Shown here: piece after piece, positions 1-64,000 of the stretch
How positions within the stretch are numbered: position 1 is the stretch's first letter
How the letters are laid out: each line of letters starts with the position of its first letter
NCBI RefSeq assembly: GCF_056746865.1
Contig: NZ_CM163382.1
DNA: 64,000 nucleotides
Reading direction: 5' to 3' (one strand)
The notes under the pieces: generated by a model
Databases searched by the model: none
Told to the model about the DNA's origin: nothing
The model's input: only the letters and a program-made list of their open reading frames with translations
Made by a program: the position numbers and the translations under genes

Positions 1-699
1 CCATGCACCAGGCTGAGTGCGTTCCAGTTCCGGCCAAATATCGGCAGAAAGCACATAGCGACCAACGGCCATGATGTCTGAGTCCAGCGTCTGCGGCTGA
101 TCCGGTTTTTCGATGAATTCAACAATGCGGCTGACTTTACCTTCGCGGTCCAGCGGCTCTTTGGTCTGGATGACAGAGTATTCAGAGAGGTCACCCGGCA
201 TACGTTTTGCCAGCACCTGGCTGCGGCCCGTTTCGTTGAAGCGCGCAATCATGGCAGCAAGGTTGTAGCGCAGCGGGTCGGCGCTGGCGTCGTCGATCAC
301 AACGTCTGGCAGCACCACGACAAATGGATTGTCACCAATGGCAGGTCGTGCACATAAAATGGAGTGGCCCAAACCTAAAGGTTCGCCCTGACGCACGTTC
401 ATAATTGTCACGCCCGGCGGGCAAATGGACTGTACTTCCGCCAGCAGTTGACGCTTCACGCGCTGTTCAAGGAGAGATTCTAATTCATAAGAGGTGTCGA
501 AGTGGTTTTCGACCGCGTTCTTGGAAGCGTGAGTTACCAGGAGGATTTCTTTGATCCCTGCAGCCACAATCTCGTCAACGATGTACTGAATCATTGGCTT
601 GTCGACGATCGGTAGCATCTCTTTGGGAATCGCCTTAGTGGCAGGCAACATATGCATCCCAAGACCCGCTACAGGAATAACTGCTTTTAAATTCGTCAT
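1..699 (-). CDS. galF: UTP-glucose-1-phosphate uridylyltransferase subunit GalF, N-terminal ~233 codons; gene runs off the window start
   Basis: Minus-strand translation from ATG (complement of 697-699) reads [14 protein letters not shown]..., a nucleotidyltransferase N-terminus; frame stays open to position 1; lies downstream of wcaM as in E. coli. Not in the ORF track because it is truncated. Confidence 0.85.
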
Positions 700-873
700 T
701 ATTTCATCCACCTGTAAAATGGTTGCTGAATTATAGCTTGTTCGATTTTTTTCGCCAGCATCAATTACCCTGAATTGATTACTGAATTACTTGTGATGTT
801 ACGCCGCTTCGTTGTGGATTGCAGTAGCATTGTTCCTAAGTATGGCTCCATTTTTCCAGGAATGGTCGCAAAT

Positions 874-2268
874 CTACTCTCTCCGTTCCGGCAATCTAAA
901 GTTAATCTTTTCCACATTAACAATATGGTGATTAATCCTGTCGATATCGACGGAGCTTTGCCCTCTTTCATTCACCGCATGAACATTTGCAAGAGACAGC
1001 AGTGTTTCTTTTTTCGCCATAAACACGCCGCGAACGTCTTTGCGCATGTCGAAGTTCATGCTCAATGCGGGTCCAACTGAGGATTCCTGCATCACATTGA
1101 TATTACGCATAAAAAGATGTTGCGGTTTGTTGTGTAACTCCAGCGACGCACGCTTCATCTCAATGTTAGTCAGCGCCACAAAGGAGACAGCATTCCCGGC
1201 GGAGATTTGAATGCCGCGCAATTTATAAGCAAGATGAGTATTATCCAGTTGAATATTATTCACCCGGAAATTCTGCGGTATCGAGAGATATTTGCCTTTA
1301 ATTACCCCATAGCCGATTAACATCCCGGCACTATTAATCATTTCAATATTATCAATCACAAAGTTGTCACAACCATAAATAGCAACTGTGGCGTTATCAA
1401 TACCTGCTTTCTTACTGAAATCCGGCGTGATATTACGGGCTTTGATATTACGAATAACAAAATGTTTACCATTTTCAACATGGATCAGTTGCCGACAATC
1501 CGATCCCGTGATATTCGCCACGACAAAGTTTTTCACTGCCTGGTCTTCCGGGTAGTTGTTATCATAAGTGCTTCCCGCAAGACCTATGCCAATGCCCCAG
1601 TTGATTTTGCCGTTAGTACAGTTGATGCGCTCGATGACATGGTCAGATATCAAAATATCACGGTCGTTAATCGCCACGTTCCATTCAATAGCGTCGCCCT
1701 GTAAGTCACTGAACTTACAGTTGGTGATGTTGGCACCGATAATCTGATTATGAAATCCCTGGCGTAAGATGGCGTAATTAGCGTGGCTGACAGTGAGGTT
1801 ATCGATGGTCAGGTTGCGCATGACCCGTTTGTTTTTGCCGCCGATATAAATCTGCGTTACCGGATCAAAGCCGCTCATCGCCAGCCCTTTGATGGTGCAG
1901 TCAGAGCCGCGCACATCCAGGGTGATGTTATGCATACTGCCGCCCTCCTCCCCTGTCACCTGGCTGCCGTCCTGTAAGACAAATCGCCCTCTGCCGTTGC
2001 CGCGCAAGCTTCCAAGAATGTGTAACGTTTTACCGGGAGGGATAAAGATGCCGGTGTTGATATTGTCACAAACCAATCCGCCAGGCACGACAACCGTTTG
2101 CCCTTCGCTGAAGGCTTGTTTAAATGAGGCGATCCAGTCGTGAGGGTTGTAGTCGTTAATGTTTACGCTTTGTCGGGCGGATAGTGCACGAGCGAAAGGG
2201 GTATGGAGGAAGGCAAGCGCCGAGCTTGCCGTCAGGAAGGTGCGTCGGGAGAGTTTTTTAAATGGCAT
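874..2268 (-). CDS. wcaM: colanic acid biosynthesis protein WcaM (464 aa; twin-arginine-like signal [20 protein letters not shown])
   Basis: ORF track 464 aa; length and position at distal end of wca cluster match WcaM. Confidence 0.9.
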
Positions 2269-2278
2269 GCGTTCTCCT

Positions 2279-3499
2279 CTATAAAGCCTGCAGCAAGCTG
2301 GCGAGTTCTCGGTTAATCACCTGTTGGTTAAAATCGTGTTCGACTTTTTCGCGCGCACGTTTGACGACCGGCGCCAGTTCGTCGGTGTCCAGTTGGCTAA
2401 ACGCCGCCAGTCGTTGCGCCAGTGCGCGAGCATCGTTCTCAGGCACCAGCCAGCCGGATTTGTCGGCCTCAACCAGTTCTGGTATTCCGCTATGCAGAGT
2501 TGAAACAACCGGAATGCCGACCGCCATTGCTTCCATTAGTGCCACCGGAATGCCTTCCATATCACCATCCGCACCTGTAACCGATGGCAACAGGAAGACA
2601 TCCGCGTCGTCGAGCATCGCTTTCACTTCGTGGCTCGGTTTAAAGCCCGGCATCTCTACCACATCTTCCAGTTGATATTGTTCGATGAGGGTGCGCAGGC
2701 GTCGTTCCCACGGGCCAATGCCGAGGATGCGATAGCGAAATGCCACGCCCTGCTCTTTCAACTGACGGCAGGCTTCGATCGCCACATGCAGGCCTTTTTT
2801 CTCGGTTAAGCGTGCGACGGAAATGATTTCCAGCGGCGTTGCGGGCGCTTTCACCGGACGCGGGCTAAAACGCGTCATGTCCACGCCCATGCGCGATACG
2901 GCGATTTTTTCCCTCGGGCAGCCCATTTTTTGCAGCCTTCCGGCCCACAGATTGCTTATTGGTAACATCAGGTCGCCACGGCGAAACAGTTGTTGATATT
3001 CGGGAGTGTAGTGGTTGAGCACTTCCCGACTGGAGATATCAATACCGTGGAAGATAGTGGCAATTTTGCCGCGAATGACACCCAGTTCGCGTAGTTTTGC
3101 CGCGGTTACCCCAGCAGGGCCAAAATGAGCGATAAACACATCGGCATGAAACGGTGTTGCGACCTGGCCGCAAATGGCAGACAAAATCAGGTTCCGCGAC
3201 TCGGCACCATAGCGTTTGAGGTTAAGCGCCTGCCAGGTATTTTTACGATGAATGCCGCGTAAGGTCTGACTGGCTCGGTGGCGCAGTTTCGCCACTTTGC
3301 CCGTAGGTTCGTCCTGTAACCAGCGGGTTCTGGCGGCAAGGTTGTATTTCGTCCATGCCGCGTGGGTGTTCTGGGTGTCGCCTTTTTGCAGCGCGACAAT
3401 CTCCACCTCAAAGCCCATATCAATAAACGCGGTAATTTGATTGAGGATGAAGGTTTCTGACGACAGCGGAAATTTCAATAAGAAGAAGCCGACCTTCAT
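2279..3499 (-). CDS. wcaL: colanic acid glycosyltransferase WcaL (GT4-like, 406 aa)
   Basis: ORF track 406 aa; glycosyltransferase-like C-terminal region; synteny. Confidence 0.9.
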
Positions 3500-4776
3500 T
3501 TCGCCTCCCCGATGCGCTCAAGCACAGATTGCACCATCTGCATTCCTGTCTGACGCTCACGACTGACGGCTTCGTTAAGTCGTGTATTCAGCGCAGGAAG
3601 CTGGCCTAAGGTATCCGCAACCATCGCTTGCAGGCTGCCGTCTAATAAATGACGGATATCAATTGCCATCTCTGGTAGCCCCAGTTGTTGCATAATCCCG
3701 GCGGATTTATGTTCATAGTTGATGGCAATCGCCGGAGTGGCAAAGTTCATCGAGATAATGGCAGAGTGCAAGCGCGTACCGACGGTGAGTTCACAGGCCG
3801 CCAGAATTTTGCCCATTTCCAGATCGTTGAGTTCATCCATCACTACGTGATAACGGGCAGGATCGCTGATGTGCTGGCGCAGGTTGAGCGCCACCATGCG
3901 GTCGTCTTTGTTATAGCTGTCGATGCCCGTACAGGTGGAGAGCGCAATCACCTGATACCCTTCGTCGAGAATGCGATTGACCACCCCGGCAAAGGCTTTT
4001 TCATACGCTTGTTGAGTGGTGCCGAGACGTTTGTCGAACGGTGCCAGTTCGCGCAGGGTAATTGCCACCGTTTTCTGTTGTGCGGCAACGTCCAGCCAGT
4101 GTTGAACGGCATAGCTGGCGGTGAAGTCTTCTGTGTGGTGATCGACCAGCCACGCGGTATCGACGCCATGTTCCACTTTTGCAGTGGTGATATTGCTGCG
4201 TTTCATTAGATCGAGGCTAACCGACTCGCGCAGGATCAGCGCGTCACAGTGACCAAAAACGTAGTTCGCCAGTTGGTTAAATTGCTCATCCTGGAACGGG
4301 CCGACGCTGTGACCAATCATAAACAGCGGCTTTTTCGCCATAAATGTGCAAAGCGCATGTTCAAACTGCGGCACACCGTAGAGATCGACAAAAAACGATC
4401 CGCCGACCTGAATAATGGCGTCGTAACCTGACAGCAGGCGCACGAAGTCGGTGAATCCCTGGGCGATGGCGATATTACGCAGCTTGCCAGTGTCGGTGAC
4501 GCGTGAGAGCAATACCTGATGCTGGTAGCGGCGACGGAGGACTTTTTTAACGCGCCCGACAACGCCCGCCGCGCTGTTGTGTTGTTTCATTTGCAGGAAC
4601 AGCGGATCGCCCATTACCGGGCGGTTGAGCAGCCAGGAAGAACTGACCGGATAGCGGCTCATCACGTCCACTTCGGCGTGTGGATTGAGGATGTTGATGG
4701 CATCAAGTAAGCCGCGCAAGATGGCGCTGTCGCCGCGATTGCCGCAAGTGTGGTTGCCCAGAATCAGTAATTTCAT
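3496..4776 (-). CDS. wcaK: colanic acid pyruvyl transferase WcaK (426 aa)
   Basis: ORF track frame 3496..4848; start placed at internal ATG (complement 4774-4776) giving MKLLILGNHTCGNRGD... and 426 aa; 4-nt overlap with wcaL. Confidence 0.88.
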   Translation of the reverse strand: MKLLILGNHTCGNRGDSAILRGLLDAINILNPHAEVDVMSRYPVSSSWLLNRPVMGDPLFLQMKQHNSAAGVVGRVKKVLRRRYQHQVLLSRVTDTGKLRNIAIAQGFTDFVRLLSGYDAIIQVGGSFFVDLYGVPQFEHALCTFMAKKPLFMIGHSVGPFQDEQFNQLANYVFGHCDALILRESVSLDLMKRSNITTAKVEHGVDTAWLVDHHTEDFTASYAVQHWLDVAAQQKTVAITLRELAPFDKRLGTTQQAYEKAFAGVVNRILDEGYQVIALSTCTGIDSYNKDDRMVALNLRQHISDPARYHVVMDELNDLEMGKILAACELTVGTRLHSAIISMNFATPAIAINYEHKSAGIMQQLGLPEMAIDIRHLLDGSLQAMVADTLGQLPALNTRLNEAVSRERQTGMQMVQSVLERIGEAK

Positions 4777-4848
4777 TTTTTCCTCATAAATTTGATGCCA
4801 GGTGAGGCTATGTTTGTTGTGTTCGTTGCCGGAACCGAAAACAGCCAT

Positions 4849-6327
4849 TCACCCCGCCCGTAAAAGCATTTTCATTTTTTCGCTGCGACAAAACTGACGC
4901 TTCACTTCCACTACCAGCGGATGGCGTGACAGCACAATCATCACCACAAACGCCAGCACGCCTGCGGCTATTTGCACCGCCAGCAGCATCCCCAGCGCCA
5001 GTTGCCCTTTCAGCACAATGCCCAGCGCATAACTGACCGCCAGCGTCGGCAGCGAGAGATAAAACGGCAGCCATAAACTCAGGATGTATTGGCGATAACT
5101 GGAACCGAGCACCGGTTTAATCATCACGAAATAGCTCAGAATGGTGTTGATAATCTGCACCAGCAGGAAGCCAAGCGTGACGCCGATTGCGCCCGCCATC
5201 TGCCCACCAATAACAATCGCCGGAATAAACAGAAAGGTTTTGAATACGTTGAATTTAAAGCTGATATCGACCCGCGCTTTCGCCATCAGCAGCGAACCAA
5301 TCGGGTTCCCCACTGAGCGCAGCAGCCCCACCACACACAGCAATTGCAGCACCGGAATAATGCTGTTCCACTTCTCACCAAAGACCAGCGGTACAAAGTT
5401 ATTCGACACCACCATCAGCGCCAGCAGCGCCGGAAAGTTGATAATCCCCACTACCGACAGCAGCTTGTAGAAGTTAACGCGCAGCTTTTCGGTGTCGTCC
5501 TGAATTTTGGCAAATGCCGGAAACAACACGCGGGTGATGATTGGGTTCAGCTTCATCGGCGGCACAACGGCCACGTTGTACGCCAGGTTGTATCCCCCTG
5601 CTACGCCCGCGCCGAGAATACGCGCCAGCACCAGCGTTGAAAGGTTGGTGTTGAGATAGTTGATGATGCTGTCCGCCGTCAGCCAGGCACCAAAACGTAA
5701 GTTTGGTGCCACCGACGCCAGCGAGAAATGAAGACCGGGGCGATAAATTTTTCGACCAAAGTAGCCAAACAGCAGCGTTCTTACCGCACTATTGACCAGA
5801 TAACCGAGGATCGCGGTCATCGCCAGCGGCCAGAAATGGGCGCTAACCACCGTAAAAGTGAAGCCCGCCAGCACCGCGCTGGTTTCGATCATGCCGATTT
5901 TGTTGAACTCCAGCTCTTTTTGCATCAACGCGCGGAACTGCTGCCCGTGGGGGATCACCACAAACGCCAGCGACAATGTTTTAATCAACGGTGCCAGGTC
6001 CGGGTTATTCAGCACGTCGCCGATGAGATCACTCAACAAAAACACCGCCACACACACCACAAGCCCCAGCCCAACGTTCAGCCAGTACAGCGTGGTGAGT
6101 TCAAGGTGGCTGATTTCTTTTCGCTGAATAATCGAGTTAGCGATACCGAAGTCAGAAAGCGTATCTGCCAGCGCGATGATCACCAGCGACACGGTAAGCA
6201 AACCGAACTGGTGGTTGTCGATAATCCGCGCCAGCACGGTCATCTGCACCAGCCCGAGGCCGATGATGATCACCGTGGCAATCGCCGACCACTTCGCGCC
6301 GCTGATGGTTTTTTCACGTAAGCTCAT
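4849..6327 (-). CDS. wzxC: colanic acid repeat-unit flippase WzxC (492 aa, polytopic membrane protein)
   Basis: ORF track 492 aa; highly hydrophobic; synteny. Confidence 0.9.
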   Translation of the reverse strand: MSLREKTISGAKWSAIATVIIIGLGLVQMTVLARIIDNHQFGLLTVSLVIIALADTLSDFGIANSIIQRKEISHLELTTLYWLNVGLGLVVCVAVFLLSDLIGDVLNNPDLAPLIKTLSLAFVVIPHGQQFRALMQKELEFNKIGMIETSAVLAGFTFTVVSAHFWPLAMTAILGYLVNSAVRTLLFGYFGRKIYRPGLHFSLASVAPNLRFGAWLTADSIINYLNTNLSTLVLARILGAGVAGGYNLAYNVAVVPPMKLNPIITRVLFPAFAKIQDDTEKLRVNFYKLLSVVGIINFPALLALMVVSNNFVPLVFGEKWNSIIPVLQLLCVVGLLRSVGNPIGSLLMAKARVDISFKFNVFKTFLFIPAIVIGGQMAGAIGVTLGFLLVQIINTILSYFVMIKPVLGSSYRQYILSLWLPFYLSLPTLAVSYALGIVLKGQLALGMLLAVQIAAGVLAFVVMIVLSRHPLVVEVKRQFCRSEKMKMLLRAG

Positions 6328-6328
6328 A

Positions 6329-7723
6329 TCAATATGCCGCTTTGTTAACGAAGCCTTTGAATACCGTCAGGAAAACGATTTTGATATCGAACCAGACGCT
6401 CCATTCGCGGATGTACTCAAGGTCGAACTCGACGCGTTTTTCCATTTTCTCCAGCGTGTCGGTTTCGCCGCGCCAGCCGTTAATCTGCGCCCAGCCGGTA
6501 ATGCCCGGTTTCACCTTATGGCGCAGCATGTAGCCTTCAATGAGCTGTCGATACTGTTCGTTATGCGCCACCGCGTGTGGACGTGGCCCGACAATCGACA
6601 TCCCGCCAGTCAGCACATTGATAAACTGCGGCAATTCGTCCAGCGAGGTGCGGCGCAGAAAGTTCCCCACTTTGGTGACGCGCGGATCGTTCTGCGTCGC
6701 CTGGGTCACCACTTTGTCGTTCTCCATCACTTTCATCGAACGGAACTTCCACACTTTGATCGGCTTGCCATCCATGCCATAGCGAGTCTGGCGGAAAATA
6801 ACCGGTCCTGGTGAACTGAGTTTTACCGCCAGCGCAATACAGCACAGCACCGGGGAGATCAGCAGCAGGATAAGCGTTGCCAGCACAATGTCTTCTGCAC
6901 GTTTTATCAGGCGGTTAACCCCGGAAAGCGGCGTGTCATACAGCGGCACCACCGGTACGCCGTTCATCTCTTCGATACGTGAATGGAGAATGTTGAAGGT
7001 AAAGACGTCGGGGATCAGCAGCACCGAACAGGTGGTGTCCGCCAATTGATGGACCAGTTTTTTCACTCGCGCGCCGTCGCACATTTGCATCGCGATATAG
7101 ACGTTATGAATCTTGCCCGCTTTTGCATCCTCTACCAGCTGTTGCAGATTGCCCGCCCAGTCGTTAGAAACGCCGCCCGGTTTTGGGTCGTGGTATACGC
7201 CCACCACTTCAAACCCTAACCACGGCTGATTACGGAAGCTCTCCATCAGCATTTGTCCGGCGGCTAAATCCCCCGCTACGGCGACCATGCGCTTGTTATA
7301 GCCATGATTACGCAGCCAGCCCGCCCCAATGCGAATACATGAACGGCAAACCACCAGTCCGATACTGGTCAGCCCATACCACGCCAGCCAGATTTTCAGT
7401 TGCGTGTCGAAATCATTGTTGAACGCCACCAGTCCGGCGCTGAAAATCACGCTTAAGGTCCAGTTTTGTAGCAGCAGGGCAAATTCTGTCGCTGCCCGAA
7501 CACCGCGCCATGAGCGATAAAAATCGGTGATGCCGCCCAACATCTGGAACACCACCAGCGTAATCAGCGCCACCAACAGGTGCATGTAGAGGAATGACAG
7601 TCCGCTCACTTCGCAAACCAGCCATAGTCCGGCAAACATGATGGTGATATCTGAAAAGCGTTGCACCATAGAGATTAACGATGCATTGGTTTTCGCTCGC
7701 TCGCGCTTTTTTAGATTTGTCAT
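6329..7723 (-). CDS. wcaJ: undecaprenyl-phosphate glucose-1-phosphate transferase WcaJ (464 aa)
   Basis: ORF track 464 aa; N-terminal TM segments plus C-terminal sugar transferase motif (VGPRPHAVAHNEQY, DELPQF); synteny. Confidence 0.9.
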   Translation of the reverse strand: MTNLKKRERAKTNASLISMVQRFSDITIMFAGLWLVCEVSGLSFLYMHLLVALITLVVFQMLGGITDFYRSWRGVRAATEFALLLQNWTLSVIFSAGLVAFNNDFDTQLKIWLAWYGLTSIGLVVCRSCIRIGAGWLRNHGYNKRMVAVAGDLAAGQMLMESFRNQPWLGFEVVGVYHDPKPGGVSNDWAGNLQQLVEDAKAGKIHNVYIAMQMCDGARVKKLVHQLADTTCSVLLIPDVFTFNILHSRIEEMNGVPVVPLYDTPLSGVNRLIKRAEDIVLATLILLLISPVLCCIALAVKLSSPGPVIFRQTRYGMDGKPIKVWKFRSMKVMENDKVVTQATQNDPRVTKVGNFLRRTSLDELPQFINVLTGGMSIVGPRPHAVAHNEQYRQLIEGYMLRHKVKPGITGWAQINGWRGETDTLEKMEKRVEFDLEYIREWSVWFDIKIVFLTVFKGFVNKAAY

Positions 7724-7742
7724 CGTTGTTCCTGTTATTAGC

Positions 7743-7766
7743 CCCTTACCCGTAATGGGGTAAGGG
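7743..7766 (-). other. intra-operon stem-loop between cpsG and wcaJ (9-bp stem cccttaccc / gggtaaggg, 6-nt loop)
   Basis: Perfect inverted repeat read directly in the 54-bp cpsG-wcaJ gap. Confidence 0.3.
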
Positions 7767-7777
7767 AAGATCCGACA

Positions 7778-9148
7778 TTACTCGTTCAGCAACGTCAGCA
7801 GAGTTCGCGTTCGCGCTTCCATCAGCGGCACATCACCGCGTGATTCCACATTCAACCGCACCACCGGCTCGGTGTTGGAGGAGCGCAGATTAAAGCGCCA
7901 GTCGGCAAAGGTCATGCTGATGCCATCGGTGCGATCCACCGCCAGCGCCTCGCGGCTAAAGTGCTGTTCCACGCGGTTAATCGCCTCAACGGGTTGTGCC
8001 AGTTTGCTGTTGATCTCACCGCTTGCCGGAAACGCCGCCATCCGGTCGCGCACCAGTTCGCCCAGCGTTTTTCCTTTCAGGCACACCAGTTCGGCGACCA
8101 GCAGCCACGGGATCATGCCGCTGTCGCAGTAAGCGAAATCACGGAAGTAATGGTGGGCGCTCATTTCGCCACCGTAGATAGCGTCTTCCTTGCGCATACG
8201 TTCTTTAATAAAGGCGTGTCCGGTTTTCGACATTACCGGGGTGCCGCCTGCGGCAGTCACCACATCAACGGTGTTCCAGGAGAGACGTGGATCGTGGATG
8301 ATCTTCGCGCCGGGATTTTTTTCGAGGAATGCTTCTGCCAGCAGGCCGACAATGTAGTAGCCCTCAATAAACTGCCCTTTTTCGTCAAACAGGAAACAGC
8401 GGTCAAAATCGCCATCAAAGGCAATGCCCATATCCGCGCCGTGTTTGATGACCGCATTACGGGTGTCGTCGCGGCATTCCGGCAGCAACGGGTTAGGAAT
8501 ACCGTTGGGGAAATTGCCGTCCGGCGTGTTGTGCACTTTGATTAATTCCACTGGTGCGCCGAGGGCTTTAAAGCGGGCTTCAATGGCGTCCACCACCGGA
8601 CCCGCTGCGCCGTTCCCGGAGTTGATCACCAGCTTGAGCGGCGTGAGGTTTTTGACATTGATATAACCGAACAGGTGATCAACGTAAGCGTCACGCAGGT
8701 TGATTTGCCGATAGCGACCGCGTTTGGTTTCATCGACGGGAGGAAAGTCGTTGGCTTCAGCCAGACGCTGGACGTCGCGCAGTCCGGTATCACCGCTGAT
8801 CGGGCGAGCCCCCTCGCGCACCAGCTTCATGCCGTTATAATCCATCGGATTATGGCTGGCGGTAACTTCAATGCCGCCATCCACGCCGAGATGGAACGTG
8901 GCGAAATAGATCTCTTCGGTGCCGGACATGCCGATATCCAGCACATCGACGCCCGCATCCTGTAAACCTCTCGCCAGCGCCAGTTTTAAGGTTTCGCTGG
9001 TGAGGCGGACATCACCGCCTAACACAATGGTTTTCGGTTTGAGAAATTCGCCATAAGCGCGACCAATGCGCCAGGCAATATCTTCATTCAGTTCTTCGCC
9101 TAATTTCCCGCGAATATCATAGGCTTTAAAGCAGGTTAATTTTTTCAT
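7778..9148 (-). CDS. cpsG: phosphomannomutase CpsG/ManB (456 aa)
   Basis: ORF track frame 7778..9196; start placed at ATG giving [17 protein letters not shown]...; phosphohexomutase active-site context TASHNP present. Confidence 0.92.
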
Positions 9149-9237
9149 ATCGTTACCCTTTTTCAGGCAATAGTTGGCCCTGACCGAAGCGGCCAATTTT
9201 GTTTTTGTCGTTATTTACACCGCGGTTTCGCATTCAT

Positions 9238-9340
<103 letters not shown>

Positions 9341-9345
<5 letters not shown>

Positions 9346-10777
9346 CCCGTCCGTAGCGATCCGCGAAACGCACCACATCATCCTCTTCGAGATAAGAGCC
9401 GGAGCGCACTTCAATTAAATCGAGCGGAATTTTCCCCGGGTTTTCCAGGCAGTGCGTCGCCCCCAGCGGAATATAAATCGACTCGTTTTCACCAAGCAGT
9501 TTGATATCACCGTCGATAGTGACTTTTGCCGTTCCCGCGACCACTACCCAGTGTTCCGCGCGATGATGATGCATCTGTACCGACAAGCCTTCGCCCGGTT
9601 TCACGGTGATGCGTTTCACCTGGTAGCGGTCGCCCGCGTCGATAGAGTCATATTTGCCCCACGGGCGATAGACTTCGCGATGCACCCGATGCTCATGGCG
9701 ACCATCGGCTTTGATCTGCTCGACCACTTTTTTCACATCCTGCACCGCGTTACGGTCGGCAATCAGCACCGCATCTTTGGTCTGCACCACCACCAGATCT
9801 TTCACCCCGACGGTGGTGACCAGGCCAGATTCGGCGTACACATAGCTGTTTTCAGTTTTGTGATTAATCACATCGCCGTGGCAAACGTTGCCTTCCGCGG
9901 TGTGGGCGCTGATCTCCCATAAAGAGGACCAGGAACCGACATCGCTCCAGCCCGCATCCATCGGCACCACAACGGCATCTGCCGTACGTTCCATGACCGC
10001 GTAATCCACCGACTCTTCCGGGCAGGCCAGAAACGCTTCTTCATCCACGCGAATAAAATCGAGATCCGGATCGACGGCGCTCATCGCTTTTTCACAGGCG
10101 TCGAGAATATCCGGGCGATATTTTTTCAGTTCTTCGAGATAGCGTCCGGCGCGGAACAGGAACATACCGCTGTTCCAGTAATATTCGCCGCTTGCCACAT
10201 AGGCCTGAGCGGTTTCCAGATTCGGTTTTTCGACAAACTGCGCCACTTCAAAGGCCACCGTATCCTGCTCACCCGCCGACACTTCACCGCGACGAATATA
10301 GCCATAACCGGTTTCAGGTAGATCCGGCACAATGCCGAAGGTCACCAGCTTGCCCGCTTCGGCATATGGCATGGCATTACGCACGGCGGCACGGAACGCG
10401 TCTTCATCGGCAATCACATGATCCGCCGCCAGCACCAGCATTAACGGGTCGCTCTCCGGACTATGACGTGTTGCCGCCAGCGCCGCCAGCGCAATGGCTG
10501 GTGCAGTGTTACGCCCTGCCGGTTCGAGAATAATGTTCTCGGTGAGTTTGTTCAGTTGGCGCAGCTGTTCCGCGACAATAAAGCGGTGCTGCTCATTGCA
10601 AATCACCACCGGGCTTTCGCACTCTACGCCTTTCAGGCGGCAGATGGTGGTTTGCAGCATGGTGAGATCGCCTTTCAGGCATAAAAACTGCTTGGGGTAA
10701 AGTACGCGGGAAAGCGGCCATAAGCGGCTACCGGAGCCACCTGCCATCACAACTGGATAGAGTTTCGACTGCGCCAT
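9341..10777 (-). CDS. cpsB: mannose-1-phosphate guanylyltransferase CpsB/ManC (478 aa)
   Basis: ORF track 478 aa; N-terminal nucleotidyltransferase motif ([16 protein letters not shown]), C-terminal cupin-type region; synteny. Confidence 0.92.
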
Positions 10778-10779
10778 AA

Positions 10780-12003
10780 TTATCCCCGAATATCATTTAT
10801 AAATTGACGTAACACGTTCTCTTTATCGAGCGTGCGTTCGGCATATTCACGTGCCACCGTGTTGTGTTTGGGCAGCAGGAGCGCCTGACGAATCCCCGCC
10901 ACCAGCGCCTCGACCGATTCCGGTTCAACGCAAACCGCAATGCCCGGAAAGGTTTCGCAAAGCTGTCCCAGTTCTGTGTGGGCTTCTGCAGTAATCACCG
11001 CGTTACCGCCTACCGCCAGAATATTGGTCAGTTTCGACGGCAATACGGCATCTGCCGCGCCGCGTTTTTGCACCACCAGATGGCAATCCCCCATCTTCAG
11101 CAGTGCGGGTAAAGCGTCATACGATTGCAGCGGGAAGAATTGCATGTTGTGCAGTCCACGCTGCTGCGCCATTTTTTCCAGCCGCGCTTTGCCGCCGCCC
11201 TGCCCGACAATGGCAAAAATCAGCGGTTCATCACGCAGGCGTTCGGCAGCTTCAATAACGTTTTCCAGCCCCTGCTTTTCACCAATATTGCCGGAGTAAA
11301 GAATGATTTTTTTGTTATCCGGCAGGCCAAGCTGGTTACGAAGTGCATCAACATCGGCGTCTGCAACATGCTGAAAACGGGCGATTTCCGACCAGTTGGG
11401 GAAGAAGATGACGTTTTCCGCCGCCACGCCTTTATCGATGGCTTTATTCATCATCGAACGCGAAATCGTGGAGACGTTATCGACGTTATGCAGTCCGCTA
11501 CGTTCGAACGCCGTCGCCAGCTGTGCCACTTTGCCGCCTTTGCCTTTTCCGGCAAGGCCCAGCCCCAGCATGGCATCTACTTCGTAATCCTGAATATGCA
11601 GCACGGTACGCGCACCAGAGAGTTTCGCCAGCAGGCGCATTCCCGGCGTGCAAAACAGCGTTGGCACCACGCCGATAATGCGATCCGGCTTCCAGCGACG
11701 TTGCGCCATCAGAGGAAAGAAACTGCTGACGGCAAAACTGCCGAGATGTAACAGACGTTTCAGGGTGCTCGGCTGTTTTGGCACGTACAGCGGGCAGCGC
11801 CACACCGTGGCGGCCCCCTCTTCTCGTTTGTACCGCCAGGCGGAATAGTTCTCGCCCACCTGCCATTGCGGGTAGTAAGGCGGTGCGGTAATAACCCGCA
11901 CCTCATGACCTTGTGCCGCCAGCCATTCCACCATCTCTCCGGTGTATTTGCCGATGCCGGTTAACTCCGGCGAGTAGTTAATGCCGTAGACCAGTATTTT
12001 CAT
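10780..12003 (-). CDS. wcaI: colanic acid glycosyltransferase WcaI (407 aa)
   Basis: ORF track 407 aa; GT4-like; synteny. Confidence 0.9.
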
Positions 12004-12482
12004 AATCCGGGTACTCCGGCACGCTTCTCAGCGAGAAAATAGGCGCGGCTGTTAGCGTGAACATTGTCACTGGCGAGCAGTGCGTCCGGCGTCAGCCAGC
12101 GGTAATCGTCATGCTGCTCATCCGGCAGTAACAGCTCTTCTTCCGCTACTCTGAAGCGAAAACCGAGCACCACATAGTGAGTGGTGAAATCCTTGCCGGA
12201 GAAGTTATCGTCATAAAAGTGCTGCCAGACACCGTAGAACTGGCCTGCTGTTATCGGCAGACGCAGCCCCAGTTCCGCCATCGTCAGCCGCTCAAATGCG
12301 GCTTCCAGCGTTTCATCTTTCTGCACGCGCCCTCCCGGCACAAACCAGTAACCCTGCGCCGGGCGGTTGGTTCTTTTGCCAAGCAGAAACTCGCCGCGAC
12401 TGTTCTCGACAATAAAGTCGAGAGAGACAAGCGGTGTGGAGTGCACTACCGTGGCAAAGTCTTCCTGACGTAAAAACATCAT
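12000..12482 (-). CDS. gmm: GDP-mannose mannosyl hydrolase (Nudix), Gmm/WcaH/NudD
   Basis: ORF track 160 aa; two tandem ATG codons at the start, so the true start may be 12479; 4-nt overlap with wcaI. Confidence 0.9.
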
Positions 12483-13447
12483 TACCCCCGAAAGCGGTCT
12501 TGATTCTCAAGGAACCACTGGTAAGTGCTGGCAAGCCCCGCTTCCAGTGAGATTTCGTGATACCAGCCAAGCTGATGCAGGCGCGTCACATCCAGCAGTT
12601 TGCGCGGCGTACCATCCGGTTTGCTGGCATCAAAAACCACCCGACCTTTGTAACCCACCACTTTGGCGATGGTTTGCGCCAGCTCGCGGATAGTGCAGTC
12701 AACGCCCGTGCCGACGTTAATGTGCGACAGCATCGGTTGGGTGTTCTCCAGCCAGACTTCGTGCGCCAGCTCCATCACATGAATGCTTGCCGCCGCCATA
12801 TCATCGACGTGCAGAAATTCACGCATCGGTGTACCGCTGCCCCATACCACCACGTCCGGCGCATTCTGTGCCGTCGCCTCGTGGAAGCGACGCAGCAATG
12901 CTGGGATCACATGCGAATTACTCGGGTGGAAGTTGTCATGCGGCCCGTACAGGTTGGTCGGCATGACCGAGCGGTAATCGCGTCCGTACTGACGGTTGTA
13001 AGATTCGCACAGTTTGATCCCGGCGATTTTGGCAATGGCGTAAGGCTCGTTGGTCGGCTCCAGCGTGCCCTGCAATAACTCGCTTTCTGCCATCGGCTGT
13101 TTTGCCAGTTTCGGGTAGATGCAGGACGATCCAAGAAACAGCAGTTTGTTCACGTCGTTCTGATGCGCGGCGTGAATGATGTTGCTCTCAATCATCATGT
13201 TCTGGTAGATGAAATCCGCCGGATAGGTGTTGTTGGCAACAATGCCGCCCACTTTCGCCGCCGCCAGATAGACCTGGTCAATGCGTTCGCTGGCAAAGAA
13301 ATCATGCACCGCGCGGCTGTCCAGCAGGTTCAGTTCATCGCGGGTACGTAATACCAGCTCCACATCACCGCGCTGTTCGAGCTGCCGCTTGATGGCAGAA
13401 CCGACCATCCCGCGATGGCCAGCGATAAAAATGCGTTGTTTACTCAT
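12482..13447 (-). CDS. fcl: GDP-L-fucose synthase Fcl/WcaG (321 aa)
   Basis: ORF track 321 aa; N-terminal NAD(P)-binding motif ([14 protein letters not shown]); synteny after gmd. Confidence 0.92.
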
Positions 13448-13449
13448 GC

Positions 13450-14571
13450 TTATGACTCCAGCGCGATCGCCACGTCGTAGCCGTGAGATTTCAGCAGAGA
13501 GTGTTTTTTCGCCGCTTCGAGGTCATTAGCCACCATTTCAGACACCATCTCTCTGAGGGTGATTTCCGGTTTCCAGCCCAGTTTTTCGTGCGCTTTGGTC
13601 GGGTCGCCGAGCAGCGTTTCAACTTCTGCCGGACGGAAGTAACGCGGGTCAACGGCGATAATCACATCGCCCGGTTTAACGCCCGGCGCGTCATGCCCGG
13701 TGACGGAAACCACAATGCCCTTCTCTTCAACACCCGTGCCTTCAAAGCGCAGTTTGATGCCCAGCTGTGCTGCCGCCATTTCCACGAACTGACGTACGGA
13801 GTACTGAACGCCGGTCGCGATAACGAAATCTTCCGGCTGTTCCTGTTGCAGCATCATCCACTGCATTTTTACGTAGTCTTTGGCATGGCCCCAGTCACGC
13901 AGGGAATCCATATTGCCGAGGTACAGGCACGATTCCAGCCCCTGGGCGATGTTGGCGATTGCGCGGGTGATTTTGCGGGTAACGAAGGTTTCGCCGCGGC
14001 GCGGGGATTCATGGTTGAAGAGAATACCGTTACAGGCGTACATGCCGTAGGATTCGCGGTAGTTAACGGTGATCCAGTAGGCGTACAGTTTGGCGACAGC
14101 ATACGGAGAGCGTGGGTAGAACGGCGTGGTTTCTTTCTGCGGAATTTCCTGCACCAGACCGTACAGTTCAGAAGTGGAAGCCTGATAGAAACGAGTTTTC
14201 TTTTCCAGACCGAGGAAGCGGATCGCCTCGAGCAGGCGCAGCGTACCCATCGCATCAACGTCTGCGGTATATTCCGGTGACTCAAAAGAGACCGCAACGT
14301 GGCTCATTGCGCCCAGGTTATACACTTCATCCGGCTGCACTTCACGCAAAATGCGTGTCAGGTTGGAGGTATCACTCAGGTCGCCATAATGCAGATGGAA
14401 TTTCGGGTTGCAGGTGTGCGGATCCTGATAAATGTGATCCACGCGCTCGGTGTTGAATGACGATGCACGACGCTTAATACCATGCACCTCGTAACCTTTT
14501 TCCAGCAGAAACTCTGCCAGGTAAGAACCGTCTTGTCCGGTTACACCGGTGATGAGAGCGACTTTTGACAT
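13450..14571 (-). CDS. gmd: GDP-mannose 4,6-dehydratase Gmd (373 aa)
   Basis: ORF track 373 aa; N-terminal Rossmann motif ([19 protein letters not shown]) of short-chain dehydratases. Confidence 0.95.
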
Positions 14572-14596
14572 GTCTTATTCCTCTGTATTTTTGAAT

Positions 14597-15145
14597 TTAT
14601 TCAGTTTCAACGCGTTCGCGTATCACCACTGCGGGATTCCCCCGGCAAACCACATTTGCCGGAAGCGATTTAAAAACACTGCTTCGTGCACCCACGACGG
14701 TGCCGTCGCCGATTGTGACGCCTGGGGCAACAAAGACATCGGTTGCCAGCCAGCATTTCTCGCCAATCACAATAGGCGTGGCGTTAATGGTGAAATGTTG
14801 ACTTGCATGGTCGTGGCTACCGGTGCATAAATAACTTTTTTGCGATATCACCGAATGTGCGCCAATGGTTATTTCACCGAGGGTATATAAATTGACGTCA
14901 TCGCCGACCCACGCGTAATCACCTAAGGTTAATTTCCACGGATAGGTAATTTTTACTGACGGACGAATAACTACGTTTTTTCCTATTTTTGCGCCGAATA
15001 AACGTAATAAAAAAGCCCGCCAGCGATACAATACTTGTGGCGACCAGGCAAATATTGTTGCCTGTACTGCCCACCATAATTGCACTTTAATAGCGTTGCC
15101 GCCCCGGAACCCTTTCGGCACCGAGAAACCGCTTAAATCCTGCAT
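14597..15145 (-). CDS. wcaF: colanic acid acetyltransferase WcaF (hexapeptide-repeat family, 182 aa)
   Basis: ORF track 182 aa; left-handed beta-helix hexapeptide repeats; synteny. Confidence 0.9.
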   Translation of the reverse strand: MQDLSGFSVPKGFRGGNAIKVQLWWAVQATIFAWSPQVLYRWRAFLLRLFGAKIGKNVVIRPSVKITYPWKLTLGDYAWVGDDVNLYTLGEITIGAHSVISQKSYLCTGSHDHASQHFTINATPIVIGEKCWLATDVFVAPGVTIGDGTVVGARSSVFKSLPANVVCRGNPAVVIRERVETE

Positions 15146-15160
15146 CGTTTTCCCTTATAT

Positions 15161-15907
15161 TCAGCTTTTGTTATATAAGGCTTTCGTCTTTGAGGTAGTA
15201 CGTTGGCGTAAATGCCAGGATAATTCTGCCCAGAAGCCAGGCACATGTAATATCTGCCGTTGGACTTTTTTGGCGTCAGCACACAATTCCATATTATTGG
15301 TGGTTGATACCCCACCCATGGAAAATTCAGACACCAGGCCATTGAGTTTTTTAAATGCATAACCTGCTTTATACATTTTAGCTGCCAGCGCGTAATCAGA
15401 AGAAACTTTATATTCCAGGTCATAACGCCATTTTTTCAAACCGGATACCGGGAAAAATATCGCCTGATGGCTGGCGGGCAGGCTGTGATAAATATACCAA
15501 CCCGGTTTAGCACTACGCTTAATTTTATGCCCGTCGCCAAAATCCAGCAGCGCATCGCCGGTGATCATCATGTTATCTTTTTGCATTTTTAACTTACGGA
15601 CAAAATTTGCGGCATCCTGATGAAAAATATCGCCCGAATTGAGAAACAACGCGAACTTGCCTTGTGCCATCGCAATGCCCTTGTTCATGGCGTCGTAGAT
15701 ACCGTTATCTGGCTCGCTGACAAAGCGTAGGTTATAGATACTATTGAGATTTTCCAGATACTCACGGGTACCGTCGTTGGAACCGCCATCGACAACAATC
15801 CATTCGAAGCTGATATCGTCCGCCTGCGCCAGATGCGCCAGCGAGGCATGTGTTTTGACTATCCCTTCGAGGTTACGAAACGCGACAGTGATTATGCTAA
15901 GCAACAT
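15161..15907 (-). CDS. wcaE: colanic acid glycosyltransferase WcaE (GT2, 248 aa)
   Basis: ORF track 248 aa; GT2 signature ([16 protein letters not shown]); synteny. Confidence 0.9.
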
Positions 15908-15917
15908 GTTCTTATTC

Positions 15918-17135
15918 TTACCTCGTAATATTTAACGCTTTTCGCAAAATAAACGGACAGACGATTAAAAATGCATATTCCGGGCTAAATATCGAACCGG
16001 TAAAAAACAGCGATACCGGAGTAAAAAGATATAATTGCACGCGAAAATTGCGGTTATCACCAAAAGCGTTGATCATCATTTTTATCACTTTCCCCATGTA
16101 CCACAGCGATAAAAACACCGCGAACCAGGAAAAATAAATAATCAGCAGATACAAACCATTGTCTATGGTTTTTCCGACATCCGCACCGTTAAATATTCCG
16201 AATGATGCGACATATTCATAAAGTGAGCCAAATCTGACTACACCGTCAATATGGGTCAAAGAATAACCGACCATCACCAGCGGACCGACAATACGATAAT
16301 ACGATGACGATCCTTCCGTACCTAAATCGCCCAGACGGGTGGAAATATAAGGAAACGCGATTACCACACCAACCAGGAATACAGCCAGAGAAATCAATGC
16401 TAACGGTAACTTTTTCTTAATCGCCTCTTTATTCAGATATTGAAATGCCCACTCCAGCAAATAAAACAGGATAAAGGTCATAACCCCTGAAAACGATCCG
16501 GATAATATTATCCCTGCGAGAATCATAGCATCGGTTTTAGGCGTTTTGATACCAAACTGTTTGATGCTGAGCCAAATTGAGATTAATGCCAGAGCGAAAA
16601 ATGCCGGTTCGAAATAAAGTGCTGTCGTGCGCTTGCCGCCGAATTTAATGAAATTCAGCACATAGCTGTTGCTGTAAATCAGATATTTCGAAATCGACTC
16701 CATAATACTGCTGCCACCGGTGAGGATAATTTGCGCCATCTCCACCGCCGCCAGCGCCACCACCAGCCCGACCACCAGATAAAAGAAACGTAATATCTTG
16801 CGATGGTTGTGTGGCGAAATCGTTTTAAAGCGAATACTCCACACCATGCCAATAATGATCACAATATAGACAAACAGCATGGTTGATGTGACGTATTTAC
16901 TGGCATCCAGCGACTGACCAAACAGATAGTTAAACGCCGTGAGTCCCGCACCAATCCCTAAGGCAATCATCAATTTTTTAACGCTGATGCGTTCTAAAAA
17001 CAGCAGTAACAAGACAGGTAAAAAAGTGACGATGGTGATGGGGAAACTTTCGCCAAGCTGGGCGATTTTGACGTTAACCAGCAGGTAAATCAGCGGCAGC
17101 AACAGGTAGCTACAGATTCTGATAGAAGTTGACAT
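15918..17135 (-). CDS. wcaD: colanic acid polymerase WcaD (Wzy-like, 405 aa)
   Basis: ORF track frame 15918..17207; start placed at ATG (complement 17133-17135) giving [19 protein letters not shown]...; polytopic membrane protein; AT-rich gene. Confidence 0.88.
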
Positions 17136-18327
17136 ACTCCTCCAGCATCTGTTGTCCACTGTAGGCGGCGCGGCTGCGTTGGCTGAACTCAGCCAGCGTG
17201 GTACCAAATATCGCCTGCGCGATTTCCGGTTTGCTTAACTGCACCAGTTGCAGCACGTCTTCTTCGCTGACGGTTTTACCGCCGGATTTTTGCAACACTT
17301 CCCGCGCCGCATCGCTATGGGTGGCAATCACCGGCACGCCAATCGATAGCGCCTCACACAAAATCAGCGGGTAGTTATCGACGCGAGAACTGAACACCAG
17401 CGCATCCATCTGATTGAGCGCGCTCATCAGCTTACGTTTGTCGGTTTCAAAGCCGTGATTAACCACGTTGCCAGCGGTGAACGGCGAAAACTTACCAAAG
17501 GTATGCAGTTCGATTTTGTCGCCCAGCGCCATCATCTCGCGTACCAGTTGCTGGTTAGTTTTGCCGTCGTAACGCAGATCATGCGCCACCACCGCGATTT
17601 TCGGCTTGCCCTGGGTTTCGCGCACCGGAGGCAAGTCCGCCAGAATTGCTTCGGTTGCCATATCAATACCATTATTGATAATCCGGCAACGCCCTGGCCC
17701 GTACAGACTATTGAAAGCGTCAGCCACATGCTGGCTGGGGGAAATAAACTGACAGCCCAGCGCCAGCATCTCGCGGAATAACTGGCGTTTACCCGCCACC
17801 AGCTGGTGCGCGCGATCAATCTTCACCGGCGGATAGTTATTTAAGGTCGGGCATTTCTGGCAGCCCGTTTTCCAGCCTTCACAACCGTCAGTAAAGGCGC
17901 AGCGCCCGGTAACGCTCCAGTGGTCGTGCAGCGTCCAGACCAGAGTGACATCCGGTTTGTGGTTTTTCACCTTTTCGCAAAAGCGCACCACGCTCTTGAG
18001 ATTCAACCAGTAGCTGTGCAGCACATGAAAATGCAGGACCACCGGACCCGGTGTGCGAGTAATGGTGCGATATAACTCATTGAAATTGCCAAACAGATCG
18101 CGATTAAACAGACGAAACAGTGCAATGTTCGCCATCGCGGTCATCCGCGGCGTATGTTTGATGACCTGCGGATAGTTCTGATGGCTGACGCTCTCTTTGC
18201 CGCCTTTGCCGTAACCGTAGACAAAATGTGACGCCAGCCCCTGTTGCAGCGCACGCTGGTGGAGATCTAACGCCACACCTGCTGCCCCGCCTTCCGCCAG
18301 TCGCACATTAAATTGCAGAATATTCAT
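17110..18327 (-). CDS. wcaC: colanic acid glycosyltransferase WcaC (405 aa)
   Basis: ORF track 405 aa; overlaps wcaD start by 26 nt; synteny. Confidence 0.9.
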   Translation of the reverse strand: MNILQFNVRLAEGGAAGVALDLHQRALQQGLASHFVYGYGKGGKESVSHQNYPQVIKHTPRMTAMANIALFRLFNRDLFGNFNELYRTITRTPGPVVLHFHVLHSYWLNLKSVVRFCEKVKNHKPDVTLVWTLHDHWSVTGRCAFTDGCEGWKTGCQKCPTLNNYPPVKIDRAHQLVAGKRQLFREMLALGCQFISPSQHVADAFNSLYGPGRCRIINNGIDMATEAILADLPPVRETQGKPKIAVVAHDLRYDGKTNQQLVREMMALGDKIELHTFGKFSPFTAGNVVNHGFETDKRKLMSALNQMDALVFSSRVDNYPLILCEALSIGVPVIATHSDAAREVLQKSGGKTVSEEDVLQLVQLSKPEIAQAIFGTTLAEFSQRSRAAYSGQQMLEEYVNFYQNL

Positions 18328-18812
18328 TTAATTACCTTCACTCGCGCTTTTTCTCCCACCACCAGCGCGTTGTCCGGGACAGAGTCGAGCACCACGCTGC
18401 CCGCGCCCACGGTGACGTTGTTACCAATCGTGATATCACCAAGAATAATGACGTTGGCACCGAGTTCGACGCCGTTGCCAATGTGTGGACATGCCATGTT
18501 ATCGGCACCACGATTGCCGATAGTGACGCCGTGGCGAATGGTAAAATCATCCCCCGCTACCACGTTTTTATTGATCACTACGGCGTAACCGTGATGGATA
18601 GTAAAGCGGCGGCCAATGGTCGCGGCAGCCTGGATTTCATAACCGAAAAAGCATTCGGTGATAATGCGATACAGCACCAGCAGCGGGGCCGCCCAAAGAT
18701 TGTTGAGGACGTTCTTTTTGCGCCACACCGAACAAAAATGAGCAACGCGATAGGCAAGAACCATGCAGCACGGGCGTAAACTCCAGCTGTTGGCGCGCAG
18801 ATCTTCCAGCAT
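18324..18812 (-). CDS. wcaB: colanic acid acetyltransferase WcaB (serine-acetyltransferase-like hexapeptide protein, 162 aa)
   Basis: ORF track 162 aa; hexapeptide repeats; 4-nt overlap with wcaC. Confidence 0.9.
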   Translation of the reverse strand: MLEDLRANSWSLRPCCMVLAYRVAHFCSVWRKKNVLNNLWAAPLLVLYRIITECFFGYEIQAAATIGRRFTIHHGYAVVINKNVVAGDDFTIRHGVTIGNRGADNMACPHIGNGVELGANVIILGDITIGNNVTVGAGSVVLDSVPDNALVVGEKARVKVIK

Positions 18813-18814
18813 CT

Positions 18815-19654
18815 TTAGCGCCCCCGAATACCATCAGCCAGACGTTTGCCGTTACGCACCGACAGCAGCGTCAGCAAAGTGCGCCAGGTCATACGTTTAT
18901 TGCGGATCTGGTAGAGGGTAAACAGCTGATATTTTTTGCTGGCGCGGTCGAATTTGTCTTTGTGCTTGCGGTAAAAGTGGAAGTATCCGGAGAATTTTTT
19001 CGGTGACGAGGTGATCTGCATTTCACCGTGATTGATATGCAGGATCTGCGTCGCCTCTTCCACTTTCCACGGTTCGCCATACTCCACCACCATCCGCAGG
19101 AAGATGTCGTAATCCTGTGCCGCTTTCAGTTCGGTATCGAACAAACACTCTTTGAAACGCCACGCCCAGGTAAAGACCTGATTGCCAATGATATTGCGTT
19201 TATAGAACAGGCGGCGTGAATACGGCGATTTGGGATATAGCGGCAAACTTGCTGGTTGGGAATAGACTTCGCCCTGGCAAACGTAGTCGTTAGCGTACAA
19301 AAAGGCGTGAGTGACCAGTTGCTGTTTATGGGCGAGGAAGACGCTCAGACGGTTGGGTGTCCATTCATCATCATCATCGATCCCGGTGATGTATTCCCCT
19401 TGCGCCAGCATAATCGCCTGGTTACGTACCGCGCACGCCCCGCTGTTAATGTCGTTGTGAATGTAGGTAATACGCGGATCGTTGAGGGCGGTGACGTACT
19501 GTTGCAGTTGTTCCCAGGAGGTGGAGCAATCATCCACGATGATCATCTCCCAGTTGCTGTAGTCCTGGCGCAAGACCGATTTTATTGCCCGAATCGCCAG
19601 TTGTTGGCGGTTCCAGGTTGGCATATAGATTGAGATCAGCGGATTGTCTTTCAT
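18815..19654 (-). CDS. wcaA: colanic acid glycosyltransferase WcaA (GT2, 279 aa)
   Basis: ORF track 279 aa; GT2 motifs (ISIYMPTWNR, IVDDCS); synteny. Confidence 0.9.
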   Translation of the reverse strand: MKDNPLISIYMPTWNRQQLAIRAIKSVLRQDYSNWEMIIVDDCSTSWEQLQQYVTALNDPRITYIHNDINSGACAVRNQAIMLAQGEYITGIDDDDEWTPNRLSVFLAHKQQLVTHAFLYANDYVCQGEVYSQPASLPLYPKSPYSRRLFYKRNIIGNQVFTWAWRFKECLFDTELKAAQDYDIFLRMVVEYGEPWKVEEATQILHINHGEMQITSSPKKFSGYFHFYRKHKDKFDRASKKYQLFTLYQIRNKRMTWRTLLTLLSVRNGKRLADGIRGR

Positions 19655-19696
19655 AGGTTGTTCTCCCGGCTTATGAGCTTGTTTGCTTGCCGGATG

Positions 19697-19732
19697 CGGC
19701 GTGAGCGCCTTATCCGGCCTACGGGGCGGTGC
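19697..19732. repeat. REP element (gccggatgcggcgtgagcgccttatccggcctac)
   Basis: REP consensus-like palindrome in the wzc-wcaA gap. Confidence 0.5.
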
Positions 19733-19746
19733 GAATGCAGGTGTCG

Positions 19747-21909
19747 TTATTTCGCATCCGACTTATATTCGTATTCGTAATAGCCATAATCCTGATACGC
19801 GCTGGCGCGGCGGAAGATGGAGTTCAGAATCACCCCTTTCACCGGAATACCATTTTGCTCAAAGCGGCTCAGACTGGTTTCCACTTCTTTCAATGTGTTG
19901 ACCGCATAACGCGCCACCATTAATGTGGTTCCGACATGACGACCAACAATTGCCGCATCGGTCACTGCCAGAATCGGCGGCGTATCAATCAACACCAGGT
20001 CATAGTTTTTACTCGCCCAGTTCACCAGTTCGGCAAAGCGTTCGCTCATCAACAGTTCAGAAGGATTTGGCGGTACCTGACCGCGCGGGATCAGGTCAAA
20101 TTTGGCAATAGAGGTCGGTTTAGCAGCGGTAGTAATATCGCCCTGACCAATCAGAATTTCCGACAGGCCATTGACGTTATTAGTGCCCAACAGCTCGTGG
20201 GTGTAGCCTTTGCGCATATCGCAGTCGATCAACAACACCCGTTTATTGGTCTGGCTGATCACCGCCGCCAGGTTGGCGCAGACAAAGGTTTTACCAATTG
20301 ACGGGCTAACCCCGGTCATCATCAACACATTGTTCTGTGCCTGCATCATCGCGAAGTGCAAACTGGTACGCAGACTACGGATGGCTTCAATCGCCAGATC
20401 GGTTGGATTCCCCACCGCCAGTAGCAGGCTCTGTTTATAGCGTTTAATCCCTTTGATGGTTTTGACGCTATCACGCGCTTTCTGCCATTCCGACAGCGGG
20501 ATGCTGGCATAGACGCTAATACCGTGTTCTTCCAGTACTTGCGGGCTTTCAATGCCGCGATTAAACAACGAGCGCAGCAGCACACCCACGATAGAAAGCA
20601 TCAGGCCAAGGATAATCGCGCCGAGGATAATCAGCCCTTTCTTCGGTTTCAGCACGCCAGGCTGAGTGATTGCCGGGTCAACAATGCGCACATCGCCGAC
20701 GGTGCTGGCCTCGGTGATTTTCAGCTCCTGCTCTTTATTCAGCAGTTGCATATAGACCTGCTGACCAGACTCGACATCGCGGGTCAGACGGACAATCTCC
20801 TGCTGGGTTTTCGGCATCGCCGTTACGCGACCGTTAAGTTTGGCTTTTTCGTCTTCCAGCGCCTGACGTTTCTCCAGCAGCGTGCGGTACGCCGGGTGAA
20901 CTTTGGTGTACAGCTTGGAGATTTCCGCCTCTTTAAAGGTCAGTTCGTTCAACTGGGCGTCGATGTTCACCATCGAATCGAGCACCGCTTTCGCTTCCAG
21001 CGGCAGATCAACAGAATCTTTATCCTGACGGAAGGCATTCAGTTTGTTTTCGGCAACATCCAAGCGGCTACGTACTTCCGGTAACTGTTGCGCGAGGAAG
21101 GCGAGGCTTTTCGACGCTTCCGCCGATTTGCGCTCAATATTTTGTTCCTGATAGTTACGGGCGATGCTGTTAAGAATGTCGCGGATCTGTTCACGATCTT
21201 CACCGGTATAAGTCAGGCTCAAAACGCCAGCGTCTTTGCCGTTCTCCGTTACCGTCAGGCTGTTTTGCAGTTGGTTGATCATCCCCAGCGTGGAGTATTT
21301 GGTGACGGCAAACTCACTGCCCGGGCTGGCGTGAATGGCTTCAACCATCAGCGTGACGCCTTCTTTTTTCAGCATCTGGCCCGCTTGCCCCCGGGCGCTA
21401 AAGCCGCCGTCGCTGCTCAGGGTGTAGTTTTTGTTGTCCAGCACATTAAGCGTAAACACCTGATCCGCCATCTCTTTCGGGCGGTTAAAGGTGGTCACTT
21501 TCACCGTCTCGTTCTGACGTCCCATCAGGCGATCCCAGCCCGCACCGAAAATCGGGAACGTGTTTTTGCTCACTGCAATATCGAGGTCGAGATCGTCCAC
21601 CGTTTTACCAAGCACCAGACGCGAACGAATCAACTGGATCTCGGCGTCCGATGCAGGCGGTTTGTTGGCTAATGCCGAACCAATGTCCTGCACTAACGAA
21701 TTGCCGCTGTTTTGCTCGATTTGTACCAGTGCGTCGGCACTATAAATCGGCGTGGCGAAGAAGGTGTAAACCACGGCACAGAGGGCGAATACGGTGGTGA
21801 TGCCAATCACCCACCAGCGCGCTTCAATGACGGTGCCGACCAGGCGACCAATATCGATTTCATCACTGCCCGTTACCGGAGCGGCATGTTGTTTTACTTT
21901 TTCTGTCAT
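19747..21909 (-). CDS. wzc: tyrosine autokinase Wzc (BY-kinase, 720 aa; C-terminal Tyr cluster YQDYGYYEYEYKSDAK)
   Basis: ORF track frame 19747..21945; start placed at ATG giving MTEKVKQHAAPVTG...; Walker A (SPSIGKTF) and tyrosine-rich tail. Confidence 0.92.
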   Translation of the reverse strand: MTEKVKQHAAPVTGSDEIDIGRLVGTVIEARWWVIGITTVFALCAVVYTFFATPIYSADALVQIEQNSGNSLVQDIGSALANKPPASDAEIQLIRSRLVLGKTVDDLDLDIAVSKNTFPIFGAGWDRLMGRQNETVKVTTFNRPKEMADQVFTLNVLDNKNYTLSSDGGFSARGQAGQMLKKEGVTLMVEAIHASPGSEFAVTKYSTLGMINQLQNSLTVTENGKDAGVLSLTYTGEDREQIRDILNSIARNYQEQNIERKSAEASKSLAFLAQQLPEVRSRLDVAENKLNAFRQDKDSVDLPLEAKAVLDSMVNIDAQLNELTFKEAEISKLYTKVHPAYRTLLEKRQALEDEKAKLNGRVTAMPKTQQEIVRLTRDVESGQQVYMQLLNKEQELKITEASTVGDVRIVDPAITQPGVLKPKKGLIILGAIILGLMLSIVGVLLRSLFNRGIESPQVLEEHGISVYASIPLSEWQKARDSVKTIKGIKRYKQSLLLAVGNPTDLAIEAIRSLRTSLHFAMMQAQNNVLMMTGVSPSIGKTFVCANLAAVISQTNKRVLLIDCDMRKGYTHELLGTNNVNGLSEILIGQGDITTAAKPTSIAKFDLIPRGQVPPNPSELLMSERFAELVNWASKNYDLVLIDTPPILAVTDAAIVGRHVGTTLMVARYAVNTLKEVETSLSRFEQNGIPVKGVILNSIFRRASAYQDYGYYEYEYKSDAK

Positions 21910-21911
21910 TC

Positions 21912-22355
21912 TTATACCTGCTCTGCGTTCAATGCCTGCGCCCACTGGCGGGCAGACCGTTCAAGTAATGTGTACACCGCTGCAAACGTTTCCCGGCTTT
22001 TGCGATACGGATCGGGGATTTCACATTCGTTATCCCAGTGACCAAACAGCATCACTTTGCCGCGCATCTCGGGTGCCATCTCGCATAAGCGTTCGATATG
22101 GCGCTTTTCCATGGTCAAAATCAGGTCGTAGTTGCGACACAGACGGCGGCTGATTTGTCGTGCACAGTGGCCTTCCAGAGACAGTTGATGTTCTGCGGCG
22201 ACGCTGATAGCAGTAGGGTCAGCGCCCTTACCGACCAGCGCGCCGAGTCCAGCGGACTCCACTTTCAGCTCCGGGTGATAACGTTGCAGTAAGCGTTCCG
22301 CCGTCGGGGAGCGGCAAATATTGCCGACACAGACAACTAAGATGTTGTTAAACAT
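21912..22355 (-). CDS. wzb: low-molecular-weight protein-tyrosine phosphatase Wzb (147 aa)
   Basis: ORF track 147 aa; catalytic P-loop CVGNICRSP near the N-terminus. Confidence 0.93.
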   Translation of the reverse strand: MFNNILVVCVGNICRSPTAERLLQRYHPELKVESAGLGALVGKGADPTAISVAAEHQLSLEGHCARQISRRLCRNYDLILTMEKRHIERLCEMAPEMRGKVMLFGHWDNECEIPDPYRKSRETFAAVYTLLERSARQWAQALNAEQV

Positions 22356-22360
22356 GACGA

Positions 22361-23500
22361 TTACCAGTTATGAATGTCGCTGGCTGTATCCGTCATGTAA
22401 CGGACACCGCTAATAGTTGGCAGCAACTGATTGATCAGACGGTTCCAGCGGGAAACCGGGGCGGTGGTGACATACACCACGTCATAAGGTTGCAGGCGGA
22501 ATTCTGTCGCCATCACCAGCGACGTCGCATCGGACATATCCAGCTGGTAGATATTGGCAATCTTGCCGTTACGCCCGCCCTCGCCTTTCAACGGACGAAT
22601 GACAAAGATGCCGCTGGCGTTGGAGGTGGTCATGTCGATGCCTTCGGCATTGCCCAGAGCTTCAGTCAGGGTCATGCCGCTAAAGTCCATTTTCAGGGTG
22701 CTCTGTTTCTTCACTTCACCCATCACAAATACTTTCAGATCATCATTACGCGGCACGTAGAGAATATCGCCGGGATAAAGCAGTCGGTTCTGATTGAGGT
22801 CGCCGTTTTGCATCAGCGCCTGCAAAGAAATGCGTTCTTCACGACCATTGTGTGTTAGCACCACGTTGCGCCAGTCAGCGGTGTCGGTCAGACCACCTGC
22901 GGCGTTGATGGCGTCGAGAATGGTCAGTGGTACGTTGGTGATCGCCTGTTGACCGGATTTATTCACCTGACCTGAGATATAGGCCTTTTGCGAGCGGAAG
23001 GCGGCGATATTAACGTCCACCTGCGGGTCAGCGATGTACGTCGCTAAGCGCCCGGTAATATCACTGCGGATTTCAGCGAGCGTTTTCCCGACTACGTGGA
23101 CCTTGCCGATATACGGGTAAAACATAGTGCCGTCAGGCTGTACCCAGTTGCCGGTGTCGCTGGAGCTGCGGTACTGACCGGCTGGCGTGGTGAGTTCCGG
23201 GTGATCCCAGACGGTGACATTAAGAACGTCCCCCGGCCCGACGCGATACTGGTAATTCGCGATCTCACTTTCCAGCGTCATATTGGGGCGCGCTACATTC
23301 GGGCGTGGGCGTAATTGGTCAATCAGGCGCGGGGTCAGCGGATAAACATTCACCATTTTGTCGAGATCGAAATCAGCGTCCTGCTGTTTGATGACGTCTT
23401 TGCCCATCGTCGACATATTGCTGCCCGGAAGTACTGTGCAACCGCTTATCAAGGTTACTGACACCAATAATGGCATCAATTTCATTTTGGATTTCATCAT
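22361..23500 (-). CDS. wza: outer-membrane polysaccharide export lipoprotein Wza (379 aa)
   Basis: ORF track 379 aa; lipoprotein signal ending LISGC; first gene of the cluster. Confidence 0.92.
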
Positions 23501-23678
23501 TGTTTATTTATCACTTTGGCAGAGTAATTATCCTGTGCACTATTAATAGCAATGTCGCCATGCACATTTACCTTGCAGTTAATTGAATAAAAATTTAACT
23601 GGCATCAGTCCTAAAAAAATTGATTTCATCCGCAGGCTATTGACAGAATAATTCAGACTGGTCTTTCAGGCATCCAGA

Positions 23679-23690
23679 CACGCTACCGCC
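23679..23690 (-). promoter_or_regulatory. ops element (GGCGGTAGCGTG on the transcribed strand) within a JUMPstart-type leader of the wza operon; RfaH recruitment site
   Basis: Plus strand reads cacgctaccgcc; reverse complement is the 12-nt ops consensus GGCGGTAGnnTG; ~180 nt upstream of the wza start codon. Confidence 0.6.
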
Positions 23691-23903
23691 CCTGGCTTTT
23701 TAGCTACCAATACACTGATTTAGTTTAATTTTTCACACCCTCTCAGCATGCAGTCGTTGATGAGAAAGGGTTATTACGGAAATTAACTTCCGAATATAAG
23801 GTGACATTATGGTAATTGAATATTGGCTTTCCAATAATGCAGGAGGAAGTGTTACAGCTAACGGAATAGCAGGCAAGGTAACAATTCGGCAATTGGCTAT
23901 TTT

Positions 23904-23917
23904 TAAGAATTATATTA
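23904..23917 (-). promoter_or_regulatory. candidate RcsAB-box-like sequence (taagaattatatta) in the wza upstream region
   Basis: Partial match by eye to the RcsAB box consensus TaAGaatatTCctA; the AT-rich context makes chance matches likely. Confidence 0.25.
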
Positions 23918-24158
23918 AGTGTCATTCAATATGGTTTTTAGGAGTTTCTTTAGGTTGACAATATTTAATATTGCGCCTCCACATGCGATATTTCTTAAAT
24001 AATGTTTTATTATTACCACTTTTAATTCAGGGATAATGTGAGGTTATTACCCTCAAATAATATGAGATAAATAGTGCTGCAACATTGCATTTTTGCCCCG
24101 ATTTATCCATGATCGAATTGTGACATTTGTCATACAACGAATAGGTTTTGTACTTACT

Positions 24159-25742
24159 ATGGAATGGATTGCCGATCCGTCTATCTGGGCCGGGTTAATC
24201 ACGCTGATTGTGATCGAACTGGTCCTCGGCATTGATAACCTGGTCTTTATTGCCATCCTCGCCGAAAAACTACCGCCGAAGCAGCGCGACCGCGCACGGG
24301 TTACCGGGCTGCTGCTGGCGATGTTAATGCGCCTGTTACTGCTGGCGTCAATCTCCTGGCTGGTCACCCTGACTCAACCGCTGTTCAGCTTCCGCTCGTT
24401 TACCTTTAGCGCCCGCGACTTAATCATGCTGTTTGGTGGTTTCTTCCTGTTGTTCAAAGCCACGATGGAGCTGAACGAACGGCTGGAAGGGAAAGACAGC
24501 AATAATCCCACACAACGCAAAGGTGCGAAGTTCTGGGGCGTGGTGACGCAAATTGTGGTACTGGACGCCATTTTCTCACTCGACTCAGTGATTACCGCCG
24601 TCGGGATGGTCGACCATTTACTGGTCATGATGGCCGCCGTGGTTATCGCTATCAGCCTGATGTTGATGGCCAGCAAGCCGTTAACGCAATTTGTTAACAG
24701 TCACCCGACCATCGTTATTCTCTGCTTAAGCTTCCTGTTGATGATTGGCTTTAGCCTGGTGGCAGAAGGTTTCGGCTTCGTCATTCCGAAAGGCTACCTG
24801 TACGCTGCCATTGGTTTCTCGGTGATGATCGAGGCGCTCAATCAGTTGGCTATCTTTAACCGGCGACGTTTTCTTTCCGCTAACCAGACGCTGCGCCAGC
24901 GGACTACCGAAGCGGTAATGCGCCTGCTTAGCGGGCAAAAAGAAGATGCGGAACTGGACGCCGAAACCGCGTCCATGCTGGTGGATCATGGTAACCAGCA
25001 GATCTTTAATCCGCAGGAACGGCGGATGATTGAGCGGGTACTAAATCTTAACCAGCGTACCGTCAGCAGCATTATGACGTCGCGCCACGATATTGAGCAT
25101 ATCGATCTCAACGCGCCGGAAGACGAGATCCGCCAGTTGCTGGAGCGAAATCAGCATACGCGGCTGGTGGTTACCGACGGTGATGACGCAGAAGATTTGC
25201 TCGGTGTTGTTCACGTTATCGACCTGCTACAACAGTCTCTGCGCGGCGAACCGCTCAACCTGCGGGTGTTGATTCGCCAGCCGCTGGTGTTCCCGGAAAC
25301 CTTGCCGTTGTTACCTGCCCTGGAGCAGTTCCGTAATGCCCGCACGCACTTTGCTTTTGTGGTGGATGAGTTTGGCTCGGTGGAAGGGATTGTGACATTA
25401 AGTGACGTCACTGAAACCATTGCCGGTAACTTACCGAACGAAGTGGAAGAGATCGACGCCCGCCATGATATTCAGAAGAATGCGGACGGTTCCTGGACGG
25501 CGAATGGTCATATGCCGCTGGAGGATCTGGTGCAATATGTGCCGCTGCCGCTGGATGAAAAACGTGAATATCACACCATTGCCGGGCTGTTGATGGAGTA
25601 TTTGCAGCGTATTCCAAAACCTGGCGAAGAAGTTCAGGTGGGGGATTATTTGCTTAAAACGTTGCAGGTAGAAAGCCATCGCGTGCAGAAGGTGCAGATT
25701 ATTCCGCTGCGTAAGGATGGCGAGATGGAGTACGAGGTGTGA
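24159..25742 (+). CDS. yegH: inner membrane protein YegH (TerC-family integral membrane domain + CBS pair + CorC/HlyC C-terminal domain, 527 aa)
   Basis: ORF track frame 24093..25742; start placed at ATG 24159 giving [18 protein letters not shown]...; divergent from wza. Confidence 0.9.
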
Positions 25743-25749
25743 TAAAACA

Positions 25750-25786
25750 TCAAATGCGCAGGTTCAAACTGCGCATTTGATTTATA
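25750..25786 (+). terminator. rho-independent terminator-like hairpin after yegH (tcaaatgcgcag-gttcaaa-ctgcgcatttga then T-rich)
   Basis: 12-bp perfect inverted repeat followed by tttat, read directly. Confidence 0.5.
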
Positions 25787-25796
25787 CAAAATTTAG

Positions 25797-25802
25797 TATA
25801 AT
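25797..25802 (+). promoter_or_regulatory. candidate -10 hexamer TATAAT upstream of the toxin gene (Shine-Dalgarno aaggatggag follows)
   Basis: tataat 15 nt upstream of ATG 25817; a TTGATT lies upstream but at sub-optimal 14-nt spacing. Confidence 0.35.
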
Positions 25803-25816
25803 CTAAGGATGGAGTA

Positions 25817-26155
25817 ATGAGAAAAAAGCTGGCTTTTCTTGATACCAGTCTTGACGATTTACGCGCATTTCCAGAATCGTCTCGACAGGAAATTGGCTAT
25901 CAACTCGACAGGATCCAACAAGGGTTAAACCCATACGACTGGAAACCTTTTTCAACTATCGGCCCTGGTGTGCGAGAGATTCGTACTCGCGATGCTGATG
26001 GGATCTATCGCGTCATGTATGTCGCAAAATTTGAAGAAGCGGTTTACGTATTGCATTGTTTTCAAAAGAAAACACAGACTACCAGTCAATCGGATATTGA
26101 TTTAGCCAAACGACGCTATAAAGAACTTGTTCAGGAGCGGAAAAATGAAAATTGA
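25817..26155 (+). CDS. type II toxin, RelE/ParE superfamily, HigB / phage Gp49-like (112 aa)
   Basis: ORF track 112 aa; small basic protein with C-terminal block VYVLHCFQKKTQTTSQSDIDLAKRRY typical of HigB/Gp49-like toxins; toxin-first order with an overlapping downstream HTH gene. Confidence 0.75.
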   Translation: MRKKLAFLDTSLDDLRAFPESSRQEIGYQLDRIQQGLNPYDWKPFSTIGPGVREIRTRDADGIYRVMYVAKFEEAVYVLHCFQKKTQTTSQSDIDLAKRRYKELVQERKNEN

Positions 26156-26435
26156 AACCTTTGATAGTGTGTGGGATGCGGTGAGTGACACCCCTGAACA
26201 AGCGGAAAATATGCGGATCCGTGCCGAACTTGTTACGATCATTAATAACTGGATTGAACAACAAGGGTTTAGCCAGGCTCAGGCAGCGTCTGCTTTAGGG
26301 GTCACTCAACCTCGCATATCTGAACTTGCCAGAGGTAAAATCCAGATCTTTAGTATCGATAAATTGATCACCATGATGGCTCATGCAGGGTTGCATATTC
26401 AACGTATTGAAGTTCAATATCCACATGCTGCTTAG
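26145..26435 (+). CDS. HTH XRE-family antitoxin (HigA-like, 96 aa)
   Basis: ORF track frame 26127..26435; start placed at ATG 26145 (MKIETFDSVW...), overlapping the toxin stop by 11 nt (ATGAAAATTGA); helix-turn-helix region QAQAASALGVTQPRISELARGK. Confidence 0.75.
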   Translation: MKIETFDSVWDAVSDTPEQAENMRIRAELVTIINNWIEQQGFSQAQAASALGVTQPRISELARGKIQIFSIDKLITMMAHAGLHIQRIEVQYPHAA

Positions 26436-26446
26436 TGCTATAAATA

Positions 26447-26476
26447 CAGATGGCGACAAATTGACGCCGCCATCTG
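26447..26476. terminator. hairpin (cagatggcg ... cgccatctg) between the antitoxin and the asmA 3' end; possible bidirectional terminator
   Basis: 9-bp inverted repeat read directly; no strong T-run on the plus side. Confidence 0.4.
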
Positions 26477-26487
26477 CATAACTTGTC

Positions 26488-28341
26488 TTACATCTTCTCC
26501 AGCAACTTCTTCACATCTTTGCCATTGCGGGAATCTTTATTCCGCTCGGCCCAGTCATTCAGGCGACGTTTCGCTTCGTCCTGTAGATGTTTGCGTAGCA
26601 GCTGGTCCACTTGCAGGCTGTAATTAAGTTGCTGCCAGTTGCCATAAACCCGCAGCGGTACTGGCGTTTCTTTGAGGAAATCAATCAGTTTGCTTTCCCC
26701 GTTCCAGCCCCCCACGACCCGAATATCAAACTGGGTGTCACAGGTTTGCTCCGCCAGATTCAACGTACCAGCCCCGGAAAGCGCCAGCATGGGCGATTGA
26801 CCTTGCATGTCGTTTAACGTCACGACGCCATCCTTCAACGTCAAATCGGTGGTAAAGCGGTCAAGACGCGTTACGTTATCGAAGTTTTCAGCGGCCTTCA
26901 CATCACCACCATTACGTTCTACCGCTTGCTGAATCATCTGCTGGAAGTTCATCCCTTCCATGCGCGTGTCGGTCATTTCGACATGTGCCTGTCCTTGCCA
27001 GTTATGGCGGAATGCGTCGGCATCTATGTCAGCACCGGAGAAATCACCAGCCAGTGACATCTTTCCGGTCAACGAAATCGGATAGTTAAACGCCTTCAGA
27101 ATGGTACCAATCTCAACGTTTTCCAGCCGTGGCTGGAAGTTTATCCGCGGATTTATTGATGTCGCGTCCAGCGTGCCCGGCAGTGAAACCTGTCCACCGT
27201 TAAGTTTGCCCTGCAGTTGAGTAATTTCCAGCAAACCCGACTTGTTGGTCATTTGCGTGGCAACATCTGTAAAATTCATTCCGCGCCAGCGCACGTTACT
27301 GGCCTGCAACAAAATATCAGCCGTAAAGCCTTGCAGTCCCTGATAGGCCGGTTCATCAATACGCGAAGAAATGACCGGGCGCGGCAACGTTGATTGGCTC
27401 TGCCCCTGCTGCGCGGCACCGTTTTCACCGTTCGCTGTTTCATTAAGCGGGATGAGGTTGTCAAGATTCAGTTGCGGGAATTGCAGTCTCAGCTGCCATT
27501 CCGGTTTCTCTGTCAACGTGACCTGTGCTTGCCCGCTCAGCGTACTGTCATTGGCGGTCAAACTAATTTGGTTAAATGAAAGGCGTTTATGTGACTCCTG
27601 CCACTGGGCCTGGAAACTCCCCTGCCCCTGAATACCTTGTTTTGGTAAATCTGCACCCTGCAACTGCCAGTTAACTTGTTCAATAGCCGCCGTTAAATCA
27701 TGCGGATAATCAGAAGCATCTACCGTACCGTTAAGGGATATCGTGAGATCGCGCTGATCGCGATTAACCCGCCCGGAGAACTCAAATGAACCACGATGTT
27801 GGGGATCTTGTTCCATTTGCAGGCGAATATTGCGGATTGTCACCTGCTCGTCATCTTCATGCTGGAACACCAGCACGCTGTCCGCCACCTTAAGACTGGA
27901 TATATCAAACGACCATCCGCGATCGTCTGACAGATCCGGCAAGGTATTGTCGCGTGGTGCAACCGGGGCATCTTCACTGCGTACCGCTTCCGTCTGCGGC
28001 GTCAGTTGGATCACTGCCCCTTTTAGCATCACCTGCTTAACGCTCAGTTGATGACTCAGCAGTGGTAAAAGCGCCACGTCCAGACGCATGTTGTCTGCGC
28101 GAACCAGTGGCTGGCTCGCGCCCTGGGCAGTGAGAGACATTCGCCCGGAGAGGATACTAAGTTGCGGCCAGACGTGCCAACGCAGTGGCCCGTCGAGCTG
28201 CAATTGATAACCGCTACGTGCAGCAACTTGCTTGACCATATAGTCGCGGAAATCATTCGGATTCACCAGCAACACTAACGCAGATAACCCGGCCACCAGC
28301 ACGACCAGGAGTATCATCAGCGTCGTCAGAAATCGTCTCAT
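26488..28341 (-). CDS. asmA: outer membrane assembly protein AsmA (617 aa)
   Basis: ORF track 617 aa; N-terminal signal-anchor MRRFLTTLMILLVVLVAGLSALVLL; synteny with dcd/udk. Confidence 0.92.
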   Translation of the reverse strand: MRRFLTTLMILLVVLVAGLSALVLLVNPNDFRDYMVKQVAARSGYQLQLDGPLRWHVWPQLSILSGRMSLTAQGASQPLVRADNMRLDVALLPLLSHQLSVKQVMLKGAVIQLTPQTEAVRSEDAPVAPRDNTLPDLSDDRGWSFDISSLKVADSVLVFQHEDDEQVTIRNIRLQMEQDPQHRGSFEFSGRVNRDQRDLTISLNGTVDASDYPHDLTAAIEQVNWQLQGADLPKQGIQGQGSFQAQWQESHKRLSFNQISLTANDSTLSGQAQVTLTEKPEWQLRLQFPQLNLDNLIPLNETANGENGAAQQGQSQSTLPRPVISSRIDEPAYQGLQGFTADILLQASNVRWRGMNFTDVATQMTNKSGLLEITQLQGKLNGGQVSLPGTLDATSINPRINFQPRLENVEIGTILKAFNYPISLTGKMSLAGDFSGADIDADAFRHNWQGQAHVEMTDTRMEGMNFQQMIQQAVERNGGDVKAAENFDNVTRLDRFTTDLTLKDGVVTLNDMQGQSPMLALSGAGTLNLAEQTCDTQFDIRVVGGWNGESKLIDFLKETPVPLRVYGNWQQLNYSLQVDQLLRKHLQDEAKRRLNDWAERNKDSRNGKDVKKLLEKM

Positions 28342-28362
28342 GGTATCCTCAATGGGCCTGAA

Positions 28363-28944
28363 TTAGTCTTTATCGATTCGGCTGGCTACCGCGCCCTGCT
28401 GGTTGCGATATTTCGCATCTTCACGGCGGTTGTAAGGTCGCGCCGCCGGGCCGGAAAGCGGCTCAAAGCTCAGCGCACCAATTAACATGCCCGGACGCAG
28501 CGCCAGCGGCAGCTTACCGGAGTTGTAGAACTCCAGCACAATACAGCCAGACCAGCCCGGATCGATACGGTGCGCGGTGACGTGCACCATAAGCCCCAGA
28601 CGCGCCAGTGAGGAACGACCGTCCAGCCAGCCCACCAGATCGGCTGGCAGCGTCACCGACTCCAGCGTCACCGCCAGCGCCAGCTCTCCTGGGTGAAGAT
28701 AAAACGCCTCGCTTTCATCGAGTACGATCTCATCGCTCATCACGCGGTCAAGCGCGGCGCTCACTTCATCTTTGGGACCGCTCAGATCGATAAACGCTGC
28801 CGTGTGACCACGGAAGGTACGAAATTTATTGCCCAGGCGCACATCCACCGTCGCGCCATTAATACGCTCCACTGGCGGACGTGGGTTGATCGACAAACGG
28901 CCTTCATCAAGCCAGGCTTCAATATCTCGGTCACACAGACGCAT
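28363..28944 (-). CDS. dcd: dCTP deaminase Dcd (193 aa)
   Basis: ORF track 193 aa beginning [17 protein letters not shown]. Confidence 0.95.
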
Positions 28945-29035
28945 GGCATTTTCTCCTTTCGTGCATCACTCCCTTAACGCCAATTACGTCAAGGGCATAC
29001 CAGGTTATCACTGAACGGTACACAATTTATCAAGC

Positions 29036-29677
29036 TTATTCAAAGAACTGACTTATTTTCGCTTTCAATATATCGATGGCGATGCGGTTTTTCCCGCCGC
29101 GCGGCACGATAATGTCCGCATATTGTTTAGAAGGCTCAATGAATTGCAGGAACATCGGACGCACGGTTTTTTGATATTGCGCCATCACTGAATCCATTGA
29201 ACGCCCACGCTCGTTAACGTCACGCTTGATGCGGCGCATCAGGCAGATATCCAGCGGGGTATCAACGAAAATTGAGAAGTTAAGTTCGTCACGCAAACGC
29301 GCATCCGTTAGCAGCAAAATGCCTTCGAGAATGATGACTTTCTTCGGCTCAACCGTCACCGTTTCTTTCATACGCGTATGTTCAACATAGCTGTAAACCG
29401 GCAGGTCAATGGCCGAGCCGCGTTTCAACGCTTGTAAATGCTCAAGCAACAGGCTGTGATCCATCGCGCTGGGATGGTCGTAGTTGGTCTTAACGCGTTC
29501 TTCCATCGACAGATGGCTTTGATCTTTGTAATAGCAGTCTTCGGGAATTACGCCGATGTGTTCATCACCGACTTGCTCACGTAATTCACGATAAAGGGTA
29601 CTGGCAATAAGACTCTTGCCGGAAGCCGATGCGCCAGCGATACCGATAATGACGCACTGATGAGACTGATCAGTCAT
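29036..29677 (-). CDS. udk: uridine/cytidine kinase Udk (213 aa)
   Basis: ORF track frame 29036..29740; start placed at ATG giving [23 protein letters not shown] (Walker A). Confidence 0.92.
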
Positions 29678-29994
29678 ATATTTAGCGACCTGATTAACCT
29701 GGATGTTAGGAAGGGGGCGACGAAGCGCCAAACGCGGCAATTATAGGGATTTCATCCGCCTGATACCAGTCGAATAGCGTTGCCGCGCGCTCAGAGTAAT
29801 TGTTGACGAATAATTCCCGGTGGCAAATTACGTTGTTCAGTTTTAATGCAAGGTAAAAATTGTTATACGAAGTTGCGCAAATTATCCGCCTTTACGTCAC
29901 TTTATGAGCAATTCGCATATAAAATGTAAAACTTTTGTACTAGCATAAACACAGAAACGAATACTGGCGACCTGGTCTTGCGGATAAAGCGGTA

Positions 29995-32900
29995 ATGAGC
30001 AAACAATCACAGCATGTATTAATTGCCCTGCCCCACCCGCTGCTTCACCTGGTCAGTTTAGGTTTAGTCTCGTTTATCTTTACCCTTTTCTCGCTTGAGC
30101 TTTCGCAGTTTGGCACCCAACTCGCCCCACTGTGGTTCCCGACGTCCATCATGATGGTGGCGTTTTATCGCCATGCCGGGCGTATGTGGCCGGGGATTGC
30201 GCTGAGCTGCTCACTGGGAAATATCGCCGCATCCATCCTGCTTTTTTCCACCAGCTCGCTGAACATGACCTGGACGACCATCAATATTGTTGAAGCCGTG
30301 GTCGGGGCAGTGCTACTGCGTAAATTGCTGCCGTGGTATAACCCATTGCAAAATCTGGCTGACTGGCTGCGTCTGGCACTCGGCAGCGCCATTGTTCCGC
30401 CTCTGTTGGGGGGTGTTCTGGTTATCCTGCTGACGCCCGGAGACGATCCTCTCAGGGCATTTTTGATATGGGTACTGTCAGAATCCATCGGCGCACTGGC
30501 ACTGGTGCCGCTGGGGTTGTTATTTAAACCACACTATCTGCTGCGCCATCGCAACCCACGGTTGCTTTTTGAGTCGCTGCTCACGTTAGCCATCACACTG
30601 ACGTTAAGCTGGCTTTCGATGCTGTATCTGCCGTGGCCTTTTACTTTCATTATTGTGCTGTTGATGTGGAGCGCCGTGCGCCTGCCACGAATGGAAGCCT
30701 TTTTGATCTTCCTTACCACGGTGATGATGGTGTCACTGATGATGGCCGCGGATCCCTCCCTGCTTGCTACGCCGCGTACATACCTGATGAGCCATATGCC
30801 GTGGCTACCGTTTTTGCTGATCCTGCTGCCCGCCAACATCATGACCATGGTGATGTATGCCTTTCGTGCGGAACGCAAACACATTTCCGAAAGCGAAACC
30901 CGCTTTCGGAACGCGATGGAATATTCCGCTATCGGTATGGCGTTAGTGGGCACCGAGGGACAATGGCTGCAATCCAACAAAGCACTCTGCCAGTTTCTCG
31001 GTTACAGTCAGGAAGAGCTGCGCGGACTCACCTTTCAGCAACTGACCTGGCCGGAGGATCTCAATAAAGATCTGCAACAGGTTGAAAAGCTGATCAGCGG
31101 TGAAATAAACACCTATTCAATGGAAAAACGCTACTACAACCGCAATGGCGATGTTGTCTGGGCGTTGCTTGCCGTCTCACTGGTGCGCCACACGGATGGC
31201 ACGCCGCTCTATTTTATCGCTCAGATTGAAGACATTAACGAGCTAAAACGCACCGAACAGGTGAATCAGCAACTGATGGAGCGCATCACGCTGGCTAACG
31301 AAGCGGGCGGGATTGGCATCTGGGAGTGGGAGCTTAAGCCGAATATTTTTAGCTGGGATAAGCGGATGTTCGAGCTGTATGAAATTCCTCCGCATATCAA
31401 ACCGAACTGGCAGGTGTGGTACGAGTGCGTGCTGCCGGAAGATCGCCAGCATGCCGAAAAAGTGATTCGTGATTCGTTGCAATCACGCTCTCCCTTTAAA
31501 CTGGAATTTCGCATTACCGTGAAAGACGGCATTCGCCATATCCGCGCCCTCGCTAACCGGGTACTGAATAAAGAAGGCGAAGTCGAACGCCTGCTCGGCA
31601 TTAATATGGATATGACCGAGGTAAAACAGCTTAACGAGGCATTGTTTCAGGAAAAAGAGCGCCTGCACATTACGCTGGATTCCATCGGCGAAGCCGTGGT
31701 CTGTATTGATATGGCAATGAAAATTACCTTTATGAATCCGGTGGCGGAGAAGATGAGCGGCTGGACGCAGGAAGAAGCGTTAGGTGTTCCACTCCTGACG
31801 GTGTTGCATATTACTTTTGGCGACAACGGACCATTAATGGAGAACATTTACAGTGCCGACACCTCACGTTCCGCGATTGAACAAGATGTGGTGTTGCACT
31901 GCCGAAGCGGCGGCAGCTACGACGTGCATTACAGTATTACGCCGTTAAGTACTCTGGACGGCAGCAATATTGGTTCGGTTCTGGTGATTCAGGACGTCAC
32001 CGAATCGCGCAAAATGCTGCGCCAGCTGAGCTACAGCGCCTCCCATGATGCACTGACGCATCTCGCCAATCGCGCCAGTTTTGAGAAGCAACTACGCATC
32101 CTGCTGCAAACGGTAAACAGTACACATCAGCGACATGCACTGGTGTTTATCGATCTTGATCGCTTTAAAGCGGTGAATGACAGCGCCGGGCACGCCGCTG
32201 GCGACGCTTTACTGCGCGAACTGGCGTCATTGATGCTGAGTATGCTGCGCTCCAGCGACGTGCTGGCGCGACTCGGTGGCGATGAATTTGGTCTGCTGCT
32301 GCCAGATTGTAATGTCGAAAGTGCGCGTTTTATCGCTACACGCATTATCAGCGCCGTGAATGACTATCACTTTATCTGGGAAGGACGTGTACATCGGGTA
32401 GGTGCCAGTGCCGGGATTACCTTGATTGATGACAACAATCATCAGGCGGCTGAAGTGATGTCGCAGGCTGATATCGCCTGTTATGCCTCCAAAAATGGTG
32501 GCCGGGGCCGGGTGACGATTTACGAACCGCAGCAAGCTGCCGCACATAGCGAACGGGCGGCGATGTCGCTTGATGAACAGTGGCGGATGATTAAAGAGAA
32601 TCAGTTGATGATGATCGCCCACGGTGTCGCTTCGCCGCGGATCCCGCAAGCGCGTAATTTGTGGCTGATTTCACTTAAGCTCTGGAGTTGCGAAGGCGAG
32701 ATTATTGATGAACAAACATTTCGTCGTAGCTTCAGCGATCCGGCACTTAGCCATGCTCTTGACCGACGGGTATTCCACGATTTTTTCCAGCAGGCCGCCA
32801 AAGCGGTTGCCAGTAAAGGTATAAGCATCGCCCTCCCGCTTTCCGTTGCCGGTTTGAGTAGCGCCACGCTGGTGAATGAACTAATTGAGCAGCTGGAAAA

Positions 32901-33312
32901 TAGCCCTCTACCACCACGGTTATTACATCTGATTATTCCGGCAGACGCGATTTTAGATCACGCAGAAAGCGTGCAAAAACTGCGGCTGGCGGGATGTCGG
33001 ATCGTATTCAGTCAGGTGGGCCGCGATCTGCAAATCTTCAACTCGCTGAAAGCGAATATGGCAGATTACCTGCTACTTGATGGTGAGTTATGCGCCAACG
33101 TGCAGGGAAATTTGATGGATGAGATGCTGATTACGATCATTCAGGGGCACGCTCAGCGGCTCGGGATGAAGACCATCGCCGGGCCAGTAGTTTTACCCCT
33201 GGTGATGGATACGCTTTCTGGCATCGGCGTCGATCTGATTTATGGCGATGTGATTGCCGATGCCCAACCGCTGGATTTGCTGGTGAATAGCAGTTATTTC
33301 GCGATTAACTGA
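29995..33312 (+). CDS. dgcE: diguanylate cyclase DgcE/YegE (membrane MASE1-like N-terminus, PAS repeats, GGDEF, degenerate EAL; 1105 aa)
   Basis: ORF track 1105 aa; GGDEF motif (RLGGDEFGLL) and multiple PAS-like segments. Confidence 0.92.
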   Translation: MSKQSQHVLIALPHPLLHLVSLGLVSFIFTLFSLELSQFGTQLAPLWFPTSIMMVAFYRHAGRMWPGIALSCSLGNIAASILLFSTSSLNMTWTTINIVEAVVGAVLLRKLLPWYNPLQNLADWLRLALGSAIVPPLLGGVLVILLTPGDDPLRAFLIWVLSESIGALALVPLGLLFKPHYLLRHRNPRLLFESLLTLAITLTLSWLSMLYLPWPFTFIIVLLMWSAVRLPRMEAFLIFLTTVMMVSLMMAADPSLLATPRTYLMSHMPWLPFLLILLPANIMTMVMYAFRAERKHISESETRFRNAMEYSAIGMALVGTEGQWLQSNKALCQFLGYSQEELRGLTFQQLTWPEDLNKDLQQVEKLISGEINTYSMEKRYYNRNGDVVWALLAVSLVRHTDGTPLYFIAQIEDINELKRTEQVNQQLMERITLANEAGGIGIWEWELKPNIFSWDKRMFELYEIPPHIKPNWQVWYECVLPEDRQHAEKVIRDSLQSRSPFKLEFRITVKDGIRHIRALANRVLNKEGEVERLLGINMDMTEVKQLNEALFQEKERLHITLDSIGEAVVCIDMAMKITFMNPVAEKMSGWTQEEALGVPLLTVLHITFGDNGPLMENIYSADTSRSAIEQDVVLHCRSGGSYDVHYSITPLSTLDGSNIGSVLVIQDVTESRKMLRQLSYSASHDALTHLANRASFEKQLRILLQTVNSTHQRHALVFIDLDRFKAVNDSAGHAAGDALLRELASLMLSMLRSSDVLARLGGDEFGLLLPDCNVESARFIATRIISAVNDYHFIWEGRVHRVGASAGITLIDDNNHQAAEVMSQADIACYASKNGGRGRVTIYEPQQAAAHSERAAMSLDEQWRMIKENQLMMIAHGVASPRIPQARNLWLISLKLWSCEGEIIDEQTFRRSFSDPALSHALDRRVFHDFFQQAAKAVASKGISIALPLSVAGLSSATLVNELIEQLENSPLPPRLLHLIIPADAILDHAESVQKLRLAGCRIVFSQVGRDLQIFNSLKANMADYLLLDGELCANVQGNLMDEMLITIIQGHAQRLGMKTIAGPVVLPLVMDTLSGIGVDLIYGDVIADAQPLDLLVNSSYFAIN

Positions 33313-33328
33313 GGCGTGCTTCCCCATC

Positions 33329-33353
33329 GCCTGATGCGGCGTATCAGGCCTAC
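33329..33353. repeat. REP element (gcctgatgcggcgtatcaggcctac) in the dgcE-alkA convergent gap, overlapping the alkA stop codon
   Basis: REP-like palindrome read directly. Confidence 0.45.
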
Positions 33354-34207
33354 AATTCGTCCGTTCCGTCTGGTTGCCAGCCTTCCGTATACCAGATATG
33401 CAACAGCGCATAAGAACGCCAGGGCTTCCAGCGTTCGGCATAACGGCGGATTTGTGCCGGTGTCATTCCCGGAAATCGCTGTTTAATCAGATAATCATCC
33501 GGCAGGAAAACATCTTTCGCCTGCCAGCCACGTAAGGCGAAATAATTCGCCGTCCAGCGCCCGATACCCGGAAAAGTTTGCAGCGTTTTCATCGCTTGCT
33601 CTACGTCGCCCGGAATTGTCATTGGTAAGGTGCCCTCCAGCGCCGCATTTGCCAGATTAATCAGCGCCTCTGCCCGTTTCAACGGCATACCTAACGCTTT
33701 TAATGCCTGCGGGTCGGCTGCTGCCAGCCGCTGAGGCGTGGGGAAGCAGACATAATCCGGAAAATCATCCAGCCGTTCGCCATAAAGCTGTGCCACTCTG
33801 GCGGTCAATTTTGCCGCCATCGCCACGCTCACCAGTTGGCCTAAAATCGCCCGCACGCCCTGCTCAAAAGCATCAACACAACCAGGTAAACGCAATCCGG
33901 GCCGCGCCGCGCCTAACTTGCCCAACGCACCGTTAACAATCTGCGGGTTACATTGCAGATCAAACAGGCGGCTCATTTTCGCCAGACACTCTGCGGCAAC
34001 AGGTTCTAAACCTGCACTTAAATTTATGTGCAGAGTATGGCGGGCTATATCCGGAATAGCAGTCACCACGCCGCGATATTCGCCCACCGCCAGACTACGG
34101 GCATAATAATCGTCAGCGACCGTTTCCACACCGTTCACCGCACGGGCGGCGAGAAATCCCAACATCCACGACCAGTCATACGGCGGCTGCCAGTTCAGGG
34201 TATACAT
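33350..34207 (-). CDS. alkA: 3-methyladenine DNA glycosylase II AlkA (285 codons here)
   Basis: ORF track 285 aa beginning MYTLNWQPPYDWSWMLGF; HhH-GPD glycosylase. Confidence 0.9.
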   Translation of the reverse strand: MYTLNWQPPYDWSWMLGFLAARAVNGVETVADDYYARSLAVGEYRGVVTAIPDIARHTLHINLSAGLEPVAAECLAKMSRLFDLQCNPQIVNGALGKLGAARPGLRLPGCVDAFEQGVRAILGQLVSVAMAAKLTARVAQLYGERLDDFPDYVCFPTPQRLAAADPQALKALGMPLKRAEALINLANAALEGTLPMTIPGDVEQAMKTLQTFPGIGRWTANYFALRGWQAKDVFLPDDYLIKQRFPGMTPAQIRRYAERWKPWRSYALLHIWYTEGWQPDGTDEL

Positions 34208-34340
34208 CGCATCTCCTTGTTAATCCGCTTTCAGCATAAACGTTATTCAGACGCTACGCTTTGCTTTCATATTCCGGTTGTCGCGACGGCAACATTTCGC
34301 TAAAGTCACGCCCCTTCTTCACCGGCATGGGGATTATTTC

Positions 34341-35693
34341 GTGTTTATTGGTTTTGATTACGGTACAGCAAACTGTTCAGTGGCGGTCATGCGCGACGGT
34401 AAGCCGCAATTACTGAAAATGGAAAACGACAGCACGCTGCTGCCTTCAATGCTTTGCGCGCCAACGCGTGAAGCGGTAAGCGAATGGCTGTACCGCCATC
34501 ATGATGTTCCGGCAGACGACGATGAAACGCAGGCGCTGCTGCGTCGGGCGATTCGTTATAACCGCGAAGAAGATATCGATGTTACGGCGAAAAGCGTGCA
34601 GTTCGGTCTTTCCTCACTGGCACAGTACATTGATGATCCAGAAGAAGTGTGGTTTGTGAAATCACCAAAATCGTTCCTCGGTGCCAGCGGCTTAAAACCG
34701 CAGCAGGTAGCGCTGTTTGAGGATCTGGTCTGCGCAATGATGTTGCACATTCGCCAGCAGGCGCAGGCACAGCTGCCAGAAGCGATTACTCAGGCGGTGA
34801 TTGGTCGCCCTATCAACTTCCAGGGGCTTGGCGGCGATGAAGCAAACACCCAGGCGCAGGGGATTCTGGAACGCGCGGCGAAGCGTGCCGGGTTTAAGGA
34901 TGTGGTATTCCAGTACGAGCCGGTCGCGGCTGGGCTGGATTACGAAGCCACCTTGCAGGAAGAAAAACGGGTGCTGGTGGTGGATATCGGCGGTGGTACG
35001 ACTGACTGTTCATTGCTGCTGATGGGGCCGCAGTGGCGTTCGCGTCTCGATCGTGAAGCCAGCCTGCTGGGTCACAGTGGTTGCCGTATTGGCGGTAACG
35101 ATCTGGATATCGCGCTGGCGTTTAAAAACCTGATGCCGTTACTGGGCATGGGTGGCGAAACCGAAAAAGGCATCGCCCTGCCTATTCTGCCGTGGTGGAA
35201 TGCGGTTGCCATCAACGACGTTCCTGCACAGAGTGATTTCTACAGTAGTGCCAACGGTCGTCTGCTTAACGACCTGGTACGCGATGCCCGCGAACCGGAA
35301 AAAGTGGCCCTGTTACAGAAAGTCTGGCGTCAGCGTTTAAGCTATCGCCTGGTACGTAGCGCAGAAGAGAGCAAAATTGCGCTTTCAAGCGTAGCGGAAA
35401 CCCGCGCCTCACTGCCGTTTATCAGCGATGAACTGGCTACGCTGATTAGCCAGCAAGGGCTGGAAAGCGCCCTCAGCCAGCCACTGGCGCGGATTCTGGA
35501 ACAGGTGCAACTGGCGCTGGATAACGCCCAGGAAAAACCGGATGTTATCTATCTGACCGGCGGTAGCGCCCGTTCACCGCTGATTAAAAAAGCGCTGACA
35601 GAACAGTTGCCGGGCATTCCGATTGCAGGTGGCGATGACTTTGGCTCCGTCACCGCCGGGCTCGCACGCTGGGCGGAAGTGGTGTTTCGTTAA
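34341..35693 (+). CDS. yegD: Hsp70-family (DnaK-like actin-fold ATPase) protein YegD (450 aa, GTG start)
   Basis: ORF track frame 34278..35693; start placed at GTG 34341 giving (M)FIGFDYGTANCSVAV; Hsp70 phosphate-binding motifs (DIGGGTTD). Confidence 0.85.
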   Translation: MFIGFDYGTANCSVAVMRDGKPQLLKMENDSTLLPSMLCAPTREAVSEWLYRHHDVPADDDETQALLRRAIRYNREEDIDVTAKSVQFGLSSLAQYIDDPEEVWFVKSPKSFLGASGLKPQQVALFEDLVCAMMLHIRQQAQAQLPEAITQAVIGRPINFQGLGGDEANTQAQGILERAAKRAGFKDVVFQYEPVAAGLDYEATLQEEKRVLVVDIGGGTTDCSLLLMGPQWRSRLDREASLLGHSGCRIGGNDLDIALAFKNLMPLLGMGGETEKGIALPILPWWNAVAINDVPAQSDFYSSANGRLLNDLVRDAREPEKVALLQKVWRQRLSYRLVRSAEESKIALSSVAETRASLPFISDELATLISQQGLESALSQPLARILEQVQLALDNAQEKPDVIYLTGGSARSPLIKKALTEQLPGIPIAGGDDFGSVTAGLARWAEVVFR

Positions 35694-35705
35694 TTGAAAA
35701 CTGGT

Positions 35706-37652
35706 TCAGCAACGGCTTAAATCAGCCTGCGCCTGAGCCAGTTTTTCTGCCGCCTGACGTAACGGTTCCATCAACGGCATGGTCCGTGCTGGAGCATGAA
35801 GGCGGAATCGCTGCAACTCTGTCGCACCGACAGTCAACGCCGATTCCAGCCGATGTCGTTTGGCGGCCATTTTTGCCATTACCGCTTGTCTGTCTGCAGG
35901 CGTTACCGCTTCGTTCGGCCTGAAAACAAAACGGCGTTCGCAACTCGCTTTCCAGTCGATAACCGCCTGGGTCAGATGATCACCAAAACCTTTCACTTGC
36001 TTAACGCTCCGTCGGGTAACGTCTGCCGCCGTTTCAATACCAAAGGACCGTAACGCAGCTTTACGCGCAGGGCCAACGCCGGGAATAGAGGCAACATCAA
36101 TAAAAAATCCCTCCAGAAACTTCTGCTTCTGCCGTTCCCTTGCGGTGTCCTGAAGTGCTGCCAGAGCGCGTTTCTCTTCTTCCGGTAACCCGAGCATTTC
36201 GTCCTTCATTTTTTCGAGCATCGTCCGTTTGGCGATAAAACCTTCCAGCCCGCCCAACTGTTGGATCTGGCTGACTAAATGGTCATAGTCCATTTTCGCG
36301 CGATTAAACGCCTCACGACGTTGCTGGATTTCTGCTTTGTACGCTTTGCTTGTCAGGCTGCCAATAATCCAGATAGCCGCCAGCACAGGAACCAAAATAA
36401 TATAACGCGGTTCTGCCTGAAGGCCGCAAAGCAACAGCGATAACGCTGACAGTGCGATCTCAATCAGAATGATGTATTCACGCCGTAACAGGCCTAAAGG
36501 AAGCGGCCTGCCAGCAGCCTGGAAATGATCGGGTAATGGCAGTTGCAATGCTGGTGGTGCTACTGACGCCATCACCATTGCCCAGACTTTCGCCAGCACA
36601 AAATCACCGCCGGTGGTAATGACCTCTTCGCCGAGATCAATAAAATAGATAACGCCTTGATTATCCAGCGCACACCACGGGCAGTCAGTCAAATGACCGG
36701 GGTAAACATGCATTGCCGAAACGGTACATTTCTTTAACTGTTGGCGTAGAGAATCAAGTGCCGCTACCCACGCTTTTGCCGTCGGACGCCCGGTTGCCAC
36801 GCCACTTTCCGTGAATGCCTGCTGAAACATGGCTTCAACATCGCCCGGTAACATCGACAGCGGAATAGATCGTGGCGGCGGTTTTAAACCACGTCGCTGA
36901 TTATCTGACGCGTAGGCATAACGGAAATGGGCAATATCCGTCTCCAGTGCATTCCCCGCATCAGAGATAAGCGGCACACCAGAATAAGGATGCCGCCCAC
37001 CAAACAAGACGTGAAAAATCAGCAACGCAAGGCCAAAATTATCGTGATTTTCTGTGCGTTCAAAGCCGACAAATGATGGCAAGGTTTGCAGCTCTGGCGG
37101 CGTAAAATGCGACACGCCGACTTCGCATAAATGCAGTGTGCCATTGGCGTTAATCTGAAAGGAGTCGCTATCAATCAACACCACTTTGCTGTCACGGCCT
37201 ACCATAAAGCTGTTCTGGTTTACGTCACCCACGACATGCCCGTGCTCGTGAACCGTAGCAAAAGATGAAGCAATATTGCGCGCAACATAGAGTAGAAAAT
37301 CCCACGCACAATGAGGGTAACGTTGGCGACGATGTGCCGGGCTATAGATCATATGAATCGGTTCTTTACCAGAAACTTTTGGCATCATAAAACCGATAAC
37401 CTTTCCGCCTCGTCCACCGTGAAGCGTTGCCTGCGGCCAGGCGACATAATTCAACAATTGCGCGTCAGCTGTCGCAGCCATAAAGGCAAGTTTGTCCTGT
37501 TTTAAGGCGGGTGGCGGCGTGTGATAAATCTTGGCGACGCTATCGACAAACTCCTCGATATCATAAACCGCGCCTTCGCCACCTTTTCCCAGTTCACGCC
37601 CGAGAGTGGTCAATTCACCTGTCGATGTAAATACTTTTATATTTGTCTTCAT
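35706..37652 (-). CDS. yegI: eukaryotic-like Ser/Thr protein kinase YegI (N-terminal kinase domain, central hydrophobic segments, C-terminal helix-hairpin-helix-like repeats; 648 aa)
   Basis: ORF track 648 aa; Gly-rich loop GKGGEGAVY, catalytic-loop-like HVVGDVNQNS, DFG-like IDSDSF; C-terminal IPGVGPARKAAL and VKGFGDHL. Confidence 0.9.
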   Translation of the reverse strand: MKTNIKVFTSTGELTTLGRELGKGGEGAVYDIEEFVDSVAKIYHTPPPALKQDKLAFMAATADAQLLNYVAWPQATLHGGRGGKVIGFMMPKVSGKEPIHMIYSPAHRRQRYPHCAWDFLLYVARNIASSFATVHEHGHVVGDVNQNSFMVGRDSKVVLIDSDSFQINANGTLHLCEVGVSHFTPPELQTLPSFVGFERTENHDNFGLALLIFHVLFGGRHPYSGVPLISDAGNALETDIAHFRYAYASDNQRRGLKPPPRSIPLSMLPGDVEAMFQQAFTESGVATGRPTAKAWVAALDSLRQQLKKCTVSAMHVYPGHLTDCPWCALDNQGVIYFIDLGEEVITTGGDFVLAKVWAMVMASVAPPALQLPLPDHFQAAGRPLPLGLLRREYIILIEIALSALSLLLCGLQAEPRYIILVPVLAAIWIIGSLTSKAYKAEIQQRREAFNRAKMDYDHLVSQIQQLGGLEGFIAKRTMLEKMKDEMLGLPEEEKRALAALQDTARERQKQKFLEGFFIDVASIPGVGPARKAALRSFGIETAADVTRRSVKQVKGFGDHLTQAVIDWKASCERRFVFRPNEAVTPADRQAVMAKMAAKRHRLESALTVGATELQRFRLHAPARTMPLMEPLRQAAEKLAQAQADLSRC

Positions 37653-37852
37653 AATGTTTTAAGGGCAGTCATATTATATTTTAATGAATAATAACACTGC
37701 CCATTATAATTATTTCCATATTGGAAGAGTCCCACTCAAGAATAAAAATGATAATGCAATTTCATCAGGATACAATTCAACTCCAACCTGATAATGATTC
37801 ACTTCCACAGATTTTTTGCTAACTTTTACTACACAGGGATTCTGGAAAAAAG

Positions 37853-38314
37853 ATGAAAAAGATATTACTTATGTTGAGTCTGCTATTTTTTACTACCGCG
37901 GGCTTTAGTGAAGTTTCGGATACGTTAGTGACGGGAGGTTATGATAAACAAGCGATGTCTGACGCCATTCAACATGCGCGGAAAGAAACCGATCAATTCA
38001 TCGAAATTATGAATAAAAAAGATGCCGATACTTTCGCGGTCAAAGCCCCGATAACCGATCACGGAAGAACAGAGCATTTCTGGCTTACGGATGTCACTTA
38101 TTCTAACGGCATGTTTATTGGCGTAATAAGCAATGACCCTGGTATTGTTACAAACGTAGAATATGGTCAGGAGTGGAAAATCAAGAAAGAAGATATTTCA
38201 GACTGGATGTATACGCGCGGGGATAAAATTTACGGCGGTTATACCATTGTTCCTTTATTGGTCACCTATCCAAAAGAAGAAGCCGACGAGCTAAGAGCAA
38301 AATTAGTTCGCTAA
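37853..38314 (+). CDS. yegJ: secreted/periplasmic protein YegJ (DUF2314-type, signal peptide, 153 aa)
   Basis: ORF track 153 aa; signal peptide MKKILLMLSLLFFTTAGFS. Confidence 0.85.
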   Translation: MKKILLMLSLLFFTTAGFSEVSDTLVTGGYDKQAMSDAIQHARKETDQFIEIMNKKDADTFAVKAPITDHGRTEHFWLTDVTYSNGMFIGVISNDPGIVTNVEYGQEWKIKKEDISDWMYTRGDKIYGGYTIVPLLVTYPKEEADELRAKLVR

Positions 38315-38378
38315 CCAGCCATTATATTAATTGCTTAAACTGGCGGTTGAACTGTTGTCTTCAACCGCCATGCGATGT

Positions 38379-39140
38379 TCATTCTGTCCACAGCGCCAGT
38401 GCCAACGTTTTATCATCATCGGTACGCTCGTTTACCGCCGGGCCGGACAAAAACTGCTTTAACAATTCAGGTAATAAATCGAGTTGTTCCTGCGTTGCTG
38501 ACGCCAGCCCATTGAAAAACGGGGTAAAGAAAGGCACATGGGGAGAATTATCCAGCATATTTAACGCCAGCCGCTGGATACCATCCGTAAATGCTGCAAC
38601 TTTGTGCGCACGCTCAGTGCTGGTGAAAGTTTCCAGTCTGGAAACCGCATCTTCATCGGTAATGAAGTGCGTCATGTTGGCATATTCACCCACCATCGGC
38701 GTGAGCGGCAGTTGCAGACCGTGCCCCAAATCTACCACCACGCCGCCATCGCCAATCTGCATAATCAAGGTGCCGTCAGGCGATGAAATCAGTCCCAGAA
38801 ATGTGCAGGCAAAATCGCGAACCGCTAATTCTTTGGCTTCCGCCTCGGCAAAAAGTCGCTGACGAATGGTCAGCACAATATCCGTGGCGAGGACATCATT
38901 AAGCCCCAATTCCCCGCCCTGCACTTTTTGCGACATATAAGCCATCGCTTCATTGACGGCGAGCATCGCGCCTTCGCCACCCTGCGAGACACTGCCTGCG
39001 CCATCAGCGACAAATACCGACAATAATGGCTGCTGGTCATTTAACCAGGCAACCTGCATCTGGCAGGCATCCTGGCAAGGCAAGTCCGCGCTGATGTGCG
39101 ACGTTCCAACGGTTGATGCATAGACCAGACGCCAGCTCAC
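38379..39140 (-). CDS. yegK: PP2C-family Ser/Thr protein phosphatase YegK/PphC (253 aa)
   Basis: ORF track 253 aa; PP2C-like N-terminus ([20 protein letters not shown]). Confidence 0.9.
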
Positions 39141-39796
39141 ACTGACGTCCAGCCTTTTGGCGCTTCCAGCACAACTTCCGTTCCCGGCGTGGAGCGGGAA
39201 ACCGAACGCAGCGAACTGGATAACCAGCTAAACAGTTCACGGAATTGTAATCCCTGCAGTGGCAAAGGCTGACGAACGCTGATTTGTGCCAAAGTCTTCA
39301 TATCCGCCCCCTGAACACCGATGGAAAAGAAGGCAAACTTCTTATCTTCTTCCCCCTGAAACACTTTGTTGGCGGCAGCCTGCCACTCATCGGTTGGTGC
39401 GCCATCAGTGATCAGGAAAATCCACGGACGATAATAGGAAATACCATTGGCGCGATACTCACGTTTGCGCTCCTCAACCATATCCAGGGCTTTGGTAATG
39501 GCGGCCCCCATTGGTGTATCGCCTTGGGCAAACAGGATGGGCGGGAAAAAATTAGCGGCGCTGGTAAAGGGTTGTTCCACATGCACCGGGCCGAACGTCA
39601 CAATGCCGAGTTCCACTCTTTTTAAGGCCAGCGAATCGGCAAGCAGCTCATCGCGAAAGGTAACCAATCCGGCGTTAAGTTCATTAATAGGTCTACCGTT
39701 CATAGAACCAGAAACATCCAGCAGCAAAATGCAGGGGCAACGTGGTTCCGGGTTACTGGCAAAATCGCTGGTGGCAAACATGATTTGTTCGCTCAT
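39137..39796 (-). CDS. yegL: von Willebrand factor A (vWA) domain protein YegL (TerY-like, 219 aa)
   Basis: ORF track 219 aa; MIDAS motif DVSGSM; 4-nt overlap with yegK. Confidence 0.9.
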
Positions 39797-39976
39797 AAGA
39801 AATCCTTTCTTAGAGAATTATTGAGGTCCGGTATCATACCGATTGCAATAATGAAATAAGAGCAAACGAAGAAACTTTCAGAATTAGGCCCGGCGGCGCA
39901 GAAAATTTTGCTATTCGCCTCGCAAGAACGGAGAGCCGTCGATTGACACTAAGGGCGGAGTGACATAATTTCAGGA

Positions 39977-40120
39977 GTGAGGGTTAGGGAGAGGTTTCCC
40001 CCTCCCCCTGGTGTTCTTAGTAAGCCTGGAAGCTAATCACTAAGAGTATCACCAGTATGATGACGTGCTTCATCATAACCCTTTCCTTATTAAAAGCCCT
40101 CTTCTCCGGGAGAGGGTTTC
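39977..40120 (+). ncRNA. sibA: Sib-family antisense sRNA (antitoxin of ibs copy 1); ends approximate
   Basis: Plus-strand TTGACA (39943-39948) with downstream -10-like cataat; GC hairpin gccctcttctccgggagagggt + T-run at ~40096-40120; fully covers the ibs ORF on the opposite strand. Confidence 0.5.
40017..40076 (-). CDS. ibsA: type I toxin Ibs family, 19 aa: MMKHVIILVILLVISFQAY
   Basis: Reverse complement of 40017-40076 translated by hand; hydrophobic Ibs-type peptide; too short for the ORF track. Confidence 0.8.
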   Translation of the reverse strand: MMKHVIILVILLVISFQAY

Positions 40121-40312
40121 CCGTTTCAGCGTCCCGCTGAAATCGTCGGCTTACCTCCTTTCGCCCTGAATGCAGTCTATCGCTAACGCGTGAACAAAAT
40201 AGTTTCCTCTGTGATTATTGCGTAACGACTCGCAAAGAATATTTGCTGGCAGGATCGCAGACTGCAAAGCCTGCAGATTGACAATCTTATCGTGAAGGCA
40301 TACTTTCAGGAG

Positions 40313-40446
40313 TGAGGGTAGAGCGGGGTTTCCCCCGCCCTGGTAGTCTTAGTATGCTGGGTAGCTAATCACTAAGAGCACCACGATGATGAGTATCTTC
40401 ATCATGACCCTTTCCTTATTTAAGGCCCCTTCCTCGGGAGGGGCTT
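40313..40446 (+). ncRNA. Sib-family antisense sRNA (copy 2); ends approximate
   Basis: TTGACA at 40278-40283, 17-nt spacer, -10-like tacttt; terminator hairpin ggccccttcctcgggaggggc + ttt at 40423-40446. Confidence 0.5.
40348..40404 (-). CDS. type I toxin Ibs family, 18 aa: MMKILIIVVLLVISYPAY
   Basis: Hand translation of reverse complement; IbsB-like. Confidence 0.75.
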
Positions 40447-40640
40447 TCCCGTTTCAGCGTCCCGCTAAAATCGTCGGCTTACCTCCTTTCGCCCTGAATG
40501 CAGTCTATCGCTAACGCGTGAACAAAATAGTTTCCTCTGTGATTATTGCGTAACGACTCGCAAAGAATATTTGCTGGCAGGATCGCAGACTGCAAAGCCT
40601 GCAGATTGACAATCTTATCGTGAAGGCATACTTTCAGGAG

Positions 40641-40775
40641 TGAGGGTAGAGCGGGGGTTCCCCCGCCCTGGTAGTCTTAGTAAGCCGGGAAGCTTATGAC
40701 TAAGAGCACCACGATGATGATCCACTTCATCATGACCCTTTCCTTATTTAAGGCCCCTTCCTCGGGAGGGGCTTT
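40641..40775 (+). ncRNA. Sib-family antisense sRNA (copy 3); ends approximate
   Basis: Same promoter and terminator architecture as copy 2 (TTGACA 40606-40611; hairpin ~40752-40775). Confidence 0.5.
40677..40733 (-). CDS. type I toxin Ibs family, 18 aa: MMKWIIIVVLLVISFPAY
   Basis: Hand translation of reverse complement; IbsB-like. Confidence 0.75.
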   Translation of the reverse strand: MMKWIIIVVLLVISFPAY

Positions 40776-40968
40776 CCCGTTTCAGCGTCCCGCTGAAATC
40801 ATCGGCTTACCTCCTTTCGCCCTGAATGCAGTCTATCGCTGACTTGCGGATAAAATAGTTTCACATGTGATTATTGTGTAACGTCTCGCAAAGAATATTT
40901 GCTGGCAGGATCGCAGACTGCAAAGCCTGCAGATTGACAATCTTATCGTGAAGGCATACTTTCAGGAG

Positions 40969-41103
40969 TGAGGGTAGAGCGGGGTTTCCCCCGCCCTGGT
41001 AGTCTTAGTATGCTGGGTAGCTAATCACTAAGAGCACCACGATGATGAGTAGCTTCATCATGACCCTTTCCTTATTTAAGGCCCCTTCCTCGGGAGGGGC
41101 TTT
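40969..41103 (+). ncRNA. Sib-family antisense sRNA (copy 4); ends approximate
   Basis: Same architecture (TTGACA 40934-40939; hairpin ~41080-41103). Confidence 0.5.
41005..41061 (-). CDS. type I toxin Ibs family, 18 aa: MMKLLIIVVLLVISYPAY
   Basis: Hand translation of reverse complement; IbsB-like. Confidence 0.75.
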   Translation of the reverse strand: MMKLLIIVVLLVISYPAY

Positions 41104-41268
41104 CCCGTTTCAGCGTCCCGCTGAAATCGTCGGCTTACCTCCTTTCGCCATGCAAGCAGTCTATCGCTAACGCGTAGATAAAATAGTTTCATGTGTTATT
41201 ACTGGATGCGTGCTCGCAAATGTGCCCGTCATTCAGACGATTCCCGACAGTGTTTCATAATTCCTCCA

Positions 41269-41286
41269 TTTTTCTCCCTTATTGGC
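41269..41286 (+). promoter_or_regulatory. BaeR-box-like site upstream of mdtA (tttttctcccttattggc), preceded by a similar half-site ttcctccatt
   Basis: Match by eye to the remembered BaeR consensus TTTTTCTCCATDATTGGC; ~55 nt upstream of the mdtA start. Confidence 0.5.
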
Positions 41287-41339
41287 TGGCTACACTAGTA
41301 TCATTCCGCGAAACGTTTCAGGAAGAGAAACTCTTAACG

Positions 41340-42587
41340 ATGAAAGGCAGTTATAAATCCCGTTGGGTAATCGTAATCGTGGTGGTTATCGCCGCCATCG
41401 CCGCATTCTGGTTCTGGCAAGGCCGCAATGACTCCCGGAGTGCAGCCCCAGGGGCGACGAAACAAGCGCAGCAATCGCCAGCGGGTGGTCGCCGTGGTAT
41501 GCGTTCCGGCCCATTAGCCCCGGTTCAGGCGGCGACCGCCGTAGAACAGGCAGTTCCGCGTTACCTCACCGGGCTTGGCACCATTACCGCCGCTAATACC
41601 GTTACGGTGCGCAGCCGCGTGGACGGCCAACTGATAGCGTTACATTTCCAGGAAGGCCAGCAGGTCAAAGCAGGCGATTTACTGGCAGAAATTGACCCAA
41701 GCCAGTTCAAAGTTGCATTAGCACAAGCCCAGGGCCAACTGGCAAAAGATAAAGCCACGCTTGCCAACGCCCGCCGTGACCTGGCGCGTTATCAACAACT
41801 GGTAAAAACCAATCTCGTATCTCGTCAGGAGCTGGATGCCCAACAGGCGCTGGTCAGTGAAACCGAAGGCACCATTAAGGCTGATGAAGCAAGCGTCGCC
41901 AGCGCGCAGCTGCAACTCGACTGGAGCCGCATCACCGCACCAGTCGATGGTCGCGTTGGTCTCAAGCAGGTTGATGTTGGTAACCAAATCTCCAGTGGTG
42001 ATACCACCGGGATTGTGGTGATCACCCAGACGCACCCTATCGATTTAGTCTTTACCCTGCCGGAAAGCGATATCGCTACCGTAGTACAGGCGCAAAAAGC
42101 CGGAAAACCGCTGGTTGTTGAAGCCTGGGATCGCACCAACTCGAAGAAATTAAGTGAAGGCACGCTGTTAAGCCTCGATAACCAAATCGATGCCACTACC
42201 GGTACGATTAAAGTGAAAGCACGCTTTAATAATCAGGATGATGCACTGTTTCCCAATCAGTTTGTTAACGCGCGTATGTTAGTCGACACCGAACAAAACG
42301 CCGTGGTGATCCCCACCGCCGCCCTGCAAATGGGCAATGAAGGCCATTTTGTCTGGGTGCTGAATAGCGAAAACAAGGTCAGCAAACATCTGGTGACGCC
42401 GGGCATTCAGGACAGTCAGAAAGTGGTGATCCGCGCAGGTATTTCTGCGGGCGACCGCGTAGTGACGGACGGAATTGATCGCCTGACCGAAGGGGCGAAA
42501 GTGGAAGTGGTAGAAGCTCAAAGCGCCACCACTTCGGAAGAGAAAGCCACCAGCCGCGAATACGCGAAAAAAGGAGCACGCTCCTGA
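41340..42587 (+). CDS. mdtA: RND efflux membrane fusion protein MdtA (415 aa)
   Basis: ORF track frame 41193..42587; start placed at ATG 41340 giving [23 protein letters not shown]. Confidence 0.9.
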
Positions 42588-45500
42588 TGCAGGTGTTACC
42601 CCCGAGCAGCACAGGCGGCCCGTCGCGCCTGTTTATTATGCGTCCTGTCGCCACCACGCTGCTGATGGTGGCGATCTTACTCGCCGGGATTATCGGTTAT
42701 CGTGCCCTGCCCGTTTCGGCGCTGCCGGAAGTGGACTATCCAACCATTCAGGTGGTCACCCTCTACCCAGGTGCCAGCCCAGATGTCATGACCTCTGCCG
42801 TTACCGCACCGCTCGAACGCCAGTTCGGGCAGATGTCCGGCCTGAAACAGATGTCGTCGCAAAGTTCCGGCGGTGCGTCAGTTATCACTTTGCAGTTCCA
42901 GCTAACATTACCGCTGGATGTCGCCGAGCAGGAAGTGCAGGCCGCGATTAACGCTGCGACCAACCTGTTGCCGAGCGATCTGCCTAACCCGCCGGTTTAC
43001 AGCAAAGTGAACCCGGCAGATCCGCCAATCATGACGCTCGCTGTCACCTCAACCGCCATGCCGATGACGCAAGTGGAAGATATGGTGGAAACCCGCGTCG
43101 CGCAGAAAATCTCGCAGATTTCCGGCGTCGGCCTGGTGACGCTTTCCGGCGGCCAGCGTCCGGCTGTTCGCGTCAAACTTAACGCCCAGGCGATTGCCGC
43201 CCTCGGCCTGACCAGCGAAACCGTGCGCACCGCCATTACCGGTGCTAACGTTAACTCGGCTAAAGGTAGCCTCGACGGCCCTTCCCGTGCGGTCACGCTT
43301 TCCGCGAACGACCAGATGCAATCCGCCGAAGAATATCGCCAGCTAATCATCGCCTACCAGAACGGCGCACCGATTCGTCTGGGCGATGTCGCAACCGTAG
43401 AGCAAGGTGCAGAAAATAGCTGGCTTGGGGCGTGGGCAAATAAAGAACAGGCCATTGTGATGAATGTTCAGCGCCAGCCCGGTGCTAACATTATCTCCAC
43501 CGCCGACAGCATCCGGCAGATGCTGCCACAGCTCACCGAGAGTCTGCCGAAATCGGTGAAGGTGACGGTACTTTCTGACCGTACCACCAATATCCGCGCA
43601 TCGGTCAACGATACCCAGTTTGAACTGATGATGGCTATCGCGCTGGTAGTCATGATTATCTACCTGTTTTTGCGCAATATTCCGGCGACCATCATTCCTG
43701 GCGTCGCAGTGCCGCTGTCGTTAATTGGCACCTTTGCGGTTATGGTGTTTCTCGATTTTTCAATCAATAACCTGACGCTGATGGCGTTAACTATCGCCAC
43801 CGGATTCGTGGTCGATGACGCCATCGTGGTGATCGAAAACATTTCCCGCTATATCGAAAAAGGCGAAAAACCGCTGGCGGCGGCGCTCAAAGGCGCAGGT
43901 GAAATCGGTTTTACCATTATCTCGCTGACCTTCTCACTGATTGCGGTGTTGATCCCACTGCTGTTTATGGGCGATATCGTCGGGCGACTGTTCCGCGAAT
44001 TTGCTATTACACTGGCGGTAGCGATTTTGATCTCAGCCGTGGTGTCGCTGACCCTGACGCCGATGATGTGCGCACGGATGCTCAGCCAGGAGTCGCTGCG
44101 TAAACAGAACCGCTTCTCCCGTGCCTCAGAGAAAATGTTCGAAAGGATAATCGCCGCCTATGGTCGCGGACTGGCGAAAGTGCTGAATCATCCGTGGCTG
44201 ACTTTAAGCGTAGCGCTCAGCACGCTGCTGCTTAGCGTTCTCTTGTGGGTGTTTATTCCGAAAGGTTTCTTCCCGGTACAGGACAACGGCATTATTCAGG
44301 GTACTTTGCAGGCACCGCAATCCAGCTCCTTTACCAATATGGCCCAGCGGCAACGCCAGGTCGCGGATGTGATTTTGCAGGATCCGGCAGTGCAAAGTCT
44401 GACCTCATTTGTTGGCGTTGATGGCACTAACCCGTCGCTGAACAGTGCGCGTTTGCAGATCAACCTCAAACCGTTGGATGAACGTGATGATCGGGTGCAA
44501 AAAGTCATCGCCCGTCTGCAAACGGCGGTGGATAAAGTGCCGGGCGTCGATCTCTTCCTGCAACCAACGCAGGACCTGACCATCGATACTCAGGTCAGCC
44601 GCACCCAGTACCAGTTTACCTTGCAGGCCACGTCACTGGATGCGCTCAGTACCTGGGTGCCACAGTTGATGGAAAAACTCCAGCAACTGCCACAGCTTTC
44701 TGATGTCTCCAGCGACTGGCAGGACAAAGGGCTGGTGGCGTATGTCAATGTTGATCGCGACAGCGCCAGCCGTCTGGGGATCAACATGGCGGATGTCGAT
44801 AACGCCCTGTACAACGCGTTTGGTCAGCGGCTGATTTCCACTATTTATACTCAGGCTAACCAGTATCGCGTGGTGCTGGAACACAACACTGAAAATACCC
44901 CAGGCCTCGCGGCGCTGGATACCATTCGCCTGACCAGCAGCGACGGTGGCGTGGTGCCGTTAAGCTCAATTGCCAAAATTGAGCAGCGTTTTGCGCCGCT
45001 CTCCATCAACCATCTGGATCAGTTCCCGGTAACGACCATCTCCTTTAACGTGCCAGATAACTATTCGCTGGGCGATGCGGTGCAGGCGATTATGGACACC
45101 GAAAAGACGCTGAATCTGCCGGTGGATATCACCACGCAGTTCCAGGGCAGCACCCTCGCCTTCCAGTCGGCGCTGGGCAGCACTGTCTGGCTGATTGTCG
45201 CGGCGGTGGTGGCGATGTATATCGTACTCGGCATTCTTTACGAAAGCTTTATTCACCCGATCACCATTCTCTCGACGTTGCCAACGGCAGGGGTCGGCGC
45301 ACTGCTGGCGTTGCTGATTGCCGGTAGCGAACTGGATGTAATCGCCATTATCGGCATTATTTTGCTGATCGGTATCGTGAAGAAGAACGCCATCATGATG
45401 ATCGACTTCGCGCTGGCTGCTGAGCGCGAGCAAGGCATGTCGCCGCGCGATGCAATCTACCAGGCTTGTCTGTTGCGTTTTCGTCCGATCCTGATGACTA

Positions 45501-45709
45501 CTCTGGCGGCTCTGCTTGGCGCGTTGCCGCTGATGTTAAGTACCGGGGTCGGCGCGGAACTGCGTCGTCCGTTAGGTATCGGCATGGTCGGCGGTCTGAT
45601 AGTCAGCCAGGTGCTGACGCTGTTTACCACGCCGGTGATTTATTTGCTGTTCGACCGCCTGGCATTGTGGACCAAAAGCCGCTTTGCTCGTCATGAAGAG
45701 GAGGCGTAA
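42587..45709 (+). CDS. mdtB: RND efflux permease MdtB (1040 aa)
   Basis: ORF track 1040 aa; AcrB-family; start overlaps mdtA stop by 1 nt (TGATG). Confidence 0.93.
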
Positions 45710-48700
45710 GTGAAGTTTTTTGCCCTCTTCATTTACCGCCCGGTGGCGACGATTTTACTGTCGGTCGCCATTACCCTGTGCGGCATACTGGGCTTCCGTA
45801 TGCTGCCGGTCGCCCCACTGCCGCAGGTCGATTTTCCGGTGATTATGGTCAGCGCCTCGCTGCCCGGTGCGTCACCAGAAACAATGGCGTCTTCCGTTGC
45901 CACGCCGCTGGAACGTTCGCTTGGGCGCATTGCCGGGGTCAGTGAAATGACCTCCAGCAGTTCGCTCGGCAGCACGCGCATTATTTTGCAGTTTGATTTT
46001 GACCGCGATATCAACGGCGCAGCGCGCGATGTGCAAGCGGCGATCAACGCCGCGCAAAGTTTGCTGCCCAGCGGGATGCCAAGCCGTCCGACCTATCGCA
46101 AAGCGAACCCGTCGGATGCGCCAATTATGATCCTGACGCTAACATCCGATACTTATTCGCAAGGTGAACTGTACGATTTTGCCTCGACGCAGCTGGCTCC
46201 GACGATTTCGCAAATCGACGGTGTCGGTGATGTCGATGTTGGCGGCAGCTCGCTACCTGCGGTGCGCGTCGGGCTGAACCCGCAGGCGCTGTTTAATCAG
46301 GGCGTCTCGCTGGACGACGTACGCACTGCCATCAGCAATGCCAACGTGCGTAAACCGCAAGGGGCGCTGGAAGATGGCACTCACCGCTGGCAGATCCAGA
46401 CTAACGATGAACTGAAAACTGCCGCTGAATATCAGCCGCTGATTATTCATTACAACAACGGCGGCGCGGTTCGTCTGGGCGATGTAGCGACGGTGACCGA
46501 CTCAGTGCAGGATGTGCGCAACGCCGGGATGACCAACGCCAAACCGGCTATTTTGCTGATGATCCGCAAGCTGCCGGAAGCCAATATTATCCAGACGGTA
46601 GACAGCATCCGGGCAAAATTACCGGAGTTGCAGGAAACCATTCCGGCGGCGATTGATCTGCAAATTGCTCAGGATCGCTCCCCCACCATTCGCGCCTCGC
46701 TGGAAGAAGTCGAGCAAACGCTGATTATCTCGGTGGCGCTGGTGATTCTGGTGGTCTTTTTATTCCTGCGCTCGGGTCGCGCCACTATTATTCCCGCCGT
46801 TGCGGTGCCGGTTTCGCTGATTGGTACGTTTGCGGCGATGTACCTGTGCGGATTCAGTCTCAATAATCTTTCGTTAATGGCGCTCACCATCGCTACTGGT
46901 TTCGTGGTGGATGACGCCATCGTGGTGCTGGAAAACATCGCCCGTCATCTGGAGGCGGGGATGAAACCGCTACAGGCCGCGCTGCAAGGCACTCGCGAAG
47001 TCGGTTTTACGGTGCTGTCGATGAGTCTGTCACTGGTGGCGGTGTTCCTGCCGCTGCTGTTGATGGGCGGATTGCCGGGCCGACTGTTACGCGAATTTGC
47101 CGTGACGCTTTCTGTCGCCATTGGGATTTCGTTGCTGGTTTCCCTGACGCTAACGCCGATGATGTGCGGCTGGATGCTAAAAGCCAGCAAGCCGCGCGAG
47201 CAAAAGCGACTACGTGGTTTTGGTCGCATGTTGGTAGCCCTGCAACAAGGCTATGGTAAGTCGCTGAAATGGGGGCTTAATCATACCCGTCTGGTGGGCG
47301 TGGTGTTGCTTGGCACCATTGCGCTGAATATCTGGCTATATATCTCGATCCCGAAAACCTTCTTCCCGGAGCAGGACACTGGCGTACTGATGGGCGGGAT
47401 ACAGGCGGATCAGAGTATTTCGTTTCAGGCGATGCGCGGCAAGTTGCAGGATTTTATGAAAATTATCCGTGACGATCCGGCGGTGGATAATGTCACCGGC
47501 TTTACCGGCGGTTCGCGGGTGAACAGTGGGATGATGTTTATCACCCTCAAGCCACACGACGAACGCAGCGAAACGGCGCAGCAAATTATCGACCGTCTGC
47601 GCGTAAAGCTGGCGAAAGAACCGGGGGCGAATCTGTTCCTGATGGCGGTACAGGATATTCGCGTTGGTGGGCGTCAGTCGAACGCCAGCTACCAGTACAC
47701 GTTGTTATCCGACGACCTGGCGGCACTGCGCGAATGGGAGCCGAAAATCCGCAAAAAACTGGCGACGTTGCCGGAACTGGCGGACGTGAACTCCGATCAG
47801 CAGGATAACGGCGCGGAGATGAATCTGGTTTACGACCGCGACACCATGGCACGGCTGGGAATCGACGTGCAGGCCGCCAACAGCCTGTTAAATAACGCCT
47901 TCGGTCAGCGGCAGATCTCGACCATTTACCAGCCGATGAACCAGTATAAAGTGGTGATGGAAGTGGATCCGCGCTATACCCAGGACATCAGTGCGCTGGA
48001 AAAAATGTTCGTTATCAATAACGAAGGAAAAGCGATCCCGCTGTCGTATTTCGCTAAATGGCAACCGGCGAATGCTCCGCTGTCGGTGAATCATCAGGGA
48101 TTATCGGCAGCCTCGACCATTTCGTTTAACCTGCCGACCGGGAAATCGCTCTCGGACGCCAGTGCGGCGATCGATCGCGCAATGACCCAGCTTGGTGTGC
48201 CTTCGACGGTACGCGGCAGTTTTGCCGGCACGGCGCAGGTGTTCCAGGAGACGATGAACTCGCAGGTGATTCTGATTATCGCCGCCATCGCCACGGTGTA
48301 TATCGTGCTGGGTATCCTTTACGAGAGTTACGTACATCCGCTGACGATTCTCTCCACCCTGCCCTCGGCGGGCGTTGGAGCGCTGCTGGCGCTGGAGCTG
48401 TTCAATGCCCCGTTCAGCCTAATCGCCCTGATAGGGATCATGCTATTAATCGGCATCGTGAAGAAAAACGCCATTATGATGGTCGATTTTGCGCTTGAAG
48501 CCCAACGGCACGGTAACCTGACGCCGCAGGAAGCTATTTTCCAGGCCTGTCTGCTGCGTTTTCGCCCGATTATGATGACTACCCTGGCGGCGCTGTTTGG
48601 TGCGCTGCCGCTGGTGTTGTCGGGCGGTGACGGCTCGGAGCTGCGCCAACCCCTGGGGATCACCATTGTCGGCGGTCTGGTAATGAGCCAGCTTCTGACG

Positions 48701-48787
48701 CTGTATACCACGCCGGTGGTGTATCTCTTTTTCGACCGTCTGCGGCTGCGTTTTTCGCGTAAACCTAAACAAACGGTAACAGAGTAA
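45710..48787 (+). CDS. mdtC: RND efflux permease MdtC (1025 aa, GTG start)
   Basis: ORF track 1025 aa; GTG immediately after the mdtB stop (TAAGTG). Confidence 0.93.
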
Positions 48788-50203
48788 ATGACAGATCTTC
48801 CCGACAACACCCGCTGGCAATTGTGGATTGTGGCTTTCGGCTTCTTTATGCAGTCGCTGGACACCACCATCGTCAACACCGCGCTTCCCTCAATGGCGCA
48901 AAGCCTCGGGGAAAGTCCGTTGCATATGCACATGGTCATTGTCTCTTATGTGCTGACCGTGGCGGTGATGTTGCCTGCCAGCGGCTGGCTGGCGGACAAA
49001 GTCGGCGTGCGCAATATTTTCTTTACCGCCATCGTGCTGTTTACTCTCGGTTCACTATTTTGCGCACTTTCCGGCACGCTGAACGAACTGTTGCTGGCAC
49101 GCGCGTTACAGGGCGTTGGCGGTGCGATGATGGTGCCGGTCGGCAGGTTGACGGTGATGAAAATCGTACCGCGCGAGCAATATATGGCGGCGATGACCTT
49201 TGTCACGTTACCCGGTCAGGTCGGTCCGCTGCTCGGTCCGGCGCTCGGCGGCCTGCTGGTGGAGTACGCGTCGTGGCACTGGATCTTTTTGATCAACATT
49301 CCGGTGGGAATTATCGGCGCGATCGCCACACTAATGTTAATGCCGAACTACACCATGCAGACGCGGCGCTTCGATCTCTCCGGCTTTTTATTGCTGGCGA
49401 TTGGCATGGCGGTATTAACCCTGGCGCTGGATGGCAGTAAAGGTACAGGTTTATCGCCGCTGGCGATTACTGGCCTGGTCGCTGTTGGCGTGGTAGCACT
49501 GGTGCTTTATCTGCTGCACGCCAGAAATAACAACCGCGCTCTTTTCAGTCTGAAACTGTTCCGCACTCGTACCTTTTCGCTGGGCCTGGCGGGGAGTTTT
49601 GCCGGACGTATCGGTAGCGGCATGTTGCCCTTTATGACACCGGTTTTCCTGCAAATTGGCCTTGGCTTCTCACCGTTTCATGCCGGACTGATGATGATCC
49701 CGATGGTGCTCGGCAGCATGGGGATGAAGCGAATTGTGGTACAGGTAGTGAATCGCTTTGGTTATCGTCGGGTACTGGTGGCAACCACGCTGGGTCTGTC
49801 GCTGGTCACCCTGTTGTTTATGACTACCGCTCTGCTGGGCTGGTACTACGTTTTGCCGTTCGTCCTGTTTTTACAAGGGATGGTCAACTCGACGCGTTTC
49901 TCCTCCATGAACACCCTGACGCTGAAAGATCTCCCGGACAATCTGGCGAGCAGCGGCAATAGTCTGCTGTCGATGATTATGCAATTGTCGATGAGTATCG
50001 GCGTCACCATCGCCGGGCTGTTGCTGGGACTTTTTGGTTCGCAGCATGTCAGCGTCGACAGCGGCACCACACAAACCGTCTTTATGTACACCTGGCTTAG
50101 CATGGCGTTTATCATCGCCCTTCCGGCGTTCATCTTTGCCAGAGTGCCGAACGATACGCATCAAAATGTAGCTATTTCGCGGCGAAAAAGGAGCGCGCAA
50201 TGA
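48788..50203 (+). CDS. mdtD: MFS transporter MdtD (471 aa)
   Basis: ORF track 471 aa; polytopic; ATG immediately after the mdtC stop. Confidence 0.9.
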
Positions 50204-51603
50204 AGTTCTGGCGACCCGGTATTACCGGCAAACTGTTTCTGGCGATTTTCGCCACCTGCATTGTCTTGCTGATCAGTATGCACTGGGCGGTGCGTATCAG
50301 TTTTGAGCGTGGCTTTATTGATTACATCAAGCATGGTAATGAACAGCGATTACAACTGTTAAGTGATGCGCTTGGCGAGCAGTATGCGCAGCATGGCAAC
50401 TGGCGCTTCCTGCGCAACAATGATCGCTTTGTCTTTCAGATCTTGCGTTCATTTGAACACGATAATTCGGAAGATAAACCCGGCCCGGGTATGCCGCCGC
50501 ACGGCTGGCGTACCCAGTTCTGGGTGGTCGATCAAAACAACAAAGTGCTGGTTGGTCCGCGAGCGCCGATTCCACCTGACGGTACACGGCGACCCATTCT
50601 GGTCAACGGTGCGGAAGTGGGTGCGGTGATTGCCTCCCCTGTTGAGCGACTGACCCGCAATACTGATATCAATTTCGATAAACAACAGCGGCAAACCAGC
50701 TGGCTGATTGTTGCTCTGGCAACGTTACTCGCGGCACTCGCTACCTTTCTGCTGGCGCGTGGTTTGCTGGCACCGGTAAAACGGCTGGTGGACGGCACGC
50801 ACAAACTGGCGGCGGGCGATTTCACTACCCGCGTAACGCCCACCAGTGAAGATGAACTGGGCAAACTGGCGCAAGACTTCAACCAGCTTGCCAGCACGCT
50901 GGAGAAAAACCAGCAAATGCGGCGCGATTTTATGGCCGATATTTCTCACGAACTGCGTACGCCATTAGCGGTGCTGCGCGGTGAACTGGAAGCCATTCAG
51001 GATGGCGTGCGTAAATTCACGCCGGAGACGGTGGCGTCTTTACAGGCGGAGGTCGGTACACTGACCAAACTGGTTGACGATCTCCATCAGTTGTCGATGT
51101 CTGATGAAGGCGCTCTCGCCTATCAAAAAGCACCGGTAGATTTGATCCCACTGCTGGAAGTGGCGGGCGGCGCATTTCGCGAACGATTCGCCAGCCGTGG
51201 CCTGAAACTGCAATTTTCCCTGCCAGACAGTATTACCGTATTTGGCGATCGCGACCGTTTAATGCAGTTATTCAATAACTTACTGGAAAACAGCCTGCGC
51301 TACACTGACAGCGGCGGTAGCCTGAAAATCTCTGCCGGGCAGCACGACAAAACGGTGCGACTGACCTTTGCCGACAGCGCGCCGGGCGTCAGTGACGATC
51401 AGCTACAAAAATTGTTTGAACGTTTTTATCGCACCGAAGGTTCCCGCAACCGAGCCAGCGGCGGTTCCGGGCTGGGGCTGGCGATTTGCCTGAACATTGT
51501 TGAAGCACATAATGGTCGCATTATTGCTGCCCATTCGCCTTTTGGCGGGGTAAGCATTACAGTAGAGTTACCGCTGGAACGGGATTTACAGAGAGAAGTA
51601 TGA
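50200..51603 (+). CDS. baeS: envelope-stress sensor histidine kinase BaeS (467 aa)
   Basis: ORF track 467 aa; H-box [11 protein letters not shown]; 4-nt overlap with mdtD. Confidence 0.92.
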
Positions 51604-52322
51604 CCGAGTTACCAATCGACGAAAACACACCGCGTATTTTGATCGTGGAAGATGAACCGAAGCTGGGACAGTTGCTCATTGATTATCTGCGTGCTGCGAG
51701 CTATGCGCCGACGCTTATCAGCCACGGCGATCAGGTACTGCCGTATGTGCGCCAGACACCACCGGATCTGATCCTGTTGGATCTGATGCTCCCTGGCACC
51801 GATGGCTTGACGCTGTGCCGGGAAATTCGTCGTTTTTCTGACATTCCTATCGTGATGGTGACGGCAAAAATAGAAGAGATCGACCGCCTGCTCGGACTGG
51901 AGATTGGCGCAGATGATTATATCTGTAAGCCGTACAGCCCACGGGAAGTGGTAGCGCGCGTCAAAACCATTTTGCGCCGTTGCAAACCGCAGCGTGAGTT
52001 GCAGCAACAGGATGCTGAAAGCCCGTTGATTATCGACGAAGGTCGTTTTCAGGCTTCATGGCGCGGTAAAATGCTTGACCTGACGCCTGCGGAATTTCGT
52101 CTGCTGAAAACGCTCTCTCATGAACCAGGAAAAGTGTTCTCCCGCGAGCAATTGCTCAATCATCTTTATGACGACTACCGCGTAGTAACCGACCGCACCA
52201 TCGACAGCCACATTAAAAACCTGCGCCGCAAGCTGGAATCTCTCGACGCCGAACAGTCCTTTATCCGTGCCGTTTACGGCGTCGGTTACCGCTGGGAAGC
52301 CGACGCCTGCCGCATCGTTTAA
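51600..52322 (+). CDS. baeR: OmpR-family response regulator BaeR (240 aa)
   Basis: ORF track 240 aa; receiver domain ([23 protein letters not shown]) + winged-helix C-terminus; 4-nt overlap with baeS. Confidence 0.93.
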
Positions 52323-52501
52323 CATTTTTACCTGCCGGAGAAGGCATTCACGCCGCATCCGGCAACATAATCCCACGCATGGTCAGCAAACTGACATTAT
52401 CTCTCCGCCCTGGCAGGCACCAGAAAATCGCTCATACTTTAATCGGTAAACAGTCCTTTTAGATGCTGTTTTCGATACGCAATTTCAATCAAGGAGTCAT
52501 T

Positions 52502-52834
52502 ATGGCTGGTTGGTTTGAACTCAGTAAAAGCAGTGATAATCAATTTCGGTTTGTGCTAAAAGCGGGCAATGGTGAGACTATCCTTACCAGCGAGCTGTAT
52601 ACCTCAAAAGCCTCTGCGGAAAAGGGCATCGCGTCGGTGCGTAGCAACAGCCCGCAAGAAGAACGCTATGAGAAAAAAACGGCAAGCAACGGCAAATTCT
52701 ATTTCAATCTGAAAGCCGCTAATCATCAAATTATCGGCTCCAGCCAGATGTACGCCACCGCGCAATCTCGTGAAACCGGAATTGCCTCCGTTAAAGCCAA
52801 TGGCACAAGCCAGACGGTGAAAGACAATACGTAA
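52502..52834 (+). CDS. yegP: YegP (tandem DUF1508/UPF0339 repeats, 110 aa)
   Basis: ORF track frame 52463..52834; start placed at ATG 52502 (MAGWFELSKSSDNQFRF) after SD aaggag; internal duplication visible. Confidence 0.85.
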   Translation: MAGWFELSKSSDNQFRFVLKAGNGETILTSELYTSKASAEKGIASVRSNSPQEERYEKKTASNGKFYFNLKAANHQIIGSSQMYATAQSRETGIASVKANGTSQTVKDNT

Positions 52835-52981
52835 TTACGATGCCGGGCGTGGGTTGTTGGCGTCCGGCGCTTTACCAGCTCCCCCCTACAGCGCTACAAT
52901 GCCCGCCCTTAAAGTGGGGGCACTCCCCTGGCCGCTTCATCAGGTGAAGCGGATCTGACCTGTCATCAGAACGAGAGAATT

Positions 52982-54343
52982 ATGTTTAAACCGGAACTCC
53001 TTTCCCCGGCGGGAACGCTGAAAAATATGCGTTACGCTTTCGCTTATGGCGCAGATGCTGTTTATGCGGGCCAGCCGCGTTACTCCCTGCGTGTGCGCAA
53101 CAACGAATTTAACCACGAAAATCTCCAGCTCGGCATCAATGAAGCCCACGCGCTGGGGAAAAAGTTTTATGTCGTGGTCAACATTGCACCGCACAACGCC
53201 AAGCTGAAAACCTTTATCCGTGACCTGAAACCGGTGGTGGAAATGGGGCCGGATGCGCTGATTATGTCCGATCCAGGGCTGATTATGCTGGTGCGTGAGC
53301 ACTTCCCTGAAATGCCGATCCATCTCTCGGTACAGGCTAACGCCGTGAACTGGGCGACGGTGAAATTCTGGCAGCAAATGGGCCTGACCCGCGTGATCCT
53401 CTCTCGCGAGCTGTCGCTGGAAGAGATTGAAGAGATCCGCAATCAGGTGCCGGATATGGAGGTAGAGATCTTCGTTCACGGCGCGCTGTGCATGGCCTAC
53501 TCCGGTCGCTGCCTGCTCTCTGGCTATATCAACAAGCGCGACCCGAACCAGGGCACCTGCACCAACGCCTGCCGCTGGGAATACAACGTCCAGGAAGGGA
53601 AAGAAGATGACGTTGGCAACATCGTACACAAGTACGAGCCGATTCCGGTGCAAAATGTTGAGCCGACGCTGGGTATCGGCGCACCAACCGACAAAGTGTT
53701 TATGATCGAAGAGGCCCAGCGTCCGGGCGAGTATATGACCGCGTTTGAAGATGAGCACGGCACTTACATCATGAACTCGAAAGATCTGCGCGCCATCGCC
53801 CATGTAGAACGCCTGACCAAAATGGGAGTGCATTCGCTGAAAATCGAAGGCCGTACCAAATCTTTCTACTATTGCGCACGCACCGCGCAGGTTTACCGTA
53901 AAGCTATCGATGACGCAGCTGCGGGAAAACCATTCGATACCAGCCTGCTGGAAACTCTGGAAGGTCTGGCGCATCGTGGCTATACCGAAGGTTTCCTGCG
54001 TCGTCATACTCACGACGATTATCAGAACTACGAATACGGTTATTCAGTTTCTGACCGCCAGCAGTTTGTTGGTGAGTTTACCGGTGAGCGCAAGGGCGAC
54101 CTCGCGGCGGTAGCGGTGAAAAATAAATTCTCCGTTGGTGACAGCCTTGAGCTGATGACGCCGCAAGGCAACATTAACTTTACCCTTGAGCACATGGAAA
54201 ACGCCAAAGGTGAAGCTATGCCGGTCGCACCAGGCGATGGTTATACTGTGTGGCTCCCGGTCCCGCAGGATCTTGAGCTAAATTACGCGCTCCTGATGCG
54301 TAATTTCTCCGGGGAAACCACGCGTAACCCCCACGGTAAGTGA
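52982..54343 (+). CDS. yegQ: peptidase U32-family protein YegQ (tRNA hydroxylation protein TrhP-like, 453 aa)
   Basis: ORF track 453 aa beginning MFKPELLSPAGTLKNMRYAFAYGADAVYAGQPRYSLR. Confidence 0.9.
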   Translation: MFKPELLSPAGTLKNMRYAFAYGADAVYAGQPRYSLRVRNNEFNHENLQLGINEAHALGKKFYVVVNIAPHNAKLKTFIRDLKPVVEMGPDALIMSDPGLIMLVREHFPEMPIHLSVQANAVNWATVKFWQQMGLTRVILSRELSLEEIEEIRNQVPDMEVEIFVHGALCMAYSGRCLLSGYINKRDPNQGTCTNACRWEYNVQEGKEDDVGNIVHKYEPIPVQNVEPTLGIGAPTDKVFMIEEAQRPGEYMTAFEDEHGTYIMNSKDLRAIAHVERLTKMGVHSLKIEGRTKSFYYCARTAQVYRKAIDDAAAGKPFDTSLLETLEGLAHRGYTEGFLRRHTHDDYQNYEYGYSVSDRQQFVGEFTGERKGDLAAVAVKNKFSVGDSLELMTPQGNINFTLEHMENAKGEAMPVAPGDGYTVWLPVPQDLELNYALLMRNFSGETTRNPHGK

Positions 54344-54479
54344 TTAATTTCGATTATTTTTCCCGGATGGAAAATTCTTAGAAACCGATCACATACAGCT
54401 GCATTTATTAAGGTTATCATCCGTTTCGCTGAAAAACATAACCCATAAAATGCTAGCTGTACCAGGAACCACCTCCTTA

Positions 54480-54514
54480 GCCTGTGTAATCTCCCTTACA
54501 CGGGCTTATTTTTT
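54480..54514 (+). terminator. rho-independent terminator-like hairpin downstream of yegQ (gcctgtgtaa-tctccc-ttacacgggc + ttattttttat)
   Basis: 10-bp stem (one G-U) followed by T-run, read directly. Confidence 0.5.
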
Positions 54515-54671
54515 ATGCATAAGCCGTATCCTGGTCACCGTCTTCCATTGACCACATCGATAGAATCCCCCTTCATAACACGATGCCTTTCACGTAACGG
54601 CATCGTGCTCGTACAGATTCCGGCTACGCACAACCAGAACGCGCATGTTTGACGCTTACCAAAAAATATTC

Positions 54672-54989
54672 TCACTCTCCACATTTGAATGTCAGACGAG
54701 CGACGCCATGTAATCCTGCACCTTCTGTCTTCAGGTCAACTATCTGCATTTTTTTGCCCTGAGTAACACAGAAATGAGCTGCATCATTTTTTACTATATT
54801 TTCTGCACCAGAAATTCTGCCCCTGGCTAAAGAAGCTTCGGCTTCGGTGTAGTATTGGTTATCGAGTTTACGCTGAATATTACTTTTATATGCAAGACCA
54901 AATTTACCGATACTTGTCTCATCATTATGTACAGCACACCCAGACATAAGAAAAACACTAATTAATGATATAGCAGCTATCTTTTTCAT
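54672..54989 (-). CDS. yegR: small lipoprotein YegR (105 aa)
   Basis: ORF track frame 54672..55049; start placed at ATG giving MKKIAAISLISVFLMSGC (lipobox). Confidence 0.85.
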   Translation of the reverse strand: MKKIAAISLISVFLMSGCAVHNDETSIGKFGLAYKSNIQRKLDNQYYTEAEASLARGRISGAENIVKNDAAHFCVTQGKKMQIVDLKTEGAGLHGVARLTFKCGE

Positions 54990-55403
54990 CTTACCTTCCC
55001 CCATTAAATACCAACGACACGCTCTGGTGTTAAAATATAATAATGGCATGATTATTATAATTGAATAGGATTATAATAAATGTTCTGTACAACATTTCCT
55101 ACATAAGTAGGAATTACATACACGGAGGCCCTTCCGGGTAACCCCATGGGGGGGTTAATATATTTTTAATAGTATATTGAAGATGCCACTGTTTAGTTGA
55201 ATATTAGGTATATGCTCTTTTTTGAAATTTACCTATGGCTACCGTTAACATTCACTGTCCCCATTGCAAGCTCCTGGTGGTAACCACTGAATCCTCTATA
55301 CTTGAACTGATTTTTTATCCTCCGACTTTCATCCTGTTCTGACTCCACCTTTTCTTTTCTGCTCTACACTATCTACAGACCAATCATAAAGGCACATACG
55401 ATC

Positions 55404-56303
55404 ATGGCAGAATTTCCCGCCAGCTTACTGATTCTTAATGGCAAAAGTACTGACAATTTACCATTGCGCGAAGCAATTATGCTGTTGCGTGAGGAAGGAA
55501 TGACGATCCATGTGCGGGTCACCTGGGAGAAAGGCGATGCCGCACGATATGTAGAGGAGGCCCGGAAGTTGGGCGTCGCAACGGTGATTGCCGGTGGTGG
55601 CGATGGCACCATTAATGAAGTTTCTACGGCGTTGATTCAGTGTGAGGGGGATGACATACCCGCGCTAGGAATTTTGCCATTAGGAACCGCCAATGATTTT
55701 GCCACCAGTGTAAGGATTCCTGAGGCACTGGATAAGGCGCTGAAACTGGCAATTGCCGGTGACGCCATTGCGATAGATATGGCGCAGGTCAACAAACAAA
55801 CCTGTTTTATTAATATGGCGACAGGCGGATTTGGGACGCGTATTACCACAGAAACGCCGGAAAAATTAAAAGCCGCGCTGGGTGGCGTCTCTTACATCAT
55901 TCATGGCTTAATGCGCATGGATACTCTGCAACCGGACCGTTGTGAGATCCGCGGTGAAAACTTTCACTGGCAAGGTGACGCCCTGGTCATTGGTATTGGT
56001 AACGGGCGTCAGGCCGGTGGCGGTCAGCAATTGTGCCCGAACGCGTTAATTAACGATGGCTTGCTGCAACTGCGCATTTTTACCGGCGATGAAATTCTTC
56101 CGGCTCTCGTATCAACATTAAAATCTGACGAAGATAACCCGAATATTATCGAAGGCGCTTCGTCGTGGTTTGATATACAAGCCCCACACGAAATCACTTT
56201 TAATCTTGATGGCGAACCGTTGAGCGGACAAAACTTTCATATTGAAATACTTCCGGCGGCGTTGCGTTGTCGATTACCACCAGATTGCCCATTGTTGCGT
56301 TAA
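55404..56303 (+). CDS. yegS: lipid kinase YegS (diacylglycerol-kinase catalytic family, 299 aa)
   Basis: ORF track 299 aa; DAGK-type motif ([13 protein letters not shown]). Confidence 0.9.
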
Positions 56304-56340
56304 TCACACTATTCTCTCTTGAACCAGGGAGAATCCGTAA

Positions 56341-56371
56341 TGCCGGATGCGGTATAAACACCTTATCCGGC
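56341..56371. repeat. REP element (tgccggatgcggtataaacaccttatccggc) in the yegS-gatR convergent gap
   Basis: REP-like palindrome read directly. Confidence 0.45.
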
Positions 56372-56384
56372 ATACAGAACAATA

Positions 56385-57164
56385 CTACACCGTAATTAAT
56401 TTTACCCGTGTCTTCTGCAATGCCAGTTTATCCACCTCTGACACGGCATCATCGGTAATAATAATGTCAATTTTTTCGATTGGGAGTACCTGATTAAAAC
56501 CGCGACGGTTAAATTTCGATGAATCGAGAACGGCAATCACTTTATTAGCGGCTGTGACCATCGCCCCGCTAATCGAATAACCTTCATTAAAGGTCGTAAT
56601 ACCATTAACCGCATCAATACCATCAGCACCGACAAACATTAAATCGGCATTAATATCCTGCAATGAACGCTCGGCAATGGAACCATGCATCGAGCGCGTT
56701 TTATGGCGGACGGTGCCACCACAGACGACCAGAGTAATGTCTTTATTTTCGGAAAGGGCAAACGCCGCCGGGAGACTGTTGGTAATCACCGTGATATTTT
56801 TGGCGGTCATTAAACCTTCGGCGATAAGCATTGTCGTACTTCCGCTGTCGAGAATAACGGTCATCCCTTCGTGGATCATTTTGACTGCCGCTTGCGCTAT
56901 TCTGTTTTTTGGCGCACTGGCGAGCTGAAATCGCTCTTTAAACCCAACTTCCTGGGTCTCGGTTTCACTATTACCGGACATTATTTTCGCCGCACCGCCA
57001 TGAAAGCGCGTAACCACGCCTTTTTGTTCGAGAAAGCGCAAATCGGCACGGATTGTCGCTTCCGAGGCAGCAAATACTCCCGCCAGATCCTGAACAAGCA
57101 CGGTTCCCTGTTCATTCACTAATTGGATGATCTTATTCCTTCGCTCGAATGAATTCATCGTCAT
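56385..57164 (-). CDS. gatR: DeoR-family galactitol operon repressor GatR, intact (259 codons)
   Basis: ORF track 259 aa; N-terminal HTH (RRNKIIQLVNEQGTVLVQDLAGVF) + DeoR sugar-binding domain; downstream of gatD. Confidence 0.88.
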   Translation of the reverse strand: MTMNSFERRNKIIQLVNEQGTVLVQDLAGVFAASEATIRADLRFLEQKGVVTRFHGGAAKIMSGNSETETQEVGFKERFQLASAPKNRIAQAAVKMIHEGMTVILDSGSTTMLIAEGLMTAKNITVITNSLPAAFALSENKDITLVVCGGTVRHKTRSMHGSIAERSLQDINADLMFVGADGIDAVNGITTFNEGYSISGAMVTAANKVIAVLDSSKFNRRGFNQVLPIEKIDIIITDDAVSEVDKLALQKTRVKLITV

Positions 57165-57263
57165 TTACCCATATTCAATTGTGGCTAGTGTAAACGAAGG
57201 GGGACCATTGGTGAATGATCTGTTTTGCACAATACCGGGCCAGCATCACGCTGGCCCGCGGTT

Positions 57264-58304
57264 TCAGGGAATAAGCAACACTTTGCCCGGCATAGCATTA
57301 CGAGCGATGTCACGCACCGCCTGGGCGAAGCTTTCAAAGCTTCCACGGTGAGCGATTAATGGCTCCAGGCTTAACTTACGTTCTGTCAGCAACCGGCTCG
57401 CCGTTTCCCACTCCTGCCCCGGCCAAGGGCTGGAGTAGTTCATCCAACTGCCGATAACCGTCAGCTCTTTACGCAATATTTTGCCAAACGTTGCCGATAT
57501 TAAATGCAGATCCTGATGCAACGTGCCCACCAGCGCCAGTTGGGCATGAGGACCGGCAATCTCTACCGCCAGTTCGACAGTTTGCGGTACGCCAGCCGTC
57601 TCGAGGATAAGCTGATTAAAGCGCAGCTCGCGTAAAACGCCCTGCATTTGCGGCGCGCTCATTTCAAGGCTGTTAAATGTTTGCATCGCACCGAAAGATT
57701 TTGCCAGTGCCAGTTTTTCTGAGCTAATGTCGATAGCCGTCACACTCTTTGCTCCCAGCGCGACAGCGCACTGAATAGCCAGCAGGCCAATGGTTCCGGC
57801 ACCAATAATAATAACGTTTTTATTCTCACAACCTTGCGCTAAATGAAAAGCATGCAGGCCAACGGTAATCGGTTCAATAAAAGCCCCATCCTCAATAGGC
57901 ATATCCGTGGGTAGAGCAAAGACATTTTTTCGCTTAACGACAATATATTCAGCAAATCCACCATCACGCCGTGAGCCAATAAAATCATATTTTGCGCACT
58001 GGGAATAAAACCCTTTCAAACACTCTGGACAAGTAAAACAGGGTAATAACGGCACACAGGCAACCGCATCGCCAGGGTGTAAATCATCAACACCGGATCC
58101 CACCGCATCAATATAGCCGCTAAATTCATGGCCTAACGTTATTGGATAATAATGTGCACCATTTTTAAATATCCTGGGTAAATCGGAACCACATAAGCCC
58201 GAGCTGGCAATTTTTACCCGTACCTCATCCTGATGTTTAATTTCAGGAATGACGCTTTCTGCAACGCGCACGATACCATCAGTATCATTCACCACTGATT
58301 TCAT
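57264..58304 (-). CDS. gatD: galactitol-1-phosphate 5-dehydrogenase GatD (Zn-dependent MDR, 346 aa)
   Basis: ORF track 346 aa; Zn-ADH motifs (GHEFSG, Cys cluster CFTCPEC). Confidence 0.93.
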   Translation of the reverse strand: MKSVVNDTDGIVRVAESVIPEIKHQDEVRVKIASSGLCGSDLPRIFKNGAHYYPITLGHEFSGYIDAVGSGVDDLHPGDAVACVPLLPCFTCPECLKGFYSQCAKYDFIGSRRDGGFAEYIVVKRKNVFALPTDMPIEDGAFIEPITVGLHAFHLAQGCENKNVIIIGAGTIGLLAIQCAVALGAKSVTAIDISSEKLALAKSFGAMQTFNSLEMSAPQMQGVLRELRFNQLILETAGVPQTVELAVEIAGPHAQLALVGTLHQDLHLISATFGKILRKELTVIGSWMNYSSPWPGQEWETASRLLTERKLSLEPLIAHRGSFESFAQAVRDIARNAMPGKVLLIP

Positions 58305-58351
58305 AAAAACTCCTGATTGTTAAGGGGGATAAACTCCCCCTCAGGTAAAAA

Positions 58352-59707
58352 TTATTCTGCGAGAACGGCTTTCTCTTGTTTAATAAAACCACACGCTCTA
58401 CGCCAGGTCATGAAAATACCGGTAAGATAAATGGCACCGATAATAATGAAACCGGGAATATTTTGCGGGGAGAAAACCTGAATCAGTAACCAGGTAATGG
58501 GAGAACCGCCCTGATCCATTGAAGCCACCATACCCCCGGCTTTTAACGCCCCAGCATTAGCCGCCAGTTGGGTGTGCAAACCAATAGTTTGCGTCGCGAT
58601 CCACAGGGTGATGCTCATAATGATGACACCCGAGATTAAGGTGCGGAACAGATTTCCACGATGCACCGCGACCGCCATCGCCACGAAGAAGCCGATGGTG
58701 GCAAGATCGCCAAACGGCAACACCTGATTACCCGGCACACAAACAGCAATTAAAATGGTGAGAGGGATAAAAATCAGGCTTGCCGATACCACCGCCGTAT
58801 GCCCCAGCAGCAACGCCGGATCAAGGCCAATCAGGAACTCCTGACCGCCGAACTTCGCCTGTAAACGACTACGGGCCTGCTTAGCGATGGGCGTTAAACC
58901 ATCCATGATAGGTTTAATCACCCGTGGCATCAGCAGCATAACTGCCGCCGTTTTTACCGCCAGCTGCAATACACCTTTGACATCGTAACCCGCGAGGATG
59001 CCGATAATCAGCCCCATCACAAAACCCACGGTGACAGGCTCGCCAAACGGACCAAATTTGCGCTGAATATCGTCGGCGCTAAATTTAATACGGTTAACGC
59101 CTGGGATTTTCTCGATGATAGCATCCACCAGCACCGCAATTGGCCCCAGATACGCCGACGTACCGTGCGGAATAGCAATGCCTTCCAGCTCAAAGAAATT
59201 TCGGGTATCGCGGGCAAACCAGTCGCCGAGCTTATAAACAAACGCCGCGTGAATTACCACACCCGCCATCCCTATCATCCATGAACCGGTTGCCAGATGC
59301 AGCAACGCGCCGGTGAAGGTCATATGCCAGATATTCCAGATATCAACATTTACCACCCGCGTCATACGGGTCAGTAGCATCGCCACGTTAACCAGAATCG
59401 CAATCGGAATCGCCACTAGCGCAATTTGCGACGCCCAGGTCATTGGTGAAGAGCCCGGCCAACCGACATCGACCACATGCAGATTCAGGTCAAAATTTTC
59501 CGCCATCGCTTTCGCCGCCGGACCAATGGAATCCAGCATTAAGCCAATCACAAGGCCAATGCCAACAAAGCCAATCCCGATATGCAGACCCGCTTTAAAG
59601 CAATCGCCTGCCTTCATGCCTAATATTTTAGAAAAAATAATGATGACAATCGGCAGCATCACCGTAGGGCCGAGGTCGAGAATATAACGCATGACTTCTG
59701 AAAACAT
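58352..59707 (-). CDS. gatC: PTS galactitol-specific EIIC GatC (451 aa)
   Basis: ORF track 451 aa; polytopic membrane protein; synteny. Confidence 0.93.
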   Translation of the reverse strand: MFSEVMRYILDLGPTVMLPIVIIIFSKILGMKAGDCFKAGLHIGIGFVGIGLVIGLMLDSIGPAAKAMAENFDLNLHVVDVGWPGSSPMTWASQIALVAIPIAILVNVAMLLTRMTRVVNVDIWNIWHMTFTGALLHLATGSWMIGMAGVVIHAAFVYKLGDWFARDTRNFFELEGIAIPHGTSAYLGPIAVLVDAIIEKIPGVNRIKFSADDIQRKFGPFGEPVTVGFVMGLIIGILAGYDVKGVLQLAVKTAAVMLLMPRVIKPIMDGLTPIAKQARSRLQAKFGGQEFLIGLDPALLLGHTAVVSASLIFIPLTILIAVCVPGNQVLPFGDLATIGFFVAMAVAVHRGNLFRTLISGVIIMSITLWIATQTIGLHTQLAANAGALKAGGMVASMDQGGSPITWLLIQVFSPQNIPGFIIIGAIYLTGIFMTWRRACGFIKQEKAVLAE

Positions 59708-59710
59708 AGG

Positions 59711-59995
59711 TCACCCCTGTAAGATAGTCAGAATTTTATTTTGTAATGCTTCGATACCGACACCAGAAACAAAAGGCATGCCGTGAACTAACGGAATATC
59801 GCCAAAACTACGGTCAACTTTGGCGGTAGTACATATCAAATGCACGCCATCCATATAGGTCTCTATTTCATTAACCCGACACTGGATTAATTCAACAGGA
59901 ATATTATGACTCTGACACAACTCTTTAATTTCTTCCGCCGCCATCGTAGAGGTCGCAACCGCGCCTCCGCAAGCGACAATAATCTTGCGTTTCAT
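59711..59995 (-). CDS. gatB: PTS galactitol-specific EIIB GatB (94 aa)
   Basis: ORF track 94 aa beginning [16 protein letters not shown] (active-site Cys). Confidence 0.93.
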
Positions 59996-60025
59996 AAATA
60001 GTCCTTTTTATTGTTACAGAGGGAT

Positions 60026-60478
60026 TTATTCGTCTGAATCTAAAACATACTTTGTGAAGTATTCCTTTAACTGAGTTTCAGGAAGAGTAATTAGTGTCTC
60101 GACGATCTCGGGCTGTTGTAACTTGCCAAATAAACAGCGTAAAAGTTTCAATTGCTGCTGCGGATTTTCCACAATCAACGCAATAACCAACGATACCGCC
60201 ACGTCATTATCATCATCCGCTTGCTGAAAATGAACTTTATTTGTTGGCCTTAACAGATAAATGGCTGACGACTTAGCATGAATCGCCTCACAATGCGGTA
60301 TTGCAATGGCGTGCTGCTCAAGCATTATCCCGGTAGGGAATTCTGCTTCTCTGGCAATTAATGCCTGTGGCCAGGTATCATGAACCACACCTTTCGCGAG
60401 CATCTCATTACCGATATGGGTTAAAACTTCGCTACGATCGACAAAAGAAATTCCGCTACGAACAAACAGGTTAGTCAT
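60026..60478 (-). CDS. gatA: PTS galactitol-specific EIIA GatA (150 aa)
   Basis: ORF track 150 aa; synteny. Confidence 0.93.
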   Translation of the reverse strand: MTNLFVRSGISFVDRSEVLTHIGNEMLAKGVVHDTWPQALIAREAEFPTGIMLEQHAIAIPHCEAIHAKSSAIYLLRPTNKVHFQQADDDNDVAVSLVIALIVENPQQQLKLLRCLFGKLQQPEIVETLITLPETQLKEYFTKYVLDSDE

Positions 60479-60487
60479 ATACCGTCC

Positions 60488-62687
<2,200 letters not shown>

Positions 62688-62860
62688 TCAAATGTCGAGA
62701 TAATGATCACAAAAACGACAATTCGAAAATTAATCAGAATGACAGGCAAAAAAACGGCCTCCCGATAGGGAAGCCGTAGCAAAGTGCGCGTGTTTTTATG
62801 CCGGATGCGACGTAAACGCCTTTTCCGTCATACGTGGTAGTGCTGTTCGTATAAGGCGTA

Positions 62861-63913
62861 TCAGGCAATAGTAATTTTGCTATCGAGATAAACGTCCTGC
62901 ACGGCGTTAATCAGTTTCACGCCGTCAGCCATCGATTTCTTGAACGCCTTACGTCCAAGAATCAGCCCCATTCCGCCTGCGCGTTTGTTGATAACCGCAG
63001 TACGCACTGCATCGCTGAGGTCAGTTTCACCGCCTGCAGCACCGCCGGAGTTTATCAACCCTGCGCGGCCCATATAGCAGTTAGCTAACTGATAACGCAC
63101 CAGATCAATCGGGTTTTCGCTGGTCAACTTGCTGTACACGCGATCGTCGGTATAACCGTAATTAATCGCTTTATAGCCGCCGTTATTTTCCGCCATTTTT
63201 TGTTTAACGATATCTGCACCTATGGTCGCCGCCAGATGGTTTGCCTGACCGGTCAGGTCGGCGGAAACATGGTAATCAACGCCATCTTTCTTAAAGGCGG
63301 AGTTACGCAAATAGGCCCACAGCACTGTCACCATGCCCAGCTCGTGCGCACGTTCAAAAGCCGCAGAAATTTCTTCAATCTGGCGACGTGACTCTTCCGA
63401 ACCAAAATAGATAGTCGCACCAACCGCCACCGCGCCCATGTTGAAGGCCTGCTCCACGCTGGCATACAGCGTTTGATCGTAGGTATTCGGGTAACTTAGC
63501 GTCTCGTTGTGATTAAGTTTGACGAGGAATGGAATGCGATGCGCGTAACGCCGCGATACCGATGCCAGCACGCCGTAAGTTGACGCCACACAGTTACAGC
63601 CCGCTTCGATCGCCAGTTCAACAATGTTTTTCGGGTCAAAGTAGAGCGGGTTAGCGGCAAATGAAGCTCCGGCAGAGTGCTCAACGCCCTGGTCAACCGG
63701 CAGAATAGAAAGATATCCTGTGCCAGCCAGACGCCCGGTGTTGTACAACGTCTGCATATTACGTAACACCGCTGGCGGGCGATTATTGTCAATCATCACG
63801 CGGTCTACGTAGTCATGTCCGGGGAGATAAAGCTGGTCAGAAGGAATAGTCATACAACGGTGCTGTAAAAGGTTGTCGGCGTCTTTGCCAAGCAACTGCG
63901 CAATATCTGTCAT
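62861..63913 (-). CDS. fbaB: fructose-bisphosphate aldolase class I FbaB (350 aa)
   Basis: ORF track frame 62861..63985; start placed at ATG (complement 63911-63913) giving [32 protein letters not shown]. Confidence 0.9.
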
Positions 63914-64000
63914 TACTATGCTCCCGTAAATTCCGATTGGATATCGGCTATGGATTGTCCTGGCCCGCCTTTTGCGGGCAATCATAATCCTGGTCGTTAC

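Follow-up and report, generated by a model that had tools for sequence, protein, structure and literature searches.

The window, the 64,000-nucleotide stretch of DNA analyzed here, is Escherichia coli sequence that matches strain AR13438 with 100% identity. The colanic acid (wca/cps) operon runs along the minus strand of the first 23.5 kb (Table 1). Its expression is low under standard conditions, and one of its products, WcaJ, is the initiating transferase, which commits scarce undecaprenyl phosphate. The presence of an ops element upstream of wza, together with the JUMPstart-RfaH antitermination described for the wca operon (PMC9976346), argues for transcription read-through. A second, ops-like match, GGCGGTAGCCTG, on the plus strand at 51313-51324, falls inside baeR and probably occurs by chance.

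Only four spacers in the operon are longer than 30 nt, namely, wzc-wcaA (92 nt), cpsB-cpsG (192 nt), cpsG-wcaJ (54 nt) and wzxC-wcaK (72 nt). Each of the four has a predicted structure, and the first two of them include REPs. The wzc-wcaA spacer (19655-19746) has a single REP at 19688-19722, inverted in the mRNA, and its predicted fold has an energy of -36.9 kcal/mol (z = -2.6); colanic acid and K30-type clusters are reported to have a stem-loop transcriptional attenuator downstream of wzc (PMC2516531, PMC3438125). The wzxC-wcaK spacer (4777-4848), 72 nt long in the window vs 275 nt in K-12, is a third repeat-prone gap, with REPs reported in K-12 and BoxC-type repeats in other genera; in the window, its fold is weak and no better than that of shuffled sequence (z = -1.4). 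Outside the operon, a ParD/ParE-family toxin-antitoxin pair, annotated between yegP and yegQ in AR13438 (window ~52635-53229; L095 3635-4229), may be a strain-variable insertion.

The two structures considered below are a hairpin in the cpsG-wcaJ gap and a BIME in the cpsB-cpsG gap. A first-pass annotation of the window had pointed to both of them, and its gene names, gene positions and placement of the two structures are correct.

Table 1. Genes, signals and structured elements of the colanic acid operon in the window
Feature	Position	Strand	Remarks
wcaM	874..2268	-	annotation of 100%-identical genome
wcaJ	6329..7723	-	annotation of 100%-identical genome
Unstructured spacer with wcaJ ribosome-binding site	7724..7741	-	AGGA at 7730-7733
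cpsG-wcaJ intercistronic hairpin	7742..7767	-	fold, covariation, stem conservation, BoxC-core match
cpsG stop codon UAA	7778..7780	-	
cpsG	7778..9148	-	annotation of 100%-identical genome; AUG 9146-9148
algC RNA motif (Rfam RF02929)	9153..9202	-	candidate cis-regulatory; cpsG 5' leader
z2-type REP GCCTGATGCGACGCTGCCGCGTCTTATCAGGCCTAC	9239..9274	+	inverted relative to mRNA
Linker between REP tails (tail-to-tail)	9275..9285	.	11 nt
y-type REP GTCGGATGCGGCGTGAACGCCTTATCCGACCTAC	9286..9319	-	sequence in mRNA sense
Partial REP GCCTGATGCGACG	9327..9339	+	13 nt; 1 nt from cpsB stop
cpsB	9341..10777	-	annotation of 100%-identical genome; stop codon 9341-9343
wza	22361..23500	-	annotation of 100%-identical genome
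ops element GGCGGTAGCGTG, exact	23679-23690	-	5' of wza; fits RfaH control

The cpsG-wcaJ hairpin and its relation to BoxC

In the mRNA, the hairpin reads 5'-UCCCUUACCC-CAUUAC-GGGUAAGGGG-3'. The perfect 9-bp hairpin at 7743-7766 given in the first-pass annotation is confirmed: the arms, 7743-7751 and 7758-7766, form nine Watson-Crick pairs around a 6-nt loop, and a closing U.G on the mRNA strand lengthens the stem to 10 bp, the extent given in Table 1. The stem starts 10 nt 3' of the cpsG UAA. After it comes GCUAAUAACAGGAACAACG-AUG, a stretch without a U-tract in which the wcaJ Shine-Dalgarno sequence is left free; the part of it that contains the ribosome-binding site (RBS), ACAGGAACAACG-AUG, is almost invariant between genera. 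The predicted folding energy of the 36-nt segment with the hairpin is -17.1 kcal/mol, a stability reached by 0 of 200 shuffles (z = -3.6); in a 76-nt context, z is only -1.9. In E. coli, the antisense fold is marginally more stable than the sense one (-18.2 vs -17.1).

Perfect hairpins of at least 9 bp are not rare in the window, with 10 (9 distinct) found vs 2.3 expected from shuffles, so that 9-bp perfection by itself is weak evidence, and the comparative evidence is stronger. Other such hairpins, with loops of 3-8 nt, lie at 5686-5710 (within the wzxC coding sequence), 25753-25777, 30886-30910, 38343-38368, 57236-57258 and 61697-61718. A scan of positions 6000-11000 against Rfam, with E values up to 10, gave no match on the hairpin.

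For the comparison, 80 WcaJ loci were fetched, one genome per species, and the cpsG-wcaJ spacers were extracted, yielding a set of 72, from 71 related Enterobacteriaceae species and the window. In 71 of these 72 spacers, the gap contains a stem of 5 bp or more; as the species are related, this count is not one of independent events. In one Citrobacter (L029), the stem is largely lost. The stem starts at a median distance of 7 nt past the cpsG stop codon (5-12 nt in half of the spacers, and at most 15 nt in 65 of the 71 species) and ends at a median of 20 nt before the wcaJ AUG, whatever the length of the spacer (39-357 nt). Short spacers (46-67 nt) contain a simple hairpin of 8-11 bp, with a stem sequence that depends on the genus. 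In 49 of the 71 spacers, the sense strand forms the more stable fold of the two strands (Wilcoxon p = 5e-4, with species that are not independent).

When 14 spacers of Escherichia, Salmonella and Citrobacter were aligned, 97.8% of the cells were paired, compared with 44-66% with slid partners. Double changes were detected in three of the ten stem pairs of this alignment, including A-U to G-C at 7:7, and the covariation score observed was reached by no shuffle. Identity to the window, expressed as the mean over 12 relatives, is 0.87 for the hairpin stem, 0.42 for its loop and 0.69-0.74 for its flanks, compared with 0.58 and 0.57 at the four-fold degenerate sites of cpsG and wcaJ, respectively; the stretch from the wcaJ RBS to the AUG reaches 0.96. 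The hairpin variants found within E. coli likewise differ mostly in the loop. Because the stem is conserved and its changes are compensatory, the comparison indicates that the helix has been maintained by purifying selection in the short-spacer clade.

The hairpin spacer is found in 4129 of the 5426 complete E. coli genomes (76%). The 54-nt spacer matches a median of one place per genome, so that the hairpin does not qualify as a dispersed repeat. Its sequence nevertheless resembles that of one. BoxC elements, also denoted PIT or TMECO, follow the pattern CCCTCNCCC-N3-6-GGGNGAGGG-N3-GGGNGAGGG (PMC4666352), and 33 copies of about 56 bp are listed for K-12 (PMC5172473). The window hairpin, CCCTTACCC-N6-GGGTAAGGG, corresponds to blocks one and two of BoxC, apart from two substitutions that compensate each other, and is the only BoxC-core match in the 64-kb window (vs 0.16 in shuffles). 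The third block is absent from the hairpin, GCTAATAAC being the sequence that comes after the stem. Nor is the window hairpin dispersed in about 30 copies per E. coli genome; a 57-nt query comprising a full BoxC matches a median of 29 places per genome, and one BoxC copy of K-12 lies upstream of fabI.

The long cpsG-wcaJ spacers contain nested palindromes, CCCCTCACCC-taa-CCCTCTCCCC...GGGGAGAGGG-ccg-GGGTGAGGGG, that match the published BoxC/PIT/TMECO pattern. These palindromes are dispersed repeats and recur in the wzxC-wcaK and cpsB-cpsG gaps of the same loci. Full TMECO motifs were identified in 23 of 75 cpsG-wcaJ spacers. Within E. coli, bona fide BoxC copies occupy the position equivalent to that of the hairpin: a full TMECO lies in the same spacer of strains EC2 (81-nt spacer, L091 1478-1558, an allele found in 26 genomes), E69 (127 nt), APEC IMT5155 (135 nt) and JML285 (126 nt), with the loci of the latter three among L006, L093 and L094. 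Such full BoxC alleles are carried by a minority of E. coli strains, and the spacer comes in at least four allele classes within the species. The EC2 allele is close to Enterobacter spacers, which may reflect recombination in an exchange-prone region beside the O-antigen locus. The hairpin of the window is most likely a locus-specific, single-copy, minimal BoxC/TMECO derivative in which, of the BoxC blocks, only the C-rich arm and the first of the G-rich arms are left.

The BIME-2 and the algC motif between cpsB and cpsG

The BIME next to cpsB consists of a z2-type and a y-type REP in tail-to-tail orientation, followed by a partial REP that is a direct repeat of 9239-9251, 88 bp apart, and bounds an 88-bp BIME-2 unit. 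A BIME-2, in the classification of Gilson, Bachellier and Hofnung for the REP/PU clusters of E. coli, is defined by y and z2 REPs with a short linker, arranged in tandem units, the copy number of which varies among strains (PMC3333891); binding and cleavage by DNA gyrase and recognition by TnpA-REP are biochemical properties of the class. The element in the window has all the sequence features: its y and z2 units are imperfect palindromes with the GTAG/CTAC tail, the two opposed REPs are separated by only 11 nt, and the 88-bp unit is represented by 0, 1, 2 or 3 exact tandem copies among E. coli strains. Five REP-tail motifs were counted in the window vs 0.06 expected; two REP-tail matches outside the operon, at 33340-33353 and 56362-56375 (+), have one mismatch each. 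The predicted fold of the 171-nt BIME region (-74 kcal/mol, z = -5.2) takes in the cpsB stop codon. The BIME was also evaluated as a possible naRNA4 (the REP325-derived nucleoid RNA, RF02564), but its score of 35-39 bits vs a gathering score of 59.5 reflects generic REP similarity, and this candidate was rejected.

The multi-REP BIME that the first-pass annotation placed at 9238-9345 is real, with the correction that the last 5 nt of this range belong to cpsB. That annotation further located both structures exactly at the boundaries of cpsG, which holds for the hairpin, 10 nt past the stop codon, but not for the BIME, which abuts the cpsB stop codon and is separated from the cpsG start by about 90 nt.

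The allele survey covered a spread sample of 60 of the 5434 E. coli records. One unit, as in the window, was found in 28 records, two units in six, and zero units, as in K-12, in nine; a single y REP was present in one record, and five were REP-free. In two records, cpsB was unmatched (one sequenced, L005, has three units), and in nine, the cpsB-cpsG locus was unmatched. K-12 MG1655 lacks the 88-bp unit and retains only the partial REP. Elsewhere in the Enterobacteriaceae, the cpsB-cpsG gap usually, albeit not always, contains lineage-specific REPs. Indels of REPs at cpsG-cpsB, wcaK-wzxC and wcaA-wzc, tied to recombination junctions, have been described by Iguchi et al. 2011 (PMC3158064), the only publication retrieved in a literature search with spacer names such as cpsG-wcaJ. 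Being absent in K-12 and roughly a quarter of the sampled E. coli and varying from 0 to 3 units, the BIME cannot be a fixed part of the operon design; it is a dispensable, strain-variable accessory of a known kind, rather than a conserved part of the operon.

The gap between the BIME and cpsG contains the algC RNA motif, which ends 4 nt before the cpsG AUG. The match scores 77.3 bits, well over the gathering score of 33.8, covers all model positions 1-52, and lies upstream of a phosphomannomutase gene, as do members of this family. Apart from two single-base differences, the motif is unchanged in the six sequenced E. coli BIME alleles. In about 58 of 70 Enterobacteriaceae species, the same pattern is observed, a sequence-variable hairpin and then a near-invariant GGGCYRACUGUUGCCUGAARAAGGG that leads into the RBS. 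When the algC regions were aligned with MAFFT and analyzed with RNAalifold, the variable hairpin was not recovered; the output was a weak GGGCYR/UUGCCU helix, in which the changes are one-sided and wobble-compatible. At the 5' boundary of cpsG, this predicted motif is the element that is conserved. It had escaped the first-pass annotation, as had the BoxC relationship of the hairpin and the published REP indels at the locus.

Possible roles of the hairpin and the BIME

We propose, with a probability of roughly 0.45, that the hairpin and the BIME are palindromic-repeat-derived stem-loops in the RfaH-dependent wca mRNA, and that the hairpin functions post-transcriptionally, as an exonuclease barrier and RBS insulator. 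We infer this role, and any effect of the hairpin on mRNA decay and expression ratios, from the anatomy of the gap and from REP precedents, that is, REP hairpins described as exonuclease barriers and stabilizers (Newbury 1987; Khemici & Carpousis 2004; both as summarized in PMC12306157 and PMC3333891). Under this proposal, the mRNA would be cleaved in the AU-rich spacer, the hairpin would then block 3'-to-5' exonucleases, and the wza...cpsG part of the transcript would survive longer than the wcaJ-wcaM part. The hairpin would also keep the wcaJ RBS unpaired, with about 20 nt left to the AUG, and the BIME-2 would exert the same generic REP-stabilizer effect on the wza...cpsB segment.

Protection of upstream mRNA from decay by both structures had already been suggested in the first-pass annotation. 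For the hairpin, the suggestion is indirectly supported by the stem identity, the compensatory changes and the retention of a stem in 71 of 72 spacers, whereas for the variable BIME, the case is weak. The accompanying idea that the structures set the expression of precursor genes against that of assembly genes is applicable to the hairpin only, given that the BIME splits cpsB from cpsG, two genes of the same precursor pathway.

Several observations count against the role favored here. In tests by the Maher laboratory, as summarized in PMC4666352, PIT/BoxC elements had neither promoter nor terminator activity and left RNA polymerase unaffected. The cpsG-wcaJ slot is held by differing elements even within E. 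coli, and the BIME is missing in K-12 and other strains that have no known colanic acid defect. In addition, the antisense fold is slightly more stable than the sense fold in E. coli, and the stem is largely lost in the Citrobacter spacer. Four supplementary files of Adams 2021 contain no mention of cpsG, wcaJ, cpsB or wzxC.

The variability of the locus is what would be expected if the two structures were neutral or selfish palindromic repeats that spread and decay in permissive gaps, with effects at the DNA level only, such as recombination or indel hot spots or gyrase binding. BIME copies vary from 0 to 3, single-REP and REP-free alleles exist, and variation in the number of tandem BIME-2 units among strains is a known property of this class; at least four allele classes coexist in the cpsG-wcaJ gap of E. 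coli; the same three gaps carry a local repeat family in other genera; the REP indels coincide with recombination junctions (PMC3158064); and BoxC/TMECO loci have been linked to genomic instability, with regulatory activity not demonstrated (PMC4666352). However, neutral repeats would not be expected to show a stem identity of 0.87, well above that of four-fold degenerate sites (0.58) and of the loop (0.42), or compensatory changes, and the simple hairpin is a single-copy element, not a dispersed one, with a stem kept at a fixed distance to the RBS in nearly all spacers. Template switching from arm to arm could keep the arms complementary but could not keep their sequence identical across genera. 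On the whole, we regard this reading, the main alternative to the role proposed above, as rather unlikely.

The proximity of both structures to stop codons brings in translation. A structure within 15 nt of a stop codon might stall terminating ribosomes, leading to mRNA cleavage and tmRNA recruitment, in which case the hairpin would lower the amount of CpsG and the BIME that of CpsB. The distances of both the hairpin and the BIME from the respective stop codons fall within the 15-nt rule (Liang, Rudd & Deutscher 2015, as summarized in PMC12306157): the stem begins 10 nt past the cpsG stop, and at most 15 nt past it in 65 of 71 species, and the fold of the BIME includes the cpsB stop, with the partial REP 1 nt away. 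But this rule was established with REPs rather than with BoxC-like hairpins of 10 bp, and short spacers force any structure to lie near the stop, making the proximity unspecific. Such a translation brake appears quite improbable.

Attenuation of read-through, also suggested in the first-pass annotation, would require partial termination, intrinsic or Rho-dependent, that lowers the transcription of downstream genes. Attenuation associated with BIMEs has been reported (Espeli 2001, as cited in PMC12306157 and PMC3333891), and the attenuator after wzc provides a precedent in the same type of gene cluster. Intrinsic termination, however, is excluded, because there is no U-tract and no terminator call. 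A GC-rich stem-loop directly followed by a U-tract is found at neither site, and the terminator scan and the sigma-70 promoter scan left both the hairpin and the BIME sites uncalled; past the stem, the U-tract is missing in E. coli, and a U-rich tail (at least 5 T in 8 nt) was detected in 0 of the 71 orthologous cpsG-wcaJ spacers. Rho-dependent attenuation is rendered less likely by RfaH on the elongation complex, given that the operon has ops/JUMPstart and that RfaH suppresses Rho (PMC9976346). The lack of terminator activity in the PIT/BoxC tests summarized above also argues against attenuation, which we consider highly improbable.

An extension of the exonuclease-barrier and RBS-insulator reading is that the gap after cpsG is under selection for any stable hairpin with a C-arm and a G-arm, be it minimal or a full BoxC/TMECO, with about 20 nt left for the wcaJ RBS. 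We consider this broader version unlikely; if it is true, BoxC elements would be RNA-level intercistronic stabilizers or insulators.

Nothing here is categorically new; BoxC elements, the algC motif and the polymorphism of the REP/BIME cluster at this locus have all been described already. The modest novelty lies in the hairpin common in E. coli, a conserved, single-copy derivative of the BoxC core in a slot that holds a stable stem in 71 of the 72 Enterobacteriaceae spacers. If the hairpin sets the ratio of the upstream genes (export, polymerase, GDP-fucose) to the downstream ones (wcaJ, wzxC, wcaK-M), this would help explain WcaJ limitation and would be the first RNA-level role for a BoxC-type palindrome. 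The two gaps offer a natural allelic series, with the simple hairpin or BoxC variants at cpsG-wcaJ and 0 to 3 BIME units at cpsB-cpsG.

Comparison with known elements

The element between cpsB and cpsG differs in nothing essential from the BIME-2 class. It combines inverted y and z2 REPs, a short linker, tandem amplification and strain-variable copies, 0 to 3 units at this locus, and it is extragenic, at the 3' end of a gene inside an operon. The neighboring segment 9153-9202 resembles the algC family (RF02929) in its score of 77 bits and its location upstream of the phosphomannomutase gene, and is separate from both the hairpin and the BIME.

Like BoxC/PIT/TMECO elements, the hairpin has a C-rich arm, a 6-nt loop and a G-rich arm in the same order, with arms that are one compensated pair away from the BoxC consensus, and it sits in the slot that a full BoxC occupies in other strains and genera. 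Unlike them, it has no third G-rich block, so that a triplex is impossible; it is single-copy rather than dispersed; and it is conserved in Salmonella, where TMECO has been reported to be absent.

The attenuator downstream of wzc, reported for colanic acid and group 1 capsule clusters, is likewise a stem-loop internal to a polysaccharide operon under RfaH control, and a role in the differential expression of gene blocks has been proposed for it, the same kind of proposal as that made here for the hairpin. It lies at a different junction, wzc-wcaA, where the window has a single REP. The cpsG-wcaJ hairpin lacks terminator features. Finally, the hairpin differs from the REP stabilizers of malE-malF and hisJ-hisQ, a functional class marked by decay intermediates that end at the stem base and by a longer half-life of the upstream segment, in that its sequence is not a REP, but it shares with them a stable, GC-rich intercistronic stem-loop without a U-tract, placed such that it could block 3'-exonucleases and create differential stability of the mRNA segments.

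Follow-up and report, generated by a model that had tools for sequence, protein, structure and literature searches.

A family-wide AT-rich trough inside the colanic acid operon that behaves as a maintained state

The genes wcaD, wcaE and wcaF of the colanic acid operon of Escherichia coli share an AT-rich trough that is family-wide, is not bounded by genes and behaves as a maintained state, which is what is new here; the basic dip was already known, per-gene GC values of 42.4, 45.9 and 47.5% that display it having been tabulated for STEC strains (PMC5359238). At roughly even odds (a probability of about 0.5), we propose that these three genes are vertically inherited and that their AT-richness is an ancestral trough, common to the family and held in place, rather than the scar of a transfer, whether recent or fading. 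Maintenance at the level of the segment is the firm part of this explanation. A low GC content in genes for polymerases and other polysaccharide functions is commonly taken as proof of horizontal transfer, and the same signature, here in a cluster vertically inherited across a whole family, offers a clean natural test between a transfer scar and a selected state. The comparative data favor a selected or constrained state and thus urge caution in composition-based transfer calls.

The locus and the shape of the dip

The window analyzed here, a 64,000-nt stretch of the E. coli chromosome, carries the colanic acid cluster on its minus strand in the canonical order wza-wzb-wzc-wcaABCDEF-gmd-fcl-gmm-wcaI-cpsBG-wcaJ-wzxC-wcaKLM, bounded by galF and yegH/asmA. 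This order follows a RefSeq-annotated locus whose sequence is 100% identical at positions 14000 to 18000 of the window, and the open reading frames of the window agree with it. The three products match their equivalog families over their full lengths (WcaD, 873 bits against a cutoff of 590; WcaE, 512 against 369; WcaF, 401 against 326) (Table 1). The ops element GGCGGTAGCGTG is matched exactly at 23679-23690; it lies with the JUMPstart RNA in the wza leader. The operon is an RfaH target, and an RfaH ChIP signal is on record at wza-wcaM (PMC9765446). No mobility genes, tRNAs or repeats are annotated between wcaC and gmd or at the borders of the block. An Rfam scan of 12 to 25 kb found no real match to a known RNA family in the block, the only matches being the upstream JUMPstart and a REP-like one at 19685. 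The locus is a standard operon with good annotation, and it contains no new system.

Table 1. Features of the colanic acid cluster discussed in the text (positions in the window)
Feature	Position	Strand	Description	Basis
wcaD	15918..17135	-	Colanic acid (Wzy-type) polymerase, 405 aa	RefSeq annotation of identical sequence; NCBIfam TIGR04010 equivalog
wcaE	15161..15907	-	GT2 glycosyltransferase, colanic acid synthesis, 248 aa	Annotation; TIGR04009 equivalog; Pfam PF00535
wcaF	14597..15145	-	Hexapeptide-repeat acetyltransferase, colanic acid synthesis, 182 aa	Annotation; TIGR04008 equivalog; Pfam PF00132
JUMPstart RNA and ops element	23679..23717	-	wza leader	Rfam RF01707, 57.3 bits, E = 3e-11
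wcaC 3' end/wcaD 5' end overlap	17110..17135	-	26 nt	ORF coordinates; sequence; synonymous conservation windows wcaC 392-405 and wcaD 1-10
GC3 trough	14422..16697		wcaD codon ~147 via wcaE and wcaF to gmd codon ~50	Two-breakpoint fit
wcaD codons 1-146	16698..17135	-	Low total GC only from amino-acid composition	GC3 and AT-to-GC rate flank-like
gmd codons 1-50	14422..14571	-	Low-GC3 5' end of GDP-mannose dehydratase gene	Pooled GC3 0.50 vs 0.68 in the rest
Tract 1 in wcaD, codons 181-198	16542..16595	-	~55 nt nearly invariant at synonymous sites	58 species
Tract 2 in wcaD, codons 310-318	16182..16208	-	27 nt nearly invariant	Non-optimal TCA and GGA in 58/58 species

The original prediction of an AT-rich wcaF-wcaE-wcaD block inside an otherwise GC-balanced operon is confirmed: the GC content of 14597-17135 is 0.4455 (44.6%), as against 0.537 (53.7%) in the remaining cluster, 0.554 and 0.532 in the 5-kb flanks of the block and a window mean of 0.519. 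Sliding-window GC reveals a clear dip, the block being the lowest 2.5-kb stretch of the 64 kb; 0.39% of all 2539-nt segments are equally low, the minimum (0.443) lies at 14552, and values between 15900 and 16600 run from 0.365 to 0.45. The expected ranking, with wcaD lowest, then wcaE and then wcaF, holds for total GC (0.436, 0.454 and 0.483), and all three lie below the neighboring genes (0.51 to 0.56). At third codon positions (GC3), the values are 0.514 for wcaD, 0.502 for wcaE and 0.470 for wcaF, compared with 0.60 to 0.70 in the neighbors. Set against nearby E. coli genes outside the capsule cluster (mean GC3, 0.578; sd, 0.066), the three genes fall at about the 10th percentile, and the remaining genes of the cluster occupy the upper half of the range. 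The composition had been likened to that of Wzy-type polymerase and flippase genes; the polymerase half of this likeness stands, in that low GC is a commonly reported property of wzy genes (PMC12004945), but the flippase half does not apply, since the GC3 of wzxC (0.705) exceeds that of every other gene in the cluster.

When GC3 is pooled across 58 species, a two-breakpoint fit delimits a trough of ~2.3 kb (GC3 0.503, against 0.687 beyond it) with a total GC of 0.443. The synonymous trough is not bounded by genes, its borders lying inside wcaD and gmd. In E. coli, the GC3 of wcaD is 0.613 over codons 10-146 and 0.456 over codons 147-405, a step seen in 58/58 species; in the pooled data, codons 9-133 are at 0.65 to 0.70, like the flanks, and the onset falls at codon ~134-147. 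On the other side, E. coli gmd has a GC3 of 0.50 in codons 1-50 and 0.656 thereafter. In the pooled data (0.50 against 0.68), this 5' dip is the largest among 16 genes, and as those of the others reach 0.10 to 0.14, part of it may be a general 5' effect. The lowest 300 nt within the trough have a GC of 0.34 to 0.43 in each of the 58 species. Near the start of wcaD, the sole conserved rare codon is AGA at codon 6; it and the other invariant synonymous sites there are explained by the 26-nt overlap with wcaC.

Two tracts within wcaD are nearly invariant. In the codons neighboring tract 1, nearly every third position is variable; RNAalifold predicts for the tract a weak RNA structure (-7.6 kcal/mol) with essentially no covariation. 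Tract 2 lies just upstream of a partly conserved promoter-like match (TAGACA-16-GATTAT, 16165..16138, minus strand). Across the 14- to 18-kb region, sites resembling promoters or terminators do not exceed the shuffled expectation, and a search for overlapping or antisense genes found no conserved open alternative frame longer than those in flanking genes.

Conservation and substitution regime

From 123 species loci confirmed by tblastn, 80 were examined, and the dip, measured against the flanks of the same clusters, is present in 73/73 comparable loci from other Enterobacteriaceae species of >25 genera (mean 0.153). In 54/65 loci, wcaD, wcaE and wcaF are the three genes of lowest GC3. WcaD ranks with the best-conserved proteins of the cluster, at 82 to 94% identity across genera (mean 89%), and its family is isolated, the next full-length relative being 46% identical. 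Divergence of the three genes at four-fold sites equals that of the flanks, and their pairwise distances track those of the flanks (r = 0.86 to 0.88). Trees of wcaD/E/F disagree with that of the upstream block at an RF value of 0.40 (null, 0.22), those of gmd-fcl-gmm at 0.39, and three-way distances with outgroups return the same topology for all blocks. Within E. coli, the distribution is not patchy: the block is single-copy, with 96.6 to 100% nucleotide identity, in 4791 of 5426 complete genomes (88%), and in 75 genomes the colanic cluster is replaced by mosaic capsule loci with a different polymerase. The order C-D-E-F-(gmd-fcl-gmm)-I is kept in distant homologous clusters of 36% and 58% GC, in which no comparable E/F dip is seen. 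As the dip is old, common to >25 genera and apparently held in place, it provides no evidence of recent gene swapping.

The synonymous substitutions within the trough differ from those of the flanks in one direction. The AT-to-GC (W>S) rate is 0.058 to 0.060 in the trough and 0.099 in the flanks (odds ratio, 0.56 to 0.58; p ~1e-24; 11 independent species triplets), such replacements being ~45% rarer in the trough, and the reverse (S>W) rate is 0.073 to 0.078 versus 0.076 (p = 0.46 to 0.62; ratio, 0.96 to 1.03). On stratification by codon family, the W>S deficit persists (Mantel-Haenszel odds ratio, 0.55; p = 3e-25), with the trough lower in 15 of 16 families, and the maximum-likelihood equilibrium GC of the trough is below that of the flanks in 12/12 triplets. 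The step inside wcaD recurs here, W>S rates being 0.082 in codons 10-146, as in the flanks, and 0.044 in codons 147-405 (p = 2e-4). Amelioration, that is, a host-like substitution process with net flux toward host composition, is not what is observed: the trough has 361 W>S and 409 S>W changes and thus no AT-to-GC excess, with the qualification for the W>S counts that, in simulations, parsimony counting in the presence of strong rate differences among sites can produce an apparent W>S deficit even when decay is neutral. Given this mimicry, the case for maintenance rests on the unchanged S>W rate, for which neutral decay predicts a ratio of at least 1.27, and on a damped response to lineage GC shifts; rate-class, intragenic and independent-contrast tests were added in view of the simulation result.

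In phylogenetically independent contrasts, the trough responds to GC shifts of the lineage with a slope of 0.54 to 0.58 +/- 0.06 of that of the flanks, against a null of 0.94 +/- 0.06 from random flank subsets, and the dip is larger in species with GC-richer flanks. When sites are classed by rate, the GC of flanks and trough is nearly equal at fast synonymous sites (0.535 vs 0.494) and stands at 0.906 vs 0.355 at invariant ones; the dip is concentrated in slowly evolving sites with conserved, often non-optimal A/T-ending codons. With rare and optimal codon counts as the measure of codon usage bias, optimal codons make up 79% of slow sites in the flanks and 55% in the trough, and rare codons are enriched in wcaD/E/F over the 58 species (ATA 4.5x, TTA 4.3x, AGA 6.5x). 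The invariant trough codons include ATT, TAT, GAT, TCA, TTA, GGA and ATA, and non-optimal codons ending in T or A stay unchanged, by the dozen, in 55 to 58 of 58 species, on a tree along which typical sites have undergone ~8.5 changes.

Competing explanations and a possible mechanism

Acquisition of wcaD, wcaE and wcaF by recent or recurrent exchange between polysaccharide loci, as had been suggested for them, would accord with the classic link between low-GC wzy-type genes and transfer, with a tree disagreement above its null and with the mosaic capsule loci that replace the cluster in some E. coli genomes. It is, however, already largely refuted and in our estimation very improbable, as the trough is universal and sits at the same position in every genus, WcaD is conserved and its family isolated, synonymous divergence equals that of the flanks, the tree disagreement is no worse than that of gmd-fcl-gmm, gene order extends to distant clusters, the block is single-copy and nearly identical throughout 4791 E. 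coli genomes, and its borders are free of mobility genes, tRNAs and repeats. A scar decaying toward host composition is likewise at odds with the W>S deficit, the equal S>W rate and the shallow contrast slope. The broader suggestion of a mosaic history survives in one form, for which the borders inside wcaD and gmd leave room: a single, very old homologous replacement of ~2.3 kb, from wcaD codon ~147 to gmd codon ~50, preceding the divergence of the genera, by a low-GC version of the same module that would since have drifted neutrally toward the host, with slow sites keeping the AT bias of the donor. Highly conserved gmd is a natural crossover site, a low-GC colanic-like cluster of the same order exists in the Klebsiella-type capsule pool (L083; GC3 0.20 to 0.34), the fast synonymous sites are already equalized, the enriched codons are those typical of low-GC DNA, and simulation can reproduce some of the W>S deficit. 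Such a relic should nevertheless show the raised S>W ratio and a contrast slope near 1, neither of which is observed, and the segment has no net AT-to-GC flux; it also fits poorly with the many invariant non-optimal codons and with trough proteins that are no closer than flank proteins to the low-GC homologue, all blocks sharing one three-way topology. We regard it as rather unlikely, though deserving of serious consideration.

Two further readings place the cause in the proteins. Non-optimal A/T-ending codons could slow or limit translation of WcaD, and of WcaE and WcaF, as has been proposed for O-antigen Wzy proteins that need scarcity or slow membrane insertion; a review of Wzy proteins relates the belief that rare codons and low GC hold their expression down (PMC12004945), and both the enrichment of rare codons and the conservation of individual non-optimal ones across 58 species point the same way. 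Against this, the trough ignores gene borders, covers two soluble enzymes and reaches into gmd; the first ~133-146 codons of wcaD, said to be where Wzy rare codons cluster, have a normal GC3 and a flank-like W>S rate; and on the same transcript the genes for other glycosyltransferases, for a second acetyltransferase (WcaB) and for the membrane-bound WzxC, WcaJ and Wzc are GC3-rich, which together leave a translational throttle quite improbable. Alternatively, the dip might be a pure by-product of the high Phe, Ile, Leu, Tyr, Asn and Lys content of a hydrophobic membrane protein. The total-GC dip of wcaD is indeed partly due to amino-acid composition, with a GC of 0.387 at the first two codon positions compared with ~0.48 to 0.53 in the neighbors, and this composition accounts for the low total GC of codons 1-146. 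Yet the GC3 expected from each gene's own amino-acid composition and the synonymous usage of the flanks is 0.62 to 0.65, leaving deficits of z = -5.8 for wcaD, -4.0 for wcaE and -5.4 for wcaF; the dip is still 0.175 when standardized by codon family; WcaF is normal at the first two positions (0.494); and WzxC, also a polytopic membrane protein, is encoded by the GC3-richest gene of the cluster. As a complete account, this by-product is scarcely credible, and the residual GC3 deficit shows that amino-acid composition is not the only cause.

Since the trough begins and ends without regard to reading frames and spares the 5' third of wcaD, the constraint that would hold it in place is most likely on the DNA or RNA and not on the amount of each protein. 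One tentative possibility, and our preferred mechanism, is a role for H-NS and RfaH. The trough would be the sole H-NS/StpA-prone AT-rich block in an otherwise GC-normal operon; it might impose further silencing or polarity on wcaD to wcaI, or hold a silenced internal start site for them, and RNA polymerase would pass it once RfaH had been loaded at ops in the wza leader. Over several hundred base pairs, the AT content of the trough clearly exceeds the genome average, as in H-NS-silenced DNA; its GC of 43 to 49%, being only moderately AT-rich, counts against such a role. Deletion of hns also acts through rcsA. In an hns deletion mutant of EAEC 042 at 25°C, wcaD, wcaE, wcaF, gmd, fcl, gmm and wcaI, at 288- to 582-fold, are in the genome-wide top 34, from which wza to wcaC are absent, the list being a top-N one without values for wza-wcaC (PMC7582179). 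Other published observations also agree with a role at the DNA level: Nac gives a ChIP peak within wcaE, where induction is 9.8-fold (PMC5217608), and wcaF and wcaE are the sole capsule genes among the top-induced genes of another study, which also include prophage, mat and fim genes (PMC5320621). H-NS is stated in the text of one study to bind wza-wcaM, an ops/RfaH locus, at its promoter-proximal end (PMC9765446). The high-affinity H-NS motif TCGATAAATT has three matches with at most two mismatches in 14422-16697, not more than elsewhere, and our literature search returned no direct study of H-NS, Rho or an internal promoter at wcaD/E. In a stronger and doubtful version, the low GC would be adaptive, a selected DNA-level H-NS/StpA gate, or else a silenced internal start, that has persisted from the time the colanic cluster arose, with expression of wcaD to wcaM dependent on RfaH and temperature and with tracts 1 and 2 as the functional core. 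If this were so, the low GC long known for wzy-type genes would, in some instances at least, reflect selection instead of marking a past transfer.

Comparison with known polysaccharide loci

Earlier arguments from composition reportedly centered on the high GC of the colanic cluster and of the GDP-fucose/mannose genes. The wza-wcaM clusters of E. coli K-12 and Salmonella enterica (Stevenson et al. 1996; Stevenson, Lan and Reeves 2000, "complex history," pmid 11004393) have the same genes, order and chromosomal place, and the locus itself is no different. As in the low-GC wzy and wzx genes of O-antigen and capsule clusters, the GC of wcaD is below its surroundings, with an excess of rare A-ending codons (PMC12004945). 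Typical O-antigen and capsule Wzy proteins are, however, hypervariable, unlike the conserved, vertically inherited WcaD; in the colanic cluster, the 5' third of the polymerase gene is spared, the trough takes in two soluble enzymes and the start of gmd, and the flippase gene is GC-rich. O-antigen clusters are also reported at below 40% GC (PMC5359238), compared with 44% for the wcaD-F block.

Operons of the RfaH/ops type (rfb/wzx, kps, hly and rfa), which are silenced during elongation by H-NS-StpA filaments (PMC9765446, PMC4337669), share with the colanic operon the JUMPstart/ops leader and an AT-rich stretch within the operon, and wza-wcaM is reported to be bound by RfaH and, promoter-proximally, by H-NS. 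They are AT-rich throughout, whereas the colanic operon is so only in a 2.3-kb internal block, a candidate H-NS site. A further parallel is L083, a Klebsiella-type group 1 capsule locus (GCA_022258985.1) in which homologues of wcaC-D-E-F-gmd-fcl-gmm-wcaI-wcaJ-wcaM, with 44 to 89% amino-acid identity, stand in the same order between wzi-wza-wzb-wzc and gnd. Tracts 1 and 2 are not conserved in it at the nucleotide level. L083 was considered as a donor and rejected, being no closer a relative of the colanic trough than of its flanks. Its module is uniformly AT-rich, with no separate D/E/F dip, in contrast to the internal trough of the colanic operon.

The low-GC block and its surroundings

The wcaF-wcaE-wcaD block had been described in the original prediction as AT-rich, and the quantitative GC profile bears this out. 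The block has a GC content of 44.6%, as against 53.7% in the remaining cluster and 55.4% and 53.2% in the 5 kb on either side. Across the 64 kb, no more than 0.39% of windows of this length reach so low a value, and the lowest of all is at 14552. Per-gene GC is 0.483 (wcaF), 0.454 (wcaE), and 0.436 (wcaD), with neighbors at 0.51-0.56, and GC at third codon positions (GC3) is 0.47-0.51 versus 0.60-0.70 in the neighboring genes. These GC3 deficits persist after conditioning on amino acid content and the synonymous usage of the flanks (z = -5.8, -4.0, and -5.4 for wcaD, wcaE, and wcaF). When set against 23 neighboring non-capsule genes (GC3 0.578 +/- 0.066), the three genes fall near the 10th percentile and the other cluster genes in the upper half. 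Membrane-protein composition, considered as a cause, accounts for no more than the low GC of wcaD at codon positions 1 and 2; the highest GC3 in the cluster (0.705) belongs to WzxC, likewise a polytopic membrane protein. The operon is thoroughly known, and the dip within it is a real compositional feature with strong statistical support. It can already be read from published tables, where per-gene GC values of 42.4, 45.9, and 47.5% are given for STEC strains (PMC5359238). In the window, the last gene of the cluster, wcaM, also has a low GC3 (0.546; z = -3.5 after amino acid correction).

Features of the colanic-acid cluster and of the low-GC3 segment in the window
Feature	Position	Strand	Remarks
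Colanic-acid (M-antigen) cluster	wcaM (874-2268) to wza (22361-23500)	minus	galF and yegH as flanking genes
wcaF	14597-15145	minus	NCBIfam equivalog, full-length, well above cutoff; hexapeptide-repeat domain
wcaE	15161-15907	minus	NCBIfam equivalog, full-length, well above cutoff; GT2 domain
wcaD	15918-17135	minus	NCBIfam equivalog, full-length, well above cutoff
Low-GC3 trough	~14422-16697		wcaD GC3 0.613 before step, 0.456 after
Tract 1	16542-16595 (~55 nt)	minus	wcaD codons 181-198; near-invariant synonymous positions, 58 species
Tract 2	16182-16208 (27 nt)	minus	wcaD codons 310-318; near-invariant synonymous positions, 58 species
REP/naRNA4-like element	19685-19719	minus	between wzc and wcaA; Rfam RF02564, 37 bits, below gathering score
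JUMPstart RNA with exact ops element	23679-23717		wza leader

The window is part of an E. coli chromosome. Over 14000-18000 it shares 100% identity with strains AR13438 and F11, and 4,811 of 5,426 complete genomes contain similar sequence. From ~23634 onward, just upstream of wza, the window departs from AR13438 (first mismatches at position 134 of the fetched AR13438 locus), a hint of a recombination breakpoint close to the wza leader. A second exact ops-like match, GGCGGTAGCCTG at 51313-51324 (plus strand), lies by coordinates in or near baeS/baeR and is probably one of the nonfunctional intragenic ops sites described previously (PMC9765446). A small low-GC insert between yegH and asmA (25817-26435) encodes, in genes with GC3 of 0.36-0.39, a RelE/ParE-type toxin and an HTH antitoxin; the window's sole perfect match to TCGATAAATT, at 26356, also falls inside it. 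Farther on, ibsA and four more copies stand in tandem at ~39280-40650, making five type I toxin genes of the Ibs family; in the annotated relative their spacing is ~328 nt.

Conservation of the block across Enterobacteriaceae

The original prediction had further likened the low GC to that of acquired or exchanged Wzy-type polymerase and flippase genes, as a suggestion of a mosaic history for the cluster; as far back as the history can be recovered, this reading is not supported. Among 80 species-level loci from >25 Enterobacteriaceae genera, fetched from a WcaD alignment and with 16 cluster genes located per locus, every one of the 73 scorable loci shows the GC3 dip (mean 0.153, range 0.077-0.214), and wcaD, wcaE, and wcaF are the three lowest-GC3 genes in 54/65. 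Identity of WcaD to the window protein averages 89% (82-94%), a conservation on par with Wza or CpsB, and the WcaD family is isolated among 1.84 billion representative proteins, the next full-length relative being 46% identical. Divergence at four-fold sites, as a fraction of saturation, is alike in the block (0.69-0.82) and its flanks (~0.72). Pairwise protein distances of the block agree with those of the upstream and downstream blocks (r = 0.86-0.88), and its tree disagreement (RF) with the upstream block, 0.40 where resampling gives a null of 0.22, is matched by that of gmd-fcl-gmm (0.39). In 4,791 E. coli genomes, the block occurs once, at 96.6-100% identity. Since the dip is universal, WcaD is conserved, divergence and distances are flank-like, and the neighborhood is kept in distant relatives (a capsule locus, L083, and two metagenomic contigs), the three genes are an old, integral part of the colanic-acid module, with no exchange seen in its observable history.

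A trough bounded within genes, with an apparent synonymous-site regime of its own

GC3 pooled over 58 species reveals that the low segment is not bounded by genes. Codons 9-133 of wcaD are flank-like (0.65-0.70), GC3 drops at codon ~134-147, and it is back up from gmd codon ~50; in the best fit with two breakpoints, it is 0.503 inside the segment and 0.687 outside. The step within wcaD is seen in 58/58 species (mean 0.21), and the 5' dip of gmd is likewise universal, with 5' dips of 0.10-0.14 in other genes too. Codons adjoining tracts 1 and 2 are free to vary; no conserved overlapping frame, RNA structure, or strong promoter was found to account for the invariance of the tracts, which are not kept in the 44%-identical homolog of L083.

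One explanation for the trough is a neutral relic, with the same process acting on trough and flanks from different starting points. Synonymous changes polarized in 11 independent species triplets give similar GC-to-AT rates (block 0.0775, flanks 0.0758, p = 0.62) and an AT-to-GC rate 40% lower in the block (0.0597 versus 0.0992, odds ratio [OR] 0.58, p = 3e-24); stratified by codon family, the OR is 0.55 (p = 3e-25), with the block lower in 15/16 families. A three-taxon likelihood fit places equilibrium GC lower in the block in 12/12 triplets, and the switch is intragenic (AT-to-GC 0.082 in wcaD codons 10-146, 0.044 in 147-405, p = 2e-4). In simulation, neutral decay scored by parsimony under strong among-site rate variation can imitate the low AT-to-GC rate. 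In that case the GC-to-AT ratio should come out at 1.27 or above, and the observed ratio does not. Two further tests are independent of parsimony direction. By site-rate class, GC at fast synonymous sites is nearly equal (trough 0.494, flanks 0.535) and at invariant ones far apart (0.355 versus 0.906); slow sites carry optimal codons (CTG, CAG, ACC, and others) at 79% in flanks versus 55% in the trough, where ATT, TAT, GAT, TCA, TTA, GGA, and ATA are among those fixed in 55-58 of the 58 species. In phylogenetically independent contrasts, the trough tracks lineage GC3 shifts at a slope of 0.54-0.58 +/- 0.06, as against 0.94 +/- 0.06 for same-size random flank subsets; the low slope survives standardizing for codon-family content, and GC-richer flanks go with a larger dip. 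A same-process model predicts a slope near 1, and we conclude that the trough appears to have its own synonymous-site regime, close to steady state. Its origin may lie in ancient recombination, of which a phylogenetic trace was looked for and none found.

As to mechanism, for which we infer every step, a simple per-protein translational throttle fits poorly because the trough borders disregard reading frames, the trough leaves out the 5' third of wcaD, although rare codons are said to act in the 5' part of Wzy genes (PMC12004945), and GC3-rich enzymes and membrane proteins are encoded elsewhere in the same transcript. A constraint at the DNA or RNA level fits better. We tentatively favor an H-NS/StpA-prone internal block, which RfaH-modified polymerase would traverse, or a silenced internal start, because in every species the block alone within the operon has 300-nt windows of 34-43% GC, because RfaH acts on the operon through ops and H-NS binds its promoter-proximal end (PMC9765446), and because published lists pick out exactly this part of it. 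In delta-hns EAEC 042 at 25 C, wcaD, wcaE, wcaF, gmd, fcl, gmm, and wcaI rise 288- to 582-fold, within the genome-wide top 34, from which wza to wcaC are absent (PMC7582179); Nac binds inside wcaE, with 9.8-fold induction (PMC5217608); and a list made up mainly of prophage, mat, and fim genes has wcaF and wcaE as its sole capsule genes (PMC5320621). All of this support is indirect, and the block is not enriched in the H-NS motif, promoter-like sites, or RNA structure. That the trough is a selected intra-operon silencing element we consider unlikely, at roughly one chance in five. What is new here is evidence for an ancestral trough that belongs to a segment rather than to genes and is maintained, so that the locus can serve to test the widespread assumption that polysaccharide genes of low GC have been transferred.

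Variant, replacement, and distant clusters

Several loci depart from the usual pattern outside the block. In Buttiauxella warmboldiae (L046), wcaA and wcaB have GC3 of 0.49 and 0.48 versus ~0.65 in all other species and may have been locally replaced. In two Atlantibacter loci (L074, L081), fcl (0.56-0.58) and cpsB (0.52-0.55) lie well under their neighbors, wzxC is within 10 kb, and cpsG was not found; their GDP-fucose/mannose part looks replaced or rearranged. Salmonella enterica subsp. arizonae (L035) has GC3 of 0.69-0.77 from gmd to cpsG versus 0.61-0.68 from wza to wcaC, a split that fits the "complex history" in the title of Stevenson, Lan & Reeves 2000.

The 75 weak matches in E. coli trace to WcaF-family genes of Klebsiella-type capsule loci, which stand in place of the colanic cluster in 75 genomes. 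One such wzi-type locus at the cluster's site (E. coli P21_SE1_04.20, L085, 1-28272), bordered by ISKpn26 and IS1 remnants, encodes a WcaF-family acetyltransferase, gmd, fcl, gmm, a WbuB-like transferase, wcaJ, and a different polymerase (O-antigen ligase family).

Among distant relatives, the two metagenomic contigs have a WcaD-GT2-acetyltransferase(-WcaI) arrangement, and L083 (assembly GCA_022258985.1, contig DAGPKX010000033.1, 1-21203; 36% GC) has homologs in the order wcaC-D-E-F-gmd-fcl-gmm-wcaI-wcaJ-wcaM. In L083 and the 58%-GC contig L086, the two relatives with composition measured, wcaE and wcaF resemble their neighbors. The complete colanic-like module of L083 (40-89% amino acid identity, uniform GC3 of 0.20-0.34) is carried in a Klebsiella-type capsule locus (wzi-wza-wzb-wzc ... 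gnd-manC), possibly one for a colanic-acid-like K antigen; an entry in a reference list cites K21 as structurally related.

Follow-up and report, generated by a model that had tools for sequence, protein, structure and literature searches.

Among described cases of translation of one gene depending on translation of its upstream neighbor, trpBA is an example of termination-reinitiation coupling at overlaps in which stop and start codons share an ATGA or TGATG motif. Further termination-reinitiation pairs with ATGA or TGATG junctions in Escherichia coli are hyfHI, astDB, ydbH/ynbE, as well as menDH. When native E. coli pairs with −4 or −1 spacing were tested, four of five were coupled (PMC6728339), the wca and mdt-bae pairs considered here lying outside the tested set. 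In the synthetic operons of Tian and Salis, coupling fell as the overlap lengthened and was absent at −25 nt, as described in a 2025 review that favors the unfolding type of coupling for long overlaps (PMC12548453). Unfolding systems include the coat-lysis pair of phage MS2, genes VII/IX of phage f1, and E. coli rpmI-rplT and atpHA. The same review explains the MS2 overlap (−50 nt) by RNA unfolding and the coat-lysis overlap of phage fr (−38 nt) by back-scanning (PMC12548453). Among prokaryotic unidirectional overlaps, those of 4 nt (about 45%) and 1 nt (about 15%) are the two commonest classes, and overlaps longer than 6 nt are dominated by "phase 1," or 2 mod 3, the class to which an overlap of 26 nt belongs (PMC3887535).

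The window that we analyzed is a stretch of 64,000 nt from RefSeq assembly GCF_056746865.1 (contig NZ_CM163382.1). The gene pairs compared in it lie on the same strand within contiguous operon annotation (wca and mdtABCD-baeSR), and co-transcription of both gene sets is established. The gene order is as follows.

Minus strand, from wcaM (galF-proximal) to wza: the wca cluster within the window.
After wza: yegH, asmA, dcd, udk, dgcE, alkA, yegD–L, and the ibs/sib repeats.
Plus strand: mdtABCD-baeSR, then yegPQRS, the gat operon, and fbaB.

The window is E. coli chromosome but not that of K-12; its wca part is 100% identical to strains AR13438 and F11, and the part from yegI to mdtA is 100% identical to M7424 and others. 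The junction between wcaC and wcaD has the following features; positions with a sign are numbered relative to the wcaD start.

17110–18327, minus strand: wcaC coding sequence, colanic acid glycosyltransferase, 405 aa, TAG stop at 17112–17110.
15918–17135, minus strand: wcaD coding sequence, colanic acid polymerase of the Wzy type, 405 aa, ATG at 17135–17133.
17110–17135, minus strand: overlap of the wcaC 3′ end with the wcaD 5′ end, 26 nt, out of frame, the wcaD frame being the wcaC frame +1.
17138–17143, minus strand: wcaD Shine-Dalgarno sequence GGAGGA, within wcaC codons Leu-Glu-Glu, invariant in 81 sequences with synonymous sites included.
17138–17151, minus strand: CAGATGCTGGAGGA, positions −16 to −3, the longest invariant run in a 2.4-kb wcaC-wcaD alignment of 76 species.
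17112–17152, minus strand: predicted mRNA hairpin, positions −17 to +23, about 41 nt and about 15 bp.

An earlier note on this DNA had reported the 26-nt overlap, and its coordinates prove exact, with the ATG and the TAG both read directly from the sequence. The layout is identical in the RefSeq annotation of AR13438 (100% identical here) and of K-12 MG1655 (b2056/b2057), and the K-12 junction sequence is that of the window. The entire wcaD initiation region, consisting of the Shine-Dalgarno sequence GGAGGA, a short spacer, and the ATG, lies within the last ~45 nt of wcaC. The spacer is short in that the ATG stands 2 nt past GGAGGA, or 3 nt past the GGAGG core, and dual-frame reading extends over the first eight and two-thirds codons of wcaD. 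A promoter and terminator scan of 16600–17700 returned nothing that exceeds shuffle expectation, and thus neither an internal promoter nor a terminator at the junction. Likewise, no known RNA family was matched there by Rfam, whether the whole window was searched at gathering thresholds or 16900–17350 at E ≤ 1.

Compared with the described systems, the overlaps in this window fall into distinct kinds. Six junctions, five with ATGA and mdtA/mdtB with TGATG, have a 4-nt or 1-nt stop-start overlap and exactly the geometry of hyfHI, astDB, ydbH/ynbE, as well as menDH. The wcaC/wcaD junction does not; at −26 it is outside the spacing range in which synthetic operons showed reinitiation coupling, and the overlap taken by itself would be poor evidence that wcaD is coupled. 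In its length, the wcaC/wcaD overlap is like those of the unfolding systems, and as in those systems a structure within the upstream reading frame is predicted to lock up the ribosome-binding site of the second gene, but the predicted hairpin here is local and small (~15 bp). As in phage fr, the downstream start lies a few tens of nucleotides upstream of the stop, a distance over which ribosomes have been shown to travel after termination, whereas wcaC/wcaD is part of a cellular operon and has a strong and conserved Shine-Dalgarno sequence. The overlap has the same phase (2 mod 3) as the long phase 1 overlaps of prokaryotes, yet it is unusually stable, keeping its length and a near-identical sequence across ~80 species.

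That stability was seen in a WcaD search restricted to one genome per species, which gave 80 Enterobacteriaceae loci at 82–94% protein identity from many genera (Salmonella, Citrobacter, Enterobacter, Lelliottia, Leclercia, Buttiauxella, Kosakonia, Cedecea, Trabulsiella, Mangrovibacter, Atlantibacter, and others). The position of the ATG, the TAG stop, and the 26-nt overlap are identical in 78 of 78 callable loci from these 80 species; in the two uncalled loci, the wcaC reading frame is cut by a contig end or interrupted, and the junction sequence is unchanged. UTME-10, the most divergent E. coli match, was discarded because its assembly has frameshifts in every gene. The −4 overlap of wcaB/wcaC is also kept, in 73 of 75 species, whereas the spacing from wcaD to the non-overlapping wcaE varies from −4 to +70 among species. 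The overlapped junctions thus appear evolutionarily frozen while ordinary spacers drift, and by this comparison the overlaps exceed chance.

Conservation at the wcaC/wcaD junction peaks around the wcaD start. In the 76-species alignment of wcaC and wcaD, the segment from −17 to +25 (17152–17110 of the window) has the lowest entropy whether the sliding window is 21 or 43 nt long. As a background, only 14 of 387 codons for invariant amino acids (3.6%) are themselves invariant, with 0 of 51 for Leu, 0 of 11 for Glu, and 1 of 3 for Gln. Just upstream of the wcaD ATG, where the sequence codes for WcaC only, Gln-CAG, Leu-CTG, and Glu-GAG are invariant, and the sole varying codon is the last Glu before the ATG (GAG or GAA), indicating that the GGAGGA Shine-Dalgarno sequence is preserved. 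Codon preference could also play a part in this, since CAG and CTG are preferred codons. Inside the overlap, the wcaC third positions +1, +4, +10, +13, +19, and +22 are invariant, a pattern expected only where there is a second reading of the sequence, in the wcaD frame. Because just four versions of the overlap proper encode both peptides, conservation inside it is fully explained by dual coding, and conservation from −8 to −3 is explained by the Shine-Dalgarno sequence alone. The invariance from −16 to −9, together with a ribosome-binding site that is predicted to be closed, points to the hairpin.

The predicted hairpin lies wholly inside the wcaC reading frame and therefore in the path of ribosomes translating wcaC. 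In the folding prediction, its 5′ arm, ACAGAU-(G)-CUGGAGGAGU, includes the Shine-Dalgarno sequence, its loop of 6–7 nt includes the AUG, and its 3′ arm is formed by wcaD codons 3–8, the pairing ending at +23, where the wcaC TAG (+23 to +25) begins. The minimum free energy of the 91-nt junction is −30.4 kcal/mol (z of −2.2). That of the 43-nt core is −16.7 kcal/mol in E. coli (z of −4.3) and −12.4 kcal/mol in the commonest variant (z of −2.0 versus shuffles). The core fold is predicted in all 19 sequence variants at −10.4 to −17.3 kcal/mol, with z values from −0.9 to −4.7 that are close to −1 in four rare variants, and the Shine-Dalgarno sequence is predicted to be 65–96% paired across the set. 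Opening the wcaD ribosome-binding site (−13 to +3) would cost 15.6 kcal/mol, the second highest value among the 26 starts of both operons, for which the median is ~6.

In the alignment of 81 sequences, standard pairs account for 98.3% of cells, compared with ~40% in slid controls, and the paired positions that vary are all compatible with the fold: U at −12 faces A or G at +18 (U:A to U:G), and G or A at −2 faces U at +8 (G:U to A:U). A covariation test of the hairpin on this alignment found no compensatory double changes; the block is nearly invariant, and since it hardly varies, covariation neither supports nor refutes the fold. As a null for hairpin stability, we used sequences that encode both the WcaC and the WcaD peptides. 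By stability, the native sequence ranks in the top 1–4% of 384 sequences encoding both of these same peptides, but only in the top 6–12% of the 64 alternatives that keep GGAGG. An outer helix that extends the minimum free energy structure (−27 to −19 with +25 to +33) was rejected, as variable positions break its pairs (at −23, U changes to C while the facing A is invariant) and it is absent from the RNAalifold structure.

Two further observations concern structure at these starts. At wcaD +5 to +7 (17128–17130, minus strand), E. coli has TCAACT, and 80 of 80 other species have TCTCGT or a near variant; the E. coli-specific change gives Thr3 versus Arg3 in WcaD and Asn versus Ser in WcaC, and its three adjacent substitutions add two Watson-Crick pairs atop the predicted hairpin (−16.7 versus −12.4 kcal/mol). 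In the mdt-bae operon, the ribosome-binding site of the mdtC GTG start (45680–45760, plus strand) is similarly closed, with a predicted cost of 15.8 kcal/mol to open. This GTG directly abuts the mdtB TAA and is preceded by the strongest Shine-Dalgarno sequence of the set, GAGGAGG, and mdtC may be a second structure-gated junction, in this case between two RND subunits.

Any coupling of wcaD to wcaC would more probably proceed by opening of the predicted hairpin, in which the wcaD Shine-Dalgarno sequence is held. On naked mRNA, the Shine-Dalgarno sequence would pair with wcaD codons 3–6 in the hairpin, and because it is sequestered, free 30S subunits would be poor at starting wcaD on the folded message. 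The hairpin would be melted by a ribosome that reaches the wcaC end; at termination, this ribosome would sit on the 3′ arm, with the Shine-Dalgarno sequence and the AUG exposed just behind it. Initiation at wcaD could then fall to a new 30S subunit, or to the terminating ribosome if it steps back ~20 nt to the Shine-Dalgarno sequence. Output of the polymerase WcaD would in this way be tied to, and held at or below, output of the glycosyltransferase WcaC. At the ATGA and TGATG junctions, ordinary termination-reinitiation coupling is most likely. We give roughly even odds to formation of the hairpin with a resulting dependence of WcaD synthesis on ribosomes that finish wcaC, and we lean toward the explanation as a whole, in which the overlaps are genuine and annotated, wcaD is coupled by hairpin unfolding, and the ATGA/TGATG pairs are coupled by termination-reinitiation.

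Alternatively, the overlaps could be by-products of neutral compaction, arising by 3′ extension after stop loss or by use of the first available start, with each downstream gene initiated independently at its own Shine-Dalgarno sequence, any coupling functionally unimportant, and the hairpin incidental. Simulations without selection reproduce the observed ranking of 4-nt over 1-nt over long overlaps (PMC3887535), the native E. coli −4 pair bioBF is uncoupled (PMC6728339), and the synthetic constructs at −25 nt gave no coupling (PMC12548453). The gat operon, in this same window, works without any overlap, and the hairpin itself shows no covariation and only a modest stability rank once the Shine-Dalgarno sequence is fixed. 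Compaction of this kind does not readily account, however, for overlap lengths that stay constant across many genera while the wcaD–wcaE spacing drifts, or for invariance at −16 to −9, which reaches beyond the Shine-Dalgarno sequence, and the predicted opening cost of 15.6 kcal/mol would make independent initiation of wcaD inefficient. We consider neutral compaction less likely but plausible, and continue to favor unfolding of the hairpin as the route by which wcaD would be coupled.

A 26-nt overlap could also be an artefact of a mis-annotated wcaD start, the true start being downstream (TTG at +33) or upstream (GTG at −24 or TTG at −72). Start misprediction is known to give rise to long overlaps, the spacer between the Shine-Dalgarno sequence and the ATG is unusually short for wcaD, and the longest wcaD reading frame begins at a TTG at 17207. 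The candidates are poorly conserved, however: the TTG at +33 (17102 in the window) is found in only 7 of 76 species, many species lack the two upstream candidates, and in two species there is no candidate upstream at all. The annotated ATG, in contrast, is conserved in 81 of 81 sequences, as is GGAGGA, which leaves it as the sole universal start, and RefSeq/PGAP and K-12 curation concur on it. The invariant wcaC third positions, set against the 3.6% background, also require a second reading frame across 0 to +25. We regard mis-annotation as very improbable and reject it on these comparative data, which strongly back the wcaD start. With purifying selection in both frames, an invariant ATG, TAG, and GGAGGA, and unconserved alternative starts, wcaC/wcaD is, from this comparative evidence, a real overlap of ancient origin that codes in both frames and whose initiation region is conserved. 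Least likely of all, with a chance that we consider negligible, is programmed frameshifting within the overlap to give a WcaC-WcaD fusion protein: the two frames do differ by +1 and share 26 nt, but TATGTCAACTTCTATCAGAATCTGTAG lacks both a slippery heptamer and a prfB-like shift site, there is no match to an Rfam frameshift element even at E ≤ 1, and the conserved Shine-Dalgarno sequence and ATG in the wcaD frame argue for initiation, so this reading is rejected.

The shorter overlaps, and the one junction whose class depends on the start chosen, are as follows.

3496–3499, minus strand: wcaK stop/wcaL start, ATGA, 4-nt overlap.
12000–12003, minus strand: gmm stop/wcaI start, ATGA, 4-nt overlap.
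18324–18327, minus strand: wcaB stop/wcaC start, ATGA, 4-nt overlap (−4 in 73 of 75 species).
42585–42589, plus strand: mdtA stop/mdtB start, TGATG, 1-nt overlap at 42587.
50200–50203, plus strand: mdtD stop/baeS start, ATGA, 4-nt overlap.
51600–51603, plus strand: baeS stop/baeR start, ATGA; a BaeR N-terminal peptide maps to this ATG.
12477–12484, minus strand: fcl stop and two tandem in-frame gmm ATGs, TAATGATG, the first ATG at 12482 and the second at 12479.
39137–39140, minus strand: yegL stop/pphC (yegK) start, GTGA, 4-nt overlap.
26145–26155, plus strand: RelE-like/HTH gene pair, 11-nt overlap.

All five of the 4-nt overlaps that had been claimed for the wca and mdt-bae operons are confirmed as ATGA (wcaK/wcaL, gmm/wcaI, wcaB/wcaC, mdtD/baeS, and baeS/baeR), and the last two entries above had been missed. 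Of the two 1-nt overlaps claimed, mdtA/mdtB stands, but fcl/gmm overlaps only if the first gmm ATG (12482) is used, and RefSeq uses the second. From the second ATG (RefSeq K-12 NP_416555.2 and PGAP), Gmm has 159 aa and there is a 2-nt gap from fcl; from the first, it has 160 aa and a 1-nt overlap with fcl results. The crystallized GDP-mannose mannosyl hydrolase constructs 1RYA and 2GT2 have the 160-aa MMFLRQ form, which shows the form that was cloned and not the native start. In the mdt-bae operon, mdtB/mdtC and mdtC/mdtD abut with zero gap. At most of the six ATGA/TGATG junctions there is a Shine-Dalgarno-like motif inside the upstream gene, and coupling, which the earlier note read from the overlaps, is a reasonable expectation at the −4/−1 pairs by analogy with the native pairs tested elsewhere. 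The description of such overlaps as routine for operons is apt, since they are present in the reference annotation and belong to ordinary classes. Less apt was the argument that the overlaps support the chosen start codons: the starts are sound, but the overlaps themselves lend them no support, which comes instead from independent conservation and peptide evidence. For baeR, a published N-terminomics table lists a 12-residue N-terminal peptide at the annotated ATG (PMC13245402 supplement); when six genes were queried in the TRAINSPOTTER supplements, only baeR was present.

The remainder of the window offers a contrast in architecture. The gat operon (gatYZABCD, 57264–62633, minus strand) has zero start/stop overlaps and spacers of 3–47 nt, so that overlaps are evidently not a feature of every operon; gatR (56385–57158) is intact. 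Within the wca cluster, the wzxC-wcaK spacer (4777–4848, minus strand) is 72 nt here and 275 nt in MG1655, and the cpsB-cpsG spacer (9149–9340, minus strand) is 192 nt here and 104 nt in MG1655, differences that are probably due to repetitive extragenic elements having been gained or lost. The cpsB-cpsG spacer contains an Rfam algC RNA motif just upstream of cpsG (9153–9202, minus strand, 77 bits), and a JUMPstart element lies upstream of wza (23679–23717, minus strand, 57 bits). Between yegH and asmA, a RelE/ParE-like toxin gene and an HTH gene (25817–26435, plus strand) form a pair that is absent at the corresponding position of K-12 MG1655. In AR13438, yegI/pphC also has a 4-nt overlap, and yegJ is missing. 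The Sib antitoxin RNA/Ibs toxin region consists of four tandem repeats of ~330 bp (39943–41076, plus strand, with the ibs genes opposite), which match Rfam RF00113 at 138–150 bits. Five ibs genes are present in AR13438 and two in K-12, so Sib/Ibs copy number is strain-variable.

The overlaps reported in the earlier note are already annotated and are ordinary operon architecture; they have little discovery value, being textbook operon compaction. The wcaD start is secure, and so is that of baeR through the published peptide. Expression of the colanic acid genes is Rcs-dependent. Start-site mapping by Ribo-RET or Onc112, the check that had been proposed, reaches expressed genes only, with 991 of 1153 such genes mapped; for wca it would therefore be uninformative under standard growth, and colanic acid induction is needed. 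Low temperature is one such inducing condition (PMC9143390).

A limited literature search returned no description of the wcaC/wcaD junction or its hairpin, nor of translational coupling of a Wzy-type polymerase. At best, the junction hairpin is a fresh candidate for the known unfolding kind of coupling. For deletion or refactoring of the wca cluster, as in colanic acid production, it matters that the last ~45 nt of wcaC contain the entire initiation region of wcaD; removing or recoding them, or introducing an early wcaC stop, is likely to change the level of WcaD. If the hairpin is indeed a gate, wcaC/wcaD would be a natural and deeply conserved case of coupling at about −25 nt, a geometry that was uncoupled in synthetic constructs. 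More tentatively, and with somewhat less than even confidence, the hairpin may be a translational gate that keeps WcaD silent without WcaC translation and otherwise at a fixed fraction of it, so setting the stoichiometry of polymerase to glycosyltransferase in a capsule-like pathway; it would then be a family-wide case of unfolding-type coupling at a −26 overlap that had not been described before.

Follow-up and report, generated by a model that had tools for sequence, protein, structure and literature searches.

The wza-yegH intergenic region of Escherichia coli: a JUMPstart/ops leader, conserved upstream motifs and a candidate divergent yegH promoter

Results

What lies between wza and yegH in Escherichia coli? 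In the window, by which we mean the whole 64,000-nucleotide stretch of E. coli DNA analysed here, the two genes stand back to back on either side of a 658-bp gap (23501-24158) with a G+C content of 35% (0.35) versus 52% (0.52) for the whole window. The gap has exactly the length that an earlier note on this DNA gave it, the wza open reading frame occupying 22361-23500 on the minus strand and the yegH ATG lying at 24159 on the plus strand (Table 1). Wza matches the NCBIfam polysaccharide export protein PRK15078 with 729 bits, and its gene opens a series of 20 consecutive minus-strand open reading frames downstream of ops that runs from 23500 down to 874 and matches the wza-to-wcaM operon, in agreement with the 20-gene operon that the same note had counted. 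A REP-like hairpin (19655-19746) lies inside the wzc-wcaA gap. In the RefSeq annotation, the intergenic region is flanked by wza, wzb and wzc on one side and by yegH on the other. A stretch of 858 bases around it is 100% identical to strain CFSAN061761 (E. coli); of the 5426 complete E. coli genomes searched, 4838 contain this stretch, nearly always at 95% identity or more. MG1655 coordinates are obtained by adding 2,113,743 to the window coordinates.

Conservation was measured in a sample of 80 wza loci from Enterobacteriaceae genomes, in 76 of which yegH is divergent from wza. Seventy-seven gaps were aligned, and mean identity is expressed relative to the window (Table 1).

Table 1. Features of the wza-yegH region in window coordinates, with mean identity to the window across the 77 aligned gaps
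Feature	Position	Strand	Mean identity	Description
wza	22361..23500	-		First of 20 same-strand colanic acid operon genes; from the open reading frame list and the RefSeq annotation of the identical region
Block at the wza start codon	23501..23540	-	0.90	GTGCACAGGATAATTACTCTGCCAAAGTGATAAATAAACA; contains ACAGGAUAA
Leader block	23583..23574	-		Conserved
Leader block	23619..23592	-	0.88	TTTTTTTAGGACTGATGCCAGTTAAATT; downstream of ops
Leader block	23653..23625	-	0.81	AATTATTCTGTCAATAGCCTGCGGATGAA; downstream of ops
ops element	23679..23690	- (wza-sense, non-template)		GGCGGTAGCGTG; exact match; RfaH recruitment and pause site
JUMPstart	23679..23717	-	0.86	39 nt; 5-bp stem-loop, then ops; Rfam RF01707
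Unconserved stretch	23815-23725		0.30	
Escherichia-only promoter-like site	23806..23834	-		TTGGAA-17-CATAAT; predicted +1 near 23799
Conserved sigma-70-like wza promoter (candidate)	23848..23876	-	0.83	TTGCCT-17-AACACT; predicted +1 near 23841
Motif C	23900..23919	-	0.87	CTTAATATAATTCTTAAAAA; contains the box of the earlier note (23904-23917); centre near -69.5
Motif B	23935..23961	-	0.81	TTGTCAACCTAAAGAAACTCCTAAAAA; right half TCCTA in 73/77 gaps
Motif A	23984..23997	-		TAAGAAATATCGCA, TAAGAATATCGCA-type; centre near -149.5; best RcsAB-box candidate
yegH promoter candidate	24085..24113	+		TTGCAT-17-CATGAT; predicted +1 near 24120
Palindrome	24119..24134	.		TGTGACATTTGTCATA; conserved, at the predicted yegH +1; TGTGACAATTGTCATA in other genera
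yegH	24159..25742	+		Divergent gene; by NCBIfam, TerC/YkoY-type membrane domain and CorC-type C-terminal part
Discrete conserved blocks			0.74-0.90	
wza third codon positions			0.54	

The ops element that the earlier note reported at 23679-23690 is an exact match, GGCGGTAGCGTG, on the wza-sense strand, where it satisfies the 12-nt ops consensus GGCGGTAGnnTG in the RNA sense. The distance to the wza ATG is 179 nt from its 3' end and 190 nt from its 5' end, as expected from the spacing of about 180 nt given previously. The element completes a JUMPstart: Rfam model RF01707 matches positions 23717..23679 of the minus strand over its full length (model positions 1-38 of 38) with E = 3e-12 and 57.3 bits, where the gathering score is 35, and besides a chance-level match to IsrR the Rfam scan of the gap returned no other RNA family. 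The position of the element is kept across genera. Of 76 orthologous gaps, about 70 retain ops, and its first base lies 188-199 nt ahead of the wza AUG there (190 in the window); JUMPstart is found at the same place in 19 of the 20 orthologous loci tested, with 43-58 bits. In the Pseudescherichia vulneris group, JUMPstart and ops are gone through a deletion of about 100 nt, while the promoter and the distal leader blocks are kept. The pattern GGCGGTAGNNTG has two copies in the 64-kb window versus 0.13 expected, and none of 100 shuffles gave two; the second copy lies within baeS.

Occupancy of this site by RfaH has been described. Among the eight leader ops sites of CFT073 for which Hustmyer et al. 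(2022) report an RfaH ChIP signal is GGCGGTAGCGTG, at -190 from wza, a target in delta-hns delta-stpA cells; the signal is gone in delta-rfaH (PMC9765446). The RfaH ChIP that the earlier note had suggested as a check is in effect already published, with a positive result. In CFT073, RfaH signal at the wza ops appears only when both hns and stpA are deleted, and in that background a sigma-70 ChIP peak is found upstream of wza; in the wild type, H-NS lies over the wza promoter region and the RNA polymerase signal is at background (PMC9765446). For the colanic acid operon, the JUMPstart-RfaH mechanism has been described together with activation by RcsA/RcsB (PMC9976346, PMC2478693), and genes beyond wzc need RfaH (PMC3673037). 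The RfaH dependence proposed in the earlier note agrees with a canonical ops/JUMPstart that is on the right strand, downstream of every plausible promoter and at a position kept across genera.

Where would transcription of wza begin? The conserved candidate comprises a -35 hexamer TTGCCT (23876..23871), a TGn element (23856..23854) and a -10 hexamer AACACT (23853..23848) that reads AACAAT in most genera, and its PWM score is at least 5 in 99% of the 77 gaps (median 8.1). From its predicted +1 near 23841, the leader would measure about 341 nt with ops at about +152. The second candidate, TTGGAA-17-CATAAT, lies 42 bp downstream; it is the sole match of a consensus scan in the gap, and with a PWM score of 8.1 it outscores every other sigma-70 site of the E. 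coli sequence. It is possible, if doubtful, that E. coli wza starts here (+1 near 23799) and that the TTGCCT/AACACT block is an upstream regulatory site. The box of the earlier note would then lie near -112, which fits the cps RcsAB box, presumably located about 100 bp upstream of the start. The wza start site was reportedly mapped by Stout in 1996, and this better-scoring E. coli site could be the promoter to which that mapping refers. However, the TTGGAA and CATAAT hexamers are missing outside Escherichia (only 5% of orthologues score at least 5) though regulation is common to the genera, and it is the upstream block that has promoter geometry in 99% of gaps. Both predicted +1 sites lie upstream of 23717, hence upstream of JUMPstart, so that either candidate puts ops within the predicted transcript and not ahead of its start, the arrangement that the earlier note had named as speaking against its reading.

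According to PMC9764084, RegulonDB lists a further promoter, of the sigma-E type, and Rhodius et al. call the sigma-E predictions for colanic acid unvalidated; by inspection, we found no convincing match to the sigma-E promoter GGAACTT-16-TCTGA. We also note that at least one published "wza promoter" reporter begins, according to its primers, inside JUMPstart and thus leaves out the upstream promoter region mapped here.

The earlier note supposed that the long leader could hold further features, and four conserved blocks are indeed found between ops and the wza AUG, though these carry no RNA-structure signal. The conserved leader structure recovered by RNAalifold was limited to the JUMPstart stem and a hairpin close to ops, with no compensatory changes, and the folding z-scores of the leader are about 0 in E. 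coli and in 73 orthologues; for want of covariation and with such z-scores, a conserved leader RNA structure was rejected. An 8-codon upstream ORF at AUG 23603 was likewise rejected: its start is AUA in 4 of 39 sequences, its Shine-Dalgarno spacing is 3 nt or less, and its third codon positions are invariant. The block at the wza start codon would be the translation initiation region. The start region has no strong Shine-Dalgarno sequence, and weak Shine-Dalgarno sequences are common in RfaH-dependent operons.

Blocks 23653..23625 and 23619..23592 are kept in an orthologue that has no ops (L040), and the retention of the distal blocks in the P. vulneris group, which lacks JUMPstart/ops, indicates that their role is something other than RfaH recruitment. 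They might be sites for a post-transcriptional regulator, either CsrA on GGA motifs or an sRNA, and we regard this as rather improbable. An identity of 0.81-0.90 across genera with no structure signal, together with persistence in P. vulneris after JUMPstart loss, is what such sites might show. Two CsrA-like GGA motifs are present, UAGGAC (23612..23607) and ACAGGAUAA (23536..23528), and ACAGGAU, which matches the core of the CsrA SELEX motif, speaks for CsrA. The terms wza and UTR both occur in a study of CsrA from EPEC (PMC6333774). Against this reading, the GGA is replaced in some relatives, with CAGAAU in Salmonella arizonae and diarizonae and ACGUGAU in the Citrobacter freundii group; moreover, these two candidate CsrA sites stand about 78 nt apart.

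Upstream of the conserved promoter, motifs A, B and C keep the lengths of their spacers while the spacer sequence drifts. Each contains one good RcsB-type half-site, the best half-site of motif A being inverted relative to those of motifs B and C. Wehland and Bernhard reportedly described in 2000 an RcsAB box, TaAGaatatTCctA, at the wza, rcsA, galF, tviA and amsG promoters, the wza box having been footprinted. We treated its capital-letter positions (T1, A3, G4, T10, C11 and A14) as invariant by assumption, and used the consensus skeleton T.AG.....TC..A. Motif A is the only sequence in 23300-24300 that fits this skeleton; it has five mismatches to TaAGaatatTCctA, none of which falls on a capital letter. 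At least 53 of the 77 gaps preserve the skeleton while the lower-case positions vary (for example, TAGGAAATATCGCA and TCGGATATTTCGCA), and in the most divergent genera motif A reads as the near-consensus TGAGGATATTCCTA. Similarly, motif A resembles the rcsA-promoter box TAAGGTTTATCCGA listed for Salmonella (PMC7913699). Motif B contains the 14-mer TAAAGAAACTCCTA at 23952..23939, centred near -104.5, which becomes TGAGGCTAATCCTA in divergent genera. RcsB has been proposed to bind the right half of the box, tatTCctA (PMC3950696), and RcsAB boxes are described about 170 bp upstream and in pairs, with two boxes at rcsA (PMC11879457). Motif A appears to be the canonical RcsAB box, with motifs B and C behind it, an assignment that we favor with modest confidence.

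The earlier note had placed an RcsAB-box-like sequence, TAAGAATTATATTA, at 23904-23917, within motif C. The site is real and strongly conserved and includes an RcsB-type half-site, yet as an RcsAB box it falls short. It has four mismatches to TaAGaatatTCctA (10 of 14 positions matching) and, whichever way it is read, fails one capital-letter position: in TAAGAATTATATTA, position 11 is A in place of C11, and in the reverse strand TAATATAATTCTTA, the wza sense, position 4 is T in place of G4. Its match to the consensus is also at chance level. Three sites with at most four mismatches occur in the gap versus 1.4 expected from dinucleotide shuffles; since 20% of shuffles contain at least three, a box match alone is not above chance, and by this shuffle test none of motifs A, B and C matches the RcsAB consensus better than chance in the AT-rich gap. 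It is conservation across genera, not the consensus match, that marks motif C as a putatively functional site.

Could motif C (23904-23917) itself nevertheless be the functional and published RcsAB box, acting some 70 bp ahead of the conserved promoter as a class-I-type activator site? Of the three motifs it shows the highest conservation, with TC[CT]TA as its right half in 77 of 77 gaps, and the lowest mean number of mismatches to the consensus across genera (3.8). The right half, AATTCTTA, is of the RcsB type and fits the RcsB half wwTTCykA (PMC3950696), and the spacing from motif C to the -35 hexamer is constant despite the unconserved sequence between them. However, in addition to the capital-letter position missed in each orientation and the chance-level match, the left half lacks AG, and the skeleton T.[AG]G.....TC..A is found at this site in 0 of 77 orthologues. 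We therefore consider it unlikely that motif C is the published box, and retain motif A as the preferred candidate. No paper containing the exact candidate box sequences turned up in a literature search. Motif C was also considered as a PmrA/BasR direct repeat (CTTAAT...CTTAAA) and set aside on inspection, the repeat period being 12, not 11.

That the conservation of this stretch reflects a real gene, the 49-codon ORF 23809-23958 on the plus strand, is scarcely credible, for although PGAP annotates it as "hypothetical protein" in many RefSeq E. coli genomes, it has no family match, an ORF of at least 40 codons spans the site in only 16 of 77 gaps and is absent from a representative E. coli genome (L003), K-12 has no annotation of it, and the conservation takes the form of discrete blocks at constant spacing, not of a codon pattern; the PGAP "hypothetical protein" over the promoter is probably spurious.

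Finally, the divergent yegH promoter, for which the earlier note gave no coordinates, can be placed at the conserved TTGCAT-17-CATGAT, whose PWM score is at least 5 in 94% of the 77 gaps. By inspection, the palindrome TGTGACATTTGTCATA agrees with the CRP core TGTGA-N6-TCACA at 9 of 10 positions. The DNA of motif B reads TTGACA on the plus strand (23955-23960), but a second promoter in the yegH direction is not supported there, since E. coli has no usable -10 hexamer 16-18 nt downstream.

Discussion

Very probably, this is where the colanic acid (wza-wcaM) operon of E. coli has its canonical control region, which it shares with the divergent yegH. We propose that initiation would occur at the weak, highly conserved extended -10 promoter TTGCCT-17-AACACT (23876..23848, +1 near 23841). 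This promoter would be served by phase-kept motifs near -150 (A), -105 (B) and -70 (C), among which motif A (23997..23984) would be the best RcsAB-box fit and motif C is the site of the earlier note. The leader of about 340 nt would carry ops at about +152. The ops element acts on the non-template strand of the paused elongation complex and recruits RfaH there; RfaH renders RNA polymerase resistant to pausing, to Rho and to H-NS filaments, and this resistance would allow all 20 genes (about 23 kb) to be transcribed. The unstructured leader blocks and the weak Shine-Dalgarno start region may impose further control after initiation. In the other direction, yegH would be transcribed divergently from TTGCAT-17-CATGAT (24085-24113).

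How does this region compare with other JUMPstart/ops leaders (rfaQ/waaQ, rfb/wzx, kps, hly, tra; RF01707)? The element itself shows no difference. The wza ops 12-mer is the same 12-mer found at rfaQ, wzx and tssH in CFT073, and, as in the other leaders, it belongs to the leader of a long surface-polysaccharide operon, occupies the non-template strand and is positive by RfaH ChIP. What sets the wza promoter apart from rfa, rfb and kps is its silence in rich medium and its requirement for either Rcs activation or the loss of H-NS. For the group 1 cps cluster of E. coli K30, Rahn and Whitfield are said to have described in 2003 a JUMPstart/ops leader before wza-wzb-wzc and a stem-loop after wzc. 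The upstream junction of the K30 cluster is another one, and its dependence on Rcs is not known to match that of the colanic acid operon. The colanic acid locus resembles it in having a JUMPstart/ops leader before wza-wzb-wzc, in the REP-like hairpin 19655-19746, which stands here for the stem-loop after wzc, and in the requirement for RfaH beyond wzc (PMC3673037).

Likewise, the region resembles RcsAB-box promoters in that its far-upstream part is AT-rich and H-NS-bound, in its 14-mers with an RcsB-type half-site, and in a motif, A, that fits the invariant skeleton and is similar to the rcsA box. It differs from them in that three motifs are conserved rather than one and in that motif C misses a capital-letter position. 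In AT-rich DNA such as this, a match to the RcsAB consensus is by itself no guide to the operator.

Three phase-kept motifs with RcsB-type half-sites, one of them inverted, suggest a multi-site activator or anti-H-NS complex and not a single box, and leader blocks that survive the loss of JUMPstart/ops suggest a separate, post-initiation control of wza. That the region thus harbors undescribed conserved inputs, namely a multi-motif activator/anti-H-NS complex and a separate post-initiation control of wza through CsrA, an sRNA or translation initiation, is a speculative reading that we would advance only tentatively.

The finding is real and is already known biology, and the earlier note was right to call it established. 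For the colanic acid operon, descriptions of JUMPstart/ops, of dependence on RfaH, of activation by RcsAB and of silencing by H-NS go back to 1994-2000, and ChIP-seq published in 2022 showed RfaH at exactly this ops site (PMC9765446). The practical value of the analysis is a coordinate map for annotation that covers the promoter candidates, the three upstream motifs, JUMPstart and the leader blocks, and the additional conserved motifs and leader blocks add details of modest interest to a system already known.

Putative coding and promoter features of the wza-yegH gap

What is encoded across the conserved wza promoter? The 49-codon open reading frame that PGAP calls a hypothetical protein in many E. 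coli genomes (WP_162829205.1) directly overlaps the conserved wza promoter motifs on the opposite strand, and it has no family match. As an open reading frame it is not kept: one spans this site in 16 of the 77 aligned gaps and is missing from another E. coli. WP_162829205.1 is probably a spurious gene call.

The forward primer of a published "wza promoter" lacZ fusion, AAAAGCCAGGGGCGGTAGCG, begins within JUMPstart (PMC11112850); therefore, the cloned fragment contains only the distal leader, without the upstream promoter region mapped here.

Read in the yegH direction, the invariant TTGTCAA of motif B (a conserved block upstream of wza) gives a perfect −35 hexamer, TTGACA; no usable −10 was found 16–18 nt downstream of it in E. 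coli. A conserved palindrome, TGTGACATTTGTCATA, coincides with the predicted yegH +1. In other genera it is replaced by TGTGACAATTGTCATA, with a perfectly palindromic core, TGACAATTGTCA. The conserved palindrome agrees with the CRP core at 9 of 10 positions.

Coordinates of the features discussed
Feature	Position	Strand
REP-like hairpin, wzc-wcaA intergenic gap	19655-19746	-
Published lacZ fusion fragment	23500-23698	
49-codon ORF (WP_162829205.1)	23809-23958	+
TTGACA hexamer	23955-23960	+
Palindrome at yegH +1	24119-24134	
baeS	50200-51603	
Second ops-type 12-mer	51313-51324	+

RfaH-related elements and leader variants

Two further elements lie outside the gap. The REP-like hairpin GCCGGAUAAGGCGCUCACGCCGCAUCCGGC between wzc and wcaA has a folding z-score of −2.85, and it is plausible that it forms an internal barrier to be read through by RfaH-modified polymerase. 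A second ops-type 12-mer, GGCGGTAGCCTG, falls on the coding strand of baeS; it is probably inert, by analogy, because RfaH ChIP signal is absent at intragenic ops sites in CFT073 (PMC9765446).

The leader itself varies among relatives. In the Citrobacter amalonaticus locus the ops-to-wza AUG distance is 308 nt versus the usual ~190, and an insertion of ~118 nt lies between the two. Upstream of wza in Pseudescherichia vulneris, "Escherichia sp. ESNIH1", and UBA7338 (L036, L037, and L040), JUMPstart and ops are absent because of a ~100-nt deletion: there is no Rfam match, and the closest ops match has four mismatches. The arrangement of wza and yegH is unchanged in these three loci, which also retain both the conserved promoter and the distal blocks of the leader. 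Their loss of JUMPstart and ops provides a natural test of the operon's need for RfaH.

Follow-up and report, generated by a model that had tools for sequence, protein, structure and literature searches.

The yegH-asmA spacer of this E. coli strain carries a toxin-antitoxin (TA) gene pair, most probably a mobile type II operon of the Gp49-HTH_37 class that is present here as a chromosomal copy, with a toxin-first, HigBA-like organization and the mode of action proposed below. The pair is a real but ordinary member of a type II TA class that has been described before, and it is already annotated: RefSeq/PGAP labels it as a type II TA toxin and an HTH protein, and the pair of O157:H7 is labelled likewise. 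A search of a literature library found no paper on this locus. The features of the locus are listed in Table 1; their coordinates refer to the window, i.e. the whole 64,000-nucleotide stretch of DNA that was analyzed.

Table 1. Features of the toxin-antitoxin locus and its borders.
Feature	Position	Strand	Remarks
yegH stop codon	25740-25742		left neighbour
Left stem-loop	25749..25781	+	13-bp perfect stem, directly 3' of the yegH stop
Putative promoter/operator	25782..25802	+	palindrome ATACAAAATTTAGTAT overlapping -10 TATAAT
Toxin gene	25817..26155	+	112 aa; identical to RefSeq WP_001227701.1
Antitoxin gene	26145..26435	+	96 aa from ATG; WP_000687872.1
Right stem-loop	26444..26479	.	between the convergent antitoxin and asmA genes
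asmA	26488-28341	-	right neighbour

The initial annotation described a compact two-gene cassette between yegH and asmA, in which the start of the antitoxin gene overlaps the stop of the toxin gene by 11 nt, and the sequence agrees on both points (the shared stretch is ATGAAAATTGA, 26145-26155). Each ORF has a Shine-Dalgarno sequence that was rated good (AAGGA, 25805-25809, for the toxin; AGGAG, 26133-26137, for the antitoxin), and the two genes are overlapping and translationally coupled. The G+C content of the cassette is 43%, versus 51-55% in the flanks. The neighbourhood consists of yegH, asmA, dcd, udk and the colanic-acid operon, with no defence island. Neither transposon genes nor terminal repeats were found near the cassette, no direct or inverted repeats bracket it (the short matches detected are likely due to chance), and no Rfam RNA family was found inside it.

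The first gene had been assigned to a Gp49/HigB-like toxin of the RelE/ParE superfamily. The HMM search proposed as a check supports this assignment, with a full-length match to Pfam Gp49 (PF05973; E 1.5e-30, 105.6 bits; model positions 1-90 of 90, residues 13-102). The protein also matches PHROG 2523 (E 5.7e-37). The Pfam HigB families gave no match, and the score for NCBIfam TIGR02683 (upstrm_HI1419 RelE/ParE toxin) was 27 bits, below the cutoff of 62.85. In the AF2 model of the toxin (pLDDT 91.9), strands span residues 42-84 and a helix spans residues 91-111. The best Foldseek matches were M. tuberculosis HigB1 (7awk/7nbu; TMq 0.68), S. pneumoniae HigB (6af4) and V. cholerae HigB2 (5ja8; TMq 0.60), followed by ParE and RelE proteins (ParE2, 5cw7, TM 0.43-0.46). 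As modelled, the toxin has a RelE-type fold with the long C-terminal helix that is typical of Gp49-like toxins (PMC9098466). Only the fold comparison recovered V. cholerae HigB2 and M. tuberculosis HigB1 as relatives; the PDB sequence search found neither of them, even with the family profile at E 10.

The catalytic residues of HigB1 are E66, R68, R77, F93, K95, Q98 and K99 (PMC9098466). Their putative counterparts, derived from the alignment with S. pneumoniae HigB and from PMC9098466, are E54, R56, R65, F82, K84 and Q87 (E54 and R56 were matched by spacing), while the counterpart of K99 is T88. E54, R56, R65, F82 and K84 are invariant among 29 homologues, and K85 is invariant as well. The K99-equivalent is T, A or S in the enteric clade and K in most of the family; the K99A substitution abolishes the toxicity of HigB1 (PMC9098466), and we counted this difference against the TA reading. 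HigB1 is a ribosome-bound RNase (PMC9098466), and Gp49 is listed among the families associated with RNase activity (PMC7157771). HigB2 and HigB3 of M. tuberculosis are Gp49 toxins without toxicity (PMC9098466), and therefore membership of this family does not guarantee activity.

The second gene was thought to encode an XRE-type HTH protein, and the corresponding HMM search places its product in Pfam HTH_37 (PF13744; E 5e-22, model positions 2-76 of 80). It resembles PDB entry 2a6c both in sequence (E 3.4e-14) and in fold (TMt 0.82, rmsd 1.4 A). The protein is composed of a conserved N-terminal segment (F-SVWDA-DTP-AENM-R), followed by the C-terminal HTH_37 DNA-binding domain, and the N-terminal motif is kept in 40 partner antitoxins. 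In a fused toxin-linker-antitoxin model (pTM 0.83; the linker is artificial), the antitoxin has a strand at residues 3-6 and a helix at residues 9-13. The N-terminal segment is predicted to neutralize the toxin. In V. cholerae HigA2 (in work attributed to Hadzi et al., 2017), a toxin-binding segment at the N-terminus reportedly precedes a C-terminal HTH domain, a layout with which the antitoxin in the fused model agrees.

Comparison with known systems revealed how far the proposed HigBA-type, toxin-first arrangement can be upheld. The pair shares the gene order, an XRE-type HTH antitoxin and a RelE-superfamily toxin with canonical HigBA (Rts1/P. vulgaris HigB; HigB-HigA, ygjN-ygjM, of K-12). 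However, the names HigB and HigA apply to it only loosely: in contrast to the canonical systems, the toxin has no Pfam HigB match, the antitoxin reaches 16.3 bits with the NCBIfam HigA equivalog TIGR02607 (cutoff 47.7), and the TIGR02683 score is likewise too low. Gp49 toxins show limited similarity to canonical HigBs, and toxins with this domain were encoded first in all cases studied (PMC5906591). Toxin-first Gp49/HTH_37 pairs have been described in Tn3-family transposons, Tn4662a and TnPosp1 (PMC7157771). They have in common with the pair analyzed here both Pfam families, the toxin-then-antitoxin order and the association with mobile elements, whereas the present copy is chromosomal, fixed at the yegH-asmA spacer, and lacks transposon genes and terminal repeats.

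HigB1 of M. tuberculosis (Rv1955, the TAC toxin), the best structural match, shares with the toxin the long C-terminal helix and the catalytic pattern E-x-R...R...F-x-K, but the identity is only 19-21%, and the two differ at the K99-equivalent. HigB1 is a ribosome-dependent mRNase which cuts at A-site codons (PMC9098466). Its system is tripartite, with a SecB-like chaperone, whereas there is no chaperone gene at the cassette. The only solved structure matched by sequence was that of S. pneumoniae HigB-HigA (6af3/6af4; E 8e-4 with the family profile). Both toxins contain the motif LHxFxK(K/R)TQ, and R73, F90 and K92 of the S. pneumoniae protein align with R65, F82 and K84, although the alignment is limited to the C-terminal ~40 residues; the match between S. 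pneumoniae HigA and the antitoxin is marginal (E 0.29). V. cholerae HigB2-HigA2 (5ja8, 8a0x) is also toxin-first and Gp49-like in its fold, but sequence searches detected no similarity to the pair. Tad-Ata (Dziewit et al., 2007, cited in PMC5906591) and gp49-gp48 of phage N15 are the founding members of Pfam Gp49 and function in plasmid or prophage stabilization. N15 gp49 is 33% identical to the toxin over 95 aa (E 5e-17), and it too is encoded first. BLASTP gave no alignment between N15 gp48 and the antitoxin at E <= 100; the toxin is thus paired with another antitoxin in this cassette.

The cassette was claimed to have its own -10 element. The hexamer TATAAT is indeed present (25797-25802) and overlaps a 16-bp palindrome (25784-25799), whose extended form is TTATAC-N8-GTATAA (25782-25801). 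A consensus scan found no canonical sigma-70 promoter on the + strand at the cassette, because no acceptable -35 sequence precedes TATAAT by 16-18 nt; the spacing of TTGATT is only 14 nt. The -35 sequence of the family, cTTGcc, precedes the -10 by 17 nt; the E. coli copy reads CATTTG at this position and lacks it, which was also counted against the TA reading.

In the 120 nt preceding the toxin gene, ATACAAAATTTTGTAT with up to three mismatches was found at 68 of 81 related loci and in none of 3094 control windows. The related cassettes that bear the palindrome span several bacterial phyla. The palindrome has a single match in the window, and the DNA homology to plasmid-borne relatives begins at this very site. 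The palindrome is likely the operator through which the antitoxin represses its own operon, a binding site that we predict from its position and conservation. The location of the -10 within the palindrome, the family-wide occurrence of the latter, and the position of the left hairpin outside the mobile unit are details newly described here.

Hairpins had been noted on both sides of the cassette. Both are present and strong, but the left one lies outside the mobile cassette. Its RNA form has a dG of -20.6 kcal/mol (z -6.8), and none of 200 shuffles was as good. The hairpin contains an inner G+C-rich stem, TGCGCAG/CTGCGCA, which is followed by TTTGATTTAT, and in the scan it scores as terminator-like on the - strand. 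The Salmonella and Pantoea relatives do not have this hairpin upstream, but E. coli elppa10 does; it belongs to the cassette-bearing E. coli allele (the junction or yegH) and not to the mobile TA unit, and it is probably the intrinsic terminator and insulator of yegH. We also considered this hairpin as the operator and rejected it, since it is not kept in the relatives, whereas the downstream palindrome is.

The right hairpin (arms 26444-26455 and 26468-26479) is probably the asmA terminator, because it is more stable on the - strand (dG -24.8 kcal/mol, z -6.1) than on the + strand (-15.5 kcal/mol, z -3.5), and UAUUUAU comes next on the - strand; it is possibly bidirectional. It is kept in all decay variants that retain the right end (E22, WB61), and in K-12 its place is occupied by a REP element.

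The cassette was expected to be strain-variable accessory content, and the suggested presence/absence survey bears this out: 792 of the 5426 complete genomes of E. coli (about 1 in 7), including O157:H7 and O55:H7, carry the full cassette, and K-12 lacks it. In K-12 BW25113 yegH and asmA have no gene between them, as the initial annotation stated, but the two genes do not abut: they are separated by a 273-bp spacer with a REP element, which is unrelated to the cassette, and the entire spacer differs between the alleles. The cassette therefore represents an allelic replacement of the whole spacer and not a simple insertion, a description that fits better than the term "islet". The possibility that the K-12 spacer is a relic of a decayed cassette was rejected, as local alignment was no better than with shuffled sequences (z about 1.0 and 0.5).

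In the complete E. coli genomes the antitoxin was found in 908 and the 5' half of the toxin gene in 792; in each of the latter, coverage of the cassette reaches 80% or more. Another 117 genomes combine an intact antitoxin with a truncated toxin; as the genome counts lack phylogenetic independence, these truncated copies may represent one event. E. coli elppa10 has a frameshifted toxin and an intact antitoxin, and both ORFs are intact in the carriers examined (M7424 and O157:H7 FRIK804). A toxin without an antitoxin was not seen in any of the 5426 genomes. Judged from the genomes, this asymmetry would be as expected of a working toxin.

Homologues are present on 637 plasmids, of which 303 are conjugative, and 115 are Escherichia plasmids. 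Relatives with 79-82% identity adjoin IncFII repA and tra genes (on IncFII and conjugative plasmids of Salmonella), and the antitoxin is 71-77% identical to the plasmid copies. The toxin-first pairing with an HTH gene recurs in at least 40 related loci, mostly with a 4-nt ATGA overlap. The family is also common on mobile elements and in prophages, including PHROG 2523 and prophages of M. abscessus. Orthologues were sought in representatives of other Escherichia and enteric species, and the best match among the GTDB representative genomes was Pantoea (71%); thus, the search recovered no orthologue at the yegH-asmA junction beyond E. coli/Shigella. Between E. coli and the relatives, pS is 0.74-0.94 (saturated) and pN 0.11-0.24 in both genes, which shows long-term purifying selection on both of them.

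According to the mechanism we favour, the toxin would enter the ribosomal A site and cleave mRNA under translation, as in the case of M. tuberculosis HigB1, by means of its conserved pocket (E54/R56/R65/F82/K84) and its basic C-terminal helix. The conserved N-terminal segment of the antitoxin would fold onto the toxin and block it, while a dimer of its HTH domain would bind the palindrome over the -10 and repress the operon; loss of the labile antitoxin would then free the toxin. In a minority set of E. coli lineages, including O157:H7 and O55:H7, the cassette has taken the place of the entire yegH-asmA spacer, and in some lineages it is now decaying, toxin first.

The possibility that the toxin is inactive, like HigB2 and HigB3 of M. 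tuberculosis, and that the pair is an inert or attenuated relic kept by drift or hitch-hiking, draws on T88, the missing canonical -35 and the several decay alleles. We consider it unlikely, since the residues E54, R56, R65, F82, K84 and K85 do not vary, the examined carriers M7424 and O157:H7 FRIK804 have both ORFs intact, pN is far below pS, and no genome was seen with the toxin but no antitoxin. The chromosomal antitoxin might instead confer anti-addiction or immunity by neutralizing related plasmid Gp49/HTH_37 toxins, its own toxin being dispensable or attenuated, and cells could then lose such plasmids without being killed. Consistent with this are the 79-82% identical relatives on IncFII/conjugative Salmonella plasmids, the homologues on 115 Escherichia plasmids, the 117 genomes with an intact antitoxin and a truncated toxin, the frameshifted toxin of elppa10, the absence from E. 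coli of both the K99-equivalent and the canonical -35, and the strong family-wide conservation of the antitoxin N-terminal motif, which would favour cross-neutralization. However, the 5' half of the toxin gene is kept in 792 of 909 carriers (the ORF itself was checked in a few), purifying selection on the toxin is as strong as on the antitoxin, a plain selfish TA module would also show toxin-first decay, and the antitoxin is only 71-77% identical to the plasmid copies, which makes such a role quite unlikely.

Defence against phage is an established role of some type II TA modules. A phage that stops host transcription or degrades the antitoxin might free the mRNase and so abort the infection, and the strain-variable, accessory, low-G+C character of the locus fits such a function, as does the frequency of the family on mobile elements and prophages (PHROG 2523, M. 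abscessus prophages). This role appears very unlikely, given that PADLOC gave no meaningful match (the best were PDC-M64C, 6.2e-5, for the antitoxin and NsnC, 1.4e-3, for the toxin) and that the genes around the cassette, named above, form no defence island. Another RelE/ParE-superfamily activity, that of a ParE-like gyrase poison, is suggested by the generic PGAP label "RelE/ParE family toxin" and by the presence of ParE2 (5cw7) among the fold matches. We regard it as extremely improbable, because the ParE2 TM of 0.43-0.46 is lower than the values for HigB1 (0.68) and HigB2 (0.60), conservation extends to the residues that align with the catalytic ones of RelE/HigB, and the characterized Gp49-type toxins are RNases (M. 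tuberculosis HigB1, PMC9098466; the family, PMC7157771).

With this pair, the accessory genome of O157:H7, O55:H7 and other E. coli gains one uncharacterized type II TA module, for which an annotation already exists; the pair adjoins the colanic-acid locus and is of little importance beyond bookkeeping. The conserved operator ATACAAAATTTTGTAT at the -10 could be used to test autoregulation across the whole Gp49/HTH_37 class. The series of decay alleles at one chromosomal site (full, frameshifted, truncated, antitoxin stub and none) could serve a study of TA loss or anti-addiction, and the yegH-asmA spacer may be useful as a simple presence/absence lineage marker.

It is rather improbable that the E. 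coli copy is a domesticated, attenuated form of a highly mobile TA lineage, kept for antitoxin immunity against post-segregational killing by plasmid modules. In this connection we observed that the toxin, the antitoxin N-terminal motif and the 16-bp operator of the lineage are conserved across several phyla, and that the E. coli copy lacks the family -35 and the K99-equivalent lysine, with the antitoxin alone retained in 117 genomes.

The locus between yegH and asmA is very likely a type II toxin-antitoxin (TA) cassette of the Gp49/HTH_37 class. The initial annotation had proposed two overlapping ORFs, a −10 element and two hairpins, and all of these are present in the sequence (see the table); the two ORFs have 11 nt in common (ATGAAAATTGA). 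This is an ordinary locus, annotated in RefSeq beforehand: ORF1 as WP_001227701.1 ('type II toxin-antitoxin system RelE/ParE family toxin') and ORF2 as WP_000687872.1 ('helix-turn-helix domain-containing protein'), in both cases with O157:H7 included. The near-identical genome of E. coli M7424 matches at 100% over 821 bp, and its gene order is the colanic-acid operon (wca genes to wza), yegH, the cassette, asmA, dcd and udk.

Features of the cassette and its borders (window coordinates)
Feature	Position	Remarks
yegH stop codon (TGA)	25740-25742	
Left stem-loop	25749-25781	13-bp perfect stem; dG −20.6 kcal/mol, z −6.8
TATAAT	25797-25802	
ORF1 (toxin), 112 aa	25817-26155	SD AAGGA at 25805-25809
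ORF2 (antitoxin), 96 aa	26145-26435	from ATG 26145; AGGAG ahead at 26133-26137
Right stem-loop	26444-26455 and 26468-26479 (arms)	
asmA	26488-28341	minus strand, convergent with the cassette

Shuffled controls are far less stable than either hairpin. The left one, which is lacking in the relatives, most plausibly serves as the yegH terminator at the junction, while the right one is probably the terminator of asmA, since it is stronger on the minus strand (dG −24.8, z −6.1) than on the plus strand (−15.5, z −3.5). We also noted a 16-nt near-repeat (9 nt exact, GATGGAGTA) between the last codons of yegH (25712-25727, TAAGGATGGCGAGATG) and the RBS and start of the toxin gene (25804-25819, TAAGGATGGAGTAATG), which could be due to chance or could be microhomology used in joining the cassette.

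The assignment of ORF1 to the Gp49-like toxins of the RelE/ParE superfamily was borne out by an end-to-end match to Pfam Gp49 (PF05973, E 1.5e-30), a match to PHROG 2523 (5.7e-37) and RelE-type fold matches. An AlphaFold model built on 29 homologues was confident (pLDDT 91.9) and contains the long C-terminal helix typical of Gp49-like toxins (PMC9098466). Its best PDB match was Mycobacterium tuberculosis HigB1 (7awk/7nbu, TMq 0.68), followed by Streptococcus pneumoniae HigB and Vibrio cholerae HigB2 (TMq 0.60) and, lower, by ParE2, RelE and YafQ. S. pneumoniae HigB, the sole PDB match at the sequence level, places its R73, F90 and K92 opposite R65, F82 and K84 of the toxin; these residues correspond to R77, F93 and K95 of HigB1, and R73 and K92 also to R61 and R81 of RelE (PMC9098466). 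The spacing pairs E54 and R56 with HigB1 E66 and R68, and none of the five toxin residues varies among the aligned homologues. The sole exception in the pocket is T88, at the position of HigB1 K99, where most of the family carries K and the enteric clade T, A or S; in HigB1, K99A abolished toxicity (PMC9098466). The predicted mechanism, that of a ribosome-dependent mRNase, is put forward as probable. Two other Gp49 toxins, HigB2 and HigB3 of M. tuberculosis, are non-toxic (PMC9098466), and therefore membership of the family is no proof of activity.

ORF2 had been described as an XRE-type HTH protein, which agrees with its matches to Pfam HTH_37 (PF13744, 5e-22) and, by sequence, to the structural-genomics protein 2a6c (3.4e-14). 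Ahead of the HTH domain lies a motif, F-SVWDAIEDTP-EAENMKLRS, that is strongly conserved in the partner antitoxins of 40 related loci. In a fused toxin-linker-antitoxin model built from paired sequences (pLDDT 89.7, pTM 0.83; confident except in the linker), the antitoxin forms a strand (residues 3-6), a short helix (9-13), a long helix (17-40) and then the HTH part, which superimposes on 2a6c (TMt 0.82, rmsd 1.4 A). The model fits an antitoxin composed of an N-terminal neutralising segment and a C-terminal DNA-binding domain, a layout which we take to resemble that of V. cholerae HigA2.

The cassette had been named HigB/HigA-like, and it is indeed a toxin-first pair with an HTH partner, but this label is loose, because the cutoffs of the NCBIfam equivalogs TIGR02683 (27 bits vs 62.85) and TIGR02607 (HigA, 16.3 vs 47.7) were not reached. 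The toxin-first order is found in all studied Gp49-domain toxins (PMC5906591), and Gp49/HTH_37 pairs have been explicitly catalogued in Tn3-family transposons (PMC7157771). The founding protein, phage N15 gp49, is 33% identical to the cassette toxin (E 5e-17), whereas its antitoxin, gp48, is unrelated to ORF2; the toxin therefore has different partners in the two systems. Our literature search found no publication dealing with this locus.

Most likely, the HTH antitoxin would hold the mRNase toxin in check through its N-terminal binding segment and would also repress the operon by way of a conserved palindrome that overlies the −10. This palindrome (ATACAAAATTTAGTAT, 25784-25799), one mismatch from the perfect ATACAAAATTTTGTAT, overlaps the TATAAT and is the sole match within the 64-kb window. 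The Salmonella plasmid copies and Pantoea also have it just 5′ of the toxin gene. Of 81 related loci, drawn from Alpha-, Beta- and Gammaproteobacteria, Acidobacteria and Actinobacteria, 68 contain it with up to three mismatches, a level reached by none of the 3094 control windows taken from these loci. In the family consensus (cTTGcc, 17 nt, TATAaT) it occupies the spacer and the −10, the layout expected for repression by an HTH dimer, which is predicted to bind there. The E. coli copy, whose DNA homology to the plasmid copies starts approx. 3 nt 5′ of the palindrome, has CATTTG where the family has its −35. The −10 reported initially is present, but a promoter scan of the plus strand found no promoter at the cassette.

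As had been anticipated, the cassette is strain-variable and absent from K-12. Among 5426 complete E. coli genomes, which are not independent samples, 792 carry it with the 5′ half of the toxin gene and 3819 have the K-12-type spacer (at least 80% coverage). The yegH-asmA spacer of K-12 BW25113 (273 bp, with a REP element at its end) is unrelated to the cassette, with no residual similarity; simple insertion into an empty site is thereby ruled out, and sequence comparison identifies the two as alternative alleles of the whole spacer. In locus L001 (K-12, 2544-2816) the spacer comprises approx. 200 bp of unannotated sequence, containing a hairpin (CCAGGGTGG...CCACCCTGG), and the REP element.

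The antitoxin gene is present in 908 genomes. In 117 of the 5426 genomes a hybrid junction was found, in which K-12-type spacer stands in place of the promoter and of the first ~56 codons of the toxin gene, and the antitoxin is intact. In strain elppa10, a 23-bp deletion between direct repeats (25876-25890 and 25899-25913) causes a toxin frameshift and leaves the antitoxin intact; in WB61 the antitoxin gene is reduced to its last 57 bp. No toxin without antitoxin occurred among the counted genomes, an asymmetry that an active toxin would be expected to produce, bearing in mind that the genomes are not independent. In E22 (L003, 1544-1934), the K-12-type spacer is enlarged by a ~175-bp insert and runs straight into toxin codon ~57. 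The operator shared across the family, the lack of the −35 and the T88 residue in the E. coli copy, and the toxin-first decay series are modest additions that would not surprise a specialist.

Family matches and variable presence both support the interpretation proposed initially. Candidate roles are a selfish addiction remnant, anti-addiction immunity or phage defence; the PADLOC defence-system models gave no meaningful match, and homologues occur in 637 plasmids (303 conjugative) and 23 phage records. The G+C content of the cassette is 43%, vs 51-55% in the flanks. No orthologue outside E. coli was found among GTDB species representatives (best, Pantoea, 71%), and Salmonella plasmids carry relatives 79-82% identical, adjoining IncFII repA and tra genes. 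Compared with the nearest relatives, both genes have saturated pS (0.74-0.94) and pN of 0.11-0.24, and have thus been under purifying selection over a long time; none of the sampled plasmids is a recent donor.

A toxin copy 99-100% identical is present in three PLSDB E. coli records labelled plasmid, NZ_CP114132.1 (438 kb), CP137936.1 (365 kb) and NZ_CP083887.1 (43 kb), the first two of which may be chromosomal fragments or hybrid replicons and not true plasmids. The Salmonella diarizonae contig L004, a conjugative-plasmid fragment, carries a second, different toxin-first Gp49 + HTH (HTH_31/HTH_3) pair (5913-6504, minus strand), ~1.3 kb from its Gp49/HTH_37 pair and adjoining TraX- and TraW-like genes. 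In two MAG loci, L061 (Bryobacterales) and L081 (Proteobacteria), the partner downstream of a toxin with 58-59% identity has 110 aa, and its N-terminus (MKIDTEIRHVT...) shows no relation to the SVWDA motif usual in this position, an apparent antitoxin swap inside the toxin subfamily.

Elsewhere in the window, the gap between yegL and mdtA holds a tandem array of four Sib antitoxin RNAs (39943-41076, plus strand; Rfam RF00113, 138-150 bits each); opposite them, the annotation of M7424 has four ibs type I toxin genes. K-12 has two there, sibA and sibB, so the array looks like an expansion in copy number. The AT-rich wza-yegH intergenic region contains a 49-aa ORF (23809-23958, plus strand; hypothetical protein WP_162829205.1), annotated in M7424 and O157:H7 and not in K-12 BW25113, near a JUMPstart element (RF01707, 23679-23717, minus strand) upstream of wza. 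Rfam matches also included the CyaR/RyeE sRNA (54426-54511, plus strand, 100.7 bits) and, inside the colanic-acid cluster near cpsG, an 'algC RNA' cis-regulatory motif (9153-9202, minus strand, 77.3 bits).
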